Shown here piece by piece: positions 1 to 39,566 of a stretch of 39,566 bases of DNA. The translations under genes were made by a program, and so were the position numbers. This stretch comes from Dehalococcoidia bacterium. GTDB taxonomy: Bacteria > Chloroflexota > Dehalococcoidia > Dehalococcoidales > UBA1222. The stretch is taken from positions 1-39,566 of the forward strand of contig WRNP01000002.1 of assembly GCA_009776515.1 (NCBI GenBank), in the 5' to 3' direction. The notes under the pieces were generated by a model. It saw only the letters and a program-made list of their open reading frames with translations, was not told where the DNA came from and ran no database searches. Each line of letters starts with the position of its first letter. Within the stretch, counting starts at the first letter, position 1.

Positions 1-171
1 TATGCACGCCATAATTTGACAAAAATATTCAGGCTTAAAGCCTGGCTTTCCTGTGCCTAGTTTTCAGCCTATCATTTTGAAGTTGTAGCCGAAGAGACGA
101 GAACTTCTACCATAATTGGCTTCATATCATGGCAATTAGCTTTATTCCTTTGGGCATGTACTCGCAACAAC

Positions 172-200
172 TTGAATGTCTTTCGCCGATATGATAATCT
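172..200 (+). promoter_or_regulatory. candidate sigma70-type promoter of the ars operon
   Basis: TTGAAT at 172-177 is followed 15-17 nt later by GATAAT/TAATCT at 193-200, just upstream of the arsR-like frame. This is a by-eye match only. Confidence 0.3.
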
Positions 201-209
201 ATGATTAAG

Positions 210-219
210 TATGCGCATA
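210..219. promoter_or_regulatory. perfect 10-bp palindrome TATGCGCATA, candidate operator
   Basis: The sequence is self-complementary and lies between the candidate promoter and the ArsR-like coding frame. The core ATGCGCAT recurs at 18478-18485. Confidence 0.3.
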
Positions 220-291
220 TAGCGGAGTAATGTTACGCGTAGCCTGACCAAAGCCGCCAAGGCCCTTTCTGACGACACCCGACTCAGGATA

Positions 292-1011
292 TTGAGTATC
301 CTTCTGGAGGGGGAGTGCTGTGTCTGTGAGGTTGCCAAAGTACTGTCAATCTCTCAGACTCGCGCCTCGCGCAATCTTAATATTTTATATAATGCTGGCT
401 TTCTCAAATACCAACGGGATGGTCTTTGGGCATATTACTCTATCGACCAAGCCAGCCTGACCGACTATATATCGACTTTCATAAACGCCATCAAACTTGG
501 CTTCTCCGATAGCGAAACTGCCGCAAATGACAGAGCGCGCCTGAAAGATGTCCGGGAGTTTCGTGCACATTGCTGCAATCCGCCCTGCGACAGCCCTGAC
601 CCAACAGAGACAAGCACAAAGAAGAAAACAGTGCTTTTTATTTGCGTGCACAATGCCGGTCGTAGCCAAATGGCCGAAGCCTTTTTCAACAAAATAACTC
701 GGGGGAAATCATTGGCCATCTCCGCCGGCCCTAGACCAGCTGAGCAGGTAAACCCCATGGTCGTTGCCGCTATGAAAGAAGTGGGCATGGACCTTAGCCG
801 GATTAAGCCAAGGCTACTAACCATCGAGATGGTAAATAGCGCCGATATGGCAATCACGCTTGGCTGCGAGAATGACTGCCTACAGGCATCACCAGATGCG
901 GAAAACTGGGCGCTGGACGATCCGTCGGGGAAATCTCTCCATCAGATTAGAGAGATCAGAGACGAGATAAAGGAGCGGGCAGCAAGGCTCATACAGCAAA
1001 TGAGGTTATAG
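292..1011 (+). CDS. ArsR-family HTH metalloregulator fused to an LMW-phosphatase-type (thioredoxin-coupled) arsenate reductase (ArsR-ArsC fusion)
   Basis: The N-terminus has DDTRLRILSILLEGECCVCEV, the ArsR HTH with the CVC As(III) site. The C-terminus has VLFICVHNAGRSQMAEAFF, the CX5R P-loop of LMW-PTP/ArsC, plus GCENDC. ArsR-like sequence (SLTKAAKALSDDTRLRIL) continues in frame upstream of the TTG at 292, back to the TAG at 220-222. The true start is therefore probably upstream and non-canonical. Confidence 0.8.
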   Translation: MSILLEGECCVCEVAKVLSISQTRASRNLNILYNAGFLKYQRDGLWAYYSIDQASLTDYISTFINAIKLGFSDSETAANDRARLKDVREFRAHCCNPPCDSPDPTETSTKKKTVLFICVHNAGRSQMAEAFFNKITRGKSLAISAGPRPAEQVNPMVVAAMKEVGMDLSRIKPRLLTIEMVNSADMAITLGCENDCLQASPDAENWALDDPSGKSLHQIREIRDEIKERAARLIQQMRL

Positions 1012-1109
1012 TTATGCGTGTAATACATGAGTTACGACCTATTTTCGGCCCCTCTCAGTCAGCGAGATCCTTAATAAAAACAGTATTTACCTAATGGCAA
1101 TGGTATGAA

Positions 1110-2213
1110 ATGAGCAAACAGTCGCGCAGAGAACCAAGGCTGTCATTTTTGGACAGGTTCCTAACACTATGGATATTCCTAGCCATGGCATTGGGCATAT
1201 GCCTGAGTTACTTTGTGCCCGGCACCGCAAGGTTCATTGATTTCCTGTCCGTAGGCACCACCTCCATCCCGATCGCCATCGGGCTGATCTTGATGATGTA
1301 CCCTCCTCTAGCCAGGGTTAAATACGAGCAGTTCGGCAAGATTTTCCGCGACTGGAAAGTGCTGGGTATTTCGCTCATCCAGAACTGGTTGATCGGACCT
1401 ATTCTGATGTTCCTGTTGGCCACACTATTTCTTGGATACCTCTGGCCTATGCCGGAATACATGACAGGCCTTATCATGATAGGGTTGGCTCGTTGCATTG
1501 CCATGGTCATTGTCTGGAACGAACTGGCTCAGGGAAATAATGAGTATGCCGCCGGGCTGGTGGCCTTTAACTCCATTTTCCAGATCGTCTTCTATTCGGC
1601 TTACGCCTATGTCTTCATCACAGTTATCCCCAACTATTTTGGCCTAGCAGGGTCGACGGTGGATATCACCATCGGGCAGATTGCCGGAAGTGTGCTGATC
1701 TATCTCGGCATTCCCTTTTTCGGAGGCATGGTCACCCGTTTCGTCCTTACACACATCAAAGGCTTTGAATGGTACGAAAAGGTATTTATACCTAAAATCA
1801 GCCCGATTACCCTAATGGCACTTCTTTTTACTGTCGTCGTCATGTTCTCCCTAAAAGGCGGGGTCATTATCCAGTTGCCTCTAGATGTCCTCCGCATAGC
1901 CGTCCCTCTGTTGATCTACTTCATAATCATGTTTCTGATCTCATTCTATATGGGCAAAAAAGCCGGCGCAGGCTACACCAAGACAGTCACCATCGCTTTC
2001 ACTGCGGCCAGCAACAATTTTGAACTTGCCATTGCCGTGGCCATCGCCGTTTTTGGCATCGGCTCCGGACAGGCTCTCGTTGCGGTCATCGGACCGCTGA
2101 TAGAGGTGCCTGCAATGATCGGGCTTGTAAATATCGCGCTCTATTTTCAGCGCAGATATTTCCCGCCACAAGACAACGACAAGCATCTTGGTATGGCGCA
2201 GATTAACATGTGA
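1110..2213 (+). CDS. acr3: ACR3-family arsenite efflux permease
   Basis: 367-aa polytopic membrane protein with ACR3-type motifs ([38 protein letters not shown]). It lies in an ars operon. Confidence 0.9.
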
Positions 2214-2310
2214 GCACAAAATTGCACATCGTGGCTCCGTTCGACAAACAACCTAATGGGGCAACTGCTTCCTTTTTACAGCGGTAATAATAACGATAAG
2301 GACGGAAAAA

Positions 2311-3186
2311 ATGAAACAAGAAGAAATCCACAAGACAGTCAGGGAACAGTACGGCAAGATAGCCAAGCAGAGCGGTTCTTGTTGCGGAGAATCTGCCCAG
2401 CAGATTACCAATTGCTGCGGAGCCAACACTGGCGCTGTCGCCGGCATCAGCAAAAAACTCGGATACAGTGACCAGGACCTTAATATGGTGCCCGAAAGTG
2501 CAAATTTAGGTCTCGGCTGCGGTAATCCAGTAGCCCTGGCATCTTTGAAAAAAGGTGAAATTGTCCTTGATCTTGGCTCTGGAGCTGGCTTCGATAGCTT
2601 CCTGGCCGCAGCCAAGGTCGGTACTGCGGGAAAAGTCATCGGCATTGATATGACCGCCGAAATGCTGGACAAGGCCAGGGAAAATGCCCGCAAAGGTAAC
2701 TATACAAATGTTGAGTTCCGCTTAGGCGAGATTGAGAATCTCCCCGTAGCAGACAATTTTGCAGACGTCGTCATCTCTAACTGCGTCATCAACCTCGCCA
2801 GCAACAAACAGAGGGTTTTTGACGAGGCATTTCGGGTCTTAAAACCCGGCGGCAGATTGATGGTATCAGACCTTGTAATTTTAAAAGAACTACCGAGTTG
2901 CATCTTAACCTCAATTGATGCTTATATCGGATGCGTAGCCGGTGCCATGGAGAAAAATGAATACATGGAGACCATCGGCAAAGCGGGATTCGAGGCGGTT
3001 AAAATCATCGAAGAATCGGCATACCCTCTCAGTAGCGCCATGACTGACATTATCTCCAAAGTTACAGCGGATGGCTTGGGGCTGACCGATCAACAGGTAC
3101 AAGATGCCTCGGAATCCATTGCCAGCATCAAGGTTCAGGGAATAAAGCCGGCACCTGAAACGAAAAGCATATCAGGCATGAACTAG
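2311..3186 (+). CDS. arsM: arsenite S-adenosylmethionine methyltransferase
   Basis: It has the SAM-binding motif VLDLGSGAGFD and the ArsM-type cysteines (GSCCGE, NCCGA, GLGCGNP, YIGCVAG). It is adjacent to acr3. Confidence 0.85.
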   Translation: MKQEEIHKTVREQYGKIAKQSGSCCGESAQQITNCCGANTGAVAGISKKLGYSDQDLNMVPESANLGLGCGNPVALASLKKGEIVLDLGSGAGFDSFLAAAKVGTAGKVIGIDMTAEMLDKARENARKGNYTNVEFRLGEIENLPVADNFADVVISNCVINLASNKQRVFDEAFRVLKPGGRLMVSDLVILKELPSCILTSIDAYIGCVAGAMEKNEYMETIGKAGFEAVKIIEESAYPLSSAMTDIISKVTADGLGLTDQQVQDASESIASIKVQGIKPAPETKSISGMN

Positions 3187-3260
3187 ACATTGCCAGACTT
3201 TCTTTTCAAAGAGCGGGAGGTCTGTTAGGATATTAGCCAAAATAATCTGACAGCTAGAAA

Positions 3261-4088
3261 GTGAGCCTTGTGTCCATTACCGAAAACAACCCCATGCCCG
3301 TCGTTCGTCTTATCAAGCTCACCCGCTGTTTTGGCGAGCTTGCGGCTGTCGACAATCTTGATCTGGATATCGCCACAGGGGAGAGCTTCGGGTTGCTCGG
3401 CCCCAACGGCGCGGGCAAGACCACCCTCATTAAGATGCTCACCACCATCCTACCGCCCAGCTCCGGAGAAGCCATGGTAGCCGGCTTTAGCATCACCCGG
3501 GCCGCTTCCGATGTGCGCCGCGTAATTGGCTATGTCCCGCAAGTGCTCTCCGCCGACTCGTCTCTAACAGGCTATGAGAACCTATCGATCTTCGCTGGTC
3601 TCTACAGCGTGCCCGCGCGCACTAGGCGGGAGCGCACCATGGAAGCTCTGCGCTTCATGGGGCTTGAGGAGGCTGCTCACCGACTGGTACGCACCTATTC
3701 CGGCGGCATGATCCGCCGCTTGGAGATCGCCCAGTCCATCCTACACCACCCATCCGTCCTCTTCCTGGACGAGCCCACCGTCGGCCTTGACCCTATCGCC
3801 CGCAAAGCCGTCTGGGAGGTCATTGCCGAGCTCCGCCGTAGCTACGGCACCACCCTACTCACCACCACCCATTTTATGGAGGAAGCCGACAGCCTATGCT
3901 CCCGCGTAGCCATCATGCACCACGGCGTGGTGGTCGCCCTAGGTAGCCCAGCAACACTCAAGGCCACCGTCGGCCCGAACGCCACCATGGAGGACGTCTT
4001 TATACATTACACCGGCGACAATCTAACCGAAGCGGAGGGCTATCATGACACCGCCAGAACCAGGCGCGTCGCCAGCCGACTCGGCTAA
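3261..4088 (+). CDS. ABC transporter ATP-binding protein (DrrA/ABC-2 exporter type)
   Basis: Walker A GPNGAGKTT, signature YSGGMIRRLEIA and Walker B LFLDEPTVGLD are present. GTG start. Confidence 0.9.
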   Translation: MSLVSITENNPMPVVRLIKLTRCFGELAAVDNLDLDIATGESFGLLGPNGAGKTTLIKMLTTILPPSSGEAMVAGFSITRAASDVRRVIGYVPQVLSADSSLTGYENLSIFAGLYSVPARTRRERTMEALRFMGLEEAAHRLVRTYSGGMIRRLEIAQSILHHPSVLFLDEPTVGLDPIARKAVWEVIAELRRSYGTTLLTTTHFMEEADSLCSRVAIMHHGVVVALGSPATLKATVGPNATMEDVFIHYTGDNLTEAEGYHDTARTRRVASRLG

Positions 4089-4878
4089 AACGCGTTCCCC
4101 GAGCAGTCTCAGCGACTTTTTCCGTAAGATCTTCATCGTCGCCGGCGTTGAAGTGCTTAAGTTGCGCCATGACCCATCGGAGCTCATCATGCGCGCCATT
4201 CAGCCTGCCCTATGGCTCGTTGTCTTCGGCGAGGTCTTCTCTCGGATGCATACCATCCCCACGGGCGATCTCCCATACGTAGATTTCCTCGCCCCGGGCA
4301 TTTTGGCCCAAAGTGCTATGTTTGTGGCCATCTTCGGCGGCATGAGCATCATCTGGGAACGTGATCTGGGCATCGTACACAAATTTCTGGTCTCGCCTAC
4401 CCCTCGTCTCGCCCTAGCCTTGGGCAAGTCCGTAGCCGGAGGCGTGCGCGCCCTCTCCCAAGCGCTCATCGTCTATCTGTTGGCCATGATTATGGGAGTG
4501 CACATCAACTGGAACCCTATCAATCTGTTAGTAGTCATCATTGTAGTCGTTTTGGGAGCGATGGTATTCACTTCTTTCTCCCTCATCATCGCCCTTCTCG
4601 TCAAGACACGCGAGCGCTTCCTAGGCATCGGCCAAGTGCTCACCATGCCATTTTTCTTCGCTTCCAGTGCCATCTACCCCGTCTCGGTTATGCCAAGCTG
4701 GCTCCAGGTGTTGGCGCGCATCAATCCCTTGACCTATCAAGTGGATGCCCTGCGTCTGCTGATGATAAACGGAGGCACCGGCAACCACGCGCTCTGGCTG
4801 GACTTTGTCGTACTCGTGAGTGCCACGTTAGTACTGACCATCATCGCAGGCAAGCTTTATCCCCGCGCTGCTATCTAG
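4045..4878 (+). CDS. ABC-2 type transporter permease
   Basis: Six-TM hydrophobic protein directly following the DrrA-like ATPase. The only canonical start (ATG 4045) overlaps the ATPase gene by 44 nt. Confidence 0.8.
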   Translation: MTPPEPGASPADSAKTRSPSSLSDFFRKIFIVAGVEVLKLRHDPSELIMRAIQPALWLVVFGEVFSRMHTIPTGDLPYVDFLAPGILAQSAMFVAIFGGMSIIWERDLGIVHKFLVSPTPRLALALGKSVAGGVRALSQALIVYLLAMIMGVHINWNPINLLVVIIVVVLGAMVFTSFSLIIALLVKTRERFLGIGQVLTMPFFFASSAIYPVSVMPSWLQVLARINPLTYQVDALRLLMINGGTGNHALWLDFVVLVSATLVLTIIAGKLYPRAAI

Positions 4879-5188
4879 CTCACCAGAGATCAATGAGAGG
4901 GCCTAACTGCCAAAGCCAGGGGAGAATCTTCTGCACTGGGCATTCAACCCCCTGCCATAAGGCTAAGCGCGCTGCAAACGGCACCTTGTTCGGTTTGGTA
5001 TGAGTGAACTATTCACAAGCCTTAACGCGAGAGTGTACCGAGGTCCCGCCCAATTAAGCACAATGGCAATCTCGCATTGTAAACACCATAACTTTCAGTA
5101 TGCGCCGTCGTTATCATAGTAAGTAGTAACCGCCTGCCCAGTCAGTCTTTGGACATTATGAGGACAGACGGCTAGAATACGACCTATC

Positions 5189-6133
5189 ATGTCAAAAAAC
5201 AAACTGCTCCTCAAAATCAGCCCCGCTCTTTGGAGCCTTGCTATATTCATCATTGCCCAAGCCCTCACTTTCGCCACCGTGTGGCGGCAAGACCCTTTTT
5301 TGGAAGAAGCGGGTATCTATGTGCCGTCCCAGCCATCCGACATCGTCTCGCTCTGGCCGGGCGAGGTCGTCCTGCCTGACGACACAGTGGTCGATGTCCC
5401 AGCCTACTCTGCCCTGGGGCCCATTATCATCTATTTCTTCGTGGTCGTGGTCATTGTCGGTCTGGTCCTCTATTTCCTTCCGCTCCATTTGCTTCAGAAG
5501 CTGATGCGAATCCTGTTCGGGATACTTTTCGGCTGGAGCGTCTTTGTGATTCTAGCCATCTGGCTACCATTGGTACCAAGCTTGGTACTCGCCGTAGCGG
5601 TAGGGCTGGCTTGGCTCTTATATCCCCGAGTATGGCTGCATAACGGGGTTATGCTGCTAGCCATGGTCAGCCTAGCAGCAGTATTCGGGCGCTTCATCAC
5701 CCCCTGGACCGCAGTGGTCTTGCTGGCGGTCCTTGCCATCTACGACTTGCTGGCAGTGCGCTTCGGATTCATGGTATGGATGGCCAGCAAGCTCTCCCTC
5801 ACCAACGCCATGCCTGCTTTCGTTTTCCCCCGTAAAAGCAAGGGGTGGCGCTCAAGTCTCCAGGAGGCCTCTTTTGACCACACCGAGGATGAAAAACCTG
5901 GAGAGCGGCGCTTCTCTATCTTGGGAGGCGGTGACATCGCTTTTCCCCTGCTCGTATCCGCCTCAGCTTTCTTCGCTTTCGGCTTAAGTTCGGCAATGCT
6001 CGTAGCTGTCTTCGGGCTAATCGGGCTCCTTGCAGCTTACGCCATCCAATTGGTGTTGCTCAAGGGGCGACCTATGCCCGCCCTGCCTCCCATTGCCGTC
6101 ACGTGCGCGGTAGGAATACTGCTGGTAAGCTGA
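5189..6133 (+). CDS. presenilin/signal-peptide-peptidase-like intramembrane aspartyl protease (A22 family, archaeal PSH-like)
   Basis: Polytopic membrane protein carrying, in the right order, YD (LAIYDLLAV), GxGD (LGGGDIAFPL) and PAL (PMPALPP) motifs. Confidence 0.7.
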   Translation: MSKNKLLLKISPALWSLAIFIIAQALTFATVWRQDPFLEEAGIYVPSQPSDIVSLWPGEVVLPDDTVVDVPAYSALGPIIIYFFVVVVIVGLVLYFLPLHLLQKLMRILFGILFGWSVFVILAIWLPLVPSLVLAVAVGLAWLLYPRVWLHNGVMLLAMVSLAAVFGRFITPWTAVVLLAVLAIYDLLAVRFGFMVWMASKLSLTNAMPAFVFPRKSKGWRSSLQEASFDHTEDEKPGERRFSILGGGDIAFPLLVSASAFFAFGLSSAMLVAVFGLIGLLAAYAIQLVLLKGRPMPALPPIAVTCAVGILLVS

Positions 6134-6229
6134 GGCGCTACACTATCAATGACTGGAGCAAAGCAGGGGGCCAGGTCACCGCCCGAGAAGCATAGCCACC
6201 GAAATCACGGGCGGGCTCCACAGTTCCAT

Positions 6230-6266
6230 AAATGGCCAGACGACCTTGCAATCGTCCGGCCATTTT
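6230..6266. terminator. bidirectional intrinsic terminator between convergent genes
   Basis: AAATGGCCAGACGA (6230-6243) pairs with TCGTCCGGCCATTT (6252-6265) with one mismatch and an 8-nt loop. The hairpin is flanked by T/A runs. Confidence 0.7.
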
Positions 6267-6289
6267 CCAAGGTTAGATGACAATGCTCT

Positions 6290-6796
6290 TTAGCTCTTGT
6301 TCGAGACAGGCAAAGGCAACTTGTGCCAAGCTTTACCTTTCTCTCCGACCAGCCTAATGAAAGGCAACAGCATAAAGAAATCGCCGAACCAGCCATAGTG
6401 GTTGGCAATGGCAATGACCCCGGACATAATCAAATAGAAGCCAAAGATATAGTTCAGAATGGACGGGAAGATGGCGACGATTACCCCAAAGACCAAGGTG
6501 ACAATGCCCACGACCATGGCATCAGCACCGAATATCAGCCACACCCCCATCAAGATCAGGTAGCCCGCCACTAGGTAGTTCCAGAAAGCTGGGAATACCA
6601 GGATGGCAAGGCCAAACAAAAGCGAGACGATACCCGGCAGCCAGGCACCGCCTATAATCCAGAGAATGCCAAAAAGAATCGCGATACCCGCAATGAGGTA
6701 GTTCAAAATACGAGGGAAAGCAATAACGATAACCCCCAAGGTGATGGCCACGATGCCGAACCAGAGACCGCCGATGCTAAGTTCTGCCCAAGGCAT
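6290..6796 (-). CDS. DUF308/HdeD-like membrane protein with three internal repeats
   Basis: It contains three ~37-aa repeats: GIVAITLGVIVIAFPRILNYLIAGIAILFGILWI, GIVSLLFGLAILVFPAFWNYLVAGYLILMGVWLI and GIVTLVFGVIVAIFPSILNYIFGFYLIMSGVIAI. An AGGAG RBS precedes the ATG. Confidence 0.75.
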   Translation of the reverse strand: MPWAELSIGGLWFGIVAITLGVIVIAFPRILNYLIAGIAILFGILWIIGGAWLPGIVSLLFGLAILVFPAFWNYLVAGYLILMGVWLIFGADAMVVGIVTLVFGVIVAIFPSILNYIFGFYLIMSGVIAIANHYGWFGDFFMLLPFIRLVGEKGKAWHKLPLPVSNKS

Positions 6797-6809
6797 AGAA
6801 TGCTCCTTT

Positions 6810-6956
6810 CTAAGATTTCCTGAAAATAGTCAGGAGGCCCCAAGCGATAAGAACAATACTACATACCGGATATATCAAGTCCTGACGATATAAAACGACA
6901 ACCCCTGCCACAATAGCCAGGGTGCCCAGCAAGAAGTTGGGTAACCTTTTGCTCAC
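6810..6956 (-). CDS. small two-TM membrane protein (DUF308-like), co-transcribed with 6290..6796
   Basis: A GTG at 6956 lies 5 nt downstream of GAGAGGAGG, and a TATAAT on the minus strand lies at 6984-6989. I prefer this start to the ATG at 6992 because of the RBS. Confidence 0.5.
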   Translation of the reverse strand: MSKRLPNFLLGTLAIVAGVVVLYRQDLIYPVCSIVLIAWGLLTIFRKS

Positions 6957-7059
6957 ACATGCCTCCTCTCTGCTTTTTAGGCCATTATACACCAGCGGTC
7001 GTTACCAAGCCATAAATCGGCCGCCGTGGAGGGGTGTCGTGAGCTCCGTCATCGTATGT

Positions 7060-7088
7060 TTGACACCTATACGTACGGCTGATATAAT
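7060..7088 (+). promoter_or_regulatory. consensus sigma70 promoter of rplU-rpmA
   Basis: TTGACA (7060-7065), an exact 17-nt spacer, then TATAAT (7083-7088). Confidence 0.7.
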
Positions 7089-7092
7089 TCAG

Positions 7093-7128
7093 CTTTGTTG
7101 ATTTGCAAAGTAGCGGGTTGCCACCCGC
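7093..7128 (+). promoter_or_regulatory. structured 5' leader of rplU (possible ribosomal-protein leader)
   Basis: There are two 5-bp hairpins: CTTTG/CAAAG at 7093-7110 and GCGGG/CCCGC at 7113-7128. They lie between the promoter and the RBS. I cannot judge similarity to the known L21 leader by eye. Confidence 0.25.
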
Positions 7129-7148
7129 CGCTTCATTGGAGGTATGTC

Positions 7149-7523
7149 ATTTACGCCATAATTGAGACCGGAAATAAGCAATACACCGTCCGTCCAGGCG
7201 ACAAGCTAAAAGTCGAGCGCTTGACCGTTCAGGATAGCGATAGGTTCGCGCTAGGTCGCGTGCTGGCTGTAGGCGACGACCACAAACTCAACGTTGGTAA
7301 CCCCATCGTTGACGGAGCAAGCGTCGTGGCCACCATTATCGGTAACGGATTGGGTAATAAGGTTACGGTTTTCAAGTTCAAATCCAAAGTGCGCTATTCC
7401 CGCAAGCAAGGGCATCGTCAACCGTTTACCGAAGTCGAAATCAATAGTATCGTCATGCCTGGGACGGAAGAGGCTGGGGAATCCGCTACCCCACGCCCTC
7501 ACACTAAGAAAGAGGAAGTCTAA
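7149..7523 (+). CDS. rplU: 50S ribosomal protein L21, probable ATT start
   Basis: ATT at 7149 gives the canonical N-terminus [17 protein letters not shown] at 7138-7142 lies 6 nt upstream. The only upstream in-frame canonical start codons are the TTGs at 7095 and 7098, which lie at the predicted transcription start. Confidence 0.9.
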
Positions 7524-7777
7524 TGGCTCACAAAAAAGGAGCGGGTTCTTCGCGCAACGGTCGCGATTCCAAGCCCAAGATGCGAGGGGTCAAGCGTTAC
7601 GGCGGTGAAACCGTGAGTGCCGGCACCATCCTCGTGCGCCAATGCGGTACACACACTGCGCCAGGCAACAATGTCGGCGTGGGGCGCGATTACACCCTAT
7701 TTGCCCTCATCTCCGGTCAGGTCAAATTCGAGCCGGCGGGTAAAGATAAGCGAAAGGTAAGCGTTTACGCCGTATAG
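7523..7777 (+). CDS. rpmA: 50S ribosomal protein L27
   Basis: [16 protein letters not shown]... The gene overlaps the rplU stop in a TAATG junction. Confidence 0.95.
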
Positions 7778-7845
7778 GCAGCTCACGAACCGAGATCGCC
7801 ATCCCCCACCAAATTAACGGGCGGAGATCTAGAGAGAGAAACGCT

Positions 7846-8055
7846 ATGAAAGAAAAAATACACCCTAATTACTACCCAGATGCCGAGGTCACCTGTTCCT
7901 GCGGCAACAAGTTCACCACCGGCTCTACCAAGAAACAGCTTAAGGTAGAGCTTTGTAGTGCCTGCCATCCTTTCTACACAGGCGAGCGGCGTATGGTGGA
8001 CACCGCCGGACGTGTGGAGCGCTTCAAACAGCGCTACGCCAAGGCTGGTAAATAA
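7846..8055 (+). CDS. rpmE: 50S ribosomal protein L31 (zinc-binding type)
   Basis: [10 protein letters not shown]... with CSCG and [10 protein letters not shown] motifs. Confidence 0.95.
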
Positions 8056-8066
8056 CTGGAAAGACC

Positions 8067-8097
8067 AAAGGAGCGGCCAGAACAGCCGCTTCTTTTT
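8067..8097 (+). terminator. intrinsic terminator after rpmE
   Basis: AAAGGAGCGGC (8067-8077) pairs with GCCGCTTCTTT (8085-8095), including one G-U pair, with a 7-nt loop. A T-rich tail follows. Confidence 0.65.
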
Positions 8098-8182
8098 AAT
8101 TGACACGTTATGCGGGCACTGGATGTTTGAAGAACTAACCCACCAGCTCCTCTTTCTCCCTTGCCGAACCGGAAGCTGAGGT

Positions 8183-9121
8183 ATGTCAAACACTTTTCGT
8201 TACGGCGGACAGGCGGTCATGGAAGGGGTGATGATGCGCGGTCAGAGGAATCTAGCCATCGTGGTGCGCCGACCTGACGGCACCTTGGCCAAACAGGTAA
8301 AGCCCCTCTCCGCTATCTATACTGGGCCTCTCCGCCGCCTCCCCTTTGTACGCGGCGTCATTGCCCTGCTGGAGGCCCTCATTCTAGGCATGCAAAGCCT
8401 AATGTTCTCAACGAGTGTCGCTTTGGATGACGAGGAAAAACATGAGGCTGACCAACCCGCTGATGGCGGCAAGGGGATGGGGGCCGCCATTTGGGTCACC
8501 TTGCTTATCTCAATAGCTTTGGCAGTAGGGCTTTTTTTTCTGTTGCCTTTGTTTTTAACGCGCTGGATCTTACCGAACGATGCCTCAAGTCTGCTCTTCC
8601 ACTTCGCTGAGGGCATGGTGAGGTTAGTGATTTTCTTGGCTTATCTCTCCCTGGTCAGCCTCATGCCAGACATCAGGCGGGTTTTCGCCTACCACGGGGC
8701 AGAACACAAGACCATCCACGCTTATGAAGCTGGGGTGCCCCTCCAACCCAAAGACATACAGACTTTCACCACTGCCCATGCCCGTTGCGGGACGGCTTTT
8801 CTGCTAGCCGTCATGATCATCGCCATCTTAGTCTTCAGCCTCATTGGCAAACCTGGATTATGGCTCATGGTCGCCTCGCGCATTCTGCTCGTGCCGGTTA
8901 TTGCAGCATTCGCCTATGAACTCACCCAGCTTGGAGCACGCCATCTGGGAAATCCGATGGTACGTGCGGTCATGGCTCCGGGCTTGTGGTTGCAGAGCCT
9001 GACCACCAAACAGCCCGATGACAAGATGGTGGAAGTAAGCATCGCCGCCCTCGAAGAAGTGCTCATCGCCGACGGAGTGCTAACAAGGATTGAGTCAGCC
9101 TCTACAAATCCGCTGAGTTGA
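8183..9121 (+). CDS. DUF1385 (YqhQ-like) membrane protein
   Basis: The N-terminus YGGQAVMEGVMMRG and the motif YHGAEHK are typical of this family, as is a position next to rpmE. Confidence 0.8.
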   Translation: MSNTFRYGGQAVMEGVMMRGQRNLAIVVRRPDGTLAKQVKPLSAIYTGPLRRLPFVRGVIALLEALILGMQSLMFSTSVALDDEEKHEADQPADGGKGMGAAIWVTLLISIALAVGLFFLLPLFLTRWILPNDASSLLFHFAEGMVRLVIFLAYLSLVSLMPDIRRVFAYHGAEHKTIHAYEAGVPLQPKDIQTFTTAHARCGTAFLLAVMIIAILVFSLIGKPGLWLMVASRILLVPVIAAFAYELTQLGARHLGNPMVRAVMAPGLWLQSLTTKQPDDKMVEVSIAALEEVLIADGVLTRIESASTNPLS

Positions 9122-9425
9122 GACGGCGGAAGAAGCAACTCCGCTCGCCGGTATGGCAGGTAGGCCCAATTGGGTGGGCTTTTACTAGGACAGCATCGGC
9201 ATCGCAGTCGTACCATACTTCTTTCACTTTGAGATAGTTGCCAGAAGTAGCCCCTTTGTGCCACAGCTCCTGGCGGCTACGGCTCCAAAACCAAGCGTGT
9301 CCGCTCTCCAGGGTCTGCTTTAGAGCCTCAGCATCCATATAGCCCAGCATGAGCACTTCGCCCGTGGCAGAATCCTGGATAATGGCCGCCACAAGTCCCT
9401 TATCGTCCCATTTTATGTTAAGCAT
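9102..9425 (-). CDS. hisI: phosphoribosyl-AMP cyclohydrolase
   Basis: GLVAAIIQD..GEVLMLGYMD, WSRSRQELWHKG and CHTGERSCF motifs are present. Confidence 0.9.
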   Translation of the reverse strand: MLNIKWDDKGLVAAIIQDSATGEVLMLGYMDAEALKQTLESGHAWFWSRSRQELWHKGATSGNYLKVKEVWYDCDADAVLVKAHPIGPTCHTGERSCFFRRLNSADL

Positions 9426-9495
9426 GCTGGCAACCTCTTTCTATCATTTCTCCATCTTGGATCAAGCCGCGCACAACAGACGGTTTCATGAATGG

Positions 9496-10212
9496 CTAGC
9501 CCTCAACGGCTTGAAGTGCCTGCGGCAGGCTAAGGGCATCGGCATAAAGCGCCTTCCCGACGATCGCCCCCTCCGCCCCAATCTTCTTAAGCAACTTAAG
9601 GTGTAAGGCCGAAGCCACCCCTCCCGAGGCGATCACCGGAAACCTCGTACTGTCTATAAGCTCAAATATGGACAGGAAGTTGGGCTCGGTTAGGGTGCCA
9701 TCGCGGCTGATATCCGTATAAACGAAGCGCCGTACTCCAAGAGCGACCATCATTCTCGCAAAATCCACCGCCCTAAGATCCGTATTATGCGTCCAGCCAT
9801 GAGTGGTCAAATAGCCGTCACGGGCATCAATAGATACCACAATGGCCTGGCGGAAATTACGGCAAGCCTCTCTTACCATCTCGGGATCACTAACCGCCGC
9901 CGTACCAAGAACCACTCGATCGGCCCCCAATTTGATGAGCTTTTCCATAGTCACCAAAGTGCGAATGCCGCCACCCACCTCAATAGGGATGAAGATGGTC
10001 TCAGCGATACGCCGAATGGCCTCCGAATTCTGGGGATTACCGCTCTCCGCACCATCCAGATCCACAATATGTAGACGCGTCGCCCCCTGTGACTGCCACC
10101 GAAGTGCCATCTCCAGCGGGTCGTCGCCATAGACCGTCTCCTGGGCAAAGTCACCTTGAAAAAGACGCACGCATCGTCCGCTGCGGATATCTATGGCCGG
10201 AATAATCTCTAT
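9496..10212 (-). CDS. hisA: ProFAR isomerase HisA, probable ATA or ATT start
   Basis: The ORF-track start (GTG 10170) removes the conserved N-terminus IIPAIDIRSGRCVRL, which is encoded in frame upstream. The frame is open only back to the TGA at 10216-10218 and holds no ATG, GTG or TTG. GAGGAG lies 6 nt upstream of the ATA at 10212. Confidence 0.85.
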   Translation of the reverse strand: MEIIPAIDIRSGRCVRLFQGDFAQETVYGDDPLEMALRWQSQGATRLHIVDLDGAESGNPQNSEAIRRIAETIFIPIEVGGGIRTLVTMEKLIKLGADRVVLGTAAVSDPEMVREACRNFRQAIVVSIDARDGYLTTHGWTHNTDLRAVDFARMMVALGVRRFVYTDISRDGTLTEPNFLSIFELIDSTRFPVIASGGVASALHLKLLKKIGAEGAIVGKALYADALSLPQALQAVEG

Positions 10213-10539
10213 GGCTCACTCCTCAACCTAAACAGAGCAACCATTATAGCATCTGGGCAGAACAGGCGTCATGTAACATATGACCACTAGCTAATGAGCC
10301 GCGCCCCATTTTCTCGGTAAATATTCTGCCAAATTGAAATATCTCCTCACGCTTGATTTCGCCACCGGAAATTATGAAGGCATAGAACAAAATAAATATC
10401 ATTGAATGGCTGTTAACGTAAATTTCTGCTTAGTTGAGCCCGGCCACAGTTATGGTGCCTGAGCGATACAATGGGTATATACCTGAGTGAACTGGCGACA
10501 CCCTATCGCGTCAACCATATCGTTGCTGAAATGCGTTGT

Positions 10540-10569
10540 TTGCTGCCCCTCCCACACGCGATGTATAAT
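10540..10569 (+). promoter_or_regulatory. candidate promoter of gatC
   Basis: TTGCTG (10540-10545), an 18-nt spacer, then TATAAT (10564-10569) preceded by TG. Confidence 0.4.
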
Positions 10570-10586
10570 GCCAGCGAGGTAATAAG

Positions 10587-10880
10587 ATGAGTCTCACTCG
10601 TGAAGAGGTTATGCATATCGCCGCCTTAGCCAAACTCGGAATGGCCGAAGAGGATATCGCCTGCTTCCAAGAACAGCTTTCCAATATCCTCGAAAACTTC
10701 GAGGTCTTAAAGCAAGTGGACACGGAGAACATCCCGCCCACAGCTCAGGCCAACGCCCTATGCGACGTCATGCAGGATGATACCGCCCAACCATCGCTCT
10801 CCCCAGAGGCGGTGCTGGCCAACGCCCCGCGGCGCGAAGGTGATTTTTTTCGCATCCGCGCCGTGCTGGAAGATGACTAG
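10587..10880 (+). CDS. gatC: Asp/Glu-tRNA amidotransferase subunit C
   Basis: LTREEVMHIAALAKLGMAEEDI... is typical of GatC. Confidence 0.9.
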   Translation: MSLTREEVMHIAALAKLGMAEEDIACFQEQLSNILENFEVLKQVDTENIPPTAQANALCDVMQDDTAQPSLSPEAVLANAPRREGDFFRIRAVLEDD

Positions 10881-11020
10881 GAGTCACTGAGAAACGCCAA
10901 CCGCCACCAAGGCTTAGCCCAAAGCACGAGAATCTTTTTCATACGAATTAAGATGCAACCCCGGGTCGGGCGAAGGCGAAACTTTCTATATCATGCCTGT
11001 GGGCAGGATGGAGTCATAAA

Positions 11021-12481
11021 TTGGAAATCAAAAGCTGCCTTACCATACATGAAGTAGGCAAACTTCTGAAAAAGAAAGAGGTTTCCGCTGTTGAGCTGGC
11101 AGAGTCCTGCCTGCAGAGAATTGAAAAGCTGGAGCCCCACCTCAAGGCTTTTACCACCGTCACCGCCGAGCTGGCGCTAAAGCAAGCCGAGGAGGCCGAC
11201 CGAAAGTTTAAACATGGCGAAGCCACCCCCCTCACTGGTGTGCCCGCCGCGATGAAGGATTTGTTGTGTACCATGGGGGTGCGCACTACCTGCTCCTCCC
11301 ATATACTAGAGAGCTTTGCCCCTCCCTACGATGCCACCGTCATCAAAAAGCTGAAAGATGCCGGCATGGTAATGCTAGGCAAGACCAACATGGATGAATT
11401 CGCTATGGGCTCCTCCACAGAGAACTCAGCTTTCTTCGTTACCCATAACCCCTGGGATACAGCCCGCGTGCCGGGGGGTTCTTCGGGTGGCTCAGCCGCT
11501 GCCGTGGCCGCCGGTGAGACGGTCTATGCCTTGGGATCCGACACCGGGGGCAGTATCCGCCAGCCAGCGGGCTTCTGCTCCATCGTAGGCCTCAAGCCTA
11601 CTTACGGACGCGTGAGCCGCTTCGGATTGATAGCCTACGCCTCGTCGCTTGATCAAATCGGCCCCATGACCCGCGATGTGACCGATGCTGCCCTAGTGAT
11701 GAACACCATCGCAGGCCACGACGCAGGCGATGCCACCTCAGTTGATTGCCCTGTGCCAGACTACACCCAAAGCCTGACCGGCGATATCAGAGGTCTGCGC
11801 TTGGGTGTGCCCAAAGAGTACTTTACGACAGGCATGCAACCCGAAGTCAGCCAGACCGTGCGCACCGCCATCGCCAAGATGGAAGCATTGGGAGCGAAGG
11901 TTGATTGGGAGGCCAGTTTGCCTTCCACGTCCTATGCCCTGGCCGTCTACTATGTCATCGCCCCGAGCGAGGCTTCGGCCAACCTGGCGCGCTATGACGG
12001 CGCCAAGTACGGTTTCTCCTACGCCCAGACCGAGAATATGTGGGAGGTAATGGAGAAGACGCGCCAGTTCGGCTTTGGGCCAGAGGTCAAGCGGCGCATC
12101 ATGCTCGGCACCTATGCCCTCTCAGCAGGTTATTATGATGCATACTATCTCAAGGCGCAGAAGGTGCGCACAATTATTCGCCGTGAGTTTGAGCAGGCAT
12201 TTGAAAAATATGATGCCATCGTCACCCCGACCTCCCCTACCGTGCCTTTTATGATCGGCGAGAAGACCAGTGACCCCTTACGTATGTACCTCTCAGACGT
12301 ATGCACCCTGCCCATCAACATCGCTGGCGTGCCGGCTCTCTCCCTACCCGCCGGGTTCGTCGGCGGGTTGCCCGTTGGGATGCAGGTCATCGCTCGTCCT
12401 TTCGCCGAGGAAACCATCTTCAAGATAGCCTATGCCTACGAGCAAGCAACAGATTGGCACCGGATGAAGCCGGAGATTTAA
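11021..12481 (+). CDS. gatA: Asp/Glu-tRNA amidotransferase subunit A
   Basis: It carries the amidase signature GGSSGGSAAAVAAG and DTGGSIRQPA. TTG start 7 nt after GGAG. Confidence 0.95.
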   Translation: MEIKSCLTIHEVGKLLKKKEVSAVELAESCLQRIEKLEPHLKAFTTVTAELALKQAEEADRKFKHGEATPLTGVPAAMKDLLCTMGVRTTCSSHILESFAPPYDATVIKKLKDAGMVMLGKTNMDEFAMGSSTENSAFFVTHNPWDTARVPGGSSGGSAAAVAAGETVYALGSDTGGSIRQPAGFCSIVGLKPTYGRVSRFGLIAYASSLDQIGPMTRDVTDAALVMNTIAGHDAGDATSVDCPVPDYTQSLTGDIRGLRLGVPKEYFTTGMQPEVSQTVRTAIAKMEALGAKVDWEASLPSTSYALAVYYVIAPSEASANLARYDGAKYGFSYAQTENMWEVMEKTRQFGFGPEVKRRIMLGTYALSAGYYDAYYLKAQKVRTIIRREFEQAFEKYDAIVTPTSPTVPFMIGEKTSDPLRMYLSDVCTLPINIAGVPALSLPAGFVGGLPVGMQVIARPFAEETIFKIAYAYEQATDWHRMKPEI

Positions 12482-12748
12482 ATTATGCCAGATGGTCCAA
12501 TAACTGAAGTACCATTAACTCAGACCATATCCCAGTTAGACTGGTTGAATTATACCGTTAAATGAGCTACACTGAGTAGTGAAAGCAACTATGCCGTTAC
12601 AGTATTTTATGCCATCTCTATCGCGGCAGGATGTGTTCGTTCCAGCCTGCCTAAGTTAAGGCTGTTTGTCGCAGCCTGCCACCGATTCGCCCCAAGGTTA
12701 ACAGCAATCTCACCAAATTCACTATCGGTGCTGGGTTAGGAGAAAACA

Positions 12749-13099
12749 ATGGCAGATACCAACTACCAGGCCATCAAAATAAGAATCGAGAAAGATCGAG
12801 AGCAACTTAACGATCAGCTTGAGCAGATTCGAACGGCGCGCACCGCCAATGAAAGGCGAGAGGGCAGCCCTTTCGGTAAACGGGAAGAGGAGGCCAGCGA
12901 GACCGCTGAGCTGGAAAACCTCATCGCCCAGGAAAAACGCATCCTCGACCAATTGGTTGATATTGATCTGGCAGTCAAAAAGCTAGACAACGGCACCTAC
13001 GGACAGTGCCAAAAGTGCGGCGAGCAGATTGAGGCCGCCCGCCTTGAGGCCATCCCCATCGCTAAAATATGCATGAAGTGCGCCCAGATTAAGAAATGA
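12749..13099 (+). CDS. TraR/DksA-family C4 zinc-finger protein
   Basis: A coiled-coil N-terminus is followed by CQKCGEQI...CMKC. Confidence 0.8.
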   Translation: MADTNYQAIKIRIEKDREQLNDQLEQIRTARTANERREGSPFGKREEEASETAELENLIAQEKRILDQLVDIDLAVKKLDNGTYGQCQKCGEQIEAARLEAIPIAKICMKCAQIKK

Positions 13100-13611
13100 T
13101 AGGCAAAAGCCGCCTGAAAGAGATCGCTGCCTTCCTCCTTCCGGCGGCGACCGCCGTCTCTCTAGATCAACTCACCAAGTATTTGGTAAAGCAACATATT
13201 GCACTGGGAGGCTCCGTCCCCGCCACCGGTTTTTTTCGCCTGACCCACGTCCGAAATACCGGGGCATCTTTCGGCATCTTTCAAGAGCACACTGTGGCTC
13301 TAGCTGTCGTTTCCGCCGTCATGGCGCTGGTGGTACTTTGGCTTGGAATATTCATGAACCGCCGCTTTGATTTCCTGCGTAGCCGCCTCAGCCTAATCGC
13401 CCTAGGGATGATGTTGGGCGGCATCATCGGCAATTTTATTGACCGCACCTTCATCGGATACGTAACCGACTTCCTCAAAATGGGCGCTTGGCCGGACTAC
13501 AACATCGCCGATGCCTCAGCAGTGGTAGGCAGCATCGTCTTGGCCGTCATCCTCTTTCGTTCTGCGCTTAACGAGCATACAGATGGACCGCCCGAAACAA
13601 CTCGTTGTTGA
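13096..13611 (+). CDS. lspA: lipoprotein signal peptidase II
   Basis: DQLTK, NTGASFG, GNFIDR, VTDF and NIADA motifs are present. Confidence 0.9.
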   Translation: MIGKSRLKEIAAFLLPAATAVSLDQLTKYLVKQHIALGGSVPATGFFRLTHVRNTGASFGIFQEHTVALAVVSAVMALVVLWLGIFMNRRFDFLRSRLSLIALGMMLGGIIGNFIDRTFIGYVTDFLKMGAWPDYNIADASAVVGSIVLAVILFRSALNEHTDGPPETTRC

Positions 13612-14509
13612 TCATGGCAGCAAGAGGCTTGACTGTTTTGTAGCCGAGCATAGCCCGGAGTTCTCGCGCAGCTTTATTCAAAAGCTCATTGCCGAGGGTT
13701 GGATAACAGTCAACGCTCAGCCCGCCAAGCCCGCTCTCCGGCTGAAAACGGGTGATCGGGTGGTGATTGCAACCCCACCCCCCGAACCCAGCCCTCTCGC
13801 CCCCGAACATATCCCCCTTGATATCATTTATGAAGATGCCGACCTTATTGTGATAAACAAGCCTTCTGGCATGACCACTCATCCGGCACCTGGCAACCGT
13901 GCCGGCACTTTGGTGAACGCCTTATTGGGCCTCCTGCCAGAGCTCACCGCAGGTAGCGCCCCTGAGCGCCCCGGCATCGTACACCGCCTGGACAAGGACA
14001 CGTCGGGCCTTATCGTTGTCGCTAAGCACCGCCGGGCATTGGAAGACCTCTCTGGCCAGTTCAAGTCGCGCCGGGTGGAAAAAACGTACCTCGCCCTCGT
14101 CAAGGGGCACCCCGAACCAGAGGCAGGCTTGATCGACGCCCCCATCGGGCGCAACCCTGTCCACCATCAAAGGATGGCCGTGGTCTCCTCCGGCCGTCCA
14201 GCCCAGACCGCCTACCGCGTAAGGCGCCGCCTTGGCGGTTACACCCTGCTTACGCTTAAACCTGCTACCGGACGCACACATCAAATACGCGTCCATCTGG
14301 CTGGAATTGGCCATCCCGTAGTGGGAGATGCCGTCTATGGTATACGCTCAGAACTGGTAGCACGCCAATTCCTGCACGCCTACAAGCTCACTTTTCGGTT
14401 GCCCTCCACCGGCACGGAGGCCACTTTCACCGCCCCCCTCCCCACCGATCTCGGGTCTGCCCTAGAGACACTCGTCTGCGGAGGCTCAAGGATAGAATAT
14501 AACCGATAA
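13583..14509 (+). CDS. rluD: RluA-family 23S rRNA pseudouridine synthase (RluD-like, with S4 domain)
   Basis: HRLDKDTSGLIVVAK and GRTHQIRVH motifs are present. Confidence 0.9.
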   Translation: MDRPKQLVVDHGSKRLDCFVAEHSPEFSRSFIQKLIAEGWITVNAQPAKPALRLKTGDRVVIATPPPEPSPLAPEHIPLDIIYEDADLIVINKPSGMTTHPAPGNRAGTLVNALLGLLPELTAGSAPERPGIVHRLDKDTSGLIVVAKHRRALEDLSGQFKSRRVEKTYLALVKGHPEPEAGLIDAPIGRNPVHHQRMAVVSSGRPAQTAYRVRRRLGGYTLLTLKPATGRTHQIRVHLAGIGHPVVGDAVYGIRSELVARQFLHAYKLTFRLPSTGTEATFTAPLPTDLGSALETLVCGGSRIEYNR

Positions 14510-14613
14510 TGTATAATGGACACCACCTCGCTTGAGGTCCGGGCAATTTGCCATAGGATCTGGCGGGATTTTGCGACCCGCATCGTTCAAATAAATTATC
14601 GAGGTTTCCGCCC

Positions 14614-16068
14614 ATGAAGCAGATTCGTGTCCGATATGCCCCCTCACCCACCGGCATCCCCCACGTGGGCAACATCCGCACCGCCCTCTTCAATTGGCTC
14701 TTCGCCCGCCACACCGGTGGGACTTTTATCGTGCGCATTGAGGATACCGATGTCGCCCGTACGGTGCCGGAAGCGCTGGAAGCCATCCTGGAGAGTCTGC
14801 GGTGGCTGGGGATAGACTGGGATGAGGGTCCGGAGGCAGGCGGTAATGCCGGCCCTTACTTCCAATCGCAACGGCTAGAGTTGTATAACCGCATGTCAGC
14901 GGAGCTGGTAGCAAAGGGAGATGCTTACTATTGCCACTGTACCCCAGAGAGGCTGGAGGAAATGCGTAAGGAGCAGACCGCCCGCAAAGCGCCGCCGGGC
15001 TACGACCGCCGCTGCCGTGAGTTGGGGCTGGGCCCAGCCCCAAACGCGGTCATCCGTTTTAAGATACCACTAAGCTTAAAAACGACTTTTCGCGACCTCA
15101 TCCGGGGCGAGGTCACCTTTGATAATGCCGTGCTGGACGACTTTGTACTGCTAAAATCGGACGGTTATCCCACCTACCACCTAGCAAACGTGATTGATGA
15201 CAACTATATGAAAATAAGCCATGTCATGCGCGGTGAGGAGTGGCTATCTTCCACCCCCCGCCACCTCATGCTGTACCGTGCCTTCGGATGGTCGCCACCC
15301 GAATTTGCCCACCTACCAATCATCTTGGGCACTGACCGTAGCAAGCTCTCCAAGCGCCATGGGGCCGTGGCTCTCCTGGACTATCGGGCACAGGGCTATT
15401 TGGCTGAGGCCATGACAAACTTCCTCGCCCTCTTAGGTTGGTCGCTGGATGATAAAACCGAGCTCTTCTCCAAGGAAGAACTTTGTCGCCATTTCACCAT
15501 TGAGCGCGTGAGCCAAACGGCAGCCATCTTCAACAAGGAAAAACTGGACTGGATGAATGGTGTCTATATCCGTGCCCTCACCACAGACGCATTCGCGGCG
15601 CGCGCCTTGCCCTTCCTGGAAAAAGGTTTGCCCCCAGAGATTGTAAGGCCGCTCGACCAAAGTTATGTTAAAAAGGTACTGGCTCTGGTGCAGGAACGGG
15701 CGAAAACGCTCGCCGAAGCAGCGAGCCCAGAGCTGAGTTGGTTCTTTTTTACCGATCGGGTAGATTACCCAGCCGAGCTCCTGATAGACAAGAAGCTCGA
15801 CAAAACACAGACCGCAAACTTGCTTGCCACAACCACCGCAAGACTGGATGTCCTGCCCGCCTTTGACGCCACCACTCTGGAAGGAATGTTGCGCCCCCTG
15901 GCCGAGGAGATGGGCCTTAAAGCCGGACAGCTTTTCGGAGCGCTCCGTACCGCCGTCTCTGGGCTCACAGCAACCCCGCCCCTCTTCCAGATGATGGAGA
16001 CACTAGGTAAGCACCGCTCCATAACCAGAATAAGAGAGGCCGCTGCCAAACTTGAAGCGCTAGGGTAA
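14614..16068 (+). CDS. gltX: glutamyl-tRNA synthetase
   Basis: RYAPSPTGIPHVGN (HIGH motif) and KLSKRHG (KMSKS motif) are present. Confidence 0.95.
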   Translation: MKQIRVRYAPSPTGIPHVGNIRTALFNWLFARHTGGTFIVRIEDTDVARTVPEALEAILESLRWLGIDWDEGPEAGGNAGPYFQSQRLELYNRMSAELVAKGDAYYCHCTPERLEEMRKEQTARKAPPGYDRRCRELGLGPAPNAVIRFKIPLSLKTTFRDLIRGEVTFDNAVLDDFVLLKSDGYPTYHLANVIDDNYMKISHVMRGEEWLSSTPRHLMLYRAFGWSPPEFAHLPIILGTDRSKLSKRHGAVALLDYRAQGYLAEAMTNFLALLGWSLDDKTELFSKEELCRHFTIERVSQTAAIFNKEKLDWMNGVYIRALTTDAFAARALPFLEKGLPPEIVRPLDQSYVKKVLALVQERAKTLAEAASPELSWFFFTDRVDYPAELLIDKKLDKTQTANLLATTTARLDVLPAFDATTLEGMLRPLAEEMGLKAGQLFGALRTAVSGLTATPPLFQMMETLGKHRSITRIREAAAKLEALG

Positions 16069-16083
16069 GCTAAAAGGCCGCGC

Positions 16084-16680
16084 ATGGAAAAGCAACCCGC
16101 CAGAAAATATCCCCAAATCGGTGTCTGTGAACTGAATCGTGGGCTCTGCCCCCAAACTCACACCATGGGCATAAGCACCTGTGCCAGATGCGACGGCGAT
16201 GGCTTCTTAGAAAAACACCCCGCTTGTGGCATCCTCGCCTTCGCCAGACGGCACAAACTAGAGGTATGCGATGAATACTCCCGGCTGATATCCTGCCTCC
16301 GCATCTGCCTCAAGTTCGTCGCTGCCAACGCGATCATCAGCTTCATGTCATGCCGGAGGCTGCTGAACAATCTGGAGAGCATCAGGCGATACGGTCTTGC
16401 CGCCATGGTATGCACCCTCAAGGAAAAGGTAGCTTTCCTGCGCTGGATGATCTCGGTCTATGATGACGACCGCAGCAAGGGCTTTTATTGTCTCTGCGCC
16501 CAGTTATTACCCGCAGAAAGATCAAAACTCTCCCTCGCCTTAGCCGAGCAGCAGATGAGTACCAAGCTCACCGCCCGACAGAGAGCCGCACTGGTGCAGG
16601 ATACGTTTGGGGAAATGGCGGAGGACTTGGGGGCGAAGCTTAAACTGAGGCGCAAGAAAACAGTCCCATCAGCCATATGA
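16084..16680 (+). CDS. Cys-rich hypothetical protein, N-terminus DUF3795-like
   Basis: IGVCELNRGLCPQTHT...CARCDGDGF..HPACG resembles the DUF3795 cysteine pattern with some Cys replaced. The C-terminal half is unrecognised. An ATGA overlap links it to the next gene. Confidence 0.4.
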   Translation: MEKQPARKYPQIGVCELNRGLCPQTHTMGISTCARCDGDGFLEKHPACGILAFARRHKLEVCDEYSRLISCLRICLKFVAANAIISFMSCRRLLNNLESIRRYGLAAMVCTLKEKVAFLRWMISVYDDDRSKGFYCLCAQLLPAERSKLSLALAEQQMSTKLTARQRAALVQDTFGEMAEDLGAKLKLRRKKTVPSAI

Positions 16681-17669
16681 CCATGGGGAACTACACAGCC
16701 TCCTACCTTACTCTTTTCCGCTCCGGCGAGCTCAATAAGCGTGCCGCACGCCTTGCCGAGAGTCTATCATCCTGTGAGCTTTGTCCGCGCCGTTGCGGTG
16801 CTGTCCGTGCGCAGGGAGAGTTAGGGTTTTGCCGCTCCGGGGTACTCCCAGTTGTCTCTTCTTCTTGTGCCCATCACGGCGAGGAGCCAGTGCTTTCTGG
16901 CACCCACGGCTCGGGAACCATCTTCTTCGGCAACTGCAATCTGCGTTGCGCTTTCTGCCAAAACTATCAGATAAGCCAAGCTCCGGATCGGCAAAAAGTA
17001 AATGAGGTCAGCCTTGAAAGACTAGCGGAGATAATGCTCTCCCTCCAAGCCCAAGGTTGCCACAACATAAACCTCGTCTCGCCCACCCACTTCGTCCCAC
17101 AGATCGTTCAGGCACTAGCGTTGGCCGCACCGCAAGGCCTGAACATCCCTCTGGTCTATAACACCAACGCCTACGATAGCCTGACGACACTACGAGAGCT
17201 TAGCGGTATCATTGATATATACCTGCCAGATCTCAAGTATGCCACAGACGAGAACGCAGAGAAGTATTCTCAAGCTCCAAATTACCCGCAAACAGCGCGT
17301 GCGGCCATAAGGGAGATGTTCCGCCAGGTAGGCATACTAGAAACAGACACCGATGATATCGCGGAGCGCGGTGTAATCGTGCGCCACCTTATCCTACCAC
17401 ACAATGCGGCGGGAACCGAGGAGTCTCTCCAGTGGCTCGCGCACGAAGTCTCGCCTGACATCACCGTAAGCCTCATGAGTCAGTACTACCCCATCCACCG
17501 CGCCACACAGTACCCAGAGCTTGCACGCCCCATCACCGCAGCAGAGCATGCGGTAGCGGAGCGTTCGCTAGCAAAGGCGGGCATTGAGAACGGATGGGTG
17601 CAGGACCCAGCCTCACCAGAAAACTATTTGCCAGACTTCACGCGGCCTGGCCATCCCTTTGGAAGCTAG
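16677..17669 (+). CDS. radical SAM protein (PflX/COG1313-like activase family)
   Basis: It has the CX3CX2C motif GNCNLRCAFCQNYQ and an N-terminal CELCPRRC...FC motif. Confidence 0.8.
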   Translation: MTMGNYTASYLTLFRSGELNKRAARLAESLSSCELCPRRCGAVRAQGELGFCRSGVLPVVSSSCAHHGEEPVLSGTHGSGTIFFGNCNLRCAFCQNYQISQAPDRQKVNEVSLERLAEIMLSLQAQGCHNINLVSPTHFVPQIVQALALAAPQGLNIPLVYNTNAYDSLTTLRELSGIIDIYLPDLKYATDENAEKYSQAPNYPQTARAAIREMFRQVGILETDTDDIAERGVIVRHLILPHNAAGTEESLQWLAHEVSPDITVSLMSQYYPIHRATQYPELARPITAAEHAVAERSLAKAGIENGWVQDPASPENYLPDFTRPGHPFGS

Positions 17670-18034
17670 ATTATTCGCCATTTCGAATTGGTAATGCCAA
17701 TCTAAGGCTAGTAGCTTCAGAAACACCTTGTTTTCGCCCGTAGCTCATGCAAATTACGTTTAAACACCGGATTCTTGCATTGCTGGGCTATACAGACACT
17801 GCTGGTGATAACCGAGAACGGCGGTACCACCTAAGTTTCGGCCTGCTGATAATAATCCCTGCAATCAACAGGCCGTCTTTGCTTCCTCAAGTCAGCGAGG
17901 CGAGTCGTCTCATCTTGGCGCCGAAGCTAAGCTCCAACTCAATCCTCGGCATGCTATGATTAACCTACTTCTTTATTACTACTGCTACCATCCACCACGT
18001 TGCCACTTAGCTGGCAATCAGTGAGGCCGCGGTT

Positions 18035-18370
18035 CTAAAGCGTTATCGCCTGATCTACCCCTCCGACGCTACCGAGGGCACTGTACAGGTCGGGGAAGCA
18101 CCCGATGCCAGCTTTAGATACTAAGCTGTCGGCAATATTGCGCTGGTAACAACACTGGTCACAGCCCATCACCATCATGCCGGTTTTTTCCGCCAAGGCA
18201 TTAATGCGCTGCCCCAACGGGTTATTCTTCTCGATGAGCAAGGTGTTGTCAAACATAAAGAACATGCCGACCACGTTGGCACCATGACGATTATCCTCGA
18301 GTTGTGGCACGATCATCATCGCCAGAATATCAAACGACCTGGGGCTTTCAAAGATGTAAGCAACTTTCAC
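18035..18370 (-). CDS. DsrE/DsrF-like sulfur(selenium)-relay family protein
   Basis: 111 aa. MKVAYIF..., VVGMFFMFDN, MVMGCDQCCYQRNI and VDQAITL fit the DsrE-fold pattern. The gene diverges from the ABC/reductase operon. Confidence 0.55.
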   Translation of the reverse strand: MKVAYIFESPRSFDILAMMIVPQLEDNRHGANVVGMFFMFDNTLLIEKNNPLGQRINALAEKTGMMVMGCDQCCYQRNIADSLVSKAGIGCFPDLYSALGSVGGVDQAITL

Positions 18371-18424
18371 CGATACATTTTCCTTTCAATGTTTTATTTG
18401 CGATGCTTGTGCAAAGCTGCCTTG

Positions 18425-18454
18425 ATAATAGTGGTTCATAAGTTATTTTGTCAA
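18425..18454 (-). promoter_or_regulatory. candidate promoter of the DsrE-like gene
   Basis: On the minus strand: TTGACA (18454-18449), an 18-nt spacer, then TATTAT (18430-18425). It lies within an AT-rich 247-bp divergent region. Confidence 0.5.
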
Positions 18455-18476
18455 TATGGTTAAGTTCTGTTTATAG

Positions 18477-18486
18477 CATGCGCATG
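18477..18486. promoter_or_regulatory. perfect 10-bp palindrome CATGCGCATG between divergent promoters
   Basis: The sequence is self-complementary. It shares the 8-bp core ATGCGCAT with the palindrome at 210-219 upstream of arsR. Confidence 0.3.
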
Positions 18487-18529
18487 GGAAATTGGCCACT
18501 CTTTTGTCAGTAAAAAAACAATTTTTATA

Positions 18530-18558
18530 TTGACATTAAATATTCTTTATTGTATATT
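18530..18558 (+). promoter_or_regulatory. near-consensus sigma70 promoter of the 18.6-26.3 kb operon
   Basis: TTGACA (18530-18535), a 17-nt spacer, then TATATT (18553-18558). Confidence 0.6.
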
Positions 18559-18617
18559 CCTTATGGATTTGATAAGTAAAATTTAATAGCTGGGAATGCT
18601 CAAAGGATGGTGTTTCT

Positions 18618-19466
18618 ATGTCTCAGCTCTGCGTAGAAAGCGTAACCAAGGCTTATGCTAACAACAATAAGGAAAGGCATGTCGTTCTCAGAGATTTAAG
18701 TTTCGGCGTCAGAACGGGGGAGTTCGTATCGTTGCTTGGCCCATCGGGTTGCGGCAAGACAACCATCCTCCGCATCATCGCCGGCTTTTTGAAACCCACA
18801 AGCGGGCGGATTATGATCGGCGATGACGAAGTTACCCAACCCGGCCCTGACCGCGCTTTCGTTTTTCAATCTTATGGGCTGTTTCCCTGGATGACCATCA
18901 AGGCCAATATCCTTTACCCCATGCAGCAACAGAAGATGCCCCAACCAGAGCAGGAACAGCAACTTAACATGTTGCTGGCGTTAGCCAAATTGGAGGGCAA
19001 GGAGAAGCTTTATCCACACCAGCTTTCAGGCGGTATGCAGCAGAGAACAGCAGTAATTAGAGCGCTGGCCTGTCATCCCAAGGTACTCCTAATGGATGAG
19101 CCCCTGGGAGCAGTGGATATGCAGATGCGACACAAGTTGCAGGAGGACATGGAGCGTATCTTTATTGACAGCCCCGCCACCGTGGTCATGGTAACCCATG
19201 ATGTTGATGAGGCAGTGTTTATGAGCAACCGCATCTTGGTCATGTCCGACTGCGAAGGCAAGCTCGCCGGCGACCTGTCTATCCCCCTACCTCATCCTCG
19301 CAACCGCCACAGCCTAGAATATCAACAACTCGTGAGTAAGTTGGGCGACCTATTACAGAATATGCATCACGAAAAGGAAATCAGTGATTGGAACAATATA
19401 AAAAACATTATGGAGGAAATACCGATTGAAAGCAAAGCAGCCGACTGTTGCTGTAATGCCACATAA
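18618..19466 (+). CDS. ABC transporter ATP-binding protein, NitT/TauT (SsuB/TauB-like) family, with a Cys-rich C-terminal tail
   Basis: Walker A GPSGCGKTT, signature LSGGMQQRTAVIRAL and Walker B LLMDEPLGAVD are present. The C-terminus ends ...KAADCCCNAT. Confidence 0.9.
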   Translation: MSQLCVESVTKAYANNNKERHVVLRDLSFGVRTGEFVSLLGPSGCGKTTILRIIAGFLKPTSGRIMIGDDEVTQPGPDRAFVFQSYGLFPWMTIKANILYPMQQQKMPQPEQEQQLNMLLALAKLEGKEKLYPHQLSGGMQQRTAVIRALACHPKVLLMDEPLGAVDMQMRHKLQEDMERIFIDSPATVVMVTHDVDEAVFMSNRILVMSDCEGKLAGDLSIPLPHPRNRHSLEYQQLVSKLGDLLQNMHHEKEISDWNNIKNIMEEIPIESKAADCCCNAT

Positions 19467-19986
19467 TAGAGAGGGGTTCTGTGCACAGGGTAACCGCCCA
19501 AGAGCGCGGCTGAAGATTTGCCTGTTCGCTGTTAGCGCCTACTGTTTGATAATCGCGCTTATGTTAGCTGCTTGCGGCGGCACTTCCGACATACCACTAC
19601 TACCCGGCCTGCCAGAGGCTATTGCTTTTTGGCAAAAGCAGGCACCTGATGACGCATTGGTCTTATCCATCAGCGGCGATATCAACGGCGATCGGCGGCC
19701 TGATACTTTGATTATCTATCGGACACCGAGTGGGGAATGTCTGTTTATTGGCATACTTGACACCATAGATGGTTACCAACTAACAGACACCATCATGGCA
19801 CCGCTGGAAAACCAGGCGATGTTTATCCGCAATATTGGTGGCAACCAGTCTGTGGCAGTTTTCGTGTCGGGACAAAATGGAGATAAAGTAGGCCTTGGCT
19901 GCTTTCAGCTTATCGGAGCAGAGTGGATTAATCCGTTTGGCGGGGGAATTTTCGATGGCGATTATGCCGCTTGTTGCGGCTTATAA
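19456..19986 (+). CDS. hypothetical lipoprotein with an FG-GAP-like DxNGDxxxD motif
   Basis: The signal peptide has the lipobox LMLAAC. The motif ISGDINGDRRPD is present, and the C-terminus ends ...AACCGL. The start is uncertain (ATG 19456 or TTG 19426). Confidence 0.55.
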   Translation: MPHNREGFCAQGNRPRARLKICLFAVSAYCLIIALMLAACGGTSDIPLLPGLPEAIAFWQKQAPDDALVLSISGDINGDRRPDTLIIYRTPSGECLFIGILDTIDGYQLTDTIMAPLENQAMFIRNIGGNQSVAVFVSGQNGDKVGLGCFQLIGAEWINPFGGGIFDGDYAACCGL

Positions 19987-20232
19987 CGCTAAGTACCACT
20001 TGATGGAAGCGCTCATGCGCAATATAGACGCGGGATATTGGACTCGCTTGGCGTAAGTTGGGCGACTTACTCAAAATAGGTTGCCCGAAAAGAAAGGTGG
20101 TGCCCGGAACAATGCAGAAATTTCTTAATGTCAATACCGGTCGAGCGCAACAACGGCCGATTGTTGTTAAGGTGCCACATAAGTGTGGCATATCAAACAA
20201 AAATAAAATGTCTAACAGAAAGAGAGGCTATC

Positions 20233-21420
20233 ATGGGTACACCAAATAATGGCATCTATGCCAAGTCCGGCGGGTTATCACGCCGGGAATTTCTGAAAGA
20301 TGCCGGGCTCATTATCGGCGGTGCCGCTATAGGATCTATGACTTTCTTGAATTCCTGCAAAGGATCTGATGAGCCAACGGGCTCAAGCTCTGGTGTAACA
20401 ATGGATCCTTACACTGTCAATCTTCTTTACTACAATTGTGATCACATGACCCCTGGCCCCATTGGTTATGACCTTGGCATTTATCGTGAACTGGGTGTCA
20501 ACGTCAACATCAGCGGCAATGGCAATGTTCCAACCGCCTTCGCGGCCGGGCAGGGTGACATCGGCTATGTTGGAGTGGGTAACATTGAGATAGCTGCCGC
20601 TGGTGGTGCTCCGCTGACAGTGGTAGCCGACAATTTCCTAGGTGGCTCTTATTATTTGGTAGTCGCCAACAACATTGAATCTCCGGAGGAACTACTTGGC
20701 AAACGCCTAGCATTAGGAGACCGGCCAGAAATCAACAACTCCAGCTGGGTAGCGATGGCCAATGCTCTCGACCTGCCCATTGAGGGGGATAATTACCAGA
20801 CGTCCAGCATCTCCGGTGACTCCAACAAATTTCTGGCTTTGGCTGCCGGTCAGATTGACGGCTATACCTGCTGTGACCCCTGGGGGTCTATGGCAGTGTA
20901 CGAGAAAATAGGCAAGGCCATGGGTACTTTCCTTGACGTTTTACCCGGAAACCAAAAAGCCGATTGTTGCGGGCTGACCATGAATGATTCATTCATCAAA
21001 AACCACCGCGCGTTGGCCGTAAAAATGGTGCTAGGCCATACCCGGGCAATTGAAGCCATGTATATCCACCCCCTCAAGAGTGCGCTCAGTTTCGCTAAAA
21101 CCTATGGTGTGCCGCTTGAGGTAGCCATGATGACCGTCTACCGCAAGACCAATGGCGAAGGACGCATGATGACTTGGGATATGCACACTGAGCCGAATAT
21201 TGTAACCAGGCTCGATAACACTTTTAACTACTACAAAGACATAGGCATGACCCAGTACCAAACATTGGTTCCCGCCACAACATTCGTCGACTCAACACTA
21301 CTGGATGAATGTGGGGCCAACGATTTTAATACATTTATCACAACCCAGGTTGATCCGGTGTACCCGCTGGGCATGTCATACGATGACTGGTACAAAAAGG
21401 CTCTAGAGACGGATGTCTAG
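20233..21420 (+). CDS. Tat-signal lipoprotein, ABC substrate-binding protein (NMT1/SsuA/TauA-like)
   Basis: ATG 20233 follows AGAGAGG. It has the twin-arginine motif SRREFLKDAG and the lipobox FLNSC. The periplasmic-binding-fold sequence contains two vicinal Cys pairs (YTCCDPWG and KADCCGL). Confidence 0.8.
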   Translation: MGTPNNGIYAKSGGLSRREFLKDAGLIIGGAAIGSMTFLNSCKGSDEPTGSSSGVTMDPYTVNLLYYNCDHMTPGPIGYDLGIYRELGVNVNISGNGNVPTAFAAGQGDIGYVGVGNIEIAAAGGAPLTVVADNFLGGSYYLVVANNIESPEELLGKRLALGDRPEINNSSWVAMANALDLPIEGDNYQTSSISGDSNKFLALAAGQIDGYTCCDPWGSMAVYEKIGKAMGTFLDVLPGNQKADCCGLTMNDSFIKNHRALAVKMVLGHTRAIEAMYIHPLKSALSFAKTYGVPLEVAMMTVYRKTNGEGRMMTWDMHTEPNIVTRLDNTFNYYKDIGMTQYQTLVPATTFVDSTLLDECGANDFNTFITTQVDPVYPLGMSYDDWYKKALETDV

Positions 21421-21721
21421 CCTCAGGCACCTTGGGCAGCGAGCAATGACAGAAAGCGCAACGGGCAGCTTTTCTTCGAATTGCCATTATGCCAACTTCC
21501 GACTAGCTTTGGCGCGATGGGGAGGGCAATATGTCACGACCCGCCCGGTGCCTCTCTTGACGAAAGAGCGCCCTGGTCGCCTTTCTATACCATATACCAG
21601 CAATATCGTTTTCTGGAACTGGGCAACAAGTAAGCTAGCGACCACTTGTGATCTAGACTGCTGTGGCTTTGGACTGACCGGCAATCACATAGCAAGCCGT
21701 GAGCGCCAGGGAGGAGTGTGA
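21413..21721 (+). CDS. hypothetical 102-aa ORF filling the binding-protein/permease gap
   Basis: The ATG overlaps the upstream stop (ATGTCTAG), and the ORF fills the whole ~300-nt gap. It contains CDLDCCGFG. I recognise no domain and the composition is atypical, so it may be non-coding. Confidence 0.3.
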   Translation: MSSLRHLGQRAMTESATGSFSSNCHYANFRLALARWGGQYVTTRPVPLLTKERPGRLSIPYTSNIVFWNWATSKLATTCDLDCCGFGLTGNHIASRERQGGV

Positions 21722-21724
21722 TTC

Positions 21725-22567
21725 GTGGAATCAGAACCGCGTCCGGTTTTTAATGCCAGTGCAACATTTGAAAAGCTGAAAAATACGGTCCTCGTTGGCG
21801 ATCGCGGGCGCCGCTTTCCTCAGCTTCACTGGCTGATAACGTTAGGTGTGATTTTCATAATTTGGCAGATGGCAGCCATGCGTTTCAACAACAAACTGCT
21901 GATGCCAACTCCTTGGGCTACCATTCAAGCTCTGGCATCCGCCGTGCATGATGCCGAGATACTGCAAGGTCTTGTTTACACCATGAGGCGCATCCTCATC
22001 GGGTTCTTGCTCGCCTGTGCCATAGGTTTGCCCCTTGGCTTTGCCATGGGGTATTCCAGGACTTTTCTTAAGTTCCTTGACCCCATTATCAACTCCGTCC
22101 GCCTAATCCCGATGATGGCATGGGTTCCCTTGAGCATCGTATGGTTCGGCTTGGGAGATGGTCCTTCCGTTTTCATGATTACCTTGGTTGGTATCTTCCC
22201 CATCATGCTCAGCACCATCGCCGGTGTACACGAAATTTCCCCCGACTATTACCATGCCGCACGCAGTATGGGCGCTTCGCGGTGGGGCATTTTTCGCAAT
22301 GTCATTATGCCGGGGTCACTGCCCGGTATTTTAACAGGCCTGCGCCTGGCGCTGGGAAATGGGTGGATGGCCGTCATATGAGCGGAGTTCATTGCCACCC
22401 AGTTTGGGTTTGGCCACGCAATGGTTTGGTACCAAACACTGCTTCGGACTGACATGGTGATGGCGCTAATGATTATGGCAGGTATGATCGGCTTCACCAT
22501 CGACCGCAGTATGCTGTTTCTCAATCGCAAGGCATCCAAGTGGAAATATGTTCAGGCCGCTGAATAG
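21725..22567 (+). CDS. ABC transporter permease (TauC/SsuC-like) interrupted by an in-frame TGA at 22379-22381
   Basis: GTG 21725 lies 8 nt after GGGAGGAG. The same frame continues past the TGA as AEFIATQFGFGHAMVWYQTLLRTDMVMALMIMAGMIGFTIDR..., the expected C-terminal part of a BPD-type permease. Total length is 280 codons. Confidence 0.75.
22394..22414 (+). other. stem-loop 13 nt downstream of the TGA at 22379 (candidate SECIS-like element)
   Basis: GCCACCC (22394-22400) pairs with GGGT..GGC (22406-22414) with a 2-nt bulge; the loop is AGTTT. Folded by eye only. Confidence 0.2.
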
Positions 22568-22579
22568 GGAGGAAGCATC

Positions 22580-23776
22580 ATGATTAATCCGTCAACACTT
22601 GAAGAGTACACCCAGTTAAGGCCCACCAGTCTAGAGGCATTTGAAATGCTACGGCGTGACAATGCCTCTATCCTGCTCCGTGAAAAGGAAAAGGGCAAGC
22701 GCATCATCGGGGCATATTGCACCTATTTCCCCCGCGAATTGGCCCAGGCCATGGGGGCCATCTATGTCGGTTTATGCGGCACTATTGATGCCCCGATTGC
22801 CGCTGCAGAGAAAGATCTGCCGCGCAATCTATGCCCTCTGATCAAATCTTCATACGGACTAGCTATAACCGACCGCTGTCCCTATTTCGTCATGGCCGAC
22901 ATGATCATCGGTGAAACCACTTGCGACGGCAAGAAGAAGATGTTTGAATTACTCAGCGAAAAGGGCTTAAAAAACATCTACGTCATGCACTTGCCGCAAG
23001 TACCGGATGAACCATCGTCGCTGGCGCTGTGGATATCCGAGTTACGTCGCCTGAGGACGTATCTCGAAAGCACCTTTGGGGTCACCATCACCGACGAGTC
23101 GTTACGCGAAGCCATCCATCTCACCAACGAGGAGGCCCGTGCCCGCCAGGCTATGTTCGACCTCAATAAACGCAAGCCGGCGGTACTCTCTGGTATGGAT
23201 ATGGTCAACATCACTTTTCTGACCGGATTCCAAGCCGACCGCCAAGAATCGATCCGCATGGTAGATGCCGTTACAGCAGAACTAACGGAAAAAGCCAATA
23301 ATGGGTATGCGGTGGGCACGCTCTTAACCAAGCGCATCCTATTAACTGGCACCCCCGTAGGTATCGGAAACGAAAAGGTGGTAAAGCTGGTGGAAGAAGC
23401 TGGGGCGCTCATCGTCGCCAAGGAGACCTGCGGCGGCTACAAAACCGTTGGGTTGCGCATTGATGAAAACGACCCCCGTGATCCAATCGTGCTATTAGCC
23501 GAAAAATACCTCAAGATCCCATGTTCGGTGATGTCTCCAAACGGTGACCGCCTGGGGCTACTGGAACGCATGGTGAAAGACTTCCAAGTCGATGGCGTAA
23601 TAGACCTGACATGGCAGGCCTGCCACACCTATAATGTAGAATCTTACGCCGTCGCCAAACTTGTTGAAGAAAAGTTAAGGCTGCCGTTCCTGCACTTAGA
23701 AACGGACTATTCCCAGTCAGACACAGAAACGCTCAGGGTGCGCATTGAGGCGTTTTTGGAAACCATTAATAACTAA
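22580..23776 (+). CDS. 2-hydroxyacyl-CoA dehydratase / benzoyl-CoA reductase B/C-family protein (single-subunit, double-cubane-cluster-protein-like)
   Basis: 398 aa with the family's scattered Cys ligands (AYCTYFP, GLCGT, NLCPLIK, DRCPYF, ETTCDGKKK, ETCGGYK, IPCSV, QACHTYN). It is followed by a cognate activase. Confidence 0.8.
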   Translation: MINPSTLEEYTQLRPTSLEAFEMLRRDNASILLREKEKGKRIIGAYCTYFPRELAQAMGAIYVGLCGTIDAPIAAAEKDLPRNLCPLIKSSYGLAITDRCPYFVMADMIIGETTCDGKKKMFELLSEKGLKNIYVMHLPQVPDEPSSLALWISELRRLRTYLESTFGVTITDESLREAIHLTNEEARARQAMFDLNKRKPAVLSGMDMVNITFLTGFQADRQESIRMVDAVTAELTEKANNGYAVGTLLTKRILLTGTPVGIGNEKVVKLVEEAGALIVAKETCGGYKTVGLRIDENDPRDPIVLLAEKYLKIPCSVMSPNGDRLGLLERMVKDFQVDGVIDLTWQACHTYNVESYAVAKLVEEKLRLPFLHLETDYSQSDTETLRVRIEAFLETINN

Positions 23777-23787
23777 AACCTTGTAGC

Positions 23788-23865
23788 CGCTTAGTTTATC
23801 AGACACCATCATAGGCAATGATGTTTGCAGCTATTATGGTGTTGGCGCACCTGATAAGCTAAGCG
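23788..23865 (+). other. long intergenic hairpin (15-bp stem) inside the operon
   Basis: CGCTTAGTTTATCAG (23788-23802) pairs with CTGATAAGCTAAGCG (23851-23865). All 15 positions pair in plus-strand RNA, one as a G-U pair. The 48-nt interior has its own 7-bp helix, 23803-23809 with 23836-23842. Confidence 0.5.
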
Positions 23866-23956
23866 ACGGCCAATACTGGTTGCTGGTAGCTAAAAACGGC
23901 GCGCCGCACAGTATACTCAAAAAAAATATAGCGATCCTACATAACAAAGGCGGGTT

Positions 23957-24232
23957 ATGAATAATGCAGAGATAAAAAGATGGGCATACCATGGTGACAG
24001 CATCATAATTTTCACTGAGCCATACGAAACCATCAGGGCTAATAAGCTACTACAGTCCTTTGGATTAGATGCCAAAATCGTATCACCGCACCCAAAATTG
24101 AGAATGGGCTGCTGTGCGCTGGGGCTGGAAATCAGCCTAACACAAAAAGCAGACATTGAACTTCTTTTTAAAAACCATGATATTGGTTATCACCAAATAA
24201 TAGAAAACCACGCAATGGGACACGGATCTTAG
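23957..24232 (+). CDS. DUF3343-family small protein (Pfam family annotated, from memory, as putative Se/S carrier-like)
   Basis: 91 aa. IIIFTEPYETIRANKLLQSFGLDAKIVSPHPKLRMGCCALGLEI fits the DUF3343 pattern, with its conserved Cys-Gly-type loop here as GCC. Confidence 0.6.
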   Translation: MNNAEIKRWAYHGDSIIIFTEPYETIRANKLLQSFGLDAKIVSPHPKLRMGCCALGLEISLTQKADIELLFKNHDIGYHQIIENHAMGHGS

Positions 24233-25003
24233 ATGCTTGTCTCAGGATTGGACGTGGGATCGCGCACCATCGCCCTGGTCGAATGGGATGGTGTCCAGGT
24301 GGTGCGAGAGGAGGTTGTCTTCACCGGCACCAGCCCGCTGGAAAATTCTCAAAAACTCACCAGGGGACGGCACTACGATCGTATGATAGCCACGGGCTAC
24401 GGTCGTCACTTCATCACCGAACATAGCTTGGCAGACGGCGTCATAACCGAAATCAAAGCCTATGCCCTGGGTGCCAAACAGCTTTTTCCCGATGCCCACA
24501 CCGTACTAGATATCGGCGGGCAAGATAGTAAAGTCATCCTGATGAGTGGCAACGGCAACGTTATCAAGTTTGAAATGAATGACCGCTGCGCTGCTGGCAC
24601 AGGGCGATTCTTGGAGAACATGGCTTCTGCTCTCGGCCTGAGCGTTGCGGAGTTGGGGGTCCACGCATTGCGTGCCGAGAAAAGTATCCCCCTTTCCAGC
24701 ATGTGCACCGTTTTCGCCGAAAGCGAAGTCGTTTCACTGATTGGGCAAGGCGCAGACAGCCACTGTGTGGCGCTTGGTATTCATGAGGCTATTGTTAACC
24801 GGATTAATGCAGTCGTACAAAGAGTCGGAATAAATCCTAGTTTCGTATTCGCCGGAGGGGTGGCTTACAACCCATGCATGCGCAAGTTGTTGGCCGAAAA
24901 ACTATGCCCTGAAATAAATGTCCCGTCCGACCCCCAGACCGTGGGCGCACTGGGGGCAGCTATCCAAGCACAAAACGATCTGCAGAAAGGACAGGCGTCA
25001 TGA
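24233..25003 (+). CDS. BcrA/BcrD/HgdC-type ATPase activase (CoA-substrate-specific enzyme activase family)
   Basis: It has the acetate/sugar-kinase-fold motifs GLDVGSRT and LDIGGQDSKV, and the two cluster-bridging cysteines NDRCAAGTG and SSMCTVFAES. It starts directly after the upstream stop and overlaps the next gene in an ATGA junction. Confidence 0.9.
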   Translation: MLVSGLDVGSRTIALVEWDGVQVVREEVVFTGTSPLENSQKLTRGRHYDRMIATGYGRHFITEHSLADGVITEIKAYALGAKQLFPDAHTVLDIGGQDSKVILMSGNGNVIKFEMNDRCAAGTGRFLENMASALGLSVAELGVHALRAEKSIPLSSMCTVFAESEVVSLIGQGADSHCVALGIHEAIVNRINAVVQRVGINPSFVFAGGVAYNPCMRKLLAEKLCPEINVPSDPQTVGALGAAIQAQNDLQKGQAS

Positions 25004-26034
25004 CATATTGGAGCGATGCCCTGGGCCGAGCTTGGAGTTTCCTCGCCGCATTTTTCTCGCCGGGAGTAGTCGTCGGACTTTGTTTTGCCTTTCTCCTGGC
25101 CGGAGCTATCAATATTTTCATCCCAAAATCCCTAGTAATAAAATACCTTGGAGATGGTTCCAACAAATTCCTGGCCTACTCCGTGGTCATCATAGCAGGA
25201 ATACTGCTCTCAGTCTGATCATGCACTGCTATACCGCTGTTCAGCAGTATTCGTAAACGTGGAGCCGGCCTGGGGCCAGCCATAGCCTTTTTACTGGCAG
25301 CCCCCGCGCTGGATATCGTCCCCATAGTACTTACCTTCAAGGTGATGGGTACGGTTATGGGTTGGATGCATGTACTGGGCGTAGCTGCCTTTAGTGTCAT
25401 CATGGGTTTTGCCATGCAAGCCATTTTCCGAGAAAGCCCCGAGGCATCTGCCACTAAGCTCGCGGCTGTACCTGATACCGAGATTGCTAAGCCATGGTGG
25501 ACTCACAGTATTTTTTTCGGGCTATTGATATTGGCTCTGGTCTTTGCTCTTGATGGAAACTGGCTCGCCTTAGGATGCGCCCTGATAACCTTGCTCGCTG
25601 TCCTGTTCCGTTTATATTCCAAAGAGGACTGCAAGGCATGGATTGGCGCTTCCGGCCAATTCATCAGAAGTATATTGCCATGGCTGTTGATTGGTTCCGT
25701 AGGAGCCGCCATCGTGGCCGGACTCTTGCCAAGCGCCCTGGTGCTCAGGCTGGCCGGCGGCAGCTCTCTGCAGTCTTCATTCACAGCTTCGTTTCTCGGC
25801 ACTCTACTTTATGTTTGCCCTCCCTCTGAGGTAATGTTCGCCAGGGCATTTGTTGACCTCGGTATGGGCATGGGGCCGGCTCTGGCTTTCCTGATCACGG
25901 CACCTGCTATTTCATTGCCTAGTATCATAATACTGAATCGCGTCATTGGATGGAAAAAAACTTTGACAAACACCATAATGTTAATATGCCTGGCGGCCCT
26001 GCTCGGTTTCGTACGCGGGTTTATAGTAGCATGA
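25000..26034 (+). CDS. ArsP/DUF318-family permease with an in-frame TGA at 25216-25218 on the first Cys of the CSC motif (probable selenoprotein)
   Basis: The two ORF-track pieces (25000..25218 and 25342..26034) are in the same frame, and no other stop lies between them. The read-through gives ...IIAGILLSV-U-SCTAIPLFSSIRKRGAGLGPAIAFLLAAPALD. This is the family core motif, which I recall as vCSCg.vP....G...g.a.aFL.a.P. The protein's own second half has Cys at the equivalent spot (YVCPPSE...GMGPALAFLITAPAIS). Confidence 0.75.
25225..25248 (+). other. stem-loop 7 nt downstream of the TGA at 25216 (candidate SECIS-like element)
   Basis: ACTGCT (25225-25230) pairs perfectly with AGCAGT (25243-25248). 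The 12-nt loop is ATACCGCTGTTC. Folded by eye only. Confidence 0.25.
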
Positions 26035-26047
26035 CCCAGGAGGAAAT

Positions 26048-26311
26048 ATGGTAACCATCAGGGTGTTTACCTCAATCCCCAGCTGACCATCGTGTGACTC
26101 GGAAGAGAAAAAGGCTCGCCGCGTCGCCTCAAAATTCCCCGTCGGGGAAGTACAAGTACTCACTTTCACAGCTATGTCTGAAGAGGGGGAGAAATACAAC
26201 ATTTTCCTTACTCCCGCAGTCATGGTGGATGACCGGATCATTTCTGCAGGGAAAGGCATATCTGAAAAAGAAATAGAAAAGGCAGTAGGCCAAGTAATAA
26301 ACAGAGTTTGA
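26048..26311 (+). CDS. thioredoxin-fold protein (redox-active disulfide protein 2 / MTH895-ArsE-like) with TGA at the first position of the CxxC motif (UxxC, probable selenoprotein)
   Basis: It is missing from the ORF track because of the TGA at 26084-26086. AGGAGG lies 4 nt upstream of ATG 26048. The translation is MVTIRVFTSIPS-U-PSCDSEEKKARRVASKFPVGEVQVLTFTAMSEEGEKYNIFLTPAVMVDDRIISAGKGISEKEIEKAVGQVINRV. The spacing of beta1-CxxC and the ...TPAvmvdg..i..G..s..EI tail matches the ~80-aa family. Confidence 0.7.
26094..26127 (+). other. composite stem-loop 8 nt downstream of the TGA at 26084 (candidate SECIS-like element)
   Basis: GTGAC/GTCGC, CGG/CCG and GAG/CTC helices are separated by small internal loops. 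The apical loop is AAAAAGG. Folded by eye, and weak. Confidence 0.2.
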
Positions 26312-26331
26312 TCCGTGAACCAGGATCAAAC
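26306..26331 (+). terminator. hairpin at the operon end (9-bp stem, no T tract)
   Basis: GTTTGATCC (26306-26314) pairs with GGATCAAAC (26323-26331). The hairpin overlaps the stop codon of the thioredoxin-fold gene. Confidence 0.4.
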
Positions 26332-26448
26332 CAAGGGGATTGTTAGGAAACCAAGATTATCTGCGGGTGAAAGCGTCCCGCTTTTTGCCTGTCGAGTTAA
26401 CCTACAGACGACATGATTGATTAGTGTCCGATGATATCACAAAACAAC

Positions 26449-26474
26449 ACCGAGAGGCTCAATGGCCTCTCGGT
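26449..26474 (-). terminator. intrinsic terminator for the small minus-strand gene
   Basis: ACCGAGAGGC (26449-26458) and GCCTCTCGGT (26465-26474) form a 10-bp stem. On the minus strand it is followed by GTTGTTTTGTG. Confidence 0.6.
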
Positions 26475-26509
26475 ATGCCTGTCACTGAATAGCCTACGGC
26501 AGATTATAA

Positions 26510-26725
26510 CTAACAGGCTTTACGCTTGCGACGCACAAAATGAAATTCAATACGGCGACCATTACGGGGAGTCCCCTGCTTGGCGGTGTTTTCGATAAAG
26601 GACTTCATTTCTTCTGGGGTAAGTTGATCACCTTTTTTCGGTTCGGCTTTGGCTGTTTTTGGCAAGGTGGCACTCCGTCTGTATAGAATTGACTCTATTA
26701 TAGCAGGACCCAAGTCCGCTGCCAA
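26510..26725 (-). CDS. small basic hypothetical protein
   Basis: A terminator lies downstream. A better-supported start is the TTG at 26665, 7 nt after GGAG, giving the 51-aa product MPKTAKAEPKKGDQLTPEEMKSF...RRKRKAC. I recognise no family. Confidence 0.35.
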   Translation of the reverse strand: MAADLGPAIIESILYRRSATLPKTAKAEPKKGDQLTPEEMKSFIENTAKQGTPRNGRRIEFHFVRRKRKAC

Positions 26726-27001
26726 ACAGGATCAGTAAATCCTTGGGTGACGTCCATCCTGCCACAATTATCGCGGAGAGGATCTGCGCATAACAGGCTA
26801 TCCTACCCTCGCAGGGCAACGCTCATGAAAAAGACAGGTGTAATCAAGATCATGGATTAATAATATGCGCTCCGGCAAGTGACCATGACGATGCGATGGC
26901 AATAATTGGTAGCCCAGATCCCCTAGATAGCGAACGGTGGTGCCGTCCGTAGTGGACTGGGCAGGAAATACTCCAGCCATGGATGACAAGACTGCATATG
27001 A

Positions 27002-27817
27002 CTATTGCTGGCAGCGCGGACAGTAATAGGTACCACGCCCTCGAAAAAAGATGCGCTCTATCATCCCGCCGCAACCTGCCAAACATGCCTGCCCAGCCCG
27101 GCGCGCCACTTGAAATGCCAGGTGCGCTCCCCCTTTCTCGCCGCCGGGACGGTAATAGTTGACCAAACTGGCTCCCTTGCGGGCGATACCTTCTCGGAGA
27201 ACACGACGTATCTCAGCATGCATGCGACGAACCTCTGCTTGAGTGAGCGAGCCCGCAAGGCGCTTGGGACTTAAGCGCGCCGCAAAGAGGATCTCGTCCG
27301 CATAGAGGTTACCAATTCCAGCAATGATCCCCTGGTTCAAAAGAACAGCCTTGAGGGGCAAGTTGCGCCGCGCCAGAATCTCCGAGAGGCGCTTTGCGGT
27401 GAACTCCCGCGCCAGGGGCTCCGGACCGAGTTTTTGAAGCACCGCCGCCTCCGGTCCGACTAATTCGAATCGCCCAAAACGGCGCGGGTCAACGAAGAAG
27501 AGGGCTACCCTGTCGCCAATATGAATAATGGCACGGGTGTGTTTAGGCAGTTCAGAGGAACCCAGGGACGCTTGAAATGATCCGGTCATCTTATGGTGTA
27601 CCAAAAGCAATTTGTCGCTCTCCAGACGAAAAACCAGATATTTGCCGCGCCGAGAAAGGTTCGTGACGGCTTGCCCGGCAACCTCTGCGTTAAGTTTATC
27701 CGGAGTACACGCACGCAGGGTAGATAACGAGAGAATATCTATTTTCCTGATAACCTGCCCCACAACAATGGGGGTAAGCTCATTCTTAATGGTTTCGACT
27801 TCAGGCAGTTCGGGCAT
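27002..27817 (-). CDS. mutM: formamidopyrimidine-DNA glycosylase
   Basis: The MPELPEVE N-terminus requires the ATG at 27817, not the TTG at 27820. The C-terminal zinc finger CPRCQ is present. Confidence 0.9.
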   Translation of the reverse strand: MPELPEVETIKNELTPIVVGQVIRKIDILSLSTLRACTPDKLNAEVAGQAVTNLSRRGKYLVFRLESDKLLLVHHKMTGSFQASLGSSELPKHTRAIIHIGDRVALFFVDPRRFGRFELVGPEAAVLQKLGPEPLAREFTAKRLSEILARRNLPLKAVLLNQGIIAGIGNLYADEILFAARLSPKRLAGSLTQAEVRRMHAEIRRVLREGIARKGASLVNYYRPGGEKGGAHLAFQVARRAGQACLAGCGGMIERIFFRGRGTYYCPRCQQ

Positions 27818-27879
27818 CAATGCCTCTCTTTGTTATTTTGACGAAGGCCCAAAGGCCTTTATGCCTTACGAGCGCCGTC

Positions 27880-30582
27880 CTATTCCATGTCTCCCCATCG
27901 GCGGCCAGACTTGACGTTCACCTCAATCGGCACACTAAGTTGGAGGGCTCCCGCCATTAGTTCCGGCACAATCTTTTCCATGACCACGAGCTCTGCCTCC
28001 GGAACTTCAAAGATAAGCTCATCGTGCACTTGAAGGATAAGGCGGCTGGTTAGTTTCCGGCGCCTTATCTCCTCATCCAGACGTAGCATGGCTATTTTGA
28101 TGATGTCCGCCGAGGTGCCTTGCACAGGCATATTAATCGCCATGCGCTCACCTGTCTCGCGCACCATGCGGTTGGGAGAACGTATCTCTGGAATATAGCG
28201 ACGACGCCCCAACACTGTCTGCACATAGCCACGCTCGCGCACCTCTATCCGTGTGCGTTCCAGATACTGCCAGACACCGGAGTACTTGCGGAAATACTCC
28301 GCAATGAAGCGCTCTGCCTCAAGGCGCGAGAACTCGGTAGCCTGCTCCAGTCCATAGCCAGACATGCCATAGATGACACCAAAGTTGACCGTCTTGGCCA
28401 GACGGCGCATATCGGCGGTCACTTGCTCTGGTGCTAAATCAAAAAGCTGGGCAGCGGTCGCCGTGTGCACATCATCGCCTCGTGCGAAAGTCTCCATAAG
28501 GAGTGAGTCCTGCGAGAGATGTGCCAGTGCCCGAAGATCAATCTGTGAGTAATCACCGGAAAATAATACCGCCCCCGGCGGCGCCACGAAGGTGCGGCGG
28601 ATCTCTCGCCCCAAATCACCCCGCACCGGTATGTTTTGTAAGTTTGGCTCGGACGACGACAGTCTGCCCGTGCTGGTGCGCGTCTGATTGAAACTGGTGT
28701 GCACCCGCCCCGTCCGAGGATGGATGAGCGCCGGTAAGGTATCGACATAGGTTGATTTGAGCTTGGCCAGCTGGCGATACTCCAGAAGGTATCCGATCAC
28801 CGGGTGAGCCGTCCGTAGCGACTCCAGCACCACCGCCTCAGTGGAATAGCCGCCTCGTTTTTTATCAGTCTTTAGCTGAAGCTCCTCAAACAGCACTACC
28901 CCCAGCTGGCGCGGCGAATTGATATTGAACTCATGCCCCACAAGCTTATAGATCTCGCCCTGGATGGCCTCCAGGCGATCACCCAAACTGACGGACATCT
29001 CGCCAAGGATATCTCTATCCAAAAGCACACCCGCCTGCTGCATACCAACCAGAACTGGCACAAGCGGCAACTCTACCTCATCAAAGAGCTGCCAGAGCTT
29101 TTGATCGCGAAGCTCCGATTCAAAAAGCATCCCCAGGCACGCAATCTCCCCAGCGGCCGCACAGCCGAATTCGGCCGCTGGTGCCACCGCCAGTGCCGAG
29201 GCCGGCACTCTCTTCGCCCCGCTGCCAACTGGCAAAACCGGGAGTTCCCTCCCAATCTTGCCCAGTACCAGCGCACCAAGCTCCAGCGAGGCCTCACCCA
29301 ACAGATGCGCTGCGAGGGCAGTATCAAAACTTAGGCCATTCACCTCAAAGCCATGCTCCCGCAAGACCGTCAAGGCGAAAGCGGCATTATGAGTAGTCTT
29401 GGCTATATGGTAACTTGCGAAAGCCGGTCCGATGACCCTCCTGGTCTCGACAAGACCGATCTGCCCCATCGCTTCCAAACCTCCATGCTGAAGGGGAAGA
29501 TAACAAGCCTCACCGACACCAAGCGAGATTGCCAACCCAACGAGGCTGGCCGCCATAGGATTCAAACCATCAGTGATTATGTCAAAAGCGAACGAGTCGG
29601 TAAGCCTTGCGGCCAGTGCCGCAAGCTCATCGCTGTTCGTTATAACATGGTAATCTTTCTTTTCTTTGCCGTCCGGCATCGTTACGGATGCCTTCTCCGT
29701 GTCCGTATCAGGCAAGCGGTCAAGCAGAGCAAAGAACTCAAGTTCACGGAAGAATGCCACTGCTTTCTCGCGATCATAGATCACCGCCTGGGCTTTTTCG
29801 AGATCAAGTGCAACAGGCACGTCGGTCACGATCGTGGCAAGCTCCTTGCTCTGATGAGCCAACAACTCGCCTTCTTTGAGCAAAGTCTGGATACGTAGCG
29901 GAGCGACCTCTTCTATGCAAGCATAGATCTCGTCAAGGCCACCGAATTGCTGTATGAGCTTGACTGCCGTCTTTTCGCCAATACCGTGGACGCCGGGGAT
30001 ATTATCCGAGGCGTCCCCTACCAGCGCTTTAAGATCAACGATGCGTTCCGGGTCAACGCCATATTTTTCCCTGACAGCCAAAGAATCAAAAACAGCGGTT
30101 TCGCCAAACCCCTGCCGTGCCCTGGGATAGAGTACGCCCACGCCGCGACCAACGAGCTGCATGGCATCGGCATCTCCGGTCAATATCAGAGTATTGATGC
30201 CCGCCTGGACCGCTTGATGAGCAAGCGTGCCCAACACATCATCAGCTTCGTAGCCATCAGCCTCGAAAATAGGAATGTTGAACTGCGTCACCAAATCTCG
30301 CACGCGCGCCATCTGCGGTACAAGGTCTTCGGCCATGTGGGGGCGTTGCGCCTTGTAGGCATTATACATGAGATGGCGAAAGGTGGGGCCTTTCATATCG
30401 AAGGCAACTGCACAATGGGTGGGTTTTTGCTCAGCAAGGACCTTGAGGAGCATGCTGGCAAAACCGTACACAGCGTTTACGACCTCGCCCGTACGCCGCA
30501 CAGTAAGCGGAGGCAAGGCATGATAGGCACGATGCACCAGATTGTTTCCATCAACAAGCAGCAGCCTGGACGCAATTGTCAT
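27880..30582 (-). CDS. polA: DNA polymerase I
   Basis: 900 aa with a 5' nuclease domain (LLVDGNNLVHRAYHA) and polymerase motifs (DYSQIDLRALAH, KTVNFGVIYG, QVHDELIFE). Confidence 0.95.
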   Translation of the reverse strand: MTIASRLLLVDGNNLVHRAYHALPPLTVRRTGEVVNAVYGFASMLLKVLAEQKPTHCAVAFDMKGPTFRHLMYNAYKAQRPHMAEDLVPQMARVRDLVTQFNIPIFEADGYEADDVLGTLAHQAVQAGINTLILTGDADAMQLVGRGVGVLYPRARQGFGETAVFDSLAVREKYGVDPERIVDLKALVGDASDNIPGVHGIGEKTAVKLIQQFGGLDEIYACIEEVAPLRIQTLLKEGELLAHQSKELATIVTDVPVALDLEKAQAVIYDREKAVAFFRELEFFALLDRLPDTDTEKASVTMPDGKEKKDYHVITNSDELAALAARLTDSFAFDIITDGLNPMAASLVGLAISLGVGEACYLPLQHGGLEAMGQIGLVETRRVIGPAFASYHIAKTTHNAAFALTVLREHGFEVNGLSFDTALAAHLLGEASLELGALVLGKIGRELPVLPVGSGAKRVPASALAVAPAAEFGCAAAGEIACLGMLFESELRDQKLWQLFDEVELPLVPVLVGMQQAGVLLDRDILGEMSVSLGDRLEAIQGEIYKLVGHEFNINSPRQLGVVLFEELQLKTDKKRGGYSTEAVVLESLRTAHPVIGYLLEYRQLAKLKSTYVDTLPALIHPRTGRVHTSFNQTRTSTGRLSSSEPNLQNIPVRGDLGREIRRTFVAPPGAVLFSGDYSQIDLRALAHLSQDSLLMETFARGDDVHTATAAQLFDLAPEQVTADMRRLAKTVNFGVIYGMSGYGLEQATEFSRLEAERFIAEYFRKYSGVWQYLERTRIEVRERGYVQTVLGRRRYIPEIRSPNRMVRETGERMAINMPVQGTSADIIKIAMLRLDEEIRRRKLTSRLILQVHDELIFEVPEAELVVMEKIVPELMAGALQLSVPIEVNVKSGRRWGDME

Positions 30583-30753
30583 GATATTTCTTTAAAGAAT
30601 TACATGCCGAGTAGTGAACCCATAAAGATAGCACTGGGCTTCCGCCTGAAGACAACGGACTCCTAACTCAACATTATACCAGAGCCCGCGCTCCTTTACA
30701 GGTATTCGGCCATATACTAAAATATCTCAATTTGCAGGAGGGGATAATATGTA

Positions 30754-31365
30754 ATGGTTGCAGAAAAAAGTACCGGTTCCGGTCAAAGAATTACCGCCAC
30801 CATCACCGATTTAACTGCAAACCCAGCCCCACTAGGCCTCATGGGTTTCGGCATGACGACAGTTCTGCTAAACATCCATAATGCGGGTTTCTTTCCGTTA
30901 AACGCCATGATTTTGGGGATGGGGATCTTTTATGGCGGTATAGCGCAAATCATCGCCGGGATTCTGGAATCGAAGAAAAACAACACTTTTGGAACCACTG
31001 CCTTCGCCTCATACGGCCTATTCTGGTTATCATTGGTAGCTATCTGGGTCATTCCCAGCTTCGGCTGGACAGCAACTGCCAGCTCGGGAGCGATGGCTAC
31101 TTACCTTTTTATGTGGGGACTTTTTACCCTACTCATGTTTATAGGCACACTTAAACTAAATAGGGCACTGCAGGTCGTCTTCGGTTCTCTAGCGATACTC
31201 TTTTTCCTCTTATCACTAGGCAATGCCACTGGCATTGAGACGCTTACTAGAATCGCCGGTTATGAAGGAATCTTCTGCGGCCTCTCCGCCATCTACACAG
31301 CCATCGCCCAGGTCTTGAATGAAGTCTATGGCAAAGTCATCTGGCCAATCGGTCCTATCAAATAA
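30754..31365 (+). CDS. GPR1/FUN34/YaaH-family acetate/succinate channel (SatP-like)
   Basis: It has [18 protein letters not shown] and six TM segments. Confidence 0.85.
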
Positions 31366-31551
31366 GCCCGAGACAGAACCCAGCCATTTCTTCCTTCAAC
31401 CCCGCCATCGCTTATGTGTGTAGTAGATGCCACTTTCTTTGTGCGAGTACCCCCCAACAAGAGGAACGACTCGGTAGTTTATCAAAAACGGTCCGTTTTC
31501 GACTTCGTGCCTATTGCGACATCTTAAAAACGCAACCAGATGCCCCACCCC

Positions 31552-31580
31552 TTGACGCCAGAGCGAATCCGAGTAATAAT
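31552..31580 (+). promoter_or_regulatory. candidate promoter of the cytochrome gene
   Basis: TTGACG (31552-31557), a 17-nt spacer, then AATAAT (31575-31580). Confidence 0.35.
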
Positions 31581-31614
31581 ACTCCTTACCGAACACTTGA
31601 TTAAGGAGGGTGAT

Positions 31615-32964
31615 ATGCCTGCACACCGCACCGCCAAATTGTCGGTAGCTTTTGCCGCCACTCTCATTGCCGCCCTTGTACTTGGCTTCTCCTCGGGCGA
31701 AAAAGTTGCCGCCCAGGACGAGAGTGACTGTATCACCTGTCACGCCACGGAGACCCCGGGCGTCGTGGAACAGTGGCTTGGAAGCAAGATGTCAGAATGG
31801 TTTGACTGTAGCATGTGCCATGGGGTCGCCCACTCAACCAATGACGATGTCGATAAGGTCAATCTGCCCACCCCCAGCACCTGCGCCCCCTGCCATAGGA
31901 CTCAGGTAGAGCAGTACCGTGAGGGCAAGCATGCCCTAGCTTGGACTGCCATGAACGCCATACCGTTTGTAGCGCAAATGCCGGAATCTCTCGGGGGGGC
32001 TGATGGCTTCAAGGGTTGCTCCGGATGTCACAAGATCGGCGAGAAGACCGAGGAAGTCATGCAGGACTGGGATGCCCCTTACGGTAGCGCTTCCTGCGAC
32101 TCCTGCCATACCCGCCACCTCTTTAGCAAGGCTGAGGCACAAGACCCACGCGCCTGCCAGCTATGTCATATCGGCTTTGATCACCCGCAGTGGGAAACTT
32201 GGTCCACCGCCAAACATGGCTCCATCTGGGCCATAGAAGAAGATTCGGGCCGCACCCCCACTTGCCAGAATTGCCACCTGCCAAATGGCACCCACACTAA
32301 CATCACCGCCTGGGGCTTCTTGGCGTTGCGAGCTTATGCTGAAGATGACCCCGCCTGGCAGGCCGATCGGGAAACCATCCTCAAGGCCCTAGGGGTGCTG
32401 GATGCCCAGGGGAATCCCACCGAACTGCTGGATGCCCTGGTCGGCATCAACCTAGTGCGCACCACTGAGGAGGAATTTATGGCTCTCCGCAACCAGATGA
32501 CAGCCATCTGCGGGGAGTGCCACTCATCCGGGTTCGTTGAACAGCAGATGAATGCCAACGATGATCTCATCCGTCGGGCTGACAGTATGATGGCCGAAGC
32601 CATTGATGTGGTGAACGGCCTTTATAAAGACGGCTTCCTGGCAAAACCGACTGGCTGGGACTACGCGCCAGATCTCCTCCAATTCTATAACACTGAAAGC
32701 AATATCGAAAACGAACTGTTTACCATGTTCCTACAGTACCGCCAGCGCACTTTCGTAGGCGCTATCCATGCCAATCCCGACTACACATACTGGTACGGCT
32801 ACGCCTCTATGCAGAAATCACTCCAGACGATAAAGGATGAGGCGGAGCTCCTGCGAGCGACCAAGGACGGGACATCGCCCAGTAGCACCGTCGGCTACGT
32901 TGCATTGGGGCTGGGAGTTCTGGCGCTCCTCGCCGGCGGTTTTGCTCTCATACGTCGACATTAG
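31615..32964 (+). CDS. octaheme c-type cytochrome, hydroxylamine-oxidoreductase-like family, with a C-terminal TM anchor
   Basis: ATG 31615 lies 4 nt after AAGGAGGG and is followed by a signal peptide. There are eight CxxCH motifs (CITCH, CSMCH, CAPCH, CSGCH, CDSCH, CQLCH, CQNCH, CGECH). GFDHPQWE and HANPDYTYWYG are reminiscent of HAO-type proteins. The C-terminal helix is VGYVALGLGVLALLAGGFALI. Confidence 0.8.
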   Translation: MPAHRTAKLSVAFAATLIAALVLGFSSGEKVAAQDESDCITCHATETPGVVEQWLGSKMSEWFDCSMCHGVAHSTNDDVDKVNLPTPSTCAPCHRTQVEQYREGKHALAWTAMNAIPFVAQMPESLGGADGFKGCSGCHKIGEKTEEVMQDWDAPYGSASCDSCHTRHLFSKAEAQDPRACQLCHIGFDHPQWETWSTAKHGSIWAIEEDSGRTPTCQNCHLPNGTHTNITAWGFLALRAYAEDDPAWQADRETILKALGVLDAQGNPTELLDALVGINLVRTTEEEFMALRNQMTAICGECHSSGFVEQQMNANDDLIRRADSMMAEAIDVVNGLYKDGFLAKPTGWDYAPDLLQFYNTESNIENELFTMFLQYRQRTFVGAIHANPDYTYWYGYASMQKSLQTIKDEAELLRATKDGTSPSSTVGYVALGLGVLALLAGGFALIRRH

Positions 32965-32981
32965 GCTGAGGCTCCATCATA

Positions 32982-33011
32982 AAAGAGGGGTGCCGCACGG
33001 CACCCCTCTTT
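32982..33011. terminator. bidirectional terminator between the cytochrome gene and rpe
   Basis: AAAGAGGGGTGCC and GGCACCCCTCTTT form a 13-bp perfect stem with a GCAC loop. Confidence 0.75.
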
Positions 33012-33031
33012 GCGTTACCAAGTCAAAGTTC

Positions 33032-33706
33032 CTAGCCCTTTTCGTCGTACTCTTGCCAGCCCAGTTCGGCAAGTACCACGAGCTGCCGGTAAGCTTCCGC
33101 AGGATCCGAAGAACCAAAGATGGCGCTACCAACACAAATCTCGTCCACCCCCGCACGAGCAATCTCCGTAATATTCTCAGCCTTGATACCGCCGTCCAGG
33201 CCGATAGTGAGCTCAGGATATACCTGGCGTAGCTCTTTTGCCTTTTCCAGCACATCGGGGATAAACGGCCGACCATAGTAGCCAGGGTCTACCGACAGAA
33301 GAAGCAGGGCATCAACCTTAGCCGCAAGCTCAGCCGTTATCACCTCCGCCGGGGTTTCGGGGTTTAGCGCCAGCCCGACTTCCAGCCCAAAATCCTTAAT
33401 ATAGGGCAACCAGCTTTCAGCATAGGGGGTAGCCTCATCATGAAAGGTGATCCGCCGCGTCCCGGCAAGCCTAAAGCTCGGGAAATAGCTCTCCGGATGA
33501 TGCACCATCAGGTGGATATCATACTGAAAACTGGGGCTTGTCGCGGCGATCTCGGCGCTGAAAATGCTCTGTGACGGCACGAATAGCCCATCCATGATAT
33601 CGAACTGCGCCCACAAGGCAAACCTCTCCGCCTGCCTCACCATATGCTCCAGATCGGCGGCGTTATCCGCAAGGATAGCCGGCACCACGCGACGTAGTTG
33701 TCTCAT
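33032..33706 (-). CDS. rpe: ribulose-phosphate 3-epimerase family protein
   Basis: DIMDG.FVP, HLMV, SV.PG and GLDGGI motifs are present. Confidence 0.8.
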   Translation of the reverse strand: MRQLRRVVPAILADNAADLEHMVRQAERFALWAQFDIMDGLFVPSQSIFSAEIAATSPSFQYDIHLMVHHPESYFPSFRLAGTRRITFHDEATPYAESWLPYIKDFGLEVGLALNPETPAEVITAELAAKVDALLLLSVDPGYYGRPFIPDVLEKAKELRQVYPELTIGLDGGIKAENITEIARAGVDEICVGSAIFGSSDPAEAYRQLVVLAELGWQEYDEKG

Positions 33707-33793
33707 TTGTTAGGAACTCCCTCCTTGTTCTTAGTCATTTATGGCATCCTTGTTAATACCAAGCAGTGGCATTATCTGGCGAGCCAAGTTTGG

Positions 33794-34870
33794 CTACAGC
33801 GCCCGCAGTACCACCCGCGCCGGAGCACCATCGCCACCAGCAATCTTTAAGGGCAGACAGATAAGCTCATAGTCGCCAGCAGGTACACCGGTAAGGTCTA
33901 CCCCTTCCACCACCACCACATTGGCCGTAAGTAGTATACGGTGGACAGGATAGGTCTGGGTATCACAACCATCCACCGATAAGCTGTCCACGGCAACGAG
34001 CAAGATGCCGCGCGCAACCAGATATTGAGCAGCCTCCGGCGTAAGATGAACACCATCGCCTTGGGTCCCCCGTTGCGCCCGCGACCCCGAGCCCCCCCTA
34101 CCGATAAGAAGGCGGGTAACCCCCTCAAGCTCCAGGCTCTCCAGCATCGAGCGGTCAATGATCCGAGTGTCCTCCAACTGGCAAACGCGTGCCATCCCCA
34201 TAAGCTTAGTTAATTCCAGGCAATCTACCCCCGATGCTCCTGGGATGAGATGTGCCGGACCATCCACATGGCTACCAGTATGGGCACTCAAAGTAAGCGT
34301 GGTCTGCTTGGCGATACCCTCTTGCTCACGCCTCACAAAGGAGACCTCGCCGTCACCAGGCCACACCGGCATGCCGGGGGCAATGGCTCCGCTTAGGTCA
34401 TAGATACGTTGCCGCTGGACAAGCATAGCCGTTTCAATGGCTGCGACCTCTGCCAGACGGCGTGCGTGGCGGCCATTATCAAATGGGGTCTCCAGCCAAG
34501 TACGGACTATTTCTTCCGCCAAACGATGTCCAATGAACCAACCACCTAGCACCAGCACGTTGGCGTCATTATGAGCGCGGCTGAGGCGGGCAGTGGAGAC
34601 ATCCCAGCACAAGGCTGCTCGGATACCCGGCACCTTATTCGCCACAATGGCATCGCCTTGCCCCGTGCCACAAAAAACAACGGCGCGCCGGCACTCACCG
34701 GAGACCACTTTCTGAGCAGCCCTCAGGGTATAAGCCGGATAGTCCACCGGCTCAATGCTATAGGTACCTACATCTTCTACCCGAAAGCCCAACTCTTCCA
34801 AGAAAGGCTTTATGTGGTTTTTCAATTCCCAGCCAGCATGGTCACTGGAGACAACGATAGTCTCGCTCAT
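33794..34870 (-). CDS. fusion of ribose-5-phosphate isomerase B (RpiB/LacAB) and a cyclase/arylformamidase-family domain
   Basis: Residues 1-145 carry RpiB motifs (SDHAGWELK, FCGTGQGDAIVANK, NDANVL.LG). Residues ~155-358 carry the cyclase-family motif SAHTGSHVDGPAHL and the family's C-terminal beta-rich region. Confidence 0.8.
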   Translation of the reverse strand: MSETIVVSSDHAGWELKNHIKPFLEELGFRVEDVGTYSIEPVDYPAYTLRAAQKVVSGECRRAVVFCGTGQGDAIVANKVPGIRAALCWDVSTARLSRAHNDANVLVLGGWFIGHRLAEEIVRTWLETPFDNGRHARRLAEVAAIETAMLVQRQRIYDLSGAIAPGMPVWPGDGEVSFVRREQEGIAKQTTLTLSAHTGSHVDGPAHLIPGASGVDCLELTKLMGMARVCQLEDTRIIDRSMLESLELEGVTRLLIGRGGSGSRAQRGTQGDGVHLTPEAAQYLVARGILLVAVDSLSVDGCDTQTYPVHRILLTANVVVVEGVDLTGVPAGDYELICLPLKIAGGDGAPARVVLRAL

Positions 34871-35400
34871 GAAGTTTCCAACCTTTCCGCTATGAGGATA
34901 CTACAGAATGGGTGCCAAGGTAAACAGCGACGACACTTTCTGCGTTACCCTTGGCTGATATTATCTCGTCACACCCACCATCAGGACGCTGCTGACCTAA
35001 CTCATTACAGTACCTTGGGCCATGCATCCTTCGGTTCAAAAGGAGGTAGCCAGATTCTTTTCCAAGTTATCTGAGAACCACTCCGCTCAACTCATTAAAT
35101 GCAGTGAACAACAGACCCCCGTATCTTTGTTGAGACAAACAATCTGATTCATCCGCTCGAGATCAAGAAGTCCGCTAACTCTGAAAGCGAGAGGTGTGAA
35201 AATGCTCCGCCTTAAGCGAGGTTGCTTATACCAAGTTACATGGAATGAAGCGGCTTTTGAATCTATTGTTACGGCTTCTGCACACATGCATATATGCCGC
35301 CACAACATGTTTGGACGGCGGTCCTGCTTAAGCAGTCAAATTTTTATCGTCCGCCTACGGAGCCTTCCCGTGTTTGCCATAATTATAAGCAAATTATATA

Positions 35401-35429
35401 TTGACAATCTAAATTTCTTATCTTATAGT
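35401..35429 (+). promoter_or_regulatory. consensus promoter placing the transcription start at or next to the yezD-like ATG
   Basis: TTGACA (35401-35406), a 17-nt spacer, then TATAGT (35424-35429). The ATG at 35438 lies 8 nt after the -10 element and has no RBS. Confidence 0.55.
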
Positions 35430-35437
35430 TTAAACTG

Positions 35438-35611
35438 ATGGAATCGAACAAACAAACCAAGCCAACGCCAAGCGAACTCAGCCGCGTAGCAGAGAACATC
35501 GAAATTGTGAAACGGGTCGGCTTCGGCGAAGTCCGCGTGCTCATTAAGAATGGGGCCGTCTTCCGCATCCTCACCACAGTGGATAAATTGATGGAAGAGA
35601 CCAAGGCTTAA
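35438..35611 (+). CDS. YezD/DUF2292-family small protein (57 aa)
   Basis: It falls below the ORF-track size cutoff. The sequence MESNKQTKPTPSELSRVAENIEIVKRVGFGEVRVLIKNGAVFRILTTVDKLMEETKA matches the F-G-x-V-x-(I/V)-x-x-x-x-G family pattern. Confidence 0.6.
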   Translation: MESNKQTKPTPSELSRVAENIEIVKRVGFGEVRVLIKNGAVFRILTTVDKLMEETKA

Positions 35612-35757
35612 CAGTCGCGTTTTTTCCTAACCCTAACGGTCAGACCGAGCAGGGTGCCCAAATGTTGGGAACCCCATTTTATTGTTAGAGGAGGTAACCA
35701 CCAAGAAAACATCGCGCCATGGAAAACATTGAAAGAAAAAACACAAAGGAGCAACAG

Positions 35758-36483
35758 ATGACCAAAAAAACCAAGGGGAAAGAGGGGCAGCTCTCCCGCC
35801 GGGAGTTTCTGCGGGATGCCGGACTGGTAGTAGGCGGAGCAACCGCCGTTGCCATGCCACTCCTCGCTGCCTGTGATAGCCCTACCACGGCCACAACCAC
35901 GGCCACGGCTACCACAACTGTAACTGTGACCACTGCACCCATTACGACTGTCACCACAATACCCACTACGACCGTGACTGTAACCGCCCCGCCCACTGTT
36001 GACCCGCCGGCTACCGCCTCGGCAATCAGCACCATTGAGCTCACCGTGAACGGCTTAAAACGTTTGGTTCAAATCGAGCCGCACCAAACATTGGCCGATA
36101 TGCTACGGGATACTCTAGGCCTCACAGGGACCAAGGTGGGATGCGACCGAGGTGCCTGCGGTGCCTGCACGGTGCTCGTCAACGGTAAGCCCGTGCTTGC
36201 CTGCATGATGCTAGCCATTGAGGCGGGCGAAACGAGCGTCACCACCATTGAAGGGCTCGCCGTAAAGGGAGAGCTCAGCCCCCTGCAGCAAGCCGTCTAC
36301 GACCATACAGGTTACCAATGCGGTTTCTGCACCCCAGGCCTCATTATGGAGGCCACCGCCCTTTTGGCTGAAAAGCCCCAGCCAACCATGGAGGAGATGA
36401 AAGCCGCTTTCGGCGGGCACATCTGCCGCTGCGGGGCCTATTACTCATTCATGGAATCCGTTACCCTAGCAGGAGGTAAATAG
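35758..36483 (+). CDS. [2Fe-2S]-binding small subunit of a xanthine-dehydrogenase-family molybdoenzyme, with Tat signal, lipobox and Thr-rich linker (PaoA-like)
   Basis: ATG 35758 lies 6 nt after AAGGAG. It has the Tat motif SRREFLRDAG and the lipobox LLAAC. A ~47-aa T/V/A/P linker follows, then CDRGACGACTV and CGFCTPG/CRCG cluster motifs. Confidence 0.85.
   Translation: MTKKTKGKEGQLSRREFLRDAGLVVGGATAVAMPLLAACDSPTTATTTATATTTVTVTTAPITTVTTIPTTTVTVTAPPTVDPPATASAISTIELTVNGLKRLVQIEPHQTLADMLRDTLGLTGTKVGCDRGACGACTVLVNGKPVLACMMLAIEAGETSVTTIEGLAVKGELSPLQQAVYDHTGYQCGFCTPGLIMEATALLAEKPQPTMEEMKAAFGGHICRCGAYYSFMESVTLAGGK
35878..36018 (+). repeat. low-complexity Thr-rich linker coding region (ACN/GTN codon repeats)
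   Basis: It encodes SPTTATTTATATTTVTVTTAPITTVTTIPTTTVTVTAPPTVDPPATA. It also creates the spurious mirror ORF on the minus strand. Confidence 0.8.
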
Positions 36484-36485
36484 CT

Positions 36486-38711
36486 ATGCCTGACGAATTG
36501 TCTGTTATCGGCAAAGCTCTGCCGCGTCCAGGCGCGTTGCCAATCGTGAACGGCACGGCCGTCTATGTGCGTGATCTCAAGATGCCCGGCATGCTACGCA
36601 CTCACATCCTACGCAGTCCCCATGCCCACGCCAATATTAAGAGCATTGATACTACGGCGGCGGAACAGTATCCCGGCGTGGCCGCAGTCCTTACCTACAA
36701 AAATCTCCCCTCCGAATGGCCCGCCGGTTATGGCTCAGGCAACCACATCCGTATACTGAACGAGAAAGTTCGCTTCGTGGGTGACCCCGTTGCCGTTGTG
36801 GCTGCGGAGACCCAAGCGCAGGCTGAAGCGGCCATCGCCTTAATCAAAGTAGAATACGAAGAGTTGCCAGCAGTGTTCACCATTGAAGATGCCCTCAGGC
36901 CCGGTGCGCCCGTACTGCATGAAGCCTACCCCAGCAACACCCTCCCAGAGGCTCCCTATGAGTACGGTGATGTGGATGCCGCTTTTGCTCAACCAGACGT
37001 AGTGACTGTGGAAGCTACCTCCAGTTTCATCGCTGAGATCCCCTCGGTAGGCTATATTGAAGACTGCGGCACCATCGCCTGGTGGGAAGATGACCGGGTA
37101 ATCGTCATCCGCACCACCCAAAACAGCCCCACTACCTTATCCAAGATTGCCCAATTCACAGGTCTTCCCGTGACCAAGATGCGGGTCATGTCGCCGCGCT
37201 TCGTCGGCGGCAGCAGCAATATCAAAGAAAACGCCCTCAAGGATCTGGAGTTTGCCGTCACCCTCTCCAAACTCGCGGGGCGTCCGGTGGGGGTCTTCCT
37301 CTCCAAAGAGGAGTCCTTCCTGCAGTACCACAAAGAGCGTATGAGCATCAGCTACAAGTTCGGTCTTAAGCCAGACGGCACGCTGGTAGCCGTTGACGGC
37401 GCGGCCTCTGGTGAGGGTGCCGCTTACAATTACACCGCCAGTGCGAACGCAGCTGCGACCCATCTGTGCTATGTGGCATATTTCCCCAACCTGCGCTTCA
37501 GCCAGCTGAACTCCGTCTTCACCAACAACCCGCCTGGGGGCGGCTGTCGGGGGTACATATATCAGGAAGCAGAGTGGACCGCCATGCACGCCCTCCAGCA
37601 GGCCATGGAGACCATCGATATAGACCCCTACGAGTTCTACATGAAGAACACCCTTAAACTGGGAACTCTATACTACTATAACAAATGGCTCACCTGCGAC
37701 TGCGACCCGATCACCATCGCCGCAGCAAAGGCCGCCACAGCTTTCGACTGGAAAGACAAATGGCAGGGCTGGCAGAAGCCGAGCTCCGTAGCCGGACACA
37801 AAGTGCGCGGGGTGGGGATCGGCTGGGGCGGCAACGGTTGCGGCAACTTCACCTCATATACCGCCACGGTGGCCCTCAGCAACAACGGCACCGTGAGCAT
37901 CACCCCCTCAGAAGATGAGTTCGGCAACGGCAACCGCACCAATCCCTGGCGTCAAGCCGCCGAGGTACTCAAGATCCCCCTTGACAGCGTGAAAGGTCCG
38001 CCCGCTGATACCGATGCCCAGCCCTTTTACGCCTGGCAAACAGCCTGCGGCACTTTCTCCATCGGCCGGGCTATCAAGCGCGCTGCCGAGGATGTCCGCC
38101 GCCAACTACTGGAAATGGCCGCCCCCACACTGGGGGTCAAAGCCGAAGAGCTGGACACCAAGGACCGCATTGTTTATGTAAAGGCCAATCCGACACAGAC
38201 GCTGACCTGGAGCCAAATCATCCCCAGCCAGACCTCAATCGTAGGAACTGGCACCAACATCGCCGAGCAGGGACGCTTCCCGGAAATCATCTGCGCATTC
38301 GCGGAAGTGGAGATCGACACCGAAACAGGCGACTACGAACTCGTCAATGCTGTCCTTGCCACAGATGTGGGCCAGATCGTAAGCCCGCAGGACTGTGAGC
38401 AGCAGATGATCTGGAGCTTAGTAATGGACGGCACGCGGGAAGCCTATGTGCAGGACAAGGCTACCGGACGCGTGCTGAACCCAAATTACCTCGACTGCAA
38501 AAGCCGCACCTTCGCTGACCTGCCAAACTTCGAGTCCATCATCACCGAGACGCCCGTTGTGGATGCACCCTACGGGGCCAAATCCCTCGCCGAGTGCATC
38601 GGGGTACCGCTCACTCCAGCCATCACCATGGCCATCTATAACGCCACCGGCAAGTTGATGGACCTCCCCATCGGGCCTGACAAAATTCTGGCTGCGCTGG
38701 GCAAGGCATAG
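36486..38711 (+). CDS. molybdopterin-binding large subunit of a xanthine-dehydrogenase/aldehyde-oxidoreductase-family enzyme (PaoC-like)
   Basis: 741 aa with family features throughout. The C-terminal catalytic region is PYGAKSLAECIGVP. The usual GGGFGGKE loop appears here as VGGSSNIKE, by by-eye alignment. Confidence 0.85.
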   Translation: MPDELSVIGKALPRPGALPIVNGTAVYVRDLKMPGMLRTHILRSPHAHANIKSIDTTAAEQYPGVAAVLTYKNLPSEWPAGYGSGNHIRILNEKVRFVGDPVAVVAAETQAQAEAAIALIKVEYEELPAVFTIEDALRPGAPVLHEAYPSNTLPEAPYEYGDVDAAFAQPDVVTVEATSSFIAEIPSVGYIEDCGTIAWWEDDRVIVIRTTQNSPTTLSKIAQFTGLPVTKMRVMSPRFVGGSSNIKENALKDLEFAVTLSKLAGRPVGVFLSKEESFLQYHKERMSISYKFGLKPDGTLVAVDGAASGEGAAYNYTASANAAATHLCYVAYFPNLRFSQLNSVFTNNPPGGGCRGYIYQEAEWTAMHALQQAMETIDIDPYEFYMKNTLKLGTLYYYNKWLTCDCDPITIAAAKAATAFDWKDKWQGWQKPSSVAGHKVRGVGIGWGGNGCGNFTSYTATVALSNNGTVSITPSEDEFGNGNRTNPWRQAAEVLKIPLDSVKGPPADTDAQPFYAWQTACGTFSIGRAIKRAAEDVRRQLLEMAAPTLGVKAEELDTKDRIVYVKANPTQTLTWSQIIPSQTSIVGTGTNIAEQGRFPEIICAFAEVEIDTETGDYELVNAVLATDVGQIVSPQDCEQQMIWSLVMDGTREAYVQDKATGRVLNPNYLDCKSRTFADLPNFESIITETPVVDAPYGAKSLAECIGVPLTPAITMAIYNATGKLMDLPIGPDKILAALGKA

Positions 38712-38721
38712 AGGAGAAAAA

Positions 38722-39566
38722 ATGAAGACATTTGCACATATCAATGCTACCACCGTGAACGAGGCCGCTGCCGCCCTGGGAAGCGGCCAGGCTGCCCTGG
38801 TTGCCGGAGGCACCGACCTGCTGGGCGTATTGAAAGACGCCATCCTGCCCTCATACCCAGATACCTTGGTCAATCTGAAGACGGTGACAGGCCTGGACGA
38901 AATTAAAGAGGAGGGTGGGCTGCTCAAGATCGGTGCCCTGACTAAACTGAGCGATATCGCCAAACATACCGCCATTCAGGAGAAGTACGCTGCCTTAGCT
39001 CAGGCAGCAGGGGCAGTGGGCTCGCCAGATCTCCGCAACATGGGCACCATCGGCGGCAATATTTGTCAGCGGGTGCGCTGCTGGTATTACCGCGCCTCCG
39101 GGAACTACTTCAACTGCTCCAGGAAGAGCGGGAACGGTATCTGTTACGCCCTAACGGGCGACCACCGCTTCCACAGCATCTTCGGTGCCGTGGCGAGTTG
39201 CATGGCAGTCAATCCCTCGGATGTGGCCCCAGCCTTGGTAGCCTTGGGTGCCGACATCGTAACCAACAAGCGTAAACTCTCCGCACCGGATTTCTTCGTA
39301 CCTACGGGTGACGGATGCACCGCCTTGGCCACAGATGAAATAGTGACCGAGATCCAGGTGCCCGCTCTGCCCGCAGCCGCCAAGAGCGCTTTCGTGAAGT
39401 TCGCTTTCAGGAAGTCTATCGACTTCCCAATCGTGAACTGTGCGGCTGTGATCACCCATAGCGGGGGTACAATCAGTAACGCTAGCATCGTACTCAACGC
39501 CGTGGCTGGTGCCCCACGGCGAGCCACTGAGGCCGAAGATTATCTTACCGAAGCCTATTATGGCGG
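38722..39566 (+). CDS. FAD-binding medium subunit (PaoB/HcrB-like, with a 4-Cys insertion), truncated by the window end
   Basis: ATG 38722 follows GAGGAG. LVAGGTDLL and MGTIGGNI motifs are present. The frame is open to the end of the window, so the gene is absent from the ORF track. Confidence 0.85.
   Translation, partial: MKTFAHINATTVNEAAAALGSGQAALVAGGTDLLGVLKDAILPSYPDTLVNLKTVTGLDEIKEEGGLLKIGALTKLSDIAKHTAIQEKYAALAQAAGAVGSPDLRNMGTIGGNICQRVRCWYYRASGNYFNCSRKSGNGICYALTGDHRFHSIFGAVASCMAVNPSDVAPALVALGADIVTNKRKLSAPDFFVPTGDGCTALATDEIVTEIQVPALPAAAKSAFVKFAFRKSIDFPIVNCAAVITHSGGTISNASIVLNAVAGAPRRATEAEDYLTEAYYG

What the first reader, a model, noticed from the sequence alone, without database searches (positions are those of the whole stretch)
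18035..26331. Candidate selenoprotein-containing uptake/reduction/export island built around a double-cubane-type reductase
One near-consensus promoter (18530-18558) and tight gene junctions (ATGA and stop-ATG overlaps) tie these plus-strand genes together:
- a NitT/TauT-type ABC importer: an ATPase, a lipoprotein, a Tat-lipoprotein binding protein and a permease;
- a single-subunit HgdB/BcrB-family Fe-S protein;
- a DUF3343 protein;
- an HgdC/BcrA-type ATPase activase;
- an ArsP/DUF318-type permease;
- a thioredoxin-fold protein.

A DsrE-like gene diverges from the same AT-rich control region.

Three of the genes need an in-frame TGA to be decoded, and two of those TGAs replace conserved redox cysteines.

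Together these suggest one function. The cell would import a thiophilic chalcogen or metalloid substrate (an S, Se, As or Te species). An ATP-driven low-potential reduction would follow. Sec/Cys carriers would then hand off or export the product. I know of no characterised system with this composition. The functional reading is inference only.
Basis: partly seen in the sequence, partly recalled or inferred. Interest (0 to 1): 0.9.

Follow-up and report, generated by a model that had tools for sequence, protein, structure and literature searches.

The report
Selenoprotein transport-reductase island, SAO variant
This is a real ten-gene inserted island in an uncultured Dehalococcoidia genome, with three selenocysteine-containing proteins around an ATP-driven iron-sulfur reductase; it is a new variant of the SAO system that was described by computation in 2022-23 and still has no known substrate.

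Summary
The three in-frame TGAs (22379, 25216, 26084) are very probably selenocysteine codons. They recur in independent assemblies with conserved downstream reading frames, and an all-Cys relative has Cys at each site. Each is followed by a hairpin, and TGA is an ordinary stop elsewhere in the window.

The island is not unprecedented. NCBIfam models name SaoA, SaoX and SaoP above cut-off, and SaoD and SaoC just below it. The reductase is an NF040772 double-cubane protein. Haft & Gwadz (2022 preprint; J Bacteriol 2023) described this SAO system, its link to double-cubane proteins and the same import, reduce, export model.

What is new:
- The host is Dehalococcoidia.
- SaoB and SaoL are absent.
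- The reductase, a DUF3343 protein and the activase sit inside the operon.
- A Sec-containing ArsP_1 permease and a UxxC thioredoxin replace SaoE and SaoT.
- Sibling genomes have an empty site, so the block is an 8.8-kb insertion.

Related loci add selenium-metabolism genes (YedF, an SclA-like desulfurase, DUF3343, YedE). This makes a selenium or other chalcogen substrate about as plausible as a metal or metalloid. No function has been tested.

The parts
17665..26440 (.). Block present in the window but absent from sibling Dehalococcoidia contigs (about 8.8 kb insertion between the radical-SAM gene and a conserved hairpin/small gene next to fpg)
   Evidence: blastn against L162, L163 and L164: homology stops at 17664 and resumes at 26441/26451, while the siblings have only about 60-90 nt there. 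G+C is 50.0% against 55.3% and 54.4% in the flanks.
18035..18370 (-). DsrE-related SaoD-like protein (111 aa) with CxxCC and a further Cys
   Evidence: NCBIfam NF040732 SaoD scores 157 bits, just under the cut-off of 169. It is 76% identical to the L001 copy. The motifs GCDQCC and GIGCFPD are visible.
18371..18617 (.). AT-rich divergent control region with promoter-like sites on both strands (+ strand 18530-18558, - strand 18454-18425)
   Evidence: each site matches 11 of 12 positions. G+C is 30.8%. A TTGACA-based site sits at the matching place in L001.
18618..19466 (+). ABC transporter ATPase SaoA (282 aa; the tail ends CCCNAT in this copy only)
   Evidence: NF040729 scores 369.4 bits, above the cut-off of 360. 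Pfam ABC_tran.
19426..19986 (+). SaoC-like lipoprotein (lipobox LAAC; DxNxDGxxD motif; C-terminus CCGL). The likely start is the ATG at 19456.
   Evidence: NF040734 scores 70.6 bits, under the cut-off of 80. Family alignment A2 has a near-invariant C-terminal CC. AlphaFold2 model with pLDDT 84.
20053..20182 (.). Degenerate copy of the 3' end of saoA inside the SaoC-SaoX spacer
   Evidence: blastn: 68% identity over 133 nt to 19336-19466, E = 5e-5. Repeat families D2 and D8.
20233..21420 (+). SaoX substrate-binding lipoprotein with a Tat signal (SRREFLK...LNSC) and two CC motifs (TCCDPWG, ADCCGL)
   Evidence: NF040735 scores 401.8 bits, above the cut-off of 300. TAT signal TIGR01409. Pfam NMT1/NMT1_2. 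The start matches the gene call in L161.
21725..22567 (+). SaoP ABC permease, a selenoprotein (280 aa, GTG start, Sec219 at TGA 22379-22381)
   Evidence: NF040733 'ABC_perm_U' scores 346 bits, above the cut-off of 295. The TGA is conserved in L001, and L081 has Cys there. Closest solved relatives are NrtB (8w9m) and CmpB (9u9z).
22394..22414 (+). SECIS-like hairpin after the SaoP UGA (apical loop GUU, with its G at position +24)
   Evidence: It is identical in L001 except for one loop base. The stem is weakened in the Cys-form L081.
22580..23776 (+). Double-cubane-cluster ([8Fe-9S]-type) reductase (398 aa)
   Evidence: NF040772 scores 488 bits, above the cut-off of 350. phmmer gives E = 1e-76 to DCCP structures 7yyl and 6eno, with all seven motif Cys aligned (C47, 66, 85, 115, 284, 315, 348).
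23957..24232 (+). DUF3343 / Se_S_carrier small protein (91 aa, motif MGCCALG)
   Evidence: Pfam PF11823, E = 8.7e-8. Orthologues occur in L001 and L169. The conserved Cys column is shown.
24233..25003 (+). ATP-dependent activase (HgdC/BcrA/DCCP-R type)
   Evidence: TIGR00241 scores 216.7 bits, above the cut-off of 125. PDB matches: MbdQ, HadI, HgdC and DCCP-R 7yyl_E (E = 6e-45).
25000..26034 (+). ArsP_1-family permease, a selenoprotein (344 aa, Sec73 at TGA 25216-25218 in a U-S-C motif; second motif VCPPSE)
   Evidence: Pfam PF03773, E = 2.7e-52. It falls below the SaoE cut-off (87 against 325) and the SO_0444 cut-off (94 against 300). The TGA is conserved in L001 and L169, and L081/L170 have Cys there.
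25231..25250 (+). SECIS-like hairpin after the permease UGA (loop GUUC at positions +24 to +27)
   Evidence: L001 has a perfect 8-bp stem with loop GGUC. An A-U pair in the window and L001 becomes G-C in L169, a change on both sides of the stem. The stem is disrupted in the Cys-form L081.
26048..26311 (+). Thioredoxin_3-fold protein, a selenoprotein (87 aa, U-P-S-C, Sec13 at TGA 26084-26086)
   Evidence: Pfam PF13192, E = 1.8e-10. The Sec aligns to the first Cys of CPHC in MJ0307 thioredoxin 1fo5. The TGA is conserved in L001 and L169, and L081 has CPSC. SaoT model: only 16 bits against a cut-off of 65.
26094..26127 (+). SECIS-like hairpin after the thioredoxin UGA
   Evidence: The outer stem is kept through U-G to C-G and C-G to U-G changes in L001. 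The inner stem is extended in L169.

Best explanation
The block is a horizontally inserted, reduced variant of the SAO ('selenocysteine-assisted organometallic') system. It is fused into one plus-strand gene string with its partner double-cubane reductase.

**Shown by sequence**
- A NitT/TauT-type ABC importer: SaoA ATPase, SaoP permease with a selenocysteine in the pore-lining helix motif, and the Tat-lipoprotein binder SaoX with two Cys-Cys motifs.
- A Cys-Cys-tailed lipoprotein, SaoC.
- A divergent DsrE-like protein, SaoD.
- A seven-Cys double-cubane protein with its ATP-dependent activase.
- A DUF3343 Cys carrier.
- An ArsP_1 permease with a U-S-C motif and a U-x-x-C thioredoxin-fold protein.

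**Inferred mechanism**
1. SaoX and SaoC capture a small solute carrying a soft, thiol-seeking atom outside the cell.
2. A SaoP dimer and SaoA import it, holding it on Sec or Cys ligands.
3. The activase uses ATP to push low-potential electrons into the double-cubane protein, which reduces the solute.
4. DUF3343 and SaoD carry the product on cysteines.
5. The Sec permease and its Sec thioredoxin partner export or hand on the soft-atom product.

**Substrate.** It is unresolved. I put roughly equal weight on a selenium or other chalcogen species and on a metalloid or organometal(loid).
For: **Family assignment**
- SaoA, SaoX, SaoP and the double-cubane protein score above NCBIfam cut-offs. SaoD and SaoC score just below.
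- The published SAO description has the same parts and the same link to double-cubane proteins plus activase. In 21 of 52 species a double-cubane gene lies within 5 kb of the SAO locus.

**Conserved gene order**
- L001/L172 carry the same order at 55-82% identity.
- The L081/L170 type carries the same order at 46-68% identity over the eight shared proteins other than SaoC (32%). There SaoD lies between the reductase and the activase.
- 17 of 160 double-cubane loci have SAO genes nearby.

**Selenocysteine**
- The TGAs are conserved in independent assemblies.
- A relative has Cys at all three sites.
- Each TGA is followed by a hairpin with compensatory changes.
- TGA is a normal stop in 7 of 31 window genes.

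**Reductase and activase**
- All seven cluster Cys align to structures 7yyl and 6eno.
- The activase matches DCCP-R and HgdC.

**Insertion**
- Sibling contigs have an empty site.
Against: - No experiment exists for any SAO system or for the physiological substrate of any double-cubane protein.
- SaoB and the MerB-like SaoL are absent from the window. The published description says SaoE is never found without SaoP, SaoA, SaoB and SaoX.
- The permease and the thioredoxin fail the SaoE and SaoT models.
- Three spacers of 180-304 nt, and an internal promoter-like site at 23606-23635, leave room for more than one transcript.
- Export, rather than uptake, by the ArsP_1 permease is assumed by analogy.
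- Selenocysteine machinery could not be checked. The window holds no sel genes and no tRNA.
Confidence: 0.7

Rival explanations
1. Selenium (chalcogen) trafficking. The island imports a selenium- or sulfur-containing species. The double-cubane enzyme reduces it to the selenide or persulfide level. DUF3343 and SaoD act as Se/S carriers toward SelD or other acceptors. No metal is involved.
For: - DUF3343 (Pfam 'putative Se/S carrier') sits between the reductase and the activase.
- The L081/L170/L171 relatives continue into an SclA-like cysteine desulfurase, a DUF3343 gene and YedF. YedF scores 225 bits on TIGR03527, above the cut-off of 110.
- In L169 and the P0124 contig, a YedE-type transporter stands in for the ABC importer next to SaoC, DUF3343, the permease and the thioredoxin.
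- Among 160 double-cubane loci, 39 have YedF, 24 have DUF3343 (16 of them within 16 nt of a reductase or activase gene), 14 have an SclA-like gene, and 51 have at least one of these or YedE.
- Haft & Gwadz report that 955 of 970 double-cubane proteins lie in SelD-positive genomes.
- Lin et al. 2015 list a dehydratase subunit and an activase among the STRING partners of YedE, YedF and DUF3343.
- The importer belongs to the nitrate/sulfonate/bicarbonate family.
Against: - The sister locus and the L169 type carry a MerB-like lyase. L169 also has an ArsR-type regulator with a CCVC site. Both point to a metal or metalloid.
- ArsP_1 relatives with known function export methylarsenite (C. jejuni ArsP); the SO_0444 branch is named a Cu/Zn efflux family.
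- A selenium-uptake system that itself needs selenocysteine is awkward, although Sec-containing YedE-family transporters are catalogued.
- YedF, SclA and YedE are not in this window.
Confidence: 0.3
2. Organometal(loid) metabolism or detoxification, as in the original SAO model or an arsenic-type reading. An organomercurial-, organoarsenical- or similar compound is imported, reduced by the double-cubane enzyme and split by a MerB-like lyase. The soft metal(loid) is then expelled by the ArsP-type permease.
For: - CC and CU motifs recur throughout the system, and a MerB-like SaoL with Sec is present in L001/L172 and L169.
- The permease belongs to the ArsP_1 family. C. jejuni ArsP exports methylarsenite, and the SO_0444 branch is annotated as Cu/Zn efflux.
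- L169 has an ArsR-family regulator with a CCVC site.
- This is the published model.
Against: - The window itself lacks SaoL and SaoB.
- The window island holds no metal-sensing regulator.
- The neighbours of double-cubane genes are far more often selenium-metabolism genes than metal genes.
- The ars operon at 292-3186 is 15 kb away and outside the inserted block.
Confidence: 0.3
3. Two or three unrelated modules (an importer, a reductase pair, a permease-thioredoxin resistance pair) merely lie side by side with no shared pathway.
For: - The modules occur separately elsewhere. The permease, thioredoxin and DUF3343 occur without any reductase or ABC importer in L169.
- Most double-cubane loci have no SAO genes.
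- Long spacers separate some window genes.
Against: - The same three modules are joined in the same order in L001/L172 and in a closely similar order (SaoB added, SaoD in place of DUF3343) in L081/L170/L171 and the P0166 contig, down to 32-68% protein identity in L081.
- The whole block moved as one insertion.
- The Cys/Sec-rich theme runs through all the modules.
Confidence: 0.1
4. The in-frame TGAs are assembly errors, pseudogene lesions or a reassigned codon, not selenocysteine.
For: - Automatic gene calling splits all three genes.
- No Sec machinery is visible in the window.
- Hairpin energies are not better than those of shuffled sequence.
Against: - The same three TGAs appear in separate assemblies (L001, L169) with conserved downstream protein sequence.
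- L081/L170 have Cys at each site.
- The permease hairpin shows a change on both sides of the stem.
- TGA ends 7 of 31 confident genes in the window.
- SaoP is a curated selenoprotein family.
Confidence: 0.03

Closest known systems
SAO (selenocysteine-assisted organometallic) system of Clostridioides difficile, C. botulinum, Syntrophobacter and others (Haft & Gwadz, bioRxiv 10.1101/2022.07.06.499078; J Bacteriol 2023)
   Same: - SaoA, SaoX and SaoP (with Sec at the same permease position) score above NCBIfam cut-offs.
- SaoD-like and SaoC-like proteins are present.
- An efflux-type permease and a thioredoxin-fold protein are present.
- A double-cubane protein and its activase adjoin.
- The host is anaerobic.
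- The same import, reduce, export logic applies.
   Different: - No SaoB and no SaoL in the window.
- The permease is a different ArsP_1 branch and carries Sec. SaoE is reported never to carry Sec.
- The thioredoxin is MJ0307/MTH895-like with UPSC, not the CxCC SaoT.
- SaoC ends CCGL, not CC.
- The reductase, DUF3343 and the activase lie inside the operon.
- The host is Dehalococcoidia, which is not among the groups the preprint names in its text (its species table was not read).
- The block is an insertion, whereas the authors saw no sign of mobility.
Double-cubane cluster protein DCCP with its reductase DCCP-R of Carboxydothermus hydrogenoformans (PDB 6eno, 7yyl)
   Same: - E = 1e-76 by sequence.
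- All seven motif cysteines align.
- A partner ATPase of the HgdC/BcrA type is present.
   Different: - Only about 40% identity.
- It is embedded in a transporter and carrier operon.
- The cluster type and substrates were not tested here.
- DCCP itself has only artificial substrates (acetylene, hydrazine, azide).
ArsP methylarsenite efflux permease (Campylobacter jejuni) and SO_0444-family Cu/Zn efflux transporters (Pfam ArsP_1)
   Same: - Same Pfam family.
- The C-S-C-type motif is present in the first half.
- U-S-C selenoprotein forms are already catalogued in the SO_0444 branch.
   Different: - It scores far below the SO_0444 and SaoE models.
- It is paired with a Sec thioredoxin and DUF3343.
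- No transport data exist.
YedE / YedF / DUF3343 / selenocysteine-lyase gene group proposed for selenium metabolism (Lin et al. 2015, PMC5322559)
   Same: - DUF3343 is in the island.
- YedF, an SclA-like desulfurase, DUF3343 and YedE occur in the related loci L170/L081 and L169.
- A dehydratase-family subunit and an activase are already listed as STRING partners in that paper.
   Different: - The window has only DUF3343 from that group.
- That paper did not recognise the dehydratase-like genes as double-cubane reductases, and it did not link them to an ABC importer.

Membership tests
SAO system (NCBIfam NF040727-NF040736) | SaoA ATPase (NF040729) | tested here: met
   369.4 bits, cut-off 360.
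SAO system | SaoP permease with Sec or Cys at the conserved helix position (NF040733) | tested here: met
   346 bits, cut-off 295. The TGA lies at residue 219. L001 also has TGA there and L081 has Cys.
SAO system | SaoX binding lipoprotein with CC motif (NF040735) | tested here: met
   401.8 bits, cut-off 300. Motifs TCCDPWG and ADCCGL are present.
SAO system | SaoB second binding protein with CU/CC motif (NF040727) | tested here: not met
   tblastn with the L081 SaoB finds nothing in the window (best E = 1.4). The same query finds SaoB in 12 other loci. The homologous SaoB of L170 scores 232.8 bits on NF040727.
SAO system | SaoL MerB-like lyase with CU motif (NF040728) | tested here: not met
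   There is no match in the window to the L053 or L001 SaoL. It is present, with a TGA, in the sister locus L001/L172. Haft & Gwadz note that SaoL is not universal.
SAO system | SaoC lipoprotein ending Cys-Cys-COOH (NF040734) | tested here: inconclusive
   70.6 bits, cut-off 80. A lipobox is present. CC is followed by GL. Other family members end CC, CCD, CCL, CCE or CCGI.
SAO system | SaoD DsrE-like protein with CxxC(C) and a third Cys (NF040732) | tested here: inconclusive
   157 bits, cut-off 169. The motifs are present. The L170 copy also scores below cut-off, at 164.8.
SAO system | SaoE efflux permease (NF040736) | tested here: not met
   87 bits, cut-off 325. The gene is a different ArsP_1 branch with USC.
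SAO system | SaoT thioredoxin-like protein, CxCC/CxUC/UxxC (NF040730) | tested here: not met
   16.4 bits, cut-off 65. The best matches are MTH895/ArsE and MJ0307-type thioredoxins. The UxxC motif form is shared.
Double-cubane [8Fe-9S] reductases (NF040772) | HMM score and seven-Cys motif | tested here: met
   488 bits, cut-off 350. The seven Cys align to 7yyl and 6eno. Two spacings differ slightly from the published pattern (X18 instead of X19, and X30 instead of X32-34).
Double-cubane [8Fe-9S] reductases | Partner ATP-dependent activase | tested here: met
   TIGR00241 scores 216.7 bits. The match to DCCP-R 7yyl_E is E = 6e-45. The two genes are 456 nt apart with DUF3343 between them.
Double-cubane [8Fe-9S] reductases | Actual [8Fe-9S] cluster and ATP-coupled reduction | not testable with these tools
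   This needs purified protein and spectroscopy.
Bacterial selenoproteins | In-frame UGA with coding continuation, conserved in orthologues | tested here: met
Bacterial selenoproteins | Cys-containing homologues aligned at the UGA | tested here: met
   L081/L170 have Cys at all three sites. The Sec of the thioredoxin aligns to Cys in 1fo5.
Bacterial selenoproteins | SECIS hairpin just downstream of the UGA | tested here: inconclusive
   Hairpins with a G-containing loop near position +24 are conserved, and the permease hairpin has one change on both sides of the stem. Folding energies are not better than those of shuffled sequence. No model exists for Chloroflexota SECIS elements.
Bacterial selenoproteins | selA, selB, selC and selD in the genome | not testable with these tools
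   None is in the 39.6-kb window. The rest of the genome is not available.
ArsP methylarsenite efflux permease | Pfam ArsP_1 fold with a Cys motif in the first half | tested here: met
   PF03773, E = 2.7e-52. The motif is SV-U-SC.
ArsP methylarsenite efflux permease | Efflux of trivalent organoarsenicals | not testable with these tools
   This is a functional assay. The known example is described in PMC6205960.

The most novel reading that the evidence does not exclude
The double-cubane enzyme in this island, and in many other double-cubane loci, may be the missing low-potential reductase of bacterial selenium (chalcogen) trafficking. The proposed route has five steps:
1. A thiol/selenol-lined importer brings in a selenium species. 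The importer is SaoXPA here and YedE in the L169-type cassette.
2. The ATP-driven double-cubane protein reduces it.
3. DUF3343, SaoD and YedF carry the product.
4. An SclA-like enzyme and SelD use it.
5. The Sec permease and thioredoxin pair removes the excess.

This would give double-cubane proteins a physiological role. It would also recast 'SAO' as a chalcogen pathway rather than an organometallic one.
Probability: 0.3. Interest if true: 0.8.

Novelty: new variant of a known kind. Interest (0 to 1): 0.5.

Why it matters
Two questions are open: what SAO systems carry, and what double-cubane proteins reduce in cells. This locus does not answer either, but it narrows both.

- **A compact version still holds together.** SAO works without SaoB and SaoL, with the reductase wired into the operon.
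- **It moves as a unit.** Whole-block insertion argues that the parts form one pathway.
- **It extends the host range.** The system now reaches Dehalococcoidia.
- **A selenium route becomes testable.** The relatives join the system physically to YedF, an SclA-like desulfurase, DUF3343 and YedE.
- **There is a practical handle for experiments.** The all-Cys relatives (L170/L081) can be expressed without selenocysteine machinery.

Tried and rejected
- **RNA searches.** An Rfam scan and a tRNA scan of the window found nothing.
- **Long spacers.** They have no detectable homology to SaoB, SaoL or any fetched locus. The only match is the degenerate saoA 3' copy.
- **Insertion scars.** No integrase, transposase or long direct repeat marks the insertion. 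The only repeat is 9 nt, TTAACCTAC at 17960 and 26397, with a chance probability of about 0.27.
- **More close relatives.** A metagenome scan with the reductase found no relative closer than 65% identity.
- **SaoC homologues.** The word-indexed protein search with SaoC returned only the query itself.
- **SaoC structure.** A single-sequence AlphaFold2 model was useless, at pLDDT 38. The alignment-based model (pLDDT 84) has no significant PDB match. The best hits are two-blade beta-propeller lectins at E about 0.1.
- **Plasmids.** SaoX has no match in PLSDB plasmids.
- **Papers.** The J Bacteriol and mSystems papers are not held, so the preprint was used.
- **MetI gating residue.** The sequence-only alignment of SaoP to MetI places the Sec 3-5 residues from Met163. 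That is too imprecise to confirm the 'gating residue' claim.
- **Codon reassignment.** Rejected, because TGA is used as an ordinary stop.

Full report
**What is there**

| Coordinates | Strand | Gene |
|---|---|---|
| 18035-18370 | - | DsrE-related protein |
| 18618-19466 | + | ABC ATPase |
| 19426/19456-19986 | + | lipoprotein |
| 20233-21420 | + | Tat-signal binding lipoprotein |
| 21725-22567 | + | ABC permease |
| 22580-23776 | + | HGD-D family protein |
| 23957-24232 | + | DUF3343 / Se_S_carrier |
| 24233-25003 | + | BcrAD/BadFG activase |
| 25000-26034 | + | ArsP_1 permease |
| 26048-26311 | + | Thioredoxin_3 protein |

- The promoter-like site at 18530-18558 matches 11 of 12 consensus positions. 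A mirror site for the divergent gene lies at 18454-18425. The region between them is 30.8% G+C.
- Five junctions are tight. Three spacers of 246, 304 and 180 nt are not, and they shrink to about 40-50 nt in the sister locus.
- The first spacer holds a decayed copy of the 3' end of saoA.

**The three TGAs**

They lie at 22379 (permease, VI-U-AEF), 25216 (ArsP_1 permease, SV-U-SC) and 26084 (thioredoxin, U-PS-C). Five lines of evidence make selenocysteine the only reasonable reading.
1. The same TGAs, with conserved protein sequence after them, occur in a Dehalococcoidia MAG contig (L001, identical to L172). For the permease and the thioredoxin they also occur in an unrelated metagenome contig, L169.
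2. A relative with the same gene order (L081/L170) has Cys at all three positions. The thioredoxin Sec aligns to the first Cys of CPHC in structure 1fo5.
3. Each TGA is followed by a hairpin.
   - Two of them place a G-U-containing loop at about position +24, as in the E. coli fdhF element (from established knowledge of that element, not tested here).
   - The ArsP_1 hairpin is a perfect 8-bp stem with a GGUC loop in L001.
   - The ArsP_1 hairpin shows an A-U to G-C change on both sides of the stem in L169.
   - The ArsP_1 hairpin is disrupted in the Cys form.
4. TGA ends 7 of 31 confident genes in the window, so the codon is not reassigned.
5. The permease family is a curated selenoprotein family, NF040733 'ABC_perm_U'.

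There are two caveats. The hairpin energies are not better than those of shuffled sequence. The Sec machinery cannot be checked, because the window holds no tRNA and no sel genes.

**What it is**

NCBIfam scores the proteins as follows.

| Protein | Model | Bits | Cut-off |
|---|---|---|---|
| ATPase | SaoA | 369 | 360 |
| Binding protein | SaoX | 402 | 300 |
| Permease | SaoP | 346 | 295 |
| DsrE-like protein | SaoD | 157 | 169 |
| Lipoprotein | SaoC | 71 | 80 |
| HGD-D protein | NF040772 double-cubane | 488 | 350 |

These are the parts of the SAO system of Haft & Gwadz (bioRxiv 2022; cited in a 2026 review as J Bacteriol 2023). That work already reports three things:
- a selenocysteine at a pore position in the permease;
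- a strong link between the SAO locus and double-cubane proteins with their activase, which lie within 5 kb in 21 of 52 species;
- a model of import, reduction by the double-cubane enzyme, lyase action and efflux.

The seven cluster cysteines of the window protein align to the solved DCCP structures at E = 1e-76. The activase matches DCCP-R, HgdC and HadI. No experimental follow-up was found.

**How this copy differs from the described system**

- SaoB and the MerB-like SaoL are absent, and no remnant is detectable. The sister locus L001/L172 does carry a TGA-containing MerB-like gene next to SaoD.
- The permease fails both the SaoE model (87 against 325) and the SO_0444 model (94 against 300), and it carries Sec. 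SaoE is reported never to carry Sec.
- The thioredoxin is not SaoT (16 against 65).
- SaoC ends CCGL.
- The reductase, DUF3343 and the activase lie between the importer genes and the permease.
- The host is a Dehalococcoidia. The best named GltX homologues are 64-74% identical and come from Dehalococcoidia or Chloroflexota MAGs, apart from one labelled Acidobacteriia/Terriglobia. The preprint does not name this group in its text.

**It is an insertion**

- Contigs of sibling genomes (GltX 76-82% identical) keep the order gltX, radical-SAM gene, fpg, polA. They have only about 60-90 nt where the window has 8.8 kb, from 17665 to 26440.
- The block is 50.0% G+C against about 55% in the flanks.
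- In L001/L172 the island has a different neighbour, a carboxyltransferase gene.
- L172 comes from the same sample as the window. Two versions of the island therefore coexist there.
- No mobility gene or convincing repeat marks the ends.

**Related architectures and what they suggest**

Three layouts share the permease-thioredoxin pair.

| Type | Loci | Gene order |
|---|---|---|
| A | window; L001/L172 | see the table above |
| B | L081/L170/L171; a Sec form on the P0166 contig | SaoA-C-X-B-P, double-cubane, SaoD, activase, permease, thioredoxin. L081/L170/L171 continue with an SclA-like cysteine desulfurase, DUF3343 and YedF; the P0166 contig goes straight to a TusA-domain, YedF-like gene. 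|
| C | L169; the P0124 contig | SaoD, a YedE-type transporter, SaoC, an ArsR-family regulator with CCVC, DUF3343, Sec permease, Sec thioredoxin and a MerB-like protein. No ABC importer and no reductase. |

YedF there scores 225 bits against a cut-off of 110.

Across the 160 double-cubane loci fetched:
- 39 have YedF within 8 kb, at a median distance of 1.9 kb;
- 24 have a Pfam-confirmed or HMM-detected DUF3343, and in 16 of them it lies within 16 nt of a reductase or activase gene;
- 14 have an SclA-like gene;
- 51 have at least one of these or YedE;
- 17 have SAO genes.

Haft & Gwadz report that 955 of 970 double-cubane proteins lie in SelD-positive genomes. Lin et al. 2015 list a dehydratase subunit and an activase as STRING partners of YedE, YedF and DUF3343. 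Together these tie this reductase family to selenium handling at least as strongly as to metals.

Pointing the other way are the MerB-like lyase, the ArsR-type regulator and the ArsP_1 family itself. C. jejuni ArsP exports methylarsenite. The substrate stays open. The loci sampled are phylogenetically clustered, with many Syntrophomonadaceae, so the counts are not independent events.

**Most likely mechanism**

Only the parts list and their motifs are shown. The remaining steps are inferred.
1. A small solute with a soft atom is caught by SaoX and SaoC outside the cell.
2. It is passed through a SaoP dimer whose Sec sits in the helix motif that reads 'vaAE' in NrtB and CmpB.
3. It is reduced in the cytoplasm by the double-cubane enzyme, charged by the ATP-driven activase.
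4. The product is held on DUF3343 and SaoD cysteines.
5. The soft-atom product is exported or passed on by the USC permease with its UxxC thioredoxin.

I give 0.7 to 'one SAO-type pathway of this shape'. Within it I give about 0.3 each to a selenium or chalcogen substrate and to a metal(loid) or organometal(loid) substrate. I give about 0.1 to unrelated modules and 0.03 to artefact.

**Side result on SaoC**

- The family is tiny, with 84 hits in 1.84 billion representatives. About a third of those are large repeat proteins that match only the DxNxDGxxD segment.
- An alignment-based model is confident (pLDDT 84). It is mostly beta-strand, and its weak PDB hits are two-blade beta-propeller lectins. 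It has no significant match in the PDB.

**Verdict**

The finding is real and well observed, and the selenoprotein calls are correct. The system is already described computationally and is built into a public annotation library. I rate it a new variant of a known kind, with interest 0.5.

Noticed in passing
window 292-3186: An arsenic-resistance cluster made of an ArsR-ArsC fusion, an ACR3 arsenite efflux pump and an ArsM arsenite methyltransferase. It lies about 15 kb upstream of the island, outside the inserted block.
   Followed up: no
window 20053-20182 versus 19336-19466: The SaoC-SaoX spacer contains a decayed copy of the 3' end of saoA (68% identity over 133 nt, E = 5e-5). This hints at an old duplication or insertion around saoC.
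   Followed up: partly
window 21421-21724 and 23777-23956: Two further spacers of 304 and 180 nt have no detectable homology. They are absent from the compact sister locus L001. A promoter-like site lies at 23606-23635, and a weak terminator-like hairpin lies at 21724-21741, over the SaoP start.
   Followed up: partly
window 26441-26729: A strong hairpin (26447-26476) and a 71-aa minus-strand ORF (26510-26725) are conserved at 65-73% amino-acid identity in sibling contigs. This looks like an unannotated small gene next to fpg, and it marks the right edge of the insertion.
   Followed up: partly
L001 791-1339 (minus strand); L169 5502-6150: The MerB-like (SaoL-type) genes carry in-frame TGAs in motifs that differ from the published CU: F-U-A in L001 and L-U-C in L169. 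The coding sequence continues for about 45-50 residues after the TGA.
   Followed up: partly
L169 (whole) and the P0124 contig: A recurrent cassette without a reductase or an ABC importer. It holds SaoD, a YedE-type transporter (split, probably by Sec codons), SaoC, an ArsR-family regulator with CCVC, DUF3343, the Sec permease, the Sec thioredoxin and a MerB-like gene.
   Followed up: partly
L001-L160 (double-cubane loci): Double-cubane and activase genes are often directly followed by selenium-metabolism genes. YedF is in 39 of 160 loci, DUF3343 in 24 (16 within 16 nt of a reductase or activase gene) and an SclA-like desulfurase in 14. This linkage is commoner than the SAO linkage, which is seen in 17 of 160 loci.
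   Followed up: partly
L172 versus L001 and the window: L172 comes from the same ENA sample as the window and is 100% identical over 9,002 nt to the NCBI MAG contig L001. The sample therefore holds two island versions that are about 70-77% identical in DNA, one with SaoL and one without.
   Followed up: yes
window 19426-19986 (SaoC): SaoC has near-invariant Asp residues in a DxNxDGxxD motif that it shares with FG-GAP/VCBS-like repeat proteins. An AlphaFold2 model (pLDDT 84) has no significant PDB match (its best, weak hits are two-blade beta-propeller lectins). The family has only 84 detectable relatives in 1.84 billion representatives.
   Followed up: yes
window 19440-19466 (end of SaoA): SaoA in this copy ends ...AADCCCNAT. 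This triple-Cys tail is not present in L001 or L081.
   Followed up: no
window 31540-32964: A multihaem c-type cytochrome gene is conserved next to polA in the sibling genomes. An acetate-uptake transporter gene (30754-31365) is present only in the window, so it is a second small insertion or deletion relative to the siblings.
   Followed up: no

What the first reader, a model, noticed from the sequence alone, without database searches (positions are those of the whole stretch)
22580..25003. Stand-alone HgdB/BcrB-family Fe-S protein plus activase, with a DUF3343 gene inserted between them
The 398-aa protein is a single-subunit member of the 2-hydroxyacyl-CoA dehydratase / benzoyl-CoA reductase family. 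No partner HgdA-like subunit and no CoA-transferase or CoA-ligase gene is present.

This is the architecture of the double-cubane cluster proteins, whose physiological substrates are unknown.

Its cognate ATPase is separated from it only by a 91-aa DUF3343 protein carrying a GCC motif. As far as I recall, that family is annotated as putative Se/S carrier-like.

The context is also atypical for acyl-CoA chemistry. An ABC importer lies upstream, and a Sec-containing permease and a thioredoxin-fold protein lie downstream. This argues for a small inorganic or organo-chalcogen substrate.
Basis: partly seen in the sequence, partly recalled or inferred. Interest (0 to 1): 0.7.

Follow-up and report, generated by a model that had tools for sequence, protein, structure and literature searches.

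The report
Double-cubane reductase inside a selenoprotein transport operon
The three genes are a double-cubane iron-sulfur reductase, a small cysteine-bearing selenium/sulfur carrier and the reductase's ATP-driven activator, sitting in the middle of a variant of the published "SAO" selenoprotein transport operon, so the find is real but mostly a new variant of a known, still uncharacterised system.

Summary
ORF 22580-23776 is a double-cubane cluster protein (DCCP): NCBIfam NF040772 scores 488 bits against a cutoff of 350. ORF 23957-24232 is a Pfam Se_S_carrier (formerly DUF3343) with a G-C-C motif. ORF 24233-25003 is the activase.

The gene order is saoD | saoA-saoC-saoX-saoP(Sec)-DCCP-DUF3343-activase-ArsP-type permease(Sec)-thioredoxin-like protein(Sec). 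DCCP plus activase next to SAO loci is already published.

What is new here:
- The DCCP module is embedded between the importer and the efflux permease.
- SaoB and SaoL are absent.
- The permease and the thioredoxin-like protein fall outside the SaoE and SaoT models, and both are selenoproteins.
- A carrier gene occupies the slot between DCCP and activase. A related metagenomic cassette has SaoD in that slot.

Among 80 related DCCP loci, only one has DUF3343 between the pair. However, 14 carry a DUF3343 gene, and 29 carry some Se/S-relay gene.

The most likely role is ATP-driven, low-potential reduction of an imported chalcogen- or metalloid-containing compound, with Cys/Sec relay of the heavy atom. 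The mechanism is inferred, not shown.

The parts
18035..18370 (-). saoD-like DsrE-related small Cys protein (CDQCC motif), transcribed divergently from the main operon
   Evidence: NF040732 SaoD is the best hit at 157 bits, just under the cutoff of 169. It is syntenic with L001.
18618..19466 (+). saoA, the ABC transporter ATPase, with a C-terminal D-C-C-C-N-A-T tail
   Evidence: NF040729 SaoA scores 369 bits (cutoff 360). A sigma-70-like promoter lies at 18530-18558.
19426..19986 (+). saoC-like extracytoplasmic lipoprotein ending in ...A-C-C-G-L
   Evidence: NF040734 SaoC scores 70.6 bits (cutoff 80) and is the only hit.
20128..21420 (+). saoX, the NMT1/SsuA-type substrate-binding protein with a TAT signal and a D-C-C-G motif. 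The true start is probably near 20233.
   Evidence: NF040735 SaoX scores 402 bits (cutoff 300). A TAT signal is detected.
21725..22567 (+). saoP, the ABC permease selenoprotein. The Sec codon TGA is at 22379-22381 (W-M-A-V-I-U-A-E-F).
   Evidence: With U replaced by C, NF040733 'ABC_perm_U' scores 352 bits (cutoff 295). The same in-frame TGA occurs in L001, L053 and L055, and Cys occupies that position in L088.
22580..23776 (+). Double-cubane cluster protein (DCCP), 398 aa, with Cys at positions 47, 66, 85, 100, 115, 284, 315 and 348
   Evidence: NF040772 scores 488 bits (cutoff 350). PDB entries 7YYL and 6ENO match at 261 bits, and all eight Cys are aligned. Cys spacing is given.
23788..23866 (+). 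Long imperfect hairpin in the 180-nt spacer between DCCP and DUF3343. Its function is unknown.
   Evidence: The fold of 23774-23960 gives -56.3 kcal/mol with z = -2.3. L001 has only a 41-nt spacer here.
23957..24232 (+). Se_S_carrier (DUF3343) protein, 91 aa, with a vicinal Cys52-Cys53 pair in a predicted exposed loop
   Evidence: PF11823 scores 32 bits (gathering score 25). The AlphaFold2 model has mean pLDDT 74.6 and a beta-alpha-beta-beta-alpha-beta topology.
24233..25003 (+). ATP-dependent electron-transfer activase (DCCP reductase). Its start codon abuts the DUF3343 stop codon.
   Evidence: TIGR00241 scores 217 bits. PDB relatives are MbdQ, HadI, HgdC and DCCP-R at 157-184 bits, with the C-A-A-G-T-G and C-T-V-F-A-E cluster-Cys motifs aligned.
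25000..26034 (+). ArsP_1-family permease selenoprotein. The Sec codon is at 25216-25218 (S-V-U-S-C). A SECIS-like hairpin lies at 25231-25250. Its ATG overlaps the activase stop codon (ATGA).
   Evidence: Pfam ArsP_1 matches on both sides of the TGA. The SaoE model scores 87 bits (cutoff 325) and the SO_0444 model 94 bits (cutoff 300). An 8-bp hairpin with a GUUC/GGUC loop is conserved in six orthologues.
26048..26311 (+). Thioredoxin-like selenoprotein, 87 aa. The Sec codon is at 26084-26086 (U-P-S-C). A hairpin lies at 26094-26127.
   Evidence: The best hit is the MTH895/ArsE family at 35.5 bits (cutoff 62). The SaoT model scores only 16 bits (cutoff 65). The in-frame TGA is conserved in seven loci, and L088 has C-P-S-C.

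Best explanation
The three genes are a homodimer-type double-cubane [8Fe-9S] reductase (DCCP), a small thiol-based Se/S carrier (DUF3343), and the DCCP's ATP-hydrolysing electron-injecting partner (the activase). They are co-transcribed inside a variant SAO operon.

Proposed mechanism (steps 2 and 3 are inferred; only family assignments and gene linkage are shown):
1. The SaoA/SaoP(Sec)/SaoX importer, helped by the SaoC lipoprotein, brings in a small compound that contains a soft chalcogen or metalloid atom, such as Se, As or Hg.
2. The activase uses ATP to push low-potential electrons into the DCCP, which reduces the compound.
3. The heavy atom or its adduct passes along a relay of vicinal Cys/Sec sites. 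These are DUF3343 (G-C-C), SaoD (C-x-x-C-C) and the U-P-S-C thioredoxin-like protein. The relay ends at the U-S-C ArsP-type permease for export, or in selenium assimilation.

Operon structure:
- The gap from saoP to DCCP is 12 nt.
- The DUF3343 stop codon abuts the activase start codon.
- The activase stop codon overlaps the permease start codon.

Conservation of the arrangement:
- L001, a Dehalococcoidia MAG with 82% DCCP identity, has the same gene order.
- L082 has DCCP-DUF3343-activase, and L083 has DUF3343-activase.
- L088 and L089, all-Cys versions, have SaoA-C-X-B-P-DCCP-SaoD-activase-ArsP-Trx. This is followed directly by an SclA-like cysteine desulfurase/Sec lyase, Se_S_carrier and YedF.

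The carrier is tied to the permease/thioredoxin pair:
- In five further contexts, a DUF3343, SaoD or YedF gene directly precedes the ArsP-type permease and thioredoxin-like pair.
- Four of these five also carry a MerB-like lyase, and three an ArsR-type regulator.

The carrier family is tied to S/Se transfer:
- P0011 is a NifS-like::Se_S_carrier fusion.
- Canonical contexts contain YedE and TusA.
- Published work places duf3343 among genes linked to selD and Sec lyase.

DCCP loci are enriched for such relay genes:
- 29 of 80 loci hold DUF3343, YedF, SclA-like, YedE or SaoD. In 21 of them the gene lies within 500 nt of a DCCP or activase gene.
- 11 of 22 second DCCP paralogues have Se_S_carrier immediately downstream.

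Published support:
- 21 of 52 SAO species have a DCCP within 5 kb, and 955 of 970 DCCPs occur in SelD-containing genomes.

Motif pattern:
- Every non-enzyme component here has a vicinal Cys/Sec motif.
- The DUF3343 clade gained its second Cys through a one-residue insertion relative to canonical members.
Against: - No substrate, metal or selenium binding is demonstrated for any component, here or in the literature read.
- Within the window's own DCCP clade, 51 of 52 adjacent DCCP-activase pairs have no carrier gene between them. A carrier is therefore not generally needed for DCCP function.
- The closest relative, L001, has G-C-A instead of G-C-C, and P0005 has G-S-C. The vicinal pair is therefore not essential.
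- The window lacks SaoB and a MerB-like SaoL. The efflux permease and thioredoxin-like protein fail the SaoE and SaoT models. Transfer of the SAO model is therefore by analogy.
- The transport direction of the ArsP-type permease is assumed.
Confidence: 0.55

Rival explanations
1. Cofactor maturation. DUF3343 is a persulfide or perselenide carrier that supplies the bridging ninth sulfide of the [8Fe-9S] cluster, or a selenium analogue of it. It would not be handling substrate.
For: - Se_S_carrier lies immediately downstream of 11 of 22 second DCCP paralogues.
- A NifS-like::Se_S_carrier fusion exists, and SclA-DUF3343 pairs occur next to DCCP modules.
- Haft & Gwadz list a Se-bridged cluster as a formal possibility.
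Against: - 51 of 52 adjacent DCCP-activase pairs in the window's clade lack an adjacent carrier.
- The same DUF3343 clade sits in ArsR-DUF3343-ArsP(Sec)-Trx(Sec)-MerB mini-cassettes with no DCCP on the contig.
- SaoD, a different fold, occupies the same slot in L088.
- From my own knowledge, not tested here: the Carboxydothermus DCCP assembled its cluster when produced in E. coli.
Confidence: 0.12
2. Resistance operon. The module detoxifies an organometal(loid) such as methylmercury or a trivalent organoarsenical. The DCCP reduces it, and the carrier, thioredoxin-like protein and permease expel it.
For: - Mini-cassettes have an ArsR-type regulator, a MerB-like lyase, an ArsP-type permease and a thioredoxin-like protein.
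- ArsP_1 is the organoarsenical exporter family.
- The window also carries an ArsR-ArsC fusion, an Acr3-type transporter and a methyltransferase at 292-3186.
Against: - A dedicated high-affinity importer with Sec at the gate is co-transcribed, which is unexpected for resistance. Haft & Gwadz make the same argument.
- No regulator gene lies in the window's cassette.
- Linkage to Sec-lyase, YedF and YedE genes points to selenium or sulfur trafficking.
Confidence: 0.2
3. The protein is the beta subunit of a genuine 2-hydroxyacyl-CoA dehydratase or class I benzoyl-CoA reductase, with partners encoded elsewhere.
For: It shares the Pfam family HGD-D and an archerase-type activase.
Against: - HadC scores 90 bits (cutoff 700), BzdN 82 bits (cutoff 454) and BcrC 43 bits (cutoff 421), whereas NF040772 scores 488 bits (cutoff 350).
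- PDB DCCP matches at 261 bits, against 64-81 bits for MbdN, BzdN and HadC.
- No alpha subunit is present in 39.5 kb.
- The gene is translationally embedded between transporter genes.
Confidence: 0.02
4. The position of DUF3343 between DCCP and activase is a neutral, lineage-specific rearrangement. The carrier serves only the permease and thioredoxin-like pair and has no functional link to the DCCP.
For: - Only 1 of 80 genome loci shares the insertion.
- Elsewhere the clade directly precedes the ArsP-type permease without a DCCP.
Against: - The arrangement persists at 52-61% carrier identity in L001, L082 and L083.
- An unrelated small Cys carrier, SaoD, fills the same slot in L088 and L089.
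- Other DCCP paralogues independently have DUF3343 or YedF adjacent.
Confidence: 0.1

Closest known systems
SAO (selenocysteine-assisted organometallic) locus with adjoining double-cubane protein and activase (Haft & Gwadz 2022/2023; example: Clostridium botulinum saoTECXLBPAD plus DCCP)
   Same: - SaoA, SaoP (with Sec at the gating position) and SaoX pass their NCBIfam cutoffs.
- SaoC- and SaoD-like genes are present.
- DCCP plus activase lie within the locus.
- CC/CU-type motifs run throughout, and the setting is anaerobic.
   Different: - SaoB and SaoL are absent.
- The efflux permease and thioredoxin-like protein do not match the SaoE and SaoT models, and both are selenoproteins. The paper states that SaoE is never a selenoprotein.
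- The DCCP module is embedded between importer and exporter genes rather than adjoining the cassette.
- A Se_S_carrier gene is part of the operon. That family is not mentioned in the preprint of the paper read here.
- The closest relative is a Dehalococcoidia MAG, a group the preprint does not mention.
DCCP / DCCP-R of Carboxydothermus hydrogenoformans (PDB 6ENO, 7YYL; Jeoung & Dobbek)
   Same: - Alignment is full-length at 261 bits.
- All Cys are aligned.
- A dedicated ATPase partner is encoded nearby.
   Different: - The spacing of two Cys intervals differs by 1-2 residues from the published 7-Cys motif: X18 instead of X19, and X30 instead of X32-34.
- Here the pair is split by a carrier gene and flanked by transporters.
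YedE/YedF/DUF3343/Sec-lyase selenium gene neighbourhoods (Lin et al. 2015; Slackia heliotrinireducens Shel_25420-25470)
   Same: - The carrier belongs to the same Pfam family.
- In Slackia, DUF3343 genes also lie beside an activase and an HgdB-like gene, visible in the paper's STRING table.
- L088 and L034 join the same genes to DCCP modules.
   Different: - The window's carrier belongs to a small divergent clade, with 16 hits at E <= 1e-3 among 1.84 billion representatives.
- The clade has a one-residue insertion that creates G-C-C.
- No YedE, YedF, SelD or Sec-lyase gene is in the window.
ArsP organoarsenical efflux permease and SO_0444 Cu/Zn efflux family (Pfam ArsP_1)
   Same: - The Pfam family is the same.
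- The conserved C-S-C motif is present as U-S-C, a form known in some SO_0444 members.
   Different: - It scores far below both curated models, at 94 bits (cutoff 300) and 87 bits (cutoff 325).
- It is always paired with a U/CxxC thioredoxin-like gene and preceded by a small S/Se-relay gene.

Membership tests
Double-cubane cluster protein (NF040772) | Score above the curated equivalog cutoff | tested here: met
   488.2 bits against a cutoff of 350, covering the full-length profile.
Double-cubane cluster protein (NF040772) | Conserved cluster-ligand cysteines (published 7-Cys motif CX19CX18-19CX29CX166-170CX32-34CX32C) | tested here: met
   Cys 47, 66, 85, 115, 284, 315 and 348 give CX18CX18CX29CX168CX30CX32C. 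All of them, plus Cys100, align to Cys in 7YYL. Two spacings are off by 1-2 residues.
Double-cubane cluster protein (NF040772) | Dedicated archerase-type ATPase encoded alongside, and no HgdA-like second subunit | tested here: met
   The activase lies 456 nt downstream (TIGR00241, 217 bits). No other HGD-D homologue is found in the window.
Double-cubane cluster protein (NF040772) | [8Fe-9S] cluster and ATP-dependent reduction of small molecules | not testable with these tools
   This needs anaerobic purification, spectroscopy and activity assays.
2-hydroxyacyl-CoA dehydratase / class I benzoyl-CoA reductase | Match to a characterised subunit model, and presence of the partner subunit and CoA-activating enzyme | tested here: not met
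   HadC scores 90 bits (cutoff 700), BzdN 82 (cutoff 454), BcrC 43 (cutoff 421) and HadB 20 (cutoff 750). No partner or CoA-transferase gene is present.
Se_S_carrier / DUF3343 (PF11823) | Score above the Pfam gathering threshold | tested here: met
   32.0 bits against 25, covering profile positions 3-68 of 69. Clade relatives score 26-38 bits.
Se_S_carrier / DUF3343 (PF11823) | Family-wide conserved Cys | tested here: met
   The Cys column is more than 90% conserved in the 16-sequence alignment and invariant in the 15 locus-derived members.
Se_S_carrier / DUF3343 (PF11823) | Actual binding or transfer of Se or S | not testable with these tools
   No member has been characterised in the literature searched.
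SAO system (Haft & Gwadz) | SaoA, SaoP (Sec or Cys at the gate) and SaoX importer | tested here: met
   SaoA scores 369 bits (cutoff 360), SaoP 352 (cutoff 295) with TGA at the family's Sec position, and SaoX 402 (cutoff 300).
SAO system (Haft & Gwadz) | SaoC and SaoD | tested here: inconclusive
   SaoC scores 70.6 bits (cutoff 80) and SaoD 157 (cutoff 169). Each is the best or only hit but falls just below the cutoff.
SAO system (Haft & Gwadz) | Second binding protein SaoB (CU/CC motif) | tested here: not met
   tblastn with three SaoB sequences finds no match in the window. The 304-nt saoX-saoP spacer holds no remnant. L088 has SaoB at 233 bits.
SAO system (Haft & Gwadz) | MerB-like lyase SaoL (not universal in the family) | tested here: not met
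   No tblastn match in the window. L001 has a SaoL-like gene at 106 bits (cutoff 140).
SAO system (Haft & Gwadz) | SaoE efflux permease and SaoT thioredoxin-like protein | tested here: not met
   SaoE scores 87 bits (cutoff 325) and SaoT 16 bits (cutoff 65). Analogous ArsP_1 and MTH895/ArsE-like proteins occupy these positions.
Bacterial selenoprotein genes (three in this operon) | In-frame UGA conserved among orthologues, Cys in other orthologues, conserved coding downstream, and a SECIS-like hairpin | tested here: met
   The TGA is conserved in 4 loci (SaoP), 6 loci (ArsP-type) and 7 loci (thioredoxin-like). L088 has Cys at all three sites. An 8-bp hairpin with a G(U/G)UC loop lies at +16 to +35 of the permease UGA. 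No Rfam SECIS hit was found, and single-sequence fold z-scores are not significant.

The most novel reading that the evidence does not exclude
The physiological substrate of this DCCP, and perhaps of many NF040772 DCCPs, is not a free small molecule. It is a chalcogen or metalloid adduct carried on the cysteine(s) of a small relay protein (DUF3343, SaoD or YedF). An example would be protein-S-Se(0), a polyselenide or an organoselenium/arsenic adduct. The ATP-driven double-cubane cluster would reduce it to release selenide or an exportable species. This would make DCCPs the missing low-potential reductases of prokaryotic selenium trafficking.
Probability: 0.2. Interest if true: 0.85.

Novelty: new variant of a known kind. 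Interest (0 to 1): 0.5.

Why it matters
Two open questions meet in this locus:
- DCCPs have had no known physiological substrate since their discovery in 2018.
- The SAO system is a purely bioinformatic hypothesis.

Here the DCCP module is wired directly between a Sec-gated importer and a Sec-containing exporter. A Se/S carrier is translationally coupled to the activase. Related loci swap that carrier for SaoD, or append Sec-lyase, DUF3343 and YedF genes.

This narrows the search for the substrate to soft chalcogen or metalloid species. It also names a small, easily purified protein, DUF3343, as the likely handle for pull-downs, metal/Se analysis and reconstituted assays. In addition, it extends selenoprotein-containing SAO-like systems to a Dehalococcoidia-related lineage.

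Tried and rejected
- Rfam found nothing in the whole window at gathering thresholds. An E <= 10 scan of 17500-26600 gave only chance-level hits and no SECIS or riboswitch.
- The tRNA scan found none.
- Single-sequence folding downstream of the three UGA codons gave non-significant z-scores. Sec decoding was therefore argued from orthologue conservation and alignment folds instead.
- PDB sequence search with DUF3343 found nothing.
- Foldseek of the AlphaFold2 model against the PDB found only generic ferredoxin-like, PII and ACT folds, with best E = 7e-3. No structural homologue can be claimed.
- Two metagenome-contig scans, one with the DUF3343 clade and one with the permease, returned no relatives.
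- The word-index protein search with DUF3343 found only 3 proteins. The exhaustive search found 16.
- Single-sequence phmmer detected DUF3343 in only 3 of 80 loci. An iterated profile, checked against Pfam, was needed to find it in 14 loci.
- I looked for a SaoB remnant in the saoX-saoP spacer and for any MerB-like gene in the window. Neither is present.
- The published J Bacteriol version of the SAO paper is not held. Statements about that paper therefore rest on the bioRxiv version.
- I rejected the acyl-CoA dehydratase reading. I also rejected the idea that the G-C-C pair is strictly conserved, because L001 has G-C-A.


Full report
**1. Observation**

The three ORFs are present exactly as described.

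- ORF 22580-23776 (398 aa) matches Pfam HGD-D at E = 4e-111.
  - It matches the NCBIfam equivalog NF040772, 'double-cubane-cluster-containing anaerobic reductase', at 488 bits (cutoff 350).
  - Models for characterised dehydratase and benzoyl-CoA reductase subunits score far below their cutoffs: HadC 90 (cutoff 700), BzdN 82 (cutoff 454), BcrC 43 (cutoff 421).
  - Its best solved relatives are the Carboxydothermus DCCP entries 7YYL and 6ENO, at 261 bits (E about 1e-76). MbdN, BzdN and HadC score 64-81 bits.
  - All eight of its cysteines align with cysteines of that structure.
- ORF 23957-24232 (91 aa) passes Pfam PF11823 Se_S_carrier, the renamed DUF3343, at 32 bits (gathering score 25). It contains R-M-G-C-C.
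- ORF 24233-25003 is an archerase-type activase.
  - TIGR00241 scores 217 bits.
  - PDB relatives MbdQ, HadI, HgdC and DCCP-R score 157-184 bits.
  - Both cluster-ligand Cys motifs are present.
- No other HGD-D homologue and no CoA-transferase or CoA-ligase gene occurs among the window's ORFs.

**2. What surrounds it**

NCBIfam identifies the neighbours as the SAO (selenocysteine-assisted organometallic) system.

| Gene | Coordinates | Best model and score |
|---|---|---|
| saoD-like | 18035-18370, minus strand | SaoD, 157 bits (cutoff 169) |
| saoA | 18618-19466 | SaoA, 369 bits (cutoff 360) |
| saoC-like | 19426-19986 | SaoC, 70.6 bits (cutoff 80) |
| saoX | 20128-21420 | SaoX, 402 bits (cutoff 300) |
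| saoP | 21725-22567 | 'ABC_perm_U', 352 bits (cutoff 295) when the in-frame TGA at 22379-22381 is read through |

Downstream of the activase lie two more genes with in-frame TGA codons.

- The first is an ArsP_1 permease (25000-26034), with TGA at 25216-25218 in the motif S-V-U-S-C.
- The second is an 87-aa thioredoxin-like protein (26048-26311), with TGA at 26084-26086 in the motif U-P-S-C.
- Neither passes the SaoE or SaoT model. SaoE scores 87 bits (cutoff 325) and SaoT 16 bits (cutoff 65). The best hits are the SO_0444/SaoE-like and MTH895/ArsE-like families, both below cutoff.

The genes from saoA to the thioredoxin-like gene form one tightly packed unit.

- The gap from saoP to DCCP is 12 nt.
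- The DUF3343 stop codon TAG abuts the activase ATG.
- The activase TGA overlaps the permease ATG.
- Sigma-70-like divergent promoters lie between saoD and saoA.

Housekeeping genes flank the cassette. On the left are gatA, lspA, rluD, gltX and a radical-SAM gene. On the right are fpg and polA.

**3. Are the TGA codons selenocysteine?**

Several lines of evidence support Sec decoding, although it is not proven.

- TGA is also a true stop codon here, for example in the activase and the thioredoxin-like gene, so the genetic code is standard.
- The same in-frame TGA, followed by conserved in-frame coding sequence, recurs in orthologues:
  - SaoP in L001, L053 and L055.
  - The permease in L001, L081, L087, L090 and L093.
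  - The thioredoxin-like gene in L001, L087, L090, L091, L092 and L093.
- An all-Cys version of the cassette, L088, has Cys at all three positions: V-I-C-A-E-F, S-V-C-S-C and T-C-P-S-C.
- An 8-bp hairpin with a G(U/G)UC loop lies 16-35 nt after the permease UGA in all six orthologues, with one compensatory pair. The thioredoxin-like gene has a hairpin at +11 to +44 with two covarying pairs.
- Single-sequence fold statistics and Rfam gave no support.

**4. What is already published**

- Haft & Gwadz (bioRxiv 10.1101/2022.07.06.499078) defined the nine-gene SAO locus.
  - They showed that SaoP carries Sec at the gating position.
  - They reported that 21 of 52 SAO species encode a DCCP, with its activase, within 5 kb.
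  - They found that 955 of 970 DCCPs lie in SelD-containing genomes.
  - They proposed that the imported compound is reduced by the DCCP before C-metal cleavage and efflux.
  - They state that SaoE is never a selenoprotein.
  - They do not mention DUF3343, YedE, YedF, Sec lyase or Chloroflexi.
- Lin et al. 2015 proposed DUF3343 as a Se/S-trafficking chaperone linked to YedF and Sec lyase. Their STRING table for Slackia lists an activase and an HgdB-like gene beside two DUF3343 genes.
- duf3343 is among the genes that most often overlap selD.
- A later preprint draws DCCP/DCCPR within selenium gene clusters.
- I found no experimental function for DUF3343, or for any DCCP in vivo.

**5. How common is the arrangement?**

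A scan of one genome per species with the window's DCCP returned 80 loci at 47-82% identity.

- The best hit, L001, is a Dehalococcoidia MAG and is syntenic from saoD to the thioredoxin-like gene.
  - It includes DUF3343 between DCCP and activase.
  - It also has a SaoL-like MerB relative that the window lacks.
- Of the 80 first-clade DCCP genes, 52 have the activase directly adjacent, and only L001 has a gene between them.
- Short metagenomic contigs add two more examples: DCCP-DUF3343-activase (L082) and DUF3343-activase (L083).
- An iterated profile, confirmed member by member against Pfam, found 15 Se_S_carrier ORFs in 14 of the 80 loci.
  - In 11 of these, the ORF lies immediately downstream of a second DCCP paralogue.
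  - There are 22 such paralogues in all, and the seven tested all pass NF040772 at 475-520 bits.
  - The typical order is DCCP-activase-DCCP2-DUF3343, as in Syntrophomonas-type loci.
- YedF-like genes occur in 14 loci, often right after the activase. SclA-like desulfurase/Sec-lyase genes occur in 6, YedE in 3 and SaoD in 4.
- In total, 29 of 80 loci hold at least one such relay gene, and in 21 it lies within 500 nt of a DCCP or activase gene.
- The sample is biased towards relatives of one DCCP, and many loci are phylogenetically close. These are counts of loci, not of independent events.

**6. The carrier and the slot it occupies**

The window's DUF3343 belongs to a small, divergent clade.

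- It has 16 hits at E <= 1e-3 among 1.84 billion representative proteins, and 3 at E <= 1e-10.
- Relative to canonical members (R-x-G-C-[DE]-L), the clade has a one-residue insertion that gives G-C-C-A-L.
  - Five of seven members have C-C.
  - L001 has C-A and P0005 has S-C.
- An AlphaFold2 model has mean pLDDT 74.6 and a beta-alpha-beta-beta-alpha-beta fold, with the Cys pair in the loop between strands 2 and 3. No PDB structure matches specifically.
- One relative, P0011, is fused to a NifS-like desulfurase.

Contexts retrieved through relatives of the Sec permease are the most informative.

| Locus | Gene order |
|---|---|
| L088 / L089 | SaoA-SaoC-SaoX-SaoB-SaoP(Cys)-DCCP-SaoD-activase-ArsP(CSC)-Trx(CPSC), then SclA-like, Se_S_carrier, YedF |
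| L087, P0003 contig, L092 | (ArsR)-DUF3343-ArsP-Trx-MerB-like |
| L090 / L091 | ArsR-SaoD-MerB-like-ArsP(Sec)-Trx(Sec) |
| L093 | YedF-ArsP(Sec)-Trx(Sec) |

Two patterns follow.

- The slot between DCCP and activase holds either DUF3343 or SaoD.
- The position in front of the permease and thioredoxin-like pair holds DUF3343, SaoD or YedF.

These are three different small Cys-bearing relay proteins in equivalent places.

**7. Interpretation**

The following points are shown:
- the family identities;
- the operon structure;
- conservation of the module;
- the recurrent linkage of DCCP modules to Se/S-relay genes.

The mechanism is inferred.

- The NitT/TauT-type importer with Sec at its gate brings in a small compound that contains a soft chalcogen or metalloid.
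- The activase-energised DCCP reduces it.
- The heavy atom is handled by a Cys/Sec relay of DUF3343, SaoD and the U-x-x-C thioredoxin-like protein.
- It ends at the U-S-C permease or in selenium assimilation.

Every non-enzyme component in the operon carries a vicinal Cys/Sec motif:
- SaoA tail C-C-C
- SaoC C-C
- SaoX C-C
- SaoP U
- DUF3343 C-C
- permease U-S-C
- thioredoxin-like protein U-P-S-C
- SaoD C-x-x-C-C

Rival readings are a cofactor-maturation role for the carrier, a resistance operon, and a functionally neutral gene position. They are weighed in the rival-explanations section. The acyl-CoA dehydratase reading is rejected.

**8. Verdict**

- The finding is a new variant of a known but experimentally untouched system, not a new kind of system.
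- Its value is as a compact, testable arrangement. It also provides evidence that small Se/S carriers are regular companions of DCCP modules.

Noticed in passing
window 292-3186: This looks like an arsenic-type gene cluster. It holds an ArsR (HTH_5)::low-molecular-weight phosphatase (ArsC-like) fusion, an SBF/Acr3-type transporter, and a SAM methyltransferase that may be ArsM-like. It lies about 15 kb from the SAO-like operon, which contains an ArsP-family permease.
   Followed up: no
window 19334-19467 and 20051-20183: An imperfect direct repeat of about 135 nt flanks saoC. The 3' end of saoA, including the codons for its C-C-C tail, is repeated just upstream of saoX. This suggests saoC was inserted or the junction was duplicated.
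   Followed up: partly
window 21421-21724: A 304-nt non-coding spacer lies between saoX and saoP, where L001 has about 35 nt and L088 has the saoB gene. No SaoB remnant is detectable by tblastn. A 102-aa ORF here has no family match.
   Followed up: partly
window 23774-23960: The 180-nt DCCP-DUF3343 spacer folds into a long hairpin (23788-23866) and a second stem (-56 kcal/mol, z = -2.3). L001 has only 41 nt here, and Rfam finds no match. It could be a processing or attenuation element, or an inserted repeat.
   Followed up: partly
window 18618-19466 (C-terminus): The ABC ATPase SaoA ends in a ...A-A-D-C-C-C-N-A-T extension beyond the region matched by the SaoA model (residues 4-249 of 282). 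A triple-Cys tail is unusual on a cytoplasmic ATPase.
   Followed up: no
L088 8248-10297 (also L089 2573-4622): An all-Cys SAO-like cassette with embedded DCCP-SaoD-activase is followed directly by three selenium-trafficking genes. These are an SclA-like cysteine desulfurase/Sec lyase, a canonical Se_S_carrier, and YedF (TIGR03527, 225 bits). This joins the SAO system physically to the classical selenium-trafficking trio.
   Followed up: partly
L034 4549-11884 and L068: The gene order is YedE, a two-domain DUF3343 protein (a Se_S_carrier domain plus a roughly 100-aa C-terminal domain with G-G-G-C-P and H-T-L-C-G motifs), a Carb_kinase-like protein, DCCP2, an FmdE-like protein, DCCP1 and the activase. 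The C-terminal domain has no NCBIfam match.
   Followed up: partly
P0010 (188 aa): This protein combines a Se_S_carrier domain with a weak Pfam Csm2_III-A match (36 bits). It is an odd pairing and may be a chance hit.
   Followed up: no
window 31540-32964 and 35719-38711: A multi-haem c-type cytochrome (474 aa) has weak hydrazine-dehydrogenase and NrfH-like matches. A two-gene xanthine-dehydrogenase-family molybdoenzyme is also present, with an Fe-S subunit carrying a 100-aa N-terminal extension and a 741-aa Mo subunit. Sub-threshold hits include the selenium-dependent hydroxylase models.
   Followed up: no
window 5189-6133: This ORF has a sub-threshold match to the archaeal presenilin-family intramembrane aspartyl protease model (66 bits, cutoff 125).
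   Followed up: no

What the first reader, a model, noticed from the sequence alone, without database searches (positions are those of the whole stretch)
25000..26034. ArsP/DUF318-type permease with TGA replacing the first Cys of its CSC motif (U-S-C)
The ORF track splits this gene into 25000..25218 and 25342..26034. Both pieces are in frame 1, and the only stop between them is the TGA at 25216.

Reading through gives V-U-S-C-T-A-I-P-L-F-S-S-I-R-K-R-G-A-G-L-G-P-A-I-A-F-L-L-A-A-P. This is the core of the predicted-permease family, which I recall as vCSCg.vP...G...aFL.aaP.

The protein's own inverted-repeat second half has Cys at the matching position (Y-V-C-P-P-S-E...G-P-A-L-A-F-L-I-T-A-P). That serves as an in-sequence control.

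A perfect 6-bp hairpin starts 7 nt after the TGA.

A selenocysteine inside the substrate path of a membrane permease would be unusual. It fits a thiophilic substrate: ArsP exports trivalent organoarsenicals through a cysteine pair.
Basis: partly seen in the sequence, partly recalled or inferred. Interest (0 to 1): 0.85.

Follow-up and report, generated by a model that had tools for sequence, protein, structure and literature searches.

The report
Selenocysteine permease in SAO locus
The "split" membrane-transporter gene is really one gene whose internal TGA encodes selenocysteine in its conserved Cys-Ser-Cys motif; this type of selenoprotein permease is already catalogued in a sister family, but here it sits, with a selenocysteine thioredoxin-like partner, inside a selenium-rich "SAO" transport locus of an uncultured Dehalococcoidia bacterium.

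Summary
Window 25000..26034 is one 344-codon gene with a single in-frame TGA (25216-25218). Read through, it is a full-length ArsP_1/PF03773 permease (E=2.7e-52). The TGA falls on the first Cys of the invariant V-C-S-C-T motif.

In 160 related loci the column reads TGT or TGC 147 times and TGA 10 times. The TGA forms occur in at least four separate lineages. Both sides of the TGA are under purifying selection (dN/dS about 0.07-0.11). TGA is also a normal stop elsewhere in the window. Sec-type genes carry a hairpin with a GUUC or GGUC loop 21 nt after the TGA, and it is much stronger than in Cys-type homologs.

The gene lies in a SAO (selenocysteine-assisted organometallic) locus: SaoD, SaoA, SaoC, SaoX, SaoP (also Sec), a double-cubane reductase, a Se/S-carrier-like protein and an activase. 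It occupies the SaoE position. A thioredoxin-like gene with U-P-S-C follows it. A syntenic Dehalococcoidia locus has Cys at all three Sec sites.

USC permeases are already catalogued for the SO_0444 family (Haft & Gwadz 2022; 2026 review). I therefore rate this a new member of a known kind, of moderate interest. Its transport function is inferred, not shown.

The parts
25000..26034 (+). Permease gene, 344 codons including Sec73 (ArsP_1/PF03773 family). Its ATG overlaps the stop of the upstream activase gene (ATGA at 25000-25003).
   Evidence: Both NCBIfam equivalog models are far below cut-off (SO_0444 93.6 bits against 300; SaoE 87.3 against 325).
25216..25218 (+). In-frame UGA, read as Sec73, the first position of the U-S-C motif.
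   Evidence: The column is TGT or TGC in 147 related genes and TGA in 10. dN/dS for codons 74-114 is 0.076.
25222..25224 (+). Cys75 codon (TGC), the second thiol of the U-S-C motif.
   Evidence: Invariant in alignments A1 and A3.
25231..25250 (+). Candidate bacterial SECIS upper hairpin. Stem 25231-25238 pairs with 25243-25250, with one C.A mismatch in this copy. The GUUC tetraloop is at 25239-25242, which is +24..+27 from the U of UGA.
   Evidence: 90% of cells are paired across 9 Sec-type genes, with a G-C to A-U compensatory pair. Local MFE averages -12.3 kcal/mol in Sec-type genes against -6.5 in 139 Cys-type genes.
25225..25248 (+). It is mutually exclusive with the conserved register.
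   Evidence: 83% of cells are paired across orthologs. As isolated hairpins in the window it scores -5.8 kcal/mol against -4.3 for the conserved register.
25816..25818 (+). Cys273 codon, the pseudo-symmetric counterpart of Sec73 in the second repeat (Y-V-C-P-P-S-E).
   Evidence: alignment of the two halves. In the model of Cys ortholog P0006 both motifs sit at helix breaks.
26048..26311 (+). Thioredoxin_3 (ArsE/MTH895-like) partner gene of 87 codons, with in-frame TGA 26084-26086 giving U-P-S-C. GGAGG lies 5 nt upstream of its ATG.
   Evidence: PF13192 41 bits against cut-off 24.8. Orthologs carry UPSC or CPSC. The downstream hairpin at about 26094-26127 is conserved, with compensatory changes in L161.
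21725..22567 (+). SaoP ABC permease, 280 codons, with in-frame TGA 22379-22381 (Sec).
   Evidence: NF040733 351.8 bits against cut-off 295. Cys sits at this column in L003. The downstream hairpin has a GUU loop at +24.
18618..19466 (+). SaoA, ABC ATP-binding subunit.
   Evidence: NF040729 369.4 bits against cut-off 360.
19426..19986 (+). SaoC-like protein ending in ...CCGL.
   Evidence: NF040734 70.6 bits, just below the cut-off of 80.
20128..21420 (+). SaoX substrate-binding subunit. The gene caller's start corresponds to window 20233.
   Evidence: NF040735 401.8 bits against cut-off 300.
22580..23776 (+). Double-cubane-cluster anaerobic reductase.
   Evidence: NF040772 488 bits against cut-off 350.
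23957..24232 (+). Se_S_carrier-like small protein (PF11823).
   Evidence: 32 bits against cut-off 25.
24233..25003 (+). BcrAD/BadFG-type ATP-dependent activase.
18035..18370 (-). SaoD-like DsrE-related protein, transcribed divergently.
   Evidence: NF040732 157 bits, just below the cut-off of 169.

Best explanation
Window 25000..26034 is a single gene for a 344-residue secondary transporter of the ArsP_1/PF03773 superfamily. UGA 25216-25218 is decoded as selenocysteine (Sec73).

Shown here:
- The UGA replaces the first Cys of the invariant CSC motif.
- The gene is intact and under purifying selection on both sides of the UGA.
- Sec-type genes carry a hairpin with canonical bacterial-SECIS geometry: a 7-8 bp stem and a G(U/G)UC loop starting 21 nt after the UGA.
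- The gene belongs to an operon that holds two further Sec genes (SaoP and a U-P-S-C thioredoxin-like protein). All three sites are Cys in a syntenic relative.

Inferred:
- Sec73 and Cys75 sit at a helix break in repeat 1, and Cys273 sits at the equivalent break in repeat 2. Together they would form a soft selenolate/thiolate site in the translocation path for a thiophilic metal(loid) or organometal(loid).
- The protein plays the SaoE role in this SAO locus: it exports the metal species that SaoA/X/P imports and the double-cubane reductase processes.
- The adjacent ArsE-like U-P-S-C protein either hands the substrate to the permease or reduces a Sec73-Cys75 selenenylsulfide.

The direction of transport (efflux) and the substrate are extrapolated from characterised ArsP (methylarsenite efflux) and from the SO_0444 and SaoE annotations.
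For: Gene structure and family:
- In-frame TGA and intact reading frame.
- Full-length PF03773 match.

The column across relatives:
- Cys in 77 of 78 codons read across the 79 species-representative genome loci, and in 70 of 77 metagenome loci. TGA in L002/L081, L084-L088, L158, L001 and L161.
- Sec forms fall in at least four places in the clustering.
- Database gene calls are truncated exactly at ...SV.

Selection and genetic code:
- dN/dS is 0.06-0.11 upstream and downstream of the TGA, including codons 74-114, which have no restart codon.
- Stops of 29 window genes are TAG 13, TGA 8 and TAA 8, so the code is standard.

SECIS:
- Local MFE averages -12.3 kcal/mol in Sec-type genes against -6.5 in Cys-type genes (p about 7e-5).
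- The first loop base is G in 8 of 8 Sec-type genes, against about 27% of Cys-type genes.
- 90% of cells are paired, against 19-54% in shifted controls, with one compensatory pair.

Operon context:
- SaoA, SaoX, SaoP and the double-cubane reductase all score above NCBI's curated cut-offs. A SaoD-like gene is also present.
- U in the window and L002 corresponds to C in L003/L082 at all three sites.
- Seven of eight USC permeases with a readable partner have U-P-S-C in that partner.

Indirect support for Sec machinery:
- Every SAO-bearing species has Sec, and 955 of 970 high-scoring double-cubane proteins occur in SelD-positive genomes.
- Dehalococcoidia MAGs carry 46-49 selenoproteins.

Structure and precedent:
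- In the model of the Cys ortholog the CSC and CPP motifs lie at helix breaks.
- USC selenoproteins are known in the SO_0444 family.
Against: - No selA, selB, selC or selD gene and no tRNA lies in the window, so decoding capacity is only inferred.
- The window's own hairpin is the weakest of the Sec set. It has a C.A mismatch, scores -7.6 kcal/mol locally, and is not more stable than shuffled sequence.
- No Rfam SECIS model matches.
- Covariation is limited to one pair because the stem is coding. Nine of 139 Cys-type genes also form a 7-bp stem.
- The Sec-versus-Cys hairpin comparison is not phylogenetically corrected.
- The protein scores far below the SaoE and SO_0444 equivalog cut-offs.
- The locus lacks SaoL and SaoB within the window.
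- The structural model has moderate confidence (pLDDT 75, and about 58-60 around the CSC motif), and I could not measure distances.
- No experimental data bear on substrate or direction.
Confidence: 0.8

Rival explanations
1. The TGA is a genuine stop, from a nonsense mutation, pseudogene or assembly error, and the permease is not made full-length.
For: Gene callers split the gene. GenBank annotates the closest ortholog as a 250-aa 'permease' (MCL2141068.1). The window's hairpin is weak.
Against: The same TGA occurs at the same column in independent assemblies and in lineages of 40-73% identity. dN/dS is about 0.07 in the 40 codons after the TGA, which have no start codon. The column is otherwise always Cys. 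Two more TGAs in the same operon also align with Cys.
Confidence: 0.03
2. The UGA is read through, but not as Sec. Near-cognate Cys or Trp would be inserted, or the lineage would carry a stop-codon reassignment.
For: Sec machinery was not observed in the window.
Against: TGA terminates 8 of 29 genes in the window, including this one. The in-frame TGAs fall only at Cys columns of redox or metal motifs (USC, UPSC, the SaoP gate), and each has a downstream hairpin. Related Dehalococcoidia have large selenoproteomes.
Confidence: 0.04
3. It is a true selenoprotein permease, but its substrate is a selenium or sulfur species (selenide, a persulfide or thiosulfate-like compound) rather than a metal(loid). 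It may act in uptake, working with the Se/S-carrier-like protein and the Trx-like protein.
For: A PF11823 Se_S_carrier gene lies two genes upstream here, and directly upstream of the permease in L161. A TusA gene follows the pair in the P0046 contig. A YeeE-like fragment is present in L161. Double-cubane proteins associate tightly with SelD.
Against: Characterised or annotated relatives are metal(loid) exporters: ArsP, SO_0444 Cu/Zn efflux and SaoE. The ArsP-ArsE pair is arsenic-induced in P. mercurii. L161 pairs the module with an ArsR-type regulator and a MerB-like gene.
Confidence: 0.13

Closest known systems
SO_0444 family Cu/Zn efflux transporter selenoproteins (NCBIfam NF033936; e.g. WP_014809615.1, Desulfomonile tiedjei)
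   Same: Same superfamily (ArsP_1/PF03773). Sec occupies the same position, giving Sec-Ser-Cys in place of Cys-Ser-Cys. Already catalogued as a selenoprotein family.
   Different: The window protein scores 93.6 bits against a cut-off of 300, in two partial stretches. It has a second-repeat C-P-P-S-E motif. It sits in a SAO locus with a Sec thioredoxin-like partner.
SaoE (CD2367 family efflux transporter of the SAO locus; NF040736)
   Same: Same superfamily and the same CSC motif. Same operonic position, next to the thioredoxin-like gene and alongside SaoA, SaoC, SaoX, SaoP, SaoD and a double-cubane reductase.
   Different: It scores 87.3 bits against a cut-off of 325. SaoE was reported never to contain Sec, whereas this protein does. 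The SAO loci described were mostly in Firmicutes, spirochetes and deltaproteobacteria, whereas this one is in Dehalococcoidia and lacks SaoL and SaoB in the window.
ArsP methylarsenite/roxarsone(III) efflux permease (Campylobacter jejuni; Chen et al. 2015) with its ArsE (PF13192) neighbour
   Same: PF03773 fold family. From my own recollection of Chen et al. 2015, which was not retrievable here, two conserved cysteines are required for transport. A permease plus PF13192 thioredoxin-like gene pair occurs in an arsenic-induced operon of P. mercurii ND132.
   Different: No Sec has been reported in ArsP. The window gene is not in the ars operon, which lies about 22 kb upstream in the same window. 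The substrate has not been tested.
SaoT / PF13192 thioredoxin-like selenoproteins (comparison for the partner gene)
   Same: Small Thioredoxin_3 fold. A UxxC motif is listed for SaoT.
   Different: The window partner scores only 16.4 bits against the SaoT cut-off of 65, and 35.5 bits against the TIGR00412 cut-off of 62. It is a distinct PF13192 subfamily.

Membership tests
Pfam ArsP_1 (PF03773) predicted permease superfamily | HMM score above the gathering threshold over the full domain | tested here: met
   178.2 bits against 32.3, covering residues 24-340 on profile positions 17-293 of 294.
Pfam ArsP_1 (PF03773) predicted permease superfamily | Conserved CSC motif followed by G-x-G-P-A-x-A-F-L, and an internal two-fold repeat | tested here: met
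   V-[C/U]-S-C-T is invariant in alignments A1 and A3. The two halves align with E=8e-10.
Bacterial selenoprotein gene | In-frame UGA aligned with Cys in homologs, with an intact and conserved ORF on both sides | tested here: met
   147 Cys codons against 10 TGA. dN/dS is 0.06-0.11.
Bacterial selenoprotein gene | SECIS stem-loop immediately downstream, with the apical loop about 16-37 nt from the UGA and a G at the start of the loop (criteria as I recall them from bSECISearch and E. coli fdhF) | tested here: met
   GUUC loop at +24..+27. The hairpin is enriched in Sec-type over Cys-type genes and 90% of cells are paired across orthologs. The window's own copy is weak (C.A mismatch), and no Rfam model matches.
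Bacterial selenoprotein gene | The genome encodes selA, selB, selD and tRNA-Sec | not testable with these tools
Only indirect support is available.
SO_0444 family Cu/Zn efflux transporter (NF033936) | Equivalog HMM score of at least 300 bits | tested here: not met
   93.6 bits.
SaoE efflux transporter (NF040736) | Equivalog HMM score of at least 325 bits | tested here: not met
   87.3 bits.
SaoE efflux transporter (NF040736) | Encoded within a SAO cassette next to the thioredoxin-like gene | tested here: met
   Gene order is SaoD(-), SaoA, SaoC, SaoX, SaoP, double-cubane reductase, Se_S_carrier, activase, permease, Trx-like. The same order occurs in L002 and L003.
SAO system (Haft & Gwadz 2022) | SaoA, SaoP and SaoX present and above curated cut-offs, with Sec at the SaoP gating position | tested here: met
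   369.4 against 360, 351.8 against 295 and 401.8 against 300 bits. SaoP carries TGA 22379-22381.
SAO system (Haft & Gwadz 2022) | SaoL (MerB-like lyase) and SaoB present in the cassette | tested here: not met
   No MerB-like match in the window. SaoX is the only substrate-binding protein found. SaoC and SaoD are just below their cut-offs. These genes could lie elsewhere in the genome.
ArsP organoarsenical exporter (functional family) | Confers MAs(III)/Rox(III) efflux that depends on the cysteine pair | not testable with these tools
   This needs transport or resistance assays.

The most novel reading that the evidence does not exclude
In some anaerobes the permease and its thioredoxin-like neighbour have switched together from Cys to Sec (USC with UPSC). 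They would form a dedicated selenolate relay: the cytosolic U-P-S-C protein passes an organometal(loid) directly to the Sec73/Cys75/Cys273 site of the exporter, or resolves its selenenylsulfide.

In Dehalococcoidia this Sec pair has replaced SaoE and SaoT. Even the 'safety-valve' exporter of the SAO system would then depend on selenium, contrary to the published rationale that SaoE stays Sec-free.

The coding sequence for P-L-F-(S/G)-G-I is intrinsically palindromic (CCGCUGUUCAGCGG). It may act as a latent SECIS, which would explain why the Cys-to-Sec switch recurs.
Probability: 0.25. Interest if true: 0.6.

Novelty: new member of a known kind. Interest (0 to 1): 0.42.

Why it matters
Annotation: this gene and its orthologs are currently annotated as truncated fragments. 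GenBank MCL2141068.1, for example, is a 250-aa 'permease'. The neighbouring Trx-like and SaoP genes are truncated in the same way. Recognising the three Sec codons restores a complete nine-to-ten-gene SAO locus in an uncultured Dehalococcoidia lineage.

Biology:
- It extends the SAO system to Chloroflexota.
- It shows that the exporter position of that system can itself be a selenoprotein, which published work said did not occur for SaoE.
- It offers natural Sec/Cys ortholog pairs (window or L002 against L003) for testing what selenium adds to a transporter binding site.

It does not establish a new class of selenoprotein. USC permeases were already catalogued.

Tried and rejected
Dead ends:
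- Rfam, at gathering thresholds on the whole window and at E<=5 on 21600-27100, returned no SECIS or other RNA family.
- PDB sequence search found no homolog.
- Foldseek gave only weak matches to DASS/VcINDY and TRAP transporters (TM about 0.5, E about 0.01). I treat this as a hint of an elevator-type fold, not as evidence.
- The 72-aa N-terminal fragment searched against 1.84 billion representatives had low power (73 hits). It added only two or three further '...SV-stop' truncations.
- The primary ArsP paper (PMC4681449) is not held, and searches for its cysteine numbering failed. Statements about the ArsP cysteines therefore rest on my own recollection.

Readings considered and rejected:
- Genetic-code reassignment, because TGA is a common stop in the window.
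- A split two-polypeptide permease, because codons 74-114 are conserved and have no start codon.
- Membership of SaoE or SO_0444 as equivalogs, on HMM scores.
It is not excluded, but it is less well supported than the shifted register.
Full report
OBSERVATION

ORFs 25000..25218 and 25342..26034 share a frame and are separated by a single stop, TGA 25216-25218. The read-through gives ...AGILLSV-U-SCTAIPLFSSIRKRGAGLGPAIAFLLAAP....

With U written as C, the 344-aa product matches Pfam ArsP_1 (PF03773) almost end to end (E=2.7e-52, 178 bits).

The two halves of the protein are homologous (30% identity, E=8e-10). The second-half Cys is specific to this subclade, though. Most relatives have Y-F-A-T-L-T-E-V at that position.

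IS THE TGA A SEC CODON?

1. The aligned column.
- I read the codon directly in 160 related loci. The 79 species-representative genome loci gave 39 TGT, 38 TGC and one TGA. The 80 metagenome contigs gave 70 Cys codons and 7 TGA.
- Further TGA cases are L001 and L161.
- Database proteins P0002-4, P0010, P0013, P0046 and others are N-terminally truncated gene calls of the same kind. Representatives P0122 and P0124 are N-terminal fragments that end exactly at ...ISV.

2. Distribution. Sec forms occur in at least four places in an identity clustering:
- the window/L001/L161 clade;
- L084, next to Cys-type L003;
- the L085-88 clade;
- L158, nested in the large Cys clade.

3. Selection. dN/dS between the window, L001 and L161 is 0.06-0.11 upstream of the TGA, in the 41 codons between the TGA and the first possible restart, and downstream.

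4. Genetic code. TGA ends 8 of 29 well-supported genes in the window, including this one. The code is therefore standard.

5. SECIS.
- Sec-type genes share a hairpin in a fixed register: a stem at +16..+23 pairing with +28..+35, and a G(U/G)UC tetraloop at +24..+27. As I recall it, this is the geometry of the E. coli fdhF element.
- Across 8 distinct Sec-type and 139 distinct Cys-type sequences that encode nearly the same peptide, local MFE averages -12.3 against -6.5 kcal/mol (Mann-Whitney p about 7e-5, not corrected for phylogeny).
- All 8 Sec-type sequences have G as the first loop base, against about 27% of the Cys-type sequences.
- On the alignment of 9 Sec-type sequences, 90% of cells pair, against 19-54% for slid controls. 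One pair switches between G-C and A-U.
It shares its 3' arm with the conserved stem and is somewhat less well supported across orthologs (83% paired).
- The window's copy of the conserved stem has a C.A mismatch and is the weakest of the set.
- Rfam finds nothing.

6. Two more Sec codons in the same operon.
- The next gene (26048..26311) is a Thioredoxin_3 protein reading ...FTSIPS-U-PSC....
- The ABC permease at 21725..22567 has TGA 22379-22381. Read through, it passes NCBI's SaoP equivalog cut-off (351.8 bits against 295).
- In the fully syntenic Dehalococcoidia locus L003/L082, all three positions are Cys codons.

7. What I could not test. The window has no sel genes and no tRNA. Support for the decoding machinery is indirect.
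- Haft & Gwadz report that every SAO species uses Sec, and that 955 of 970 high-scoring double-cubane proteins occur in SelD-positive genomes. The window's double-cubane protein scores 488 bits.
- BSepDB lists Dehalococcoidia MAGs with 46-49 selenoproteins.

CONTEXT

The gene is the penultimate member of a SAO (selenocysteine-assisted organometallic) locus. In order the genes are:
- SaoD-like, 18035-18370 on the minus strand (157 bits against 169);
- SaoA (369 against 360);
- SaoC-like (70.6 against 80);
- SaoX (402 against 300);
- SaoP, with Sec;
- a double-cubane reductase (488 against 350);
- a PF11823 Se/S-carrier-like protein;
- a BcrAD-type activase, whose stop overlaps the permease start (ATGA);
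- the permease;
- the Trx-like gene.

The same order recurs in L002/L081 (Dehalococcoidia MAG Th196P4bin31, Sec-type) and in L003/L082/L083 (Dehalococcoidia fen_1014, Cys-type). I found no MerB-like SaoL or SaoB in the window.

Outside SAO loci, the permease plus Trx-like pair occurs as a two-gene module (L084, L086-88). In L161 it occurs with an ArsR-type regulator, a Se_S_carrier gene and a MerB-like gene that has its own in-frame TGA.

Seven of eight USC permeases with a readable partner have U-P-S-C in that partner. L158 is the exception, with a canonical G-C-A-K-C.

The remainder of the window is chromosomal housekeeping. An ars operon (ArsR-ArsC fusion, Acr3, ArsM) sits at its 5' end.

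The window derives from ENA sample ERZ27257302, as does L001, but from a different contig.

COMPARISON WITH WHAT IS KNOWN

Haft & Gwadz (bioRxiv 10.1101/2022.07.06.499078) state that the CSC motif "occasionally is replaced by ... [quoted passage not shown] They also state that SaoE lacks Sec in all species they examined.

The 2026 AEM review lists the SO_0444 family with UxC, SaoT with UxxC, and PF13192 thioredoxin-like selenoproteins.

A USC selenocysteine in this transporter superfamily is therefore a known kind. The window protein is an equivalog of neither family (93.6 bits against 300 and 87.3 against 325). It belongs to a distinct PF03773 subfamily found mainly in Dehalococcoidia, Actinomycetota and Zixibacteria, yet it occupies the SaoE position.

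A permease plus PF13192 pair, named ArsP-ArsE, is arsenic-induced in P. mercurii ND132.

MECHANISM

Shown: the gene structure, the Sec/Cys alternation, the hairpin, the operon membership, and the placement of CSC and CPP at helix breaks in a model of the Cys ortholog. That model has moderate confidence (pLDDT 75, pTM 0.73).

Inferred:
- Sec73, Cys75 and Cys273 form a soft-ligand site in the translocation path.
- The protein exports a thiophilic metal(loid) or organometal(loid) handled by the SAO system.
- The U-P-S-C partner delivers the substrate or recycles the site.

The main functional rival is a selenium or sulfur substrate. It is suggested by the Se_S_carrier, TusA and YeeE neighbours.

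VERDICT

The claim that this would be unprecedented is not correct.

Novelty is that of a new member: a new subfamily, a new phylum and a new operonic role for a known kind. Two modest new points emerge. The SaoE-position exporter can be a selenoprotein, and it tends to switch between Cys and Sec together with its thioredoxin-like neighbour.

Noticed in passing
window 26048-26311 (+), TGA 26084-26086: The gene immediately downstream is a Thioredoxin_3 (ArsE/MTH895-like) protein with an in-frame TGA that gives U-P-S-C. Gene callers missed it entirely or truncated it. Orthologs have UPSC (L001/L002, L161, L084, L086-88) or CPSC (L003/L082).
   Followed up: yes
window 21725-22567 (+), TGA 22379-22381: The ABC permease is a SaoP selenoprotein. 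Read through, it passes the NCBI equivalog cut-off. The downstream hairpin has a GUU loop at +24. The gene caller stops at 22381.
   Followed up: partly
window 292-3186 (+): An ars operon lies at the window's 5' end: an ArsR-ArsC fusion (292-1011), Acr3 (1110-2213; 437 bits) and the arsenite methyltransferase ArsM (2311-3186; 349 bits). No canonical arsP lies beside it. The organism can therefore presumably make methylarsenite, a known ArsP substrate.
   Followed up: no
L161 about 5502-6130 (+): The MerB-like gene after the permease/Trx pair has its own in-frame TGA (...EELWSGL-U-CKIFYFASREEA...), so it is probably a SaoL-type selenoprotein. L161 also carries an 87-aa Sulf_transp (YeeE-like) fragment that may be another truncated call.
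   Followed up: partly
L158 7001-8311: This USC permease is nested in the large Cys-type clade. Its stem sequence differs (CUGCC/GGCGG) and its loop is 7 nt. Its Trx_3 partner is a canonical G-C-A-K-C form, so the permease and its partner do not always switch between Cys and Sec together.
   Followed up: partly
L049, L077, L090, L099, L112, L117, L121, L136, L142 (Cys-type genes): Nine Cys-type homologs already form a 7-bp stem in the SECIS register, because the codons for L-P-L-F-(S/G)-G-I are near-palindromic. This may be a latent SECIS that eases repeated Cys-to-Sec switching.
   Followed up: no
window 21413-21721 (+): About 300 nt lie between SaoX and SaoP. They hold a 102-aa ORF with no family match. 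In L002, SaoP follows SaoX within about 50 nt.
   Followed up: no
window 35719-38711 (+) and 31540-32964 (+): A xanthine-dehydrogenase-family molybdenum hydroxylase (2Fe-2S subunit plus a 741-aa Mo subunit) gives sub-threshold hits to selenium-dependent XDH models. A multihaem cytochrome c gene is also present. Neither appears related to the finding.
   Followed up: no
window (whole) and L001: The window (contig k141_2780538) and L001 (contig k141_3001421) come from the same ENA sample, ERZ27257302. They carry the same Sec-type SAO locus at about 72-82% protein identity. Two related Dehalococcoidia populations therefore co-occur in that sample.
   Followed up: no

What the first reader, a model, noticed from the sequence alone, without database searches (positions are those of the whole stretch)
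26048..26311. Unannotated thioredoxin-fold ORF with a UxxC active site (TGA at 26084)
A strong RBS (AGGAGG) and an ATG open an 87-codon frame whose only interruption is a TGA at codon 13.

The TGA sits where the ~80-aa redox-active disulfide protein 2 / MTH895-type family has the first Cys of CxxC. Here the site reads S-U-P-S-C.

The rest of the translation keeps the family's C-terminal pattern (TPAVMVDDRIISAGKGISEKEIEKAV).

Sec replacing the attacking Cys of a thioredoxin-fold CxxC is the classic bacterial selenoprotein signature.

Standard ORF calling misses this gene and reports an out-of-frame 60-aa ORF (26094..26276) instead.
Basis: partly seen in the sequence, partly recalled or inferred. 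Interest (0 to 1): 0.8.

Follow-up and report, generated by a model that had tools for sequence, protein, structure and literature searches.

The report
Missed selenocysteine thioredoxin-like gene beside permease
A small thioredoxin-fold gene that gene callers miss because its active-site selenocysteine is written as a TGA stop codon; it is real, but it is one more member of a well-known kind of bacterial selenoprotein, and the operon around it is more interesting than the gene.

Summary

**The gene.** Window 26048-26311 (+) encodes an 87-aa Thioredoxin_3 protein. Its only interruption is TGA at 26084-86 (codon 13), giving the motif S-U-P-S-C.
- About 75 Cys-containing homologues align their CxxC onto this site.
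- Four other Sec forms keep the TGA (L001, L002, L084, L083). A close relative, L003, has CPSC.
- Substitutions fall mostly on third codon positions on both sides of the TGA.
- A hairpin at 26094-26127 (+11 to +44 from the UGA) is conserved with compensatory changes in the Sec forms. It is absent from the Cys form.
- TGA ends 9 of 33 checked gene models in the window, so it is a normal stop in this organism.

**Context.** This is the last gene of a reduced SAO-type (Selenocysteine-Assisted Organometallic) operon in an uncultured Dehalococcoidia. It starts 14 nt after an ArsP_1 permease that also carries an in-frame TGA (U-S-C). SaoP carries a third.

**Family placement.** It reaches no curated NCBIfam cut-off: SaoT 16 bits against 65, TIGR00412 35.5 against 62. 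Every database entry of its subclade found here is truncated and unnamed.

**Likely role (inferred).** A selenol/thiol reductant or cargo chaperone for the Sec-containing permease.

**Verdict.** New member of a known kind. Interest is moderate.

The parts
26038..26043 (+). Ribosome-binding site AGGAGG, 4 nt before the ATG
   Evidence: Read directly from the sequence.
26048..26311 (+). Coding sequence of the 87-aa thioredoxin-fold (Thioredoxin_3) selenoprotein, motif U13-P-S-C16, stop TGA at 26309-11
   Evidence: Translation. Pfam PF13192 at 41.1 bits, above the 24.8 gathering score. Homologues align from residue 1 to 80. Substitutions against the orthologues fall mostly on third codon positions both before and after the TGA.
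26084..26086 (+). UGA codon 13, read as selenocysteine; aligns with the first Cys of CxxC
   Evidence: Aligned to Cys in about 75 homologues and to TGA in L001, L002, L084 and L083. Aligned to the first Cys of CPHC in PDB 1FO5.
26093..26095 (+). TGT, Cys16: the resolving Cys of UxxC
   Evidence: Conserved in every homologue with a CxxC motif.
26094..26127 (+). SECIS-like hairpin, +11 to +44 from the UGA: GUGAC.UCGG..GAG-AAAAAGG-CUC.CCG.GUCGC
   Evidence: The same fold is predicted in window, L001, L002 and L084, and a hairpin at the same position in L083. The Cys form L003 does not form it. On 5 Sec forms, 89% of cells are paired against 31-49% when the register is slid, and 2 pairs show compensatory changes. 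RNAalifold finds the same structure. Synonymous sites are unusually conserved across codons 17-27 among Sec forms.
26213..26215 (+). CCC, Pro56: sits where thioredoxin-fold proteins have the cis-proline facing the active site
   Evidence: The only invariant column in the 27-sequence family alignment. Aligned to the Pro of 'VPT' in 1FO5. The cis conformation is inferred from general knowledge of the fold, not tested.
26305..26332 (+). 10-bp hairpin overlapping the stop codon, with a terminator-like site at 26365-26386 after it: probable end of the operon
   Evidence: Terminator scan. No further + strand gene before fpg, which is on the - strand at 27002-27820.
25000..26034 (+). ArsP_1-family permease, 344 aa, with in-frame UGA at 25216-25218 (motif LLSV-U-SC-TAIP): the partner gene
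   Evidence: Translation. Pfam ArsP_1 at 178 bits. SO_0444 scores 94 and SaoE 87, both far below their cut-offs. The TGA is kept in L001 and replaced by TGC in L003/L005. About 33 other loci read CSC at this motif.
25232..25249 (+). Hairpin UACCGCU-GUUC-AGCAGUA, +17 to +34 after the permease UGA: SECIS-like
   Evidence: Folds. L001 has a perfect 7-bp stem with a GGUC loop.
21725..22567 (+). SaoP ABC permease with in-frame UGA at 22379-22381 (GWMAVI-U-AEFIA)
   Evidence: Translation. The full-length protein with U replaced by C scores 351.8 bits on NF040733, above the 295 cut-off. The TGA is kept in L001. A conserved hairpin follows it.
18618..19466 (+). SaoA ABC ATPase, first gene of the operon; promoter-like sites at 18504-18558
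   Evidence: NF040729 at 369 bits, above the 360 cut-off. Promoter scan.
19426..19986 (+). SaoC-like protein, ending ...AACCGL
   Evidence: NF040734 at 70.6 bits, below the 80 cut-off. Translation.
20128..21420 (+). SaoX substrate-binding protein
   Evidence: NF040735 at 402 bits, above the 300 cut-off.
22580..23776 (+). Double-cubane-cluster anaerobic reductase
   Evidence: NF040772 at 488 bits, above the 350 cut-off.
23957..24232 (+). Putative Se/S carrier protein (DUF3343)
   Evidence: PF11823 at 32 bits, above the 25 gathering score.
24233..25003 (+). Acyl-CoA dehydratase-type activase (BcrAD/BadFG ATPase)
   Evidence: TIGR00241 at 217 bits.
18035..18370 (-). SaoD-like DsrE-related protein, transcribed divergently
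   Evidence: NF040732 at 153.7 bits, just below the 169 cut-off.

Best explanation
**What it is.** Window 26048-26311 is a real, translated gene for an 87-aa thioredoxin-fold selenoprotein of the Pfam Thioredoxin_3 superfamily. UGA-13 is decoded as selenocysteine with the help of the hairpin that begins 10 nt downstream. This gives a U13-P-S-C16 site where ordinary thioredoxins have CxxC, facing Pro56.

**Where it sits.** It is the last cistron of a reduced SAO-type operon in an uncultured Dehalococcoidia. The order is saoA, saoC-like, saoX, saoP(U), double-cubane reductase, Se/S carrier, activase, ArsP_1 permease(U-S-C), then this gene. It starts 14 nt after the permease.

**How it most likely works (inferred).** It is the dedicated cytoplasmic redox partner of that permease.
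- Its selenolate attacks the selenenylsulfide, or the cargo adduct, formed at the permease's U73-S-C75 site.
- That returns the permease to the reduced state that can bind cargo, or hands a soft metal(loid) or selenium-containing cargo over to it.
- Cys16 then resolves the intermediate.
- This mirrors the published 'tandem use of selenocysteine', in which a Sec glutaredoxin reduces a Sec-containing MsrA.

**Shown:** gene, frame, Sec codon, hairpin, fold family, and linkage to the permease.
**Inferred:** Sec insertion at the protein level, the interaction with the permease, and the nature of the cargo.

**Confidence.** About 0.9 that this is a real UxxC thioredoxin-fold selenoprotein. About 0.45 for the permease-partner mechanism.
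For: **Gene and frame**
- RBS, ATG and a single TGA.
- Thioredoxin_3 hit spanning the TGA, E = 1.8e-10.
- 1FO5 CPHC aligned on UPSC.
- Homologues match from residue 1.
- Differences at codon positions 1/2/3 against L084 are 3/2/10 before the UGA and 8/5/32 after it. L002, L003 and L001 show the same pattern.

**Sec**
- The TGA is conserved in L001, L002, L084 and L083. The sister form L003 has CPSC.
- The hairpin keeps the same register in the closest Sec forms. It shows G-C to U-A and G-C to A-U compensation. 89% of cells pair, against 31-49% when slid, and the Cys form lacks it.
- Third-position differences in the hairpin codons are 2/11, against 28/53 in the remaining codons after the hairpin (28-80).
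- TGA terminates 9 of the 33 checked gene models with a valid stop, including this gene and the permease.
- Two more operon genes have Cys-aligned TGAs that are kept in L001.
- A canonical Sec-FDH lies on the sister lineage's contig.
- Dehalococcoidia MAGs with 46-49 selenoproteins are on record. GltX places the window in Dehalococcoidia.

**Permease partnership**
- An ArsP_1 permease lies upstream on the same strand in 54 of 80 related metagenome loci, directly adjacent in most and 0.5-3 kb away in some. The same is seen in the contexts of P0003, P0004, P0006 and L083.
- Sec and Cys co-vary between the two proteins. Window and L001 are U and U. L003/L005 are C and C. About 33 further loci are C and C. 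No mixed case was seen.
- The CSC motif is the most conserved motif of SO_0444/SaoE permeases, and USC variants are known.
- The tandem-Sec precedent is cited (Kim et al. 2011).
Against: - There is no protein-level evidence of Se incorporation.
- No selA, selB, selC or selD lies in the window, and there is no tRNA at all. The rest of the genome could not be searched.
- The apical loop (AAAAAGG) is unlike the G(G/U)UC loops after the permease UGA and the FDH UGA. The z-score of the window's own hairpin is only -1.2 to -1.4. Rfam has no match.
- The covariation rests on only 5 sequences.
- In the termite-gut lineage (L001 + L017/L085) the orthologue is split by an IS element at about codon 37, so it is dispensable there, at least recently.
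- The Sec/Cys co-variation with the permease could simply reflect Sec-rich lineages. Only 2 U/U loci are verified at the DNA level.
- Nothing here shows a physical or redox interaction between the two proteins.
- The AF2 model of residues 14-87 gave no significant Foldseek match.
Confidence: 0.8

Rival explanations
1. The protein is a divergent SaoT. It would do in this reduced SAO locus whatever SaoT does in the canonical nine-gene system, which Haft & Gwadz propose is direct contact with a mercury-like organometallic species. It would not be a separate ArsE/MTH895-type partner of the permease. This rival concerns family assignment and overlaps with the best explanation on mechanism.
For: - The gene occupies the SaoT slot next to the efflux permease. 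The canonical order is saoT-saoE, and SaoT motifs include UPTC. L083 in this clade is UPTC.
- SaoA, SaoX and SaoP in the same operon pass their equivalog cut-offs.
- A MerB-like (SaoL-like) gene follows the Sec form in L002 and in the P0003 contig.
Against: - NF040730 (SaoT) scores only 16.4 bits against a cut-off of 65. No member of the clade exceeds 28 bits.
- The partner permease is not SaoE either: 87 bits against 325. SaoE was reported never to contain Sec.
- The larger Cys clade sits next to ArsP_1 permeases with no SAO genes nearby.
Confidence: 0.3
2. The gene and the Sec are real, but the module traffics selenium or sulfur species rather than organometal(loid)s. The permease, the thioredoxin-like protein and the Se/S carrier would then form a selenium handling or delivery route serving the double-cubane enzyme or the Sec machinery.
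For: - A Se_S_carrier (DUF3343) gene lies beside the module in the window, in the P0003 and P0006 contigs and in L003.
- L003 also has a class-V aminotransferase (of the cysteine desulfurase / selenocysteine lyase type) and a TusA-DsrE (YedF-like) protein immediately downstream.
- Sulf_transp (YedE-like) fragments lie in the P0003 contig.
- Double-cubane proteins are almost confined to SelD-containing genomes.
Against: - ArsP-family permeases with a characterised function export trivalent organoarsenicals.
- MerB-like genes flank two of the Sec forms.
- No selenium transporter of this family is known.
Confidence: 0.2
3. The ORF is a pseudogene. A TGC/TGT to TGA nonsense mutation would have inactivated an ordinary CxxC thioredoxin-like gene.
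For: - A single base change turns TGT/TGC into TGA.
- The orthologue in the L001/L017/L085 lineage is indeed disrupted by an IS element.
Against: - The TGA is kept in five sequences that differ by 20-60% at the protein level. Selection on codons persists on both sides of it.
- A co-conserved hairpin follows it.
- Two further Cys-aligned TGAs lie in neighbouring genes.
Confidence: 0.03
4. Only a short product is made: either the in-frame 45-aa ORF from ATG 26174, or one of the overlapping ORFs (60 aa at 26094-26276 on the + strand, 92/73 aa on the - strand). The N-terminal 12 codons would then be untranslated.
For: These ORFs exist mechanically. Databases hold 45-79-aa truncated versions, and a - strand call exists for this contig.
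Against: - Codons 1-12 are conserved with third-position bias. Homologues align from residue 1.
- The strong RBS sits before 26048, not before 26174.
- A 45-aa fragment would lack beta1, alpha1 and beta2 of the fold.
- The substitution pattern fits the thioredoxin frame only.
Confidence: 0.02
5. The UGA is read through as a standard amino acid. This could happen through Trp or Gly in an altered genetic code, or through near-cognate Cys or Trp suppression, so the protein would carry no selenium.
For: Altered codes that reassign UGA exist in some uncultured bacteria.
Against: - TGA terminates 9 of the 33 checked gene models with a valid stop in the window, including this gene itself.
- In-frame TGAs occur only at three positions that are Cys in homologues.
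- Each is followed by a hairpin.
Confidence: 0.03

Closest known systems
SaoT, the thioredoxin-like (seleno)protein of the SAO system (NCBIfam NF040730; Haft & Gwadz, bioRxiv 10.1101/2022.07.06.499078)
   Same: An ~85-aa Thioredoxin_3/MJ0307-like protein, often with Sec in the CxxC site (UPTC, CAUC). It is encoded next to the efflux permease in a locus with SaoA, SaoX, SaoP(U), SaoC, SaoD and double-cubane/activase genes.
   Different: - It scores 16.4 bits against the 65-bit cut-off.
- Its motif is UPSC rather than the commonest SaoT form, CPCC.
- Its partner permease is not SaoE and itself contains Sec.
- The locus lacks SaoL and SaoB.
MTH895/ArsE family thioredoxin-like proteins (TIGR00412, 'redox-active disulfide protein 2') paired with ArsP permeases
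   Same: This is the best-scoring NCBIfam model. It shares the same small Thioredoxin_3 architecture and the same gene pairing directly after an ArsP_1 permease with a C-S-C motif.
   Different: - It falls below the curated cut-off, 35.5 bits against 62. The whole clade, Cys forms included, stays below it.
- Sec replaces the first Cys.
- It sits in a SAO-type operon rather than an ars operon.
MJ0307 thioredoxin of Methanocaldococcus jannaschii (PDB 1FO5; TIGR00411)
   Same: The best solved-structure match. CPHC aligns on UPSC and the proline of 'VPT' aligns on Pro56.
   Different: The match is weak: E = 9e-4 and 24.7 bits against a cut-off of 92.75. MJ0307 contains no Sec and has no permease partner.
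Brachyspira thioredoxin-like selenoproteins Sec.1 and Sec.2 (Pfam PF13192; Santesmasses et al. 2017, PMC5330540)
   Same: [quoted passage not shown]
   Different: There the Sec lies in a short N-terminal extension, and Sec.1 lacks the CxxC motif. Here Sec is the first residue of the canonical CxxC.
SO_0444-family Cu/Zn efflux transporters with a USC motif (NF033936; e.g. WP_014809615.1 of Desulfomonile tiedjei). This comparison is for the partner permease.
   Same: An ArsP_1 permease in which C-S-C has become U-S-C.
   Different: It scores 93.6 bits against the 300-bit cut-off, so it belongs to a different ArsP_1 branch.
Sec-containing thioredoxin and glutaredoxin (UxxC), including the 'tandem Sec' pair Grx-MsrA of Clostridium oremlandii
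   Same: UxxC in a thioredoxin fold. A Sec-containing reductant serving a Sec-containing client is the model for the proposed mechanism.
   Different: They belong to different Pfam families (PF00085, PF00462). The client there is a soluble enzyme, not a membrane permease.

Membership tests
Pfam Thioredoxin_3 (PF13192) / thioredoxin fold | Score at or above the Pfam gathering threshold over the whole domain | tested here: met
   41.1 bits against 24.8, residues 3-80 on profile positions 2-75 of 76, with U replaced by C.
Pfam Thioredoxin_3 (PF13192) / thioredoxin fold | CxxC-type dyad after strand beta1 at the start of helix alpha1 | tested here: met
   U13-P-S-C16 aligns with CPHC of 1FO5 and with CxxC of all full-length homologues. 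The AF2 model of residues 14-87 starts with a helix at residues 16-27.
Pfam Thioredoxin_3 (PF13192) / thioredoxin fold | Conserved proline (cis-Pro) before strand beta3, facing the active site | tested here: met
   Pro56 is the only invariant column of the 27-sequence alignment. It aligns with the Pro of 1FO5. The cis conformation itself was not tested.
Pfam Thioredoxin_3 (PF13192) / thioredoxin fold | Three-dimensional fold match to solved thioredoxin-fold structures | tested here: inconclusive
   Only residues 14-87 could be modelled, because the tool refuses the U-to-C sequence. pLDDT was 83.6. Foldseek against the PDB gave no hit with E < 1. The best thioredoxin-fold matches had TM of about 0.5 (4gwr, ArsD 3kgk).
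MTH895/ArsE family (NCBIfam TIGR00412) | Score at or above the curated cut-off of 62 bits | tested here: not met
   35.5 bits. Relatives score 29-53 bits.
MTH895/ArsE family (NCBIfam TIGR00412) | Encoded directly after an ArsP-type permease | tested here: met
   The gene starts 14 nt after an ArsP_1 permease. The same permease lies upstream on the same strand in 54 of 80 related loci, directly adjacent in most.
SaoT (NCBIfam NF040730) | Score at or above the curated cut-off of 65 bits | tested here: not met
   16.4 bits. Clade members score 17-28 bits.
SaoT (NCBIfam NF040730) | Location in a SAO locus beside the efflux permease | tested here: met
   The operon holds SaoA (369 bits, cut-off 360), SaoX (402, cut-off 300) and SaoP (352, cut-off 295). 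It also holds SaoC-like, SaoD-like, double-cubane and activase genes.
Canonical nine-gene SAO system (Haft & Gwadz) | Presence of SaoL (MerB-like), SaoB and SaoE | tested here: not met
   None of the long ORFs scanned against NCBIfam matches SaoL or SaoB. The permease scores 87 bits on SaoE against a cut-off of 325. MerB-like genes do follow the Sec form in L002 and in the P0003 contig.
Bacterial selenoprotein (SelB/SECIS-dependent UGA recoding) | In-frame UGA aligned with Cys in homologues and conserved as UGA in orthologues | tested here: met
Bacterial selenoprotein (SelB/SECIS-dependent UGA recoding) | Stem-loop starting about 10-20 nt after the UGA, conserved in Sec forms | tested here: met
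   The hairpin spans +11 to +44. 89% of cells are paired, there are 2 compensatory pairs, and the Cys form lacks it. The loop sequence is atypical, and no bSECIS-specific program was available.
Bacterial selenoprotein (SelB/SECIS-dependent UGA recoding) | selA, selB, selC and selD present in the same genome | not testable with these tools
   None lies in the 39.6-kb window. The evidence is indirect: three Cys-aligned UGAs in one operon, and a Sec-FDH on the sister lineage's contig L085.
Bacterial selenoprotein (SelB/SECIS-dependent UGA recoding) | Selenium in the mature protein | not testable with these tools
   This needs 75Se labelling or mass spectrometry.

The most novel reading that the evidence does not exclude
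The thioredoxin-like protein (U-P-S-C) and the permease (U-S-C) may form an obligate selenium-to-selenium relay. A cytoplasmic selenoprotein would reduce, or load cargo onto, a selenocysteine that gates a membrane exporter through a transient diselenide or a Se-metal(loid)-Se bridge. That would explain why the two proteins are Sec together or Cys together. It would be the first Sec-Sec partner pair in membrane transport. It would also show that SAO-type systems can use a Sec-dependent efflux step, contrary to the published argument that the efflux arm stays selenium-independent.
Probability: 0.2. Interest if true: 0.65.

Novelty: new member of a known kind. Interest (0 to 1): 0.4.

Why it matters
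- **A concrete annotation error.** The gene is absent from the public gene calls for this contig. Every database entry of its subclade found here is a 45-79-aa unnamed fragment. No curated NCBIfam model reaches its cut-off on it.
- **A third selenoprotein in one operon.** It joins SaoP and the ArsP_1 permease. This extends the SAO-type 'selenocysteine-assisted organometallic' loci to Dehalococcoidia in a reduced form that lacks SaoL and SaoB.
- **A Sec-containing efflux permease in such a locus.** The permease and its thioredoxin-like neighbour switch between Sec and Cys together. That gives a testable handle on what these still uncharacterised systems carry: organoarsenic or mercury-like species, or selenium itself.
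- **The limit of the claim.** The gene itself, a UxxC thioredoxin-fold selenoprotein, is the classic and expected kind. A specialist would not be surprised by it.

Tried and rejected
- **Word-indexed protein search** with the U-to-C sequence found nothing.
- **The genome-contig scan** gave only one locus, L001.
- **The 27-sequence alignment** was too diverse for the metagenome scan. A 7-sequence alignment worked.
- **Rfam** gave no match at gathering thresholds over the whole window, nor at E <= 10 over 25150-26400. This says little about bacterial SECIS elements.
- **The profile search with the broad alignment** was swamped by MerR-Thioredoxin_3 fusion proteins. It was useful only for showing that named relatives are called 'thioredoxin family protein'.
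- **Structure.** The full-length protein could not be submitted because of the internal stop. The model of the 74-residue fragment was confident, but Foldseek found nothing significant. That result is inconclusive and is not counted as evidence.
Only their gene contexts could be used.
- **The cluster look-up for taxonomy** gave no names. GltX homologues did: Dehalococcoidia at 65-74% identity.
- **Two papers are not held.** These are Haft & Tolstoy 2025 and Chen et al. 2015 on ArsP.
- **Rejected readings.** Pseudogene, 45-aa ORF, overlapping ORFs and an altered genetic code are all set aside under the rival explanations.
Full report
**1. The observation**

The sequence is as described. AGGAGG lies at 26038-43 and the ATG at 26048. 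The frame has 87 sense codons and ends at TGA 26309-11. Its single internal TGA is at 26084-86 (codon 13), giving ...FTSIPS-U-PSCDSEEKK.... The gene begins 14 nt after the stop codon of the upstream gene.

The mechanical ORF list shows only an in-frame 45-aa remnant (26174-26311), an out-of-frame 60-aa ORF (26094-26276) and a 92-aa ORF on the minus strand. The window is ENA assembly ERZ27257302, contig k141_2780538. Its public gene calls contain no gene for this frame and call a 73-aa minus-strand ORF instead.

**2. It is a thioredoxin-fold gene read through the TGA**

- With U replaced by C, the protein matches Pfam Thioredoxin_3 over residues 3-80. E = 1.8e-10, 41.1 bits against a gathering score of 24.8.
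- The best solved structure is the MJ0307 thioredoxin, 1FO5. Its CPHC aligns on UPSC and its active-site proline on Pro56.
- An exhaustive HMMER search of 1.84 billion representative proteins, using residues 14-87, found only 30 relatives at E <= 1e-3. The full-length ones carry CxxC exactly at the U position. About half are N-terminally truncated at 45-66 aa.
- A metagenome scan returned 80 loci, 78 of which match from residue 1 or 2. About 70 read FG(S/T)xPPCAKC. L003, L004 and L005 read FTSTPTCPSC. L002 reads FTSTPS-TGA-PSC.
- Two further Sec forms were recovered with DNA: L084 (FTSSPS-TGA-PSC) and L083 (HSTFT-TGA-PTC).
- In a neighbour-joining tree the Sec forms and the CPSC form make one clade, [U/C]-P-[S/T]-C. 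It is separate from the large CAKC clade.
- Differences between the window and its orthologues fall mostly on third codon positions on both sides of the TGA. Against L084 the counts at positions 1/2/3 are 3/2/10 before the TGA and 8/5/32 after it. So the twelve codons upstream of the TGA are under the same coding constraint as the rest.

**3. The TGA means Sec rather than stop, mutation or a different code**

- TGA ends 9 of the 33 checked gene models in the window that end in a valid stop, including this gene and the permease.
- In-frame TGAs occur at just three places in the window, and each is a conserved Cys in homologues:
  - this gene;
  - the ArsP_1 permease (25216-18, LLSV-U-SC);
  - SaoP (22379-81, GWMAVI-U-AEF).
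- All three TGAs are kept in the Dehalococcoidia MAG locus L001.
- Downstream of UGA-13 a hairpin spans 26094-26127 (+11 to +44). The same structure in the same register is predicted for L001, L002 and L084, and a hairpin at the same place for L083. The Cys form L003 does not form it.
- On the five Sec forms, 89% of pair cells are standard pairs, against 31-49% when the 3' partners are slid by 1-3 columns. Two pairs show double changes (G-C to U-A twice, G-C to A-U once). RNAalifold predicts the same structure independently.
- Among Sec forms the hairpin codons (17-27) have few synonymous differences. Against L084 the count is 2/11, compared with 28/53 in the codons after the hairpin. Against the Cys form it is 7/11.
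- The permease and SaoP UGAs are also followed by conserved hairpins. The permease hairpin has a G(U/G)UC loop.

Caveats:
- The window's own hairpin is not exceptional energetically (z about -1.3).
- Its loop (AAAAAGG) is not of the GGUC type.
- Five sequences is a small sample.
- Rfam has no match.

**4. The Sec trait in this organism**

- The window holds no sel genes and no tRNA, and the rest of the genome could not be reached.
- GltX places the window in uncultured Dehalococcoidia, with 65-74% identity to named MAG proteins. MAGs of that class with 46-49 selenoproteins are on record.
- Contig L085 comes from the same sample and belongs to the sister lineage of L001/L017. It carries a formate dehydrogenase interrupted by TGA at the canonical NVDNCARL-U-HAPTVAG site. 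A GGUGGCC-GGUCU-GGCCACC hairpin follows it.

**5. Context**

The gene closes an operon that starts at about 18618. The operon reads as follows.

| Gene | Coordinates | Evidence |
|---|---|---|
| SaoA | 18618-19466 | 369 bits, cut-off 360 |
| SaoC-like | 19426-19986 | 71 bits, cut-off 80 |
| SaoX | 20128-21420 | 402 bits, cut-off 300 |
| SaoP, with Sec | 21725-22567 | 352 bits, cut-off 295, once read through |
| Double-cubane reductase | 22580-23776 | 488 bits, cut-off 350 |
| DUF3343 Se/S carrier | 23957-24232 | PF11823, 32 bits, gathering score 25 |
| Activase | 24233-25003 | TIGR00241, 217 bits, cut-off 125.4 |
| ArsP_1 permease, with Sec | 25000-26034 | Pfam ArsP_1, 178 bits |
| This gene | 26048-26311 | Pfam Thioredoxin_3, 41.1 bits |

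A SaoD-like gene is transcribed divergently at 18035-18370. A hairpin and a terminator-like site follow the gene's stop codon.

This is the SAO ('Selenocysteine-Assisted Organometallic') neighbourhood of Haft & Gwadz, but in a reduced form. No SaoL or SaoB lies in the window. The permease is neither SaoE (87 bits, cut-off 325) nor SO_0444 (94 bits, cut-off 300).

Elsewhere the thioredoxin-like gene follows an ArsP_1 permease:
- A permease lies upstream on the same strand in 54 of the 80 related metagenome loci. It is directly adjacent in most and 0.5-3 kb away in some.
- The same holds in the contexts of P0003, P0004, P0006 and L083.
- Sec forms are flanked by MerB-like genes in L002 and in the P0003 contig.
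- Se/S-carrier genes flank the module in the window and in the P0003, P0006 and L003 contexts.
- L003 also has a class-V aminotransferase and a TusA-DsrE protein downstream.

**6. Mechanism**

Sec and Cys states agree between the two neighbouring proteins wherever both could be read:
- Window and L001 are U and U.
- L003 and L005 are C and C.
- About 33 loci of the CAKC clade are C and C.
- In the P0003 and P0004 contigs, split or truncated permease calls sit beside truncated thioredoxin-like calls, which fits U and U.

Three further points bear on the mechanism:
- C-S-C is the most conserved motif of these permeases, and USC variants are known.
- ArsP exports trivalent organoarsenicals.
- A Sec-glutaredoxin is reported to have adapted to reduce a Sec-MsrA (reference cited).

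From this I infer that the UPSC protein is the cytoplasmic reductant or cargo chaperone of the permease's U-S-C site. The interaction and the cargo are not shown. A rival reading is selenium or sulfur trafficking, suggested by the Se/S carrier, YedF-like and desulfurase-like neighbours.

**7. Comparison with what is known**

- UxxC selenoproteins with a thioredoxin fold are the classic bacterial type.
- Thioredoxin_3 already has Sec members: SaoT, the Brachyspira Sec.1 and Sec.2 proteins, and the TsoC, TsoX and HUIPC families.
- This protein reaches no curated cut-off. TIGR00412 gives 35.5 bits against 62, TsoC 30.2 against 45, TIGR00411 24.7 against 92.75, and SaoT 16.4 against 65. Its relatives, Sec or Cys, do not reach them either.
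- All database entries of the Sec subclade found here are 45-79-aa fragments that are unnamed or labelled 'hypothetical protein'.
- It therefore works like SaoT or ArsE, but it is not a member of either curated family.

**8. Verdict**

- Novelty: a new member of a known kind.
- Interest is moderate at 0.4. The gene type is expected. The three-selenoprotein reduced SAO operon in Dehalococcoidia, and the paired Sec in the permease and its thioredoxin-like partner, are the parts worth following up.

Noticed in passing
window 25000-26034 (TGA at 25216-25218): The ArsP_1 permease directly upstream is also an unannotated selenoprotein candidate with the motif LLSV-U-SC. Public gene calls split it into 72 + 225 aa. 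The TGA is kept in L001 and is TGC in L003/L005. A hairpin with a G(U/G)UC loop follows at +17 to +34. It is neither SaoE nor SO_0444 by curated cut-offs.
   Followed up: yes
window 21725-22567 (TGA at 22379-22381): The SaoP ABC permease has an in-frame TGA (GWMAVI-U-AEFIA). Read through, it passes the SaoP equivalog cut-off (352 bits, cut-off 295). Public calls split it into 218 + 37 aa.
   Followed up: yes
window 18035-26311: This is a reduced SAO-type locus in a Dehalococcoidia. SaoD-like, SaoA, SaoC-like, SaoX and SaoP are present. Double-cubane reductase, Se/S carrier and activase genes are embedded in the operon. No SaoL (MerB-like) or SaoB lies in the window. SaoC-like ends in ...AACCGL rather than Cys-Cys-COOH.
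   Followed up: partly
L001 6001-6211; L017 1-255; L085 1-299: In the termite-gut and sister lineage the orthologue is split at about codon 37 by an IS element. L085/L017 begin with an rve-type transposase C-terminus (..RYHYHRPHLGLEMKTPLSYVSQEG*) and the IS end GACTGGTAGATATTTACGG. The inverted copy of that end follows codon 37 in L001.
   Followed up: partly
L085 4836-7553 (TGA at 5913-5915): A formate dehydrogenase alpha subunit is split by TGA at the canonical site NVDNCARL-U-HAPTVAG. The hairpin GGUGGCC-GGUCU-GGCCACC follows it. The contig is from the same sample as the window, and this shows Sec decoding in the sister lineage.
   Followed up: partly
window 292-3186: An arsenic gene cluster lies about 22 kb upstream. 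It holds an ArsR-ArsC fusion (292-1011), an ACR3 arsenite efflux transporter (1110-2213; 437 bits) and an ArsM arsenite methyltransferase (2311-3186; 349 bits, cut-off 263). An ArsM that makes methylarsenite in the same genome would fit an ArsP-like export role for the Sec permease.
   Followed up: no
L003 5432-7478: Downstream of the Cys-form orthologue lie a class-V aminotransferase (of the cysteine desulfurase / selenocysteine lyase type), a Se/S carrier (81 bits) and a TusA-DsrE fusion (YedF-like). These are selenium- or sulfur-trafficking genes next to the module.
   Followed up: partly
L002 685-1206; P0003 contig (no DNA): A MerB-like (alkylmercury lyase family) gene immediately follows the Sec-form thioredoxin-like gene. 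This is the SaoL-type partner that the window lacks.
   Followed up: partly
P0009, P0020, P0031-P0116: A large group of proteins fuses an N-terminal MerR-type DNA-binding domain to a C-terminal Thioredoxin_3 domain of this same branch, with the motif LPCSRC. They may be redox- or metal-sensing regulators.
   Followed up: no
window 26312-27001: About 690 bp after the gene has no convincing ORF. It contains a strong 12-bp hairpin at 26447-26476 (minus-strand terminator-like, probably serving fpg) and an 11/12 promoter-like site on the minus strand at 26725-26697.
   Followed up: no
window 35719-38711 and 31540-32964: A xanthine-dehydrogenase-family molybdenum hydroxylase, with a small Fe-S subunit and a large subunit, and a multihaem c-type cytochrome. 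Neither was examined further.
   Followed up: no
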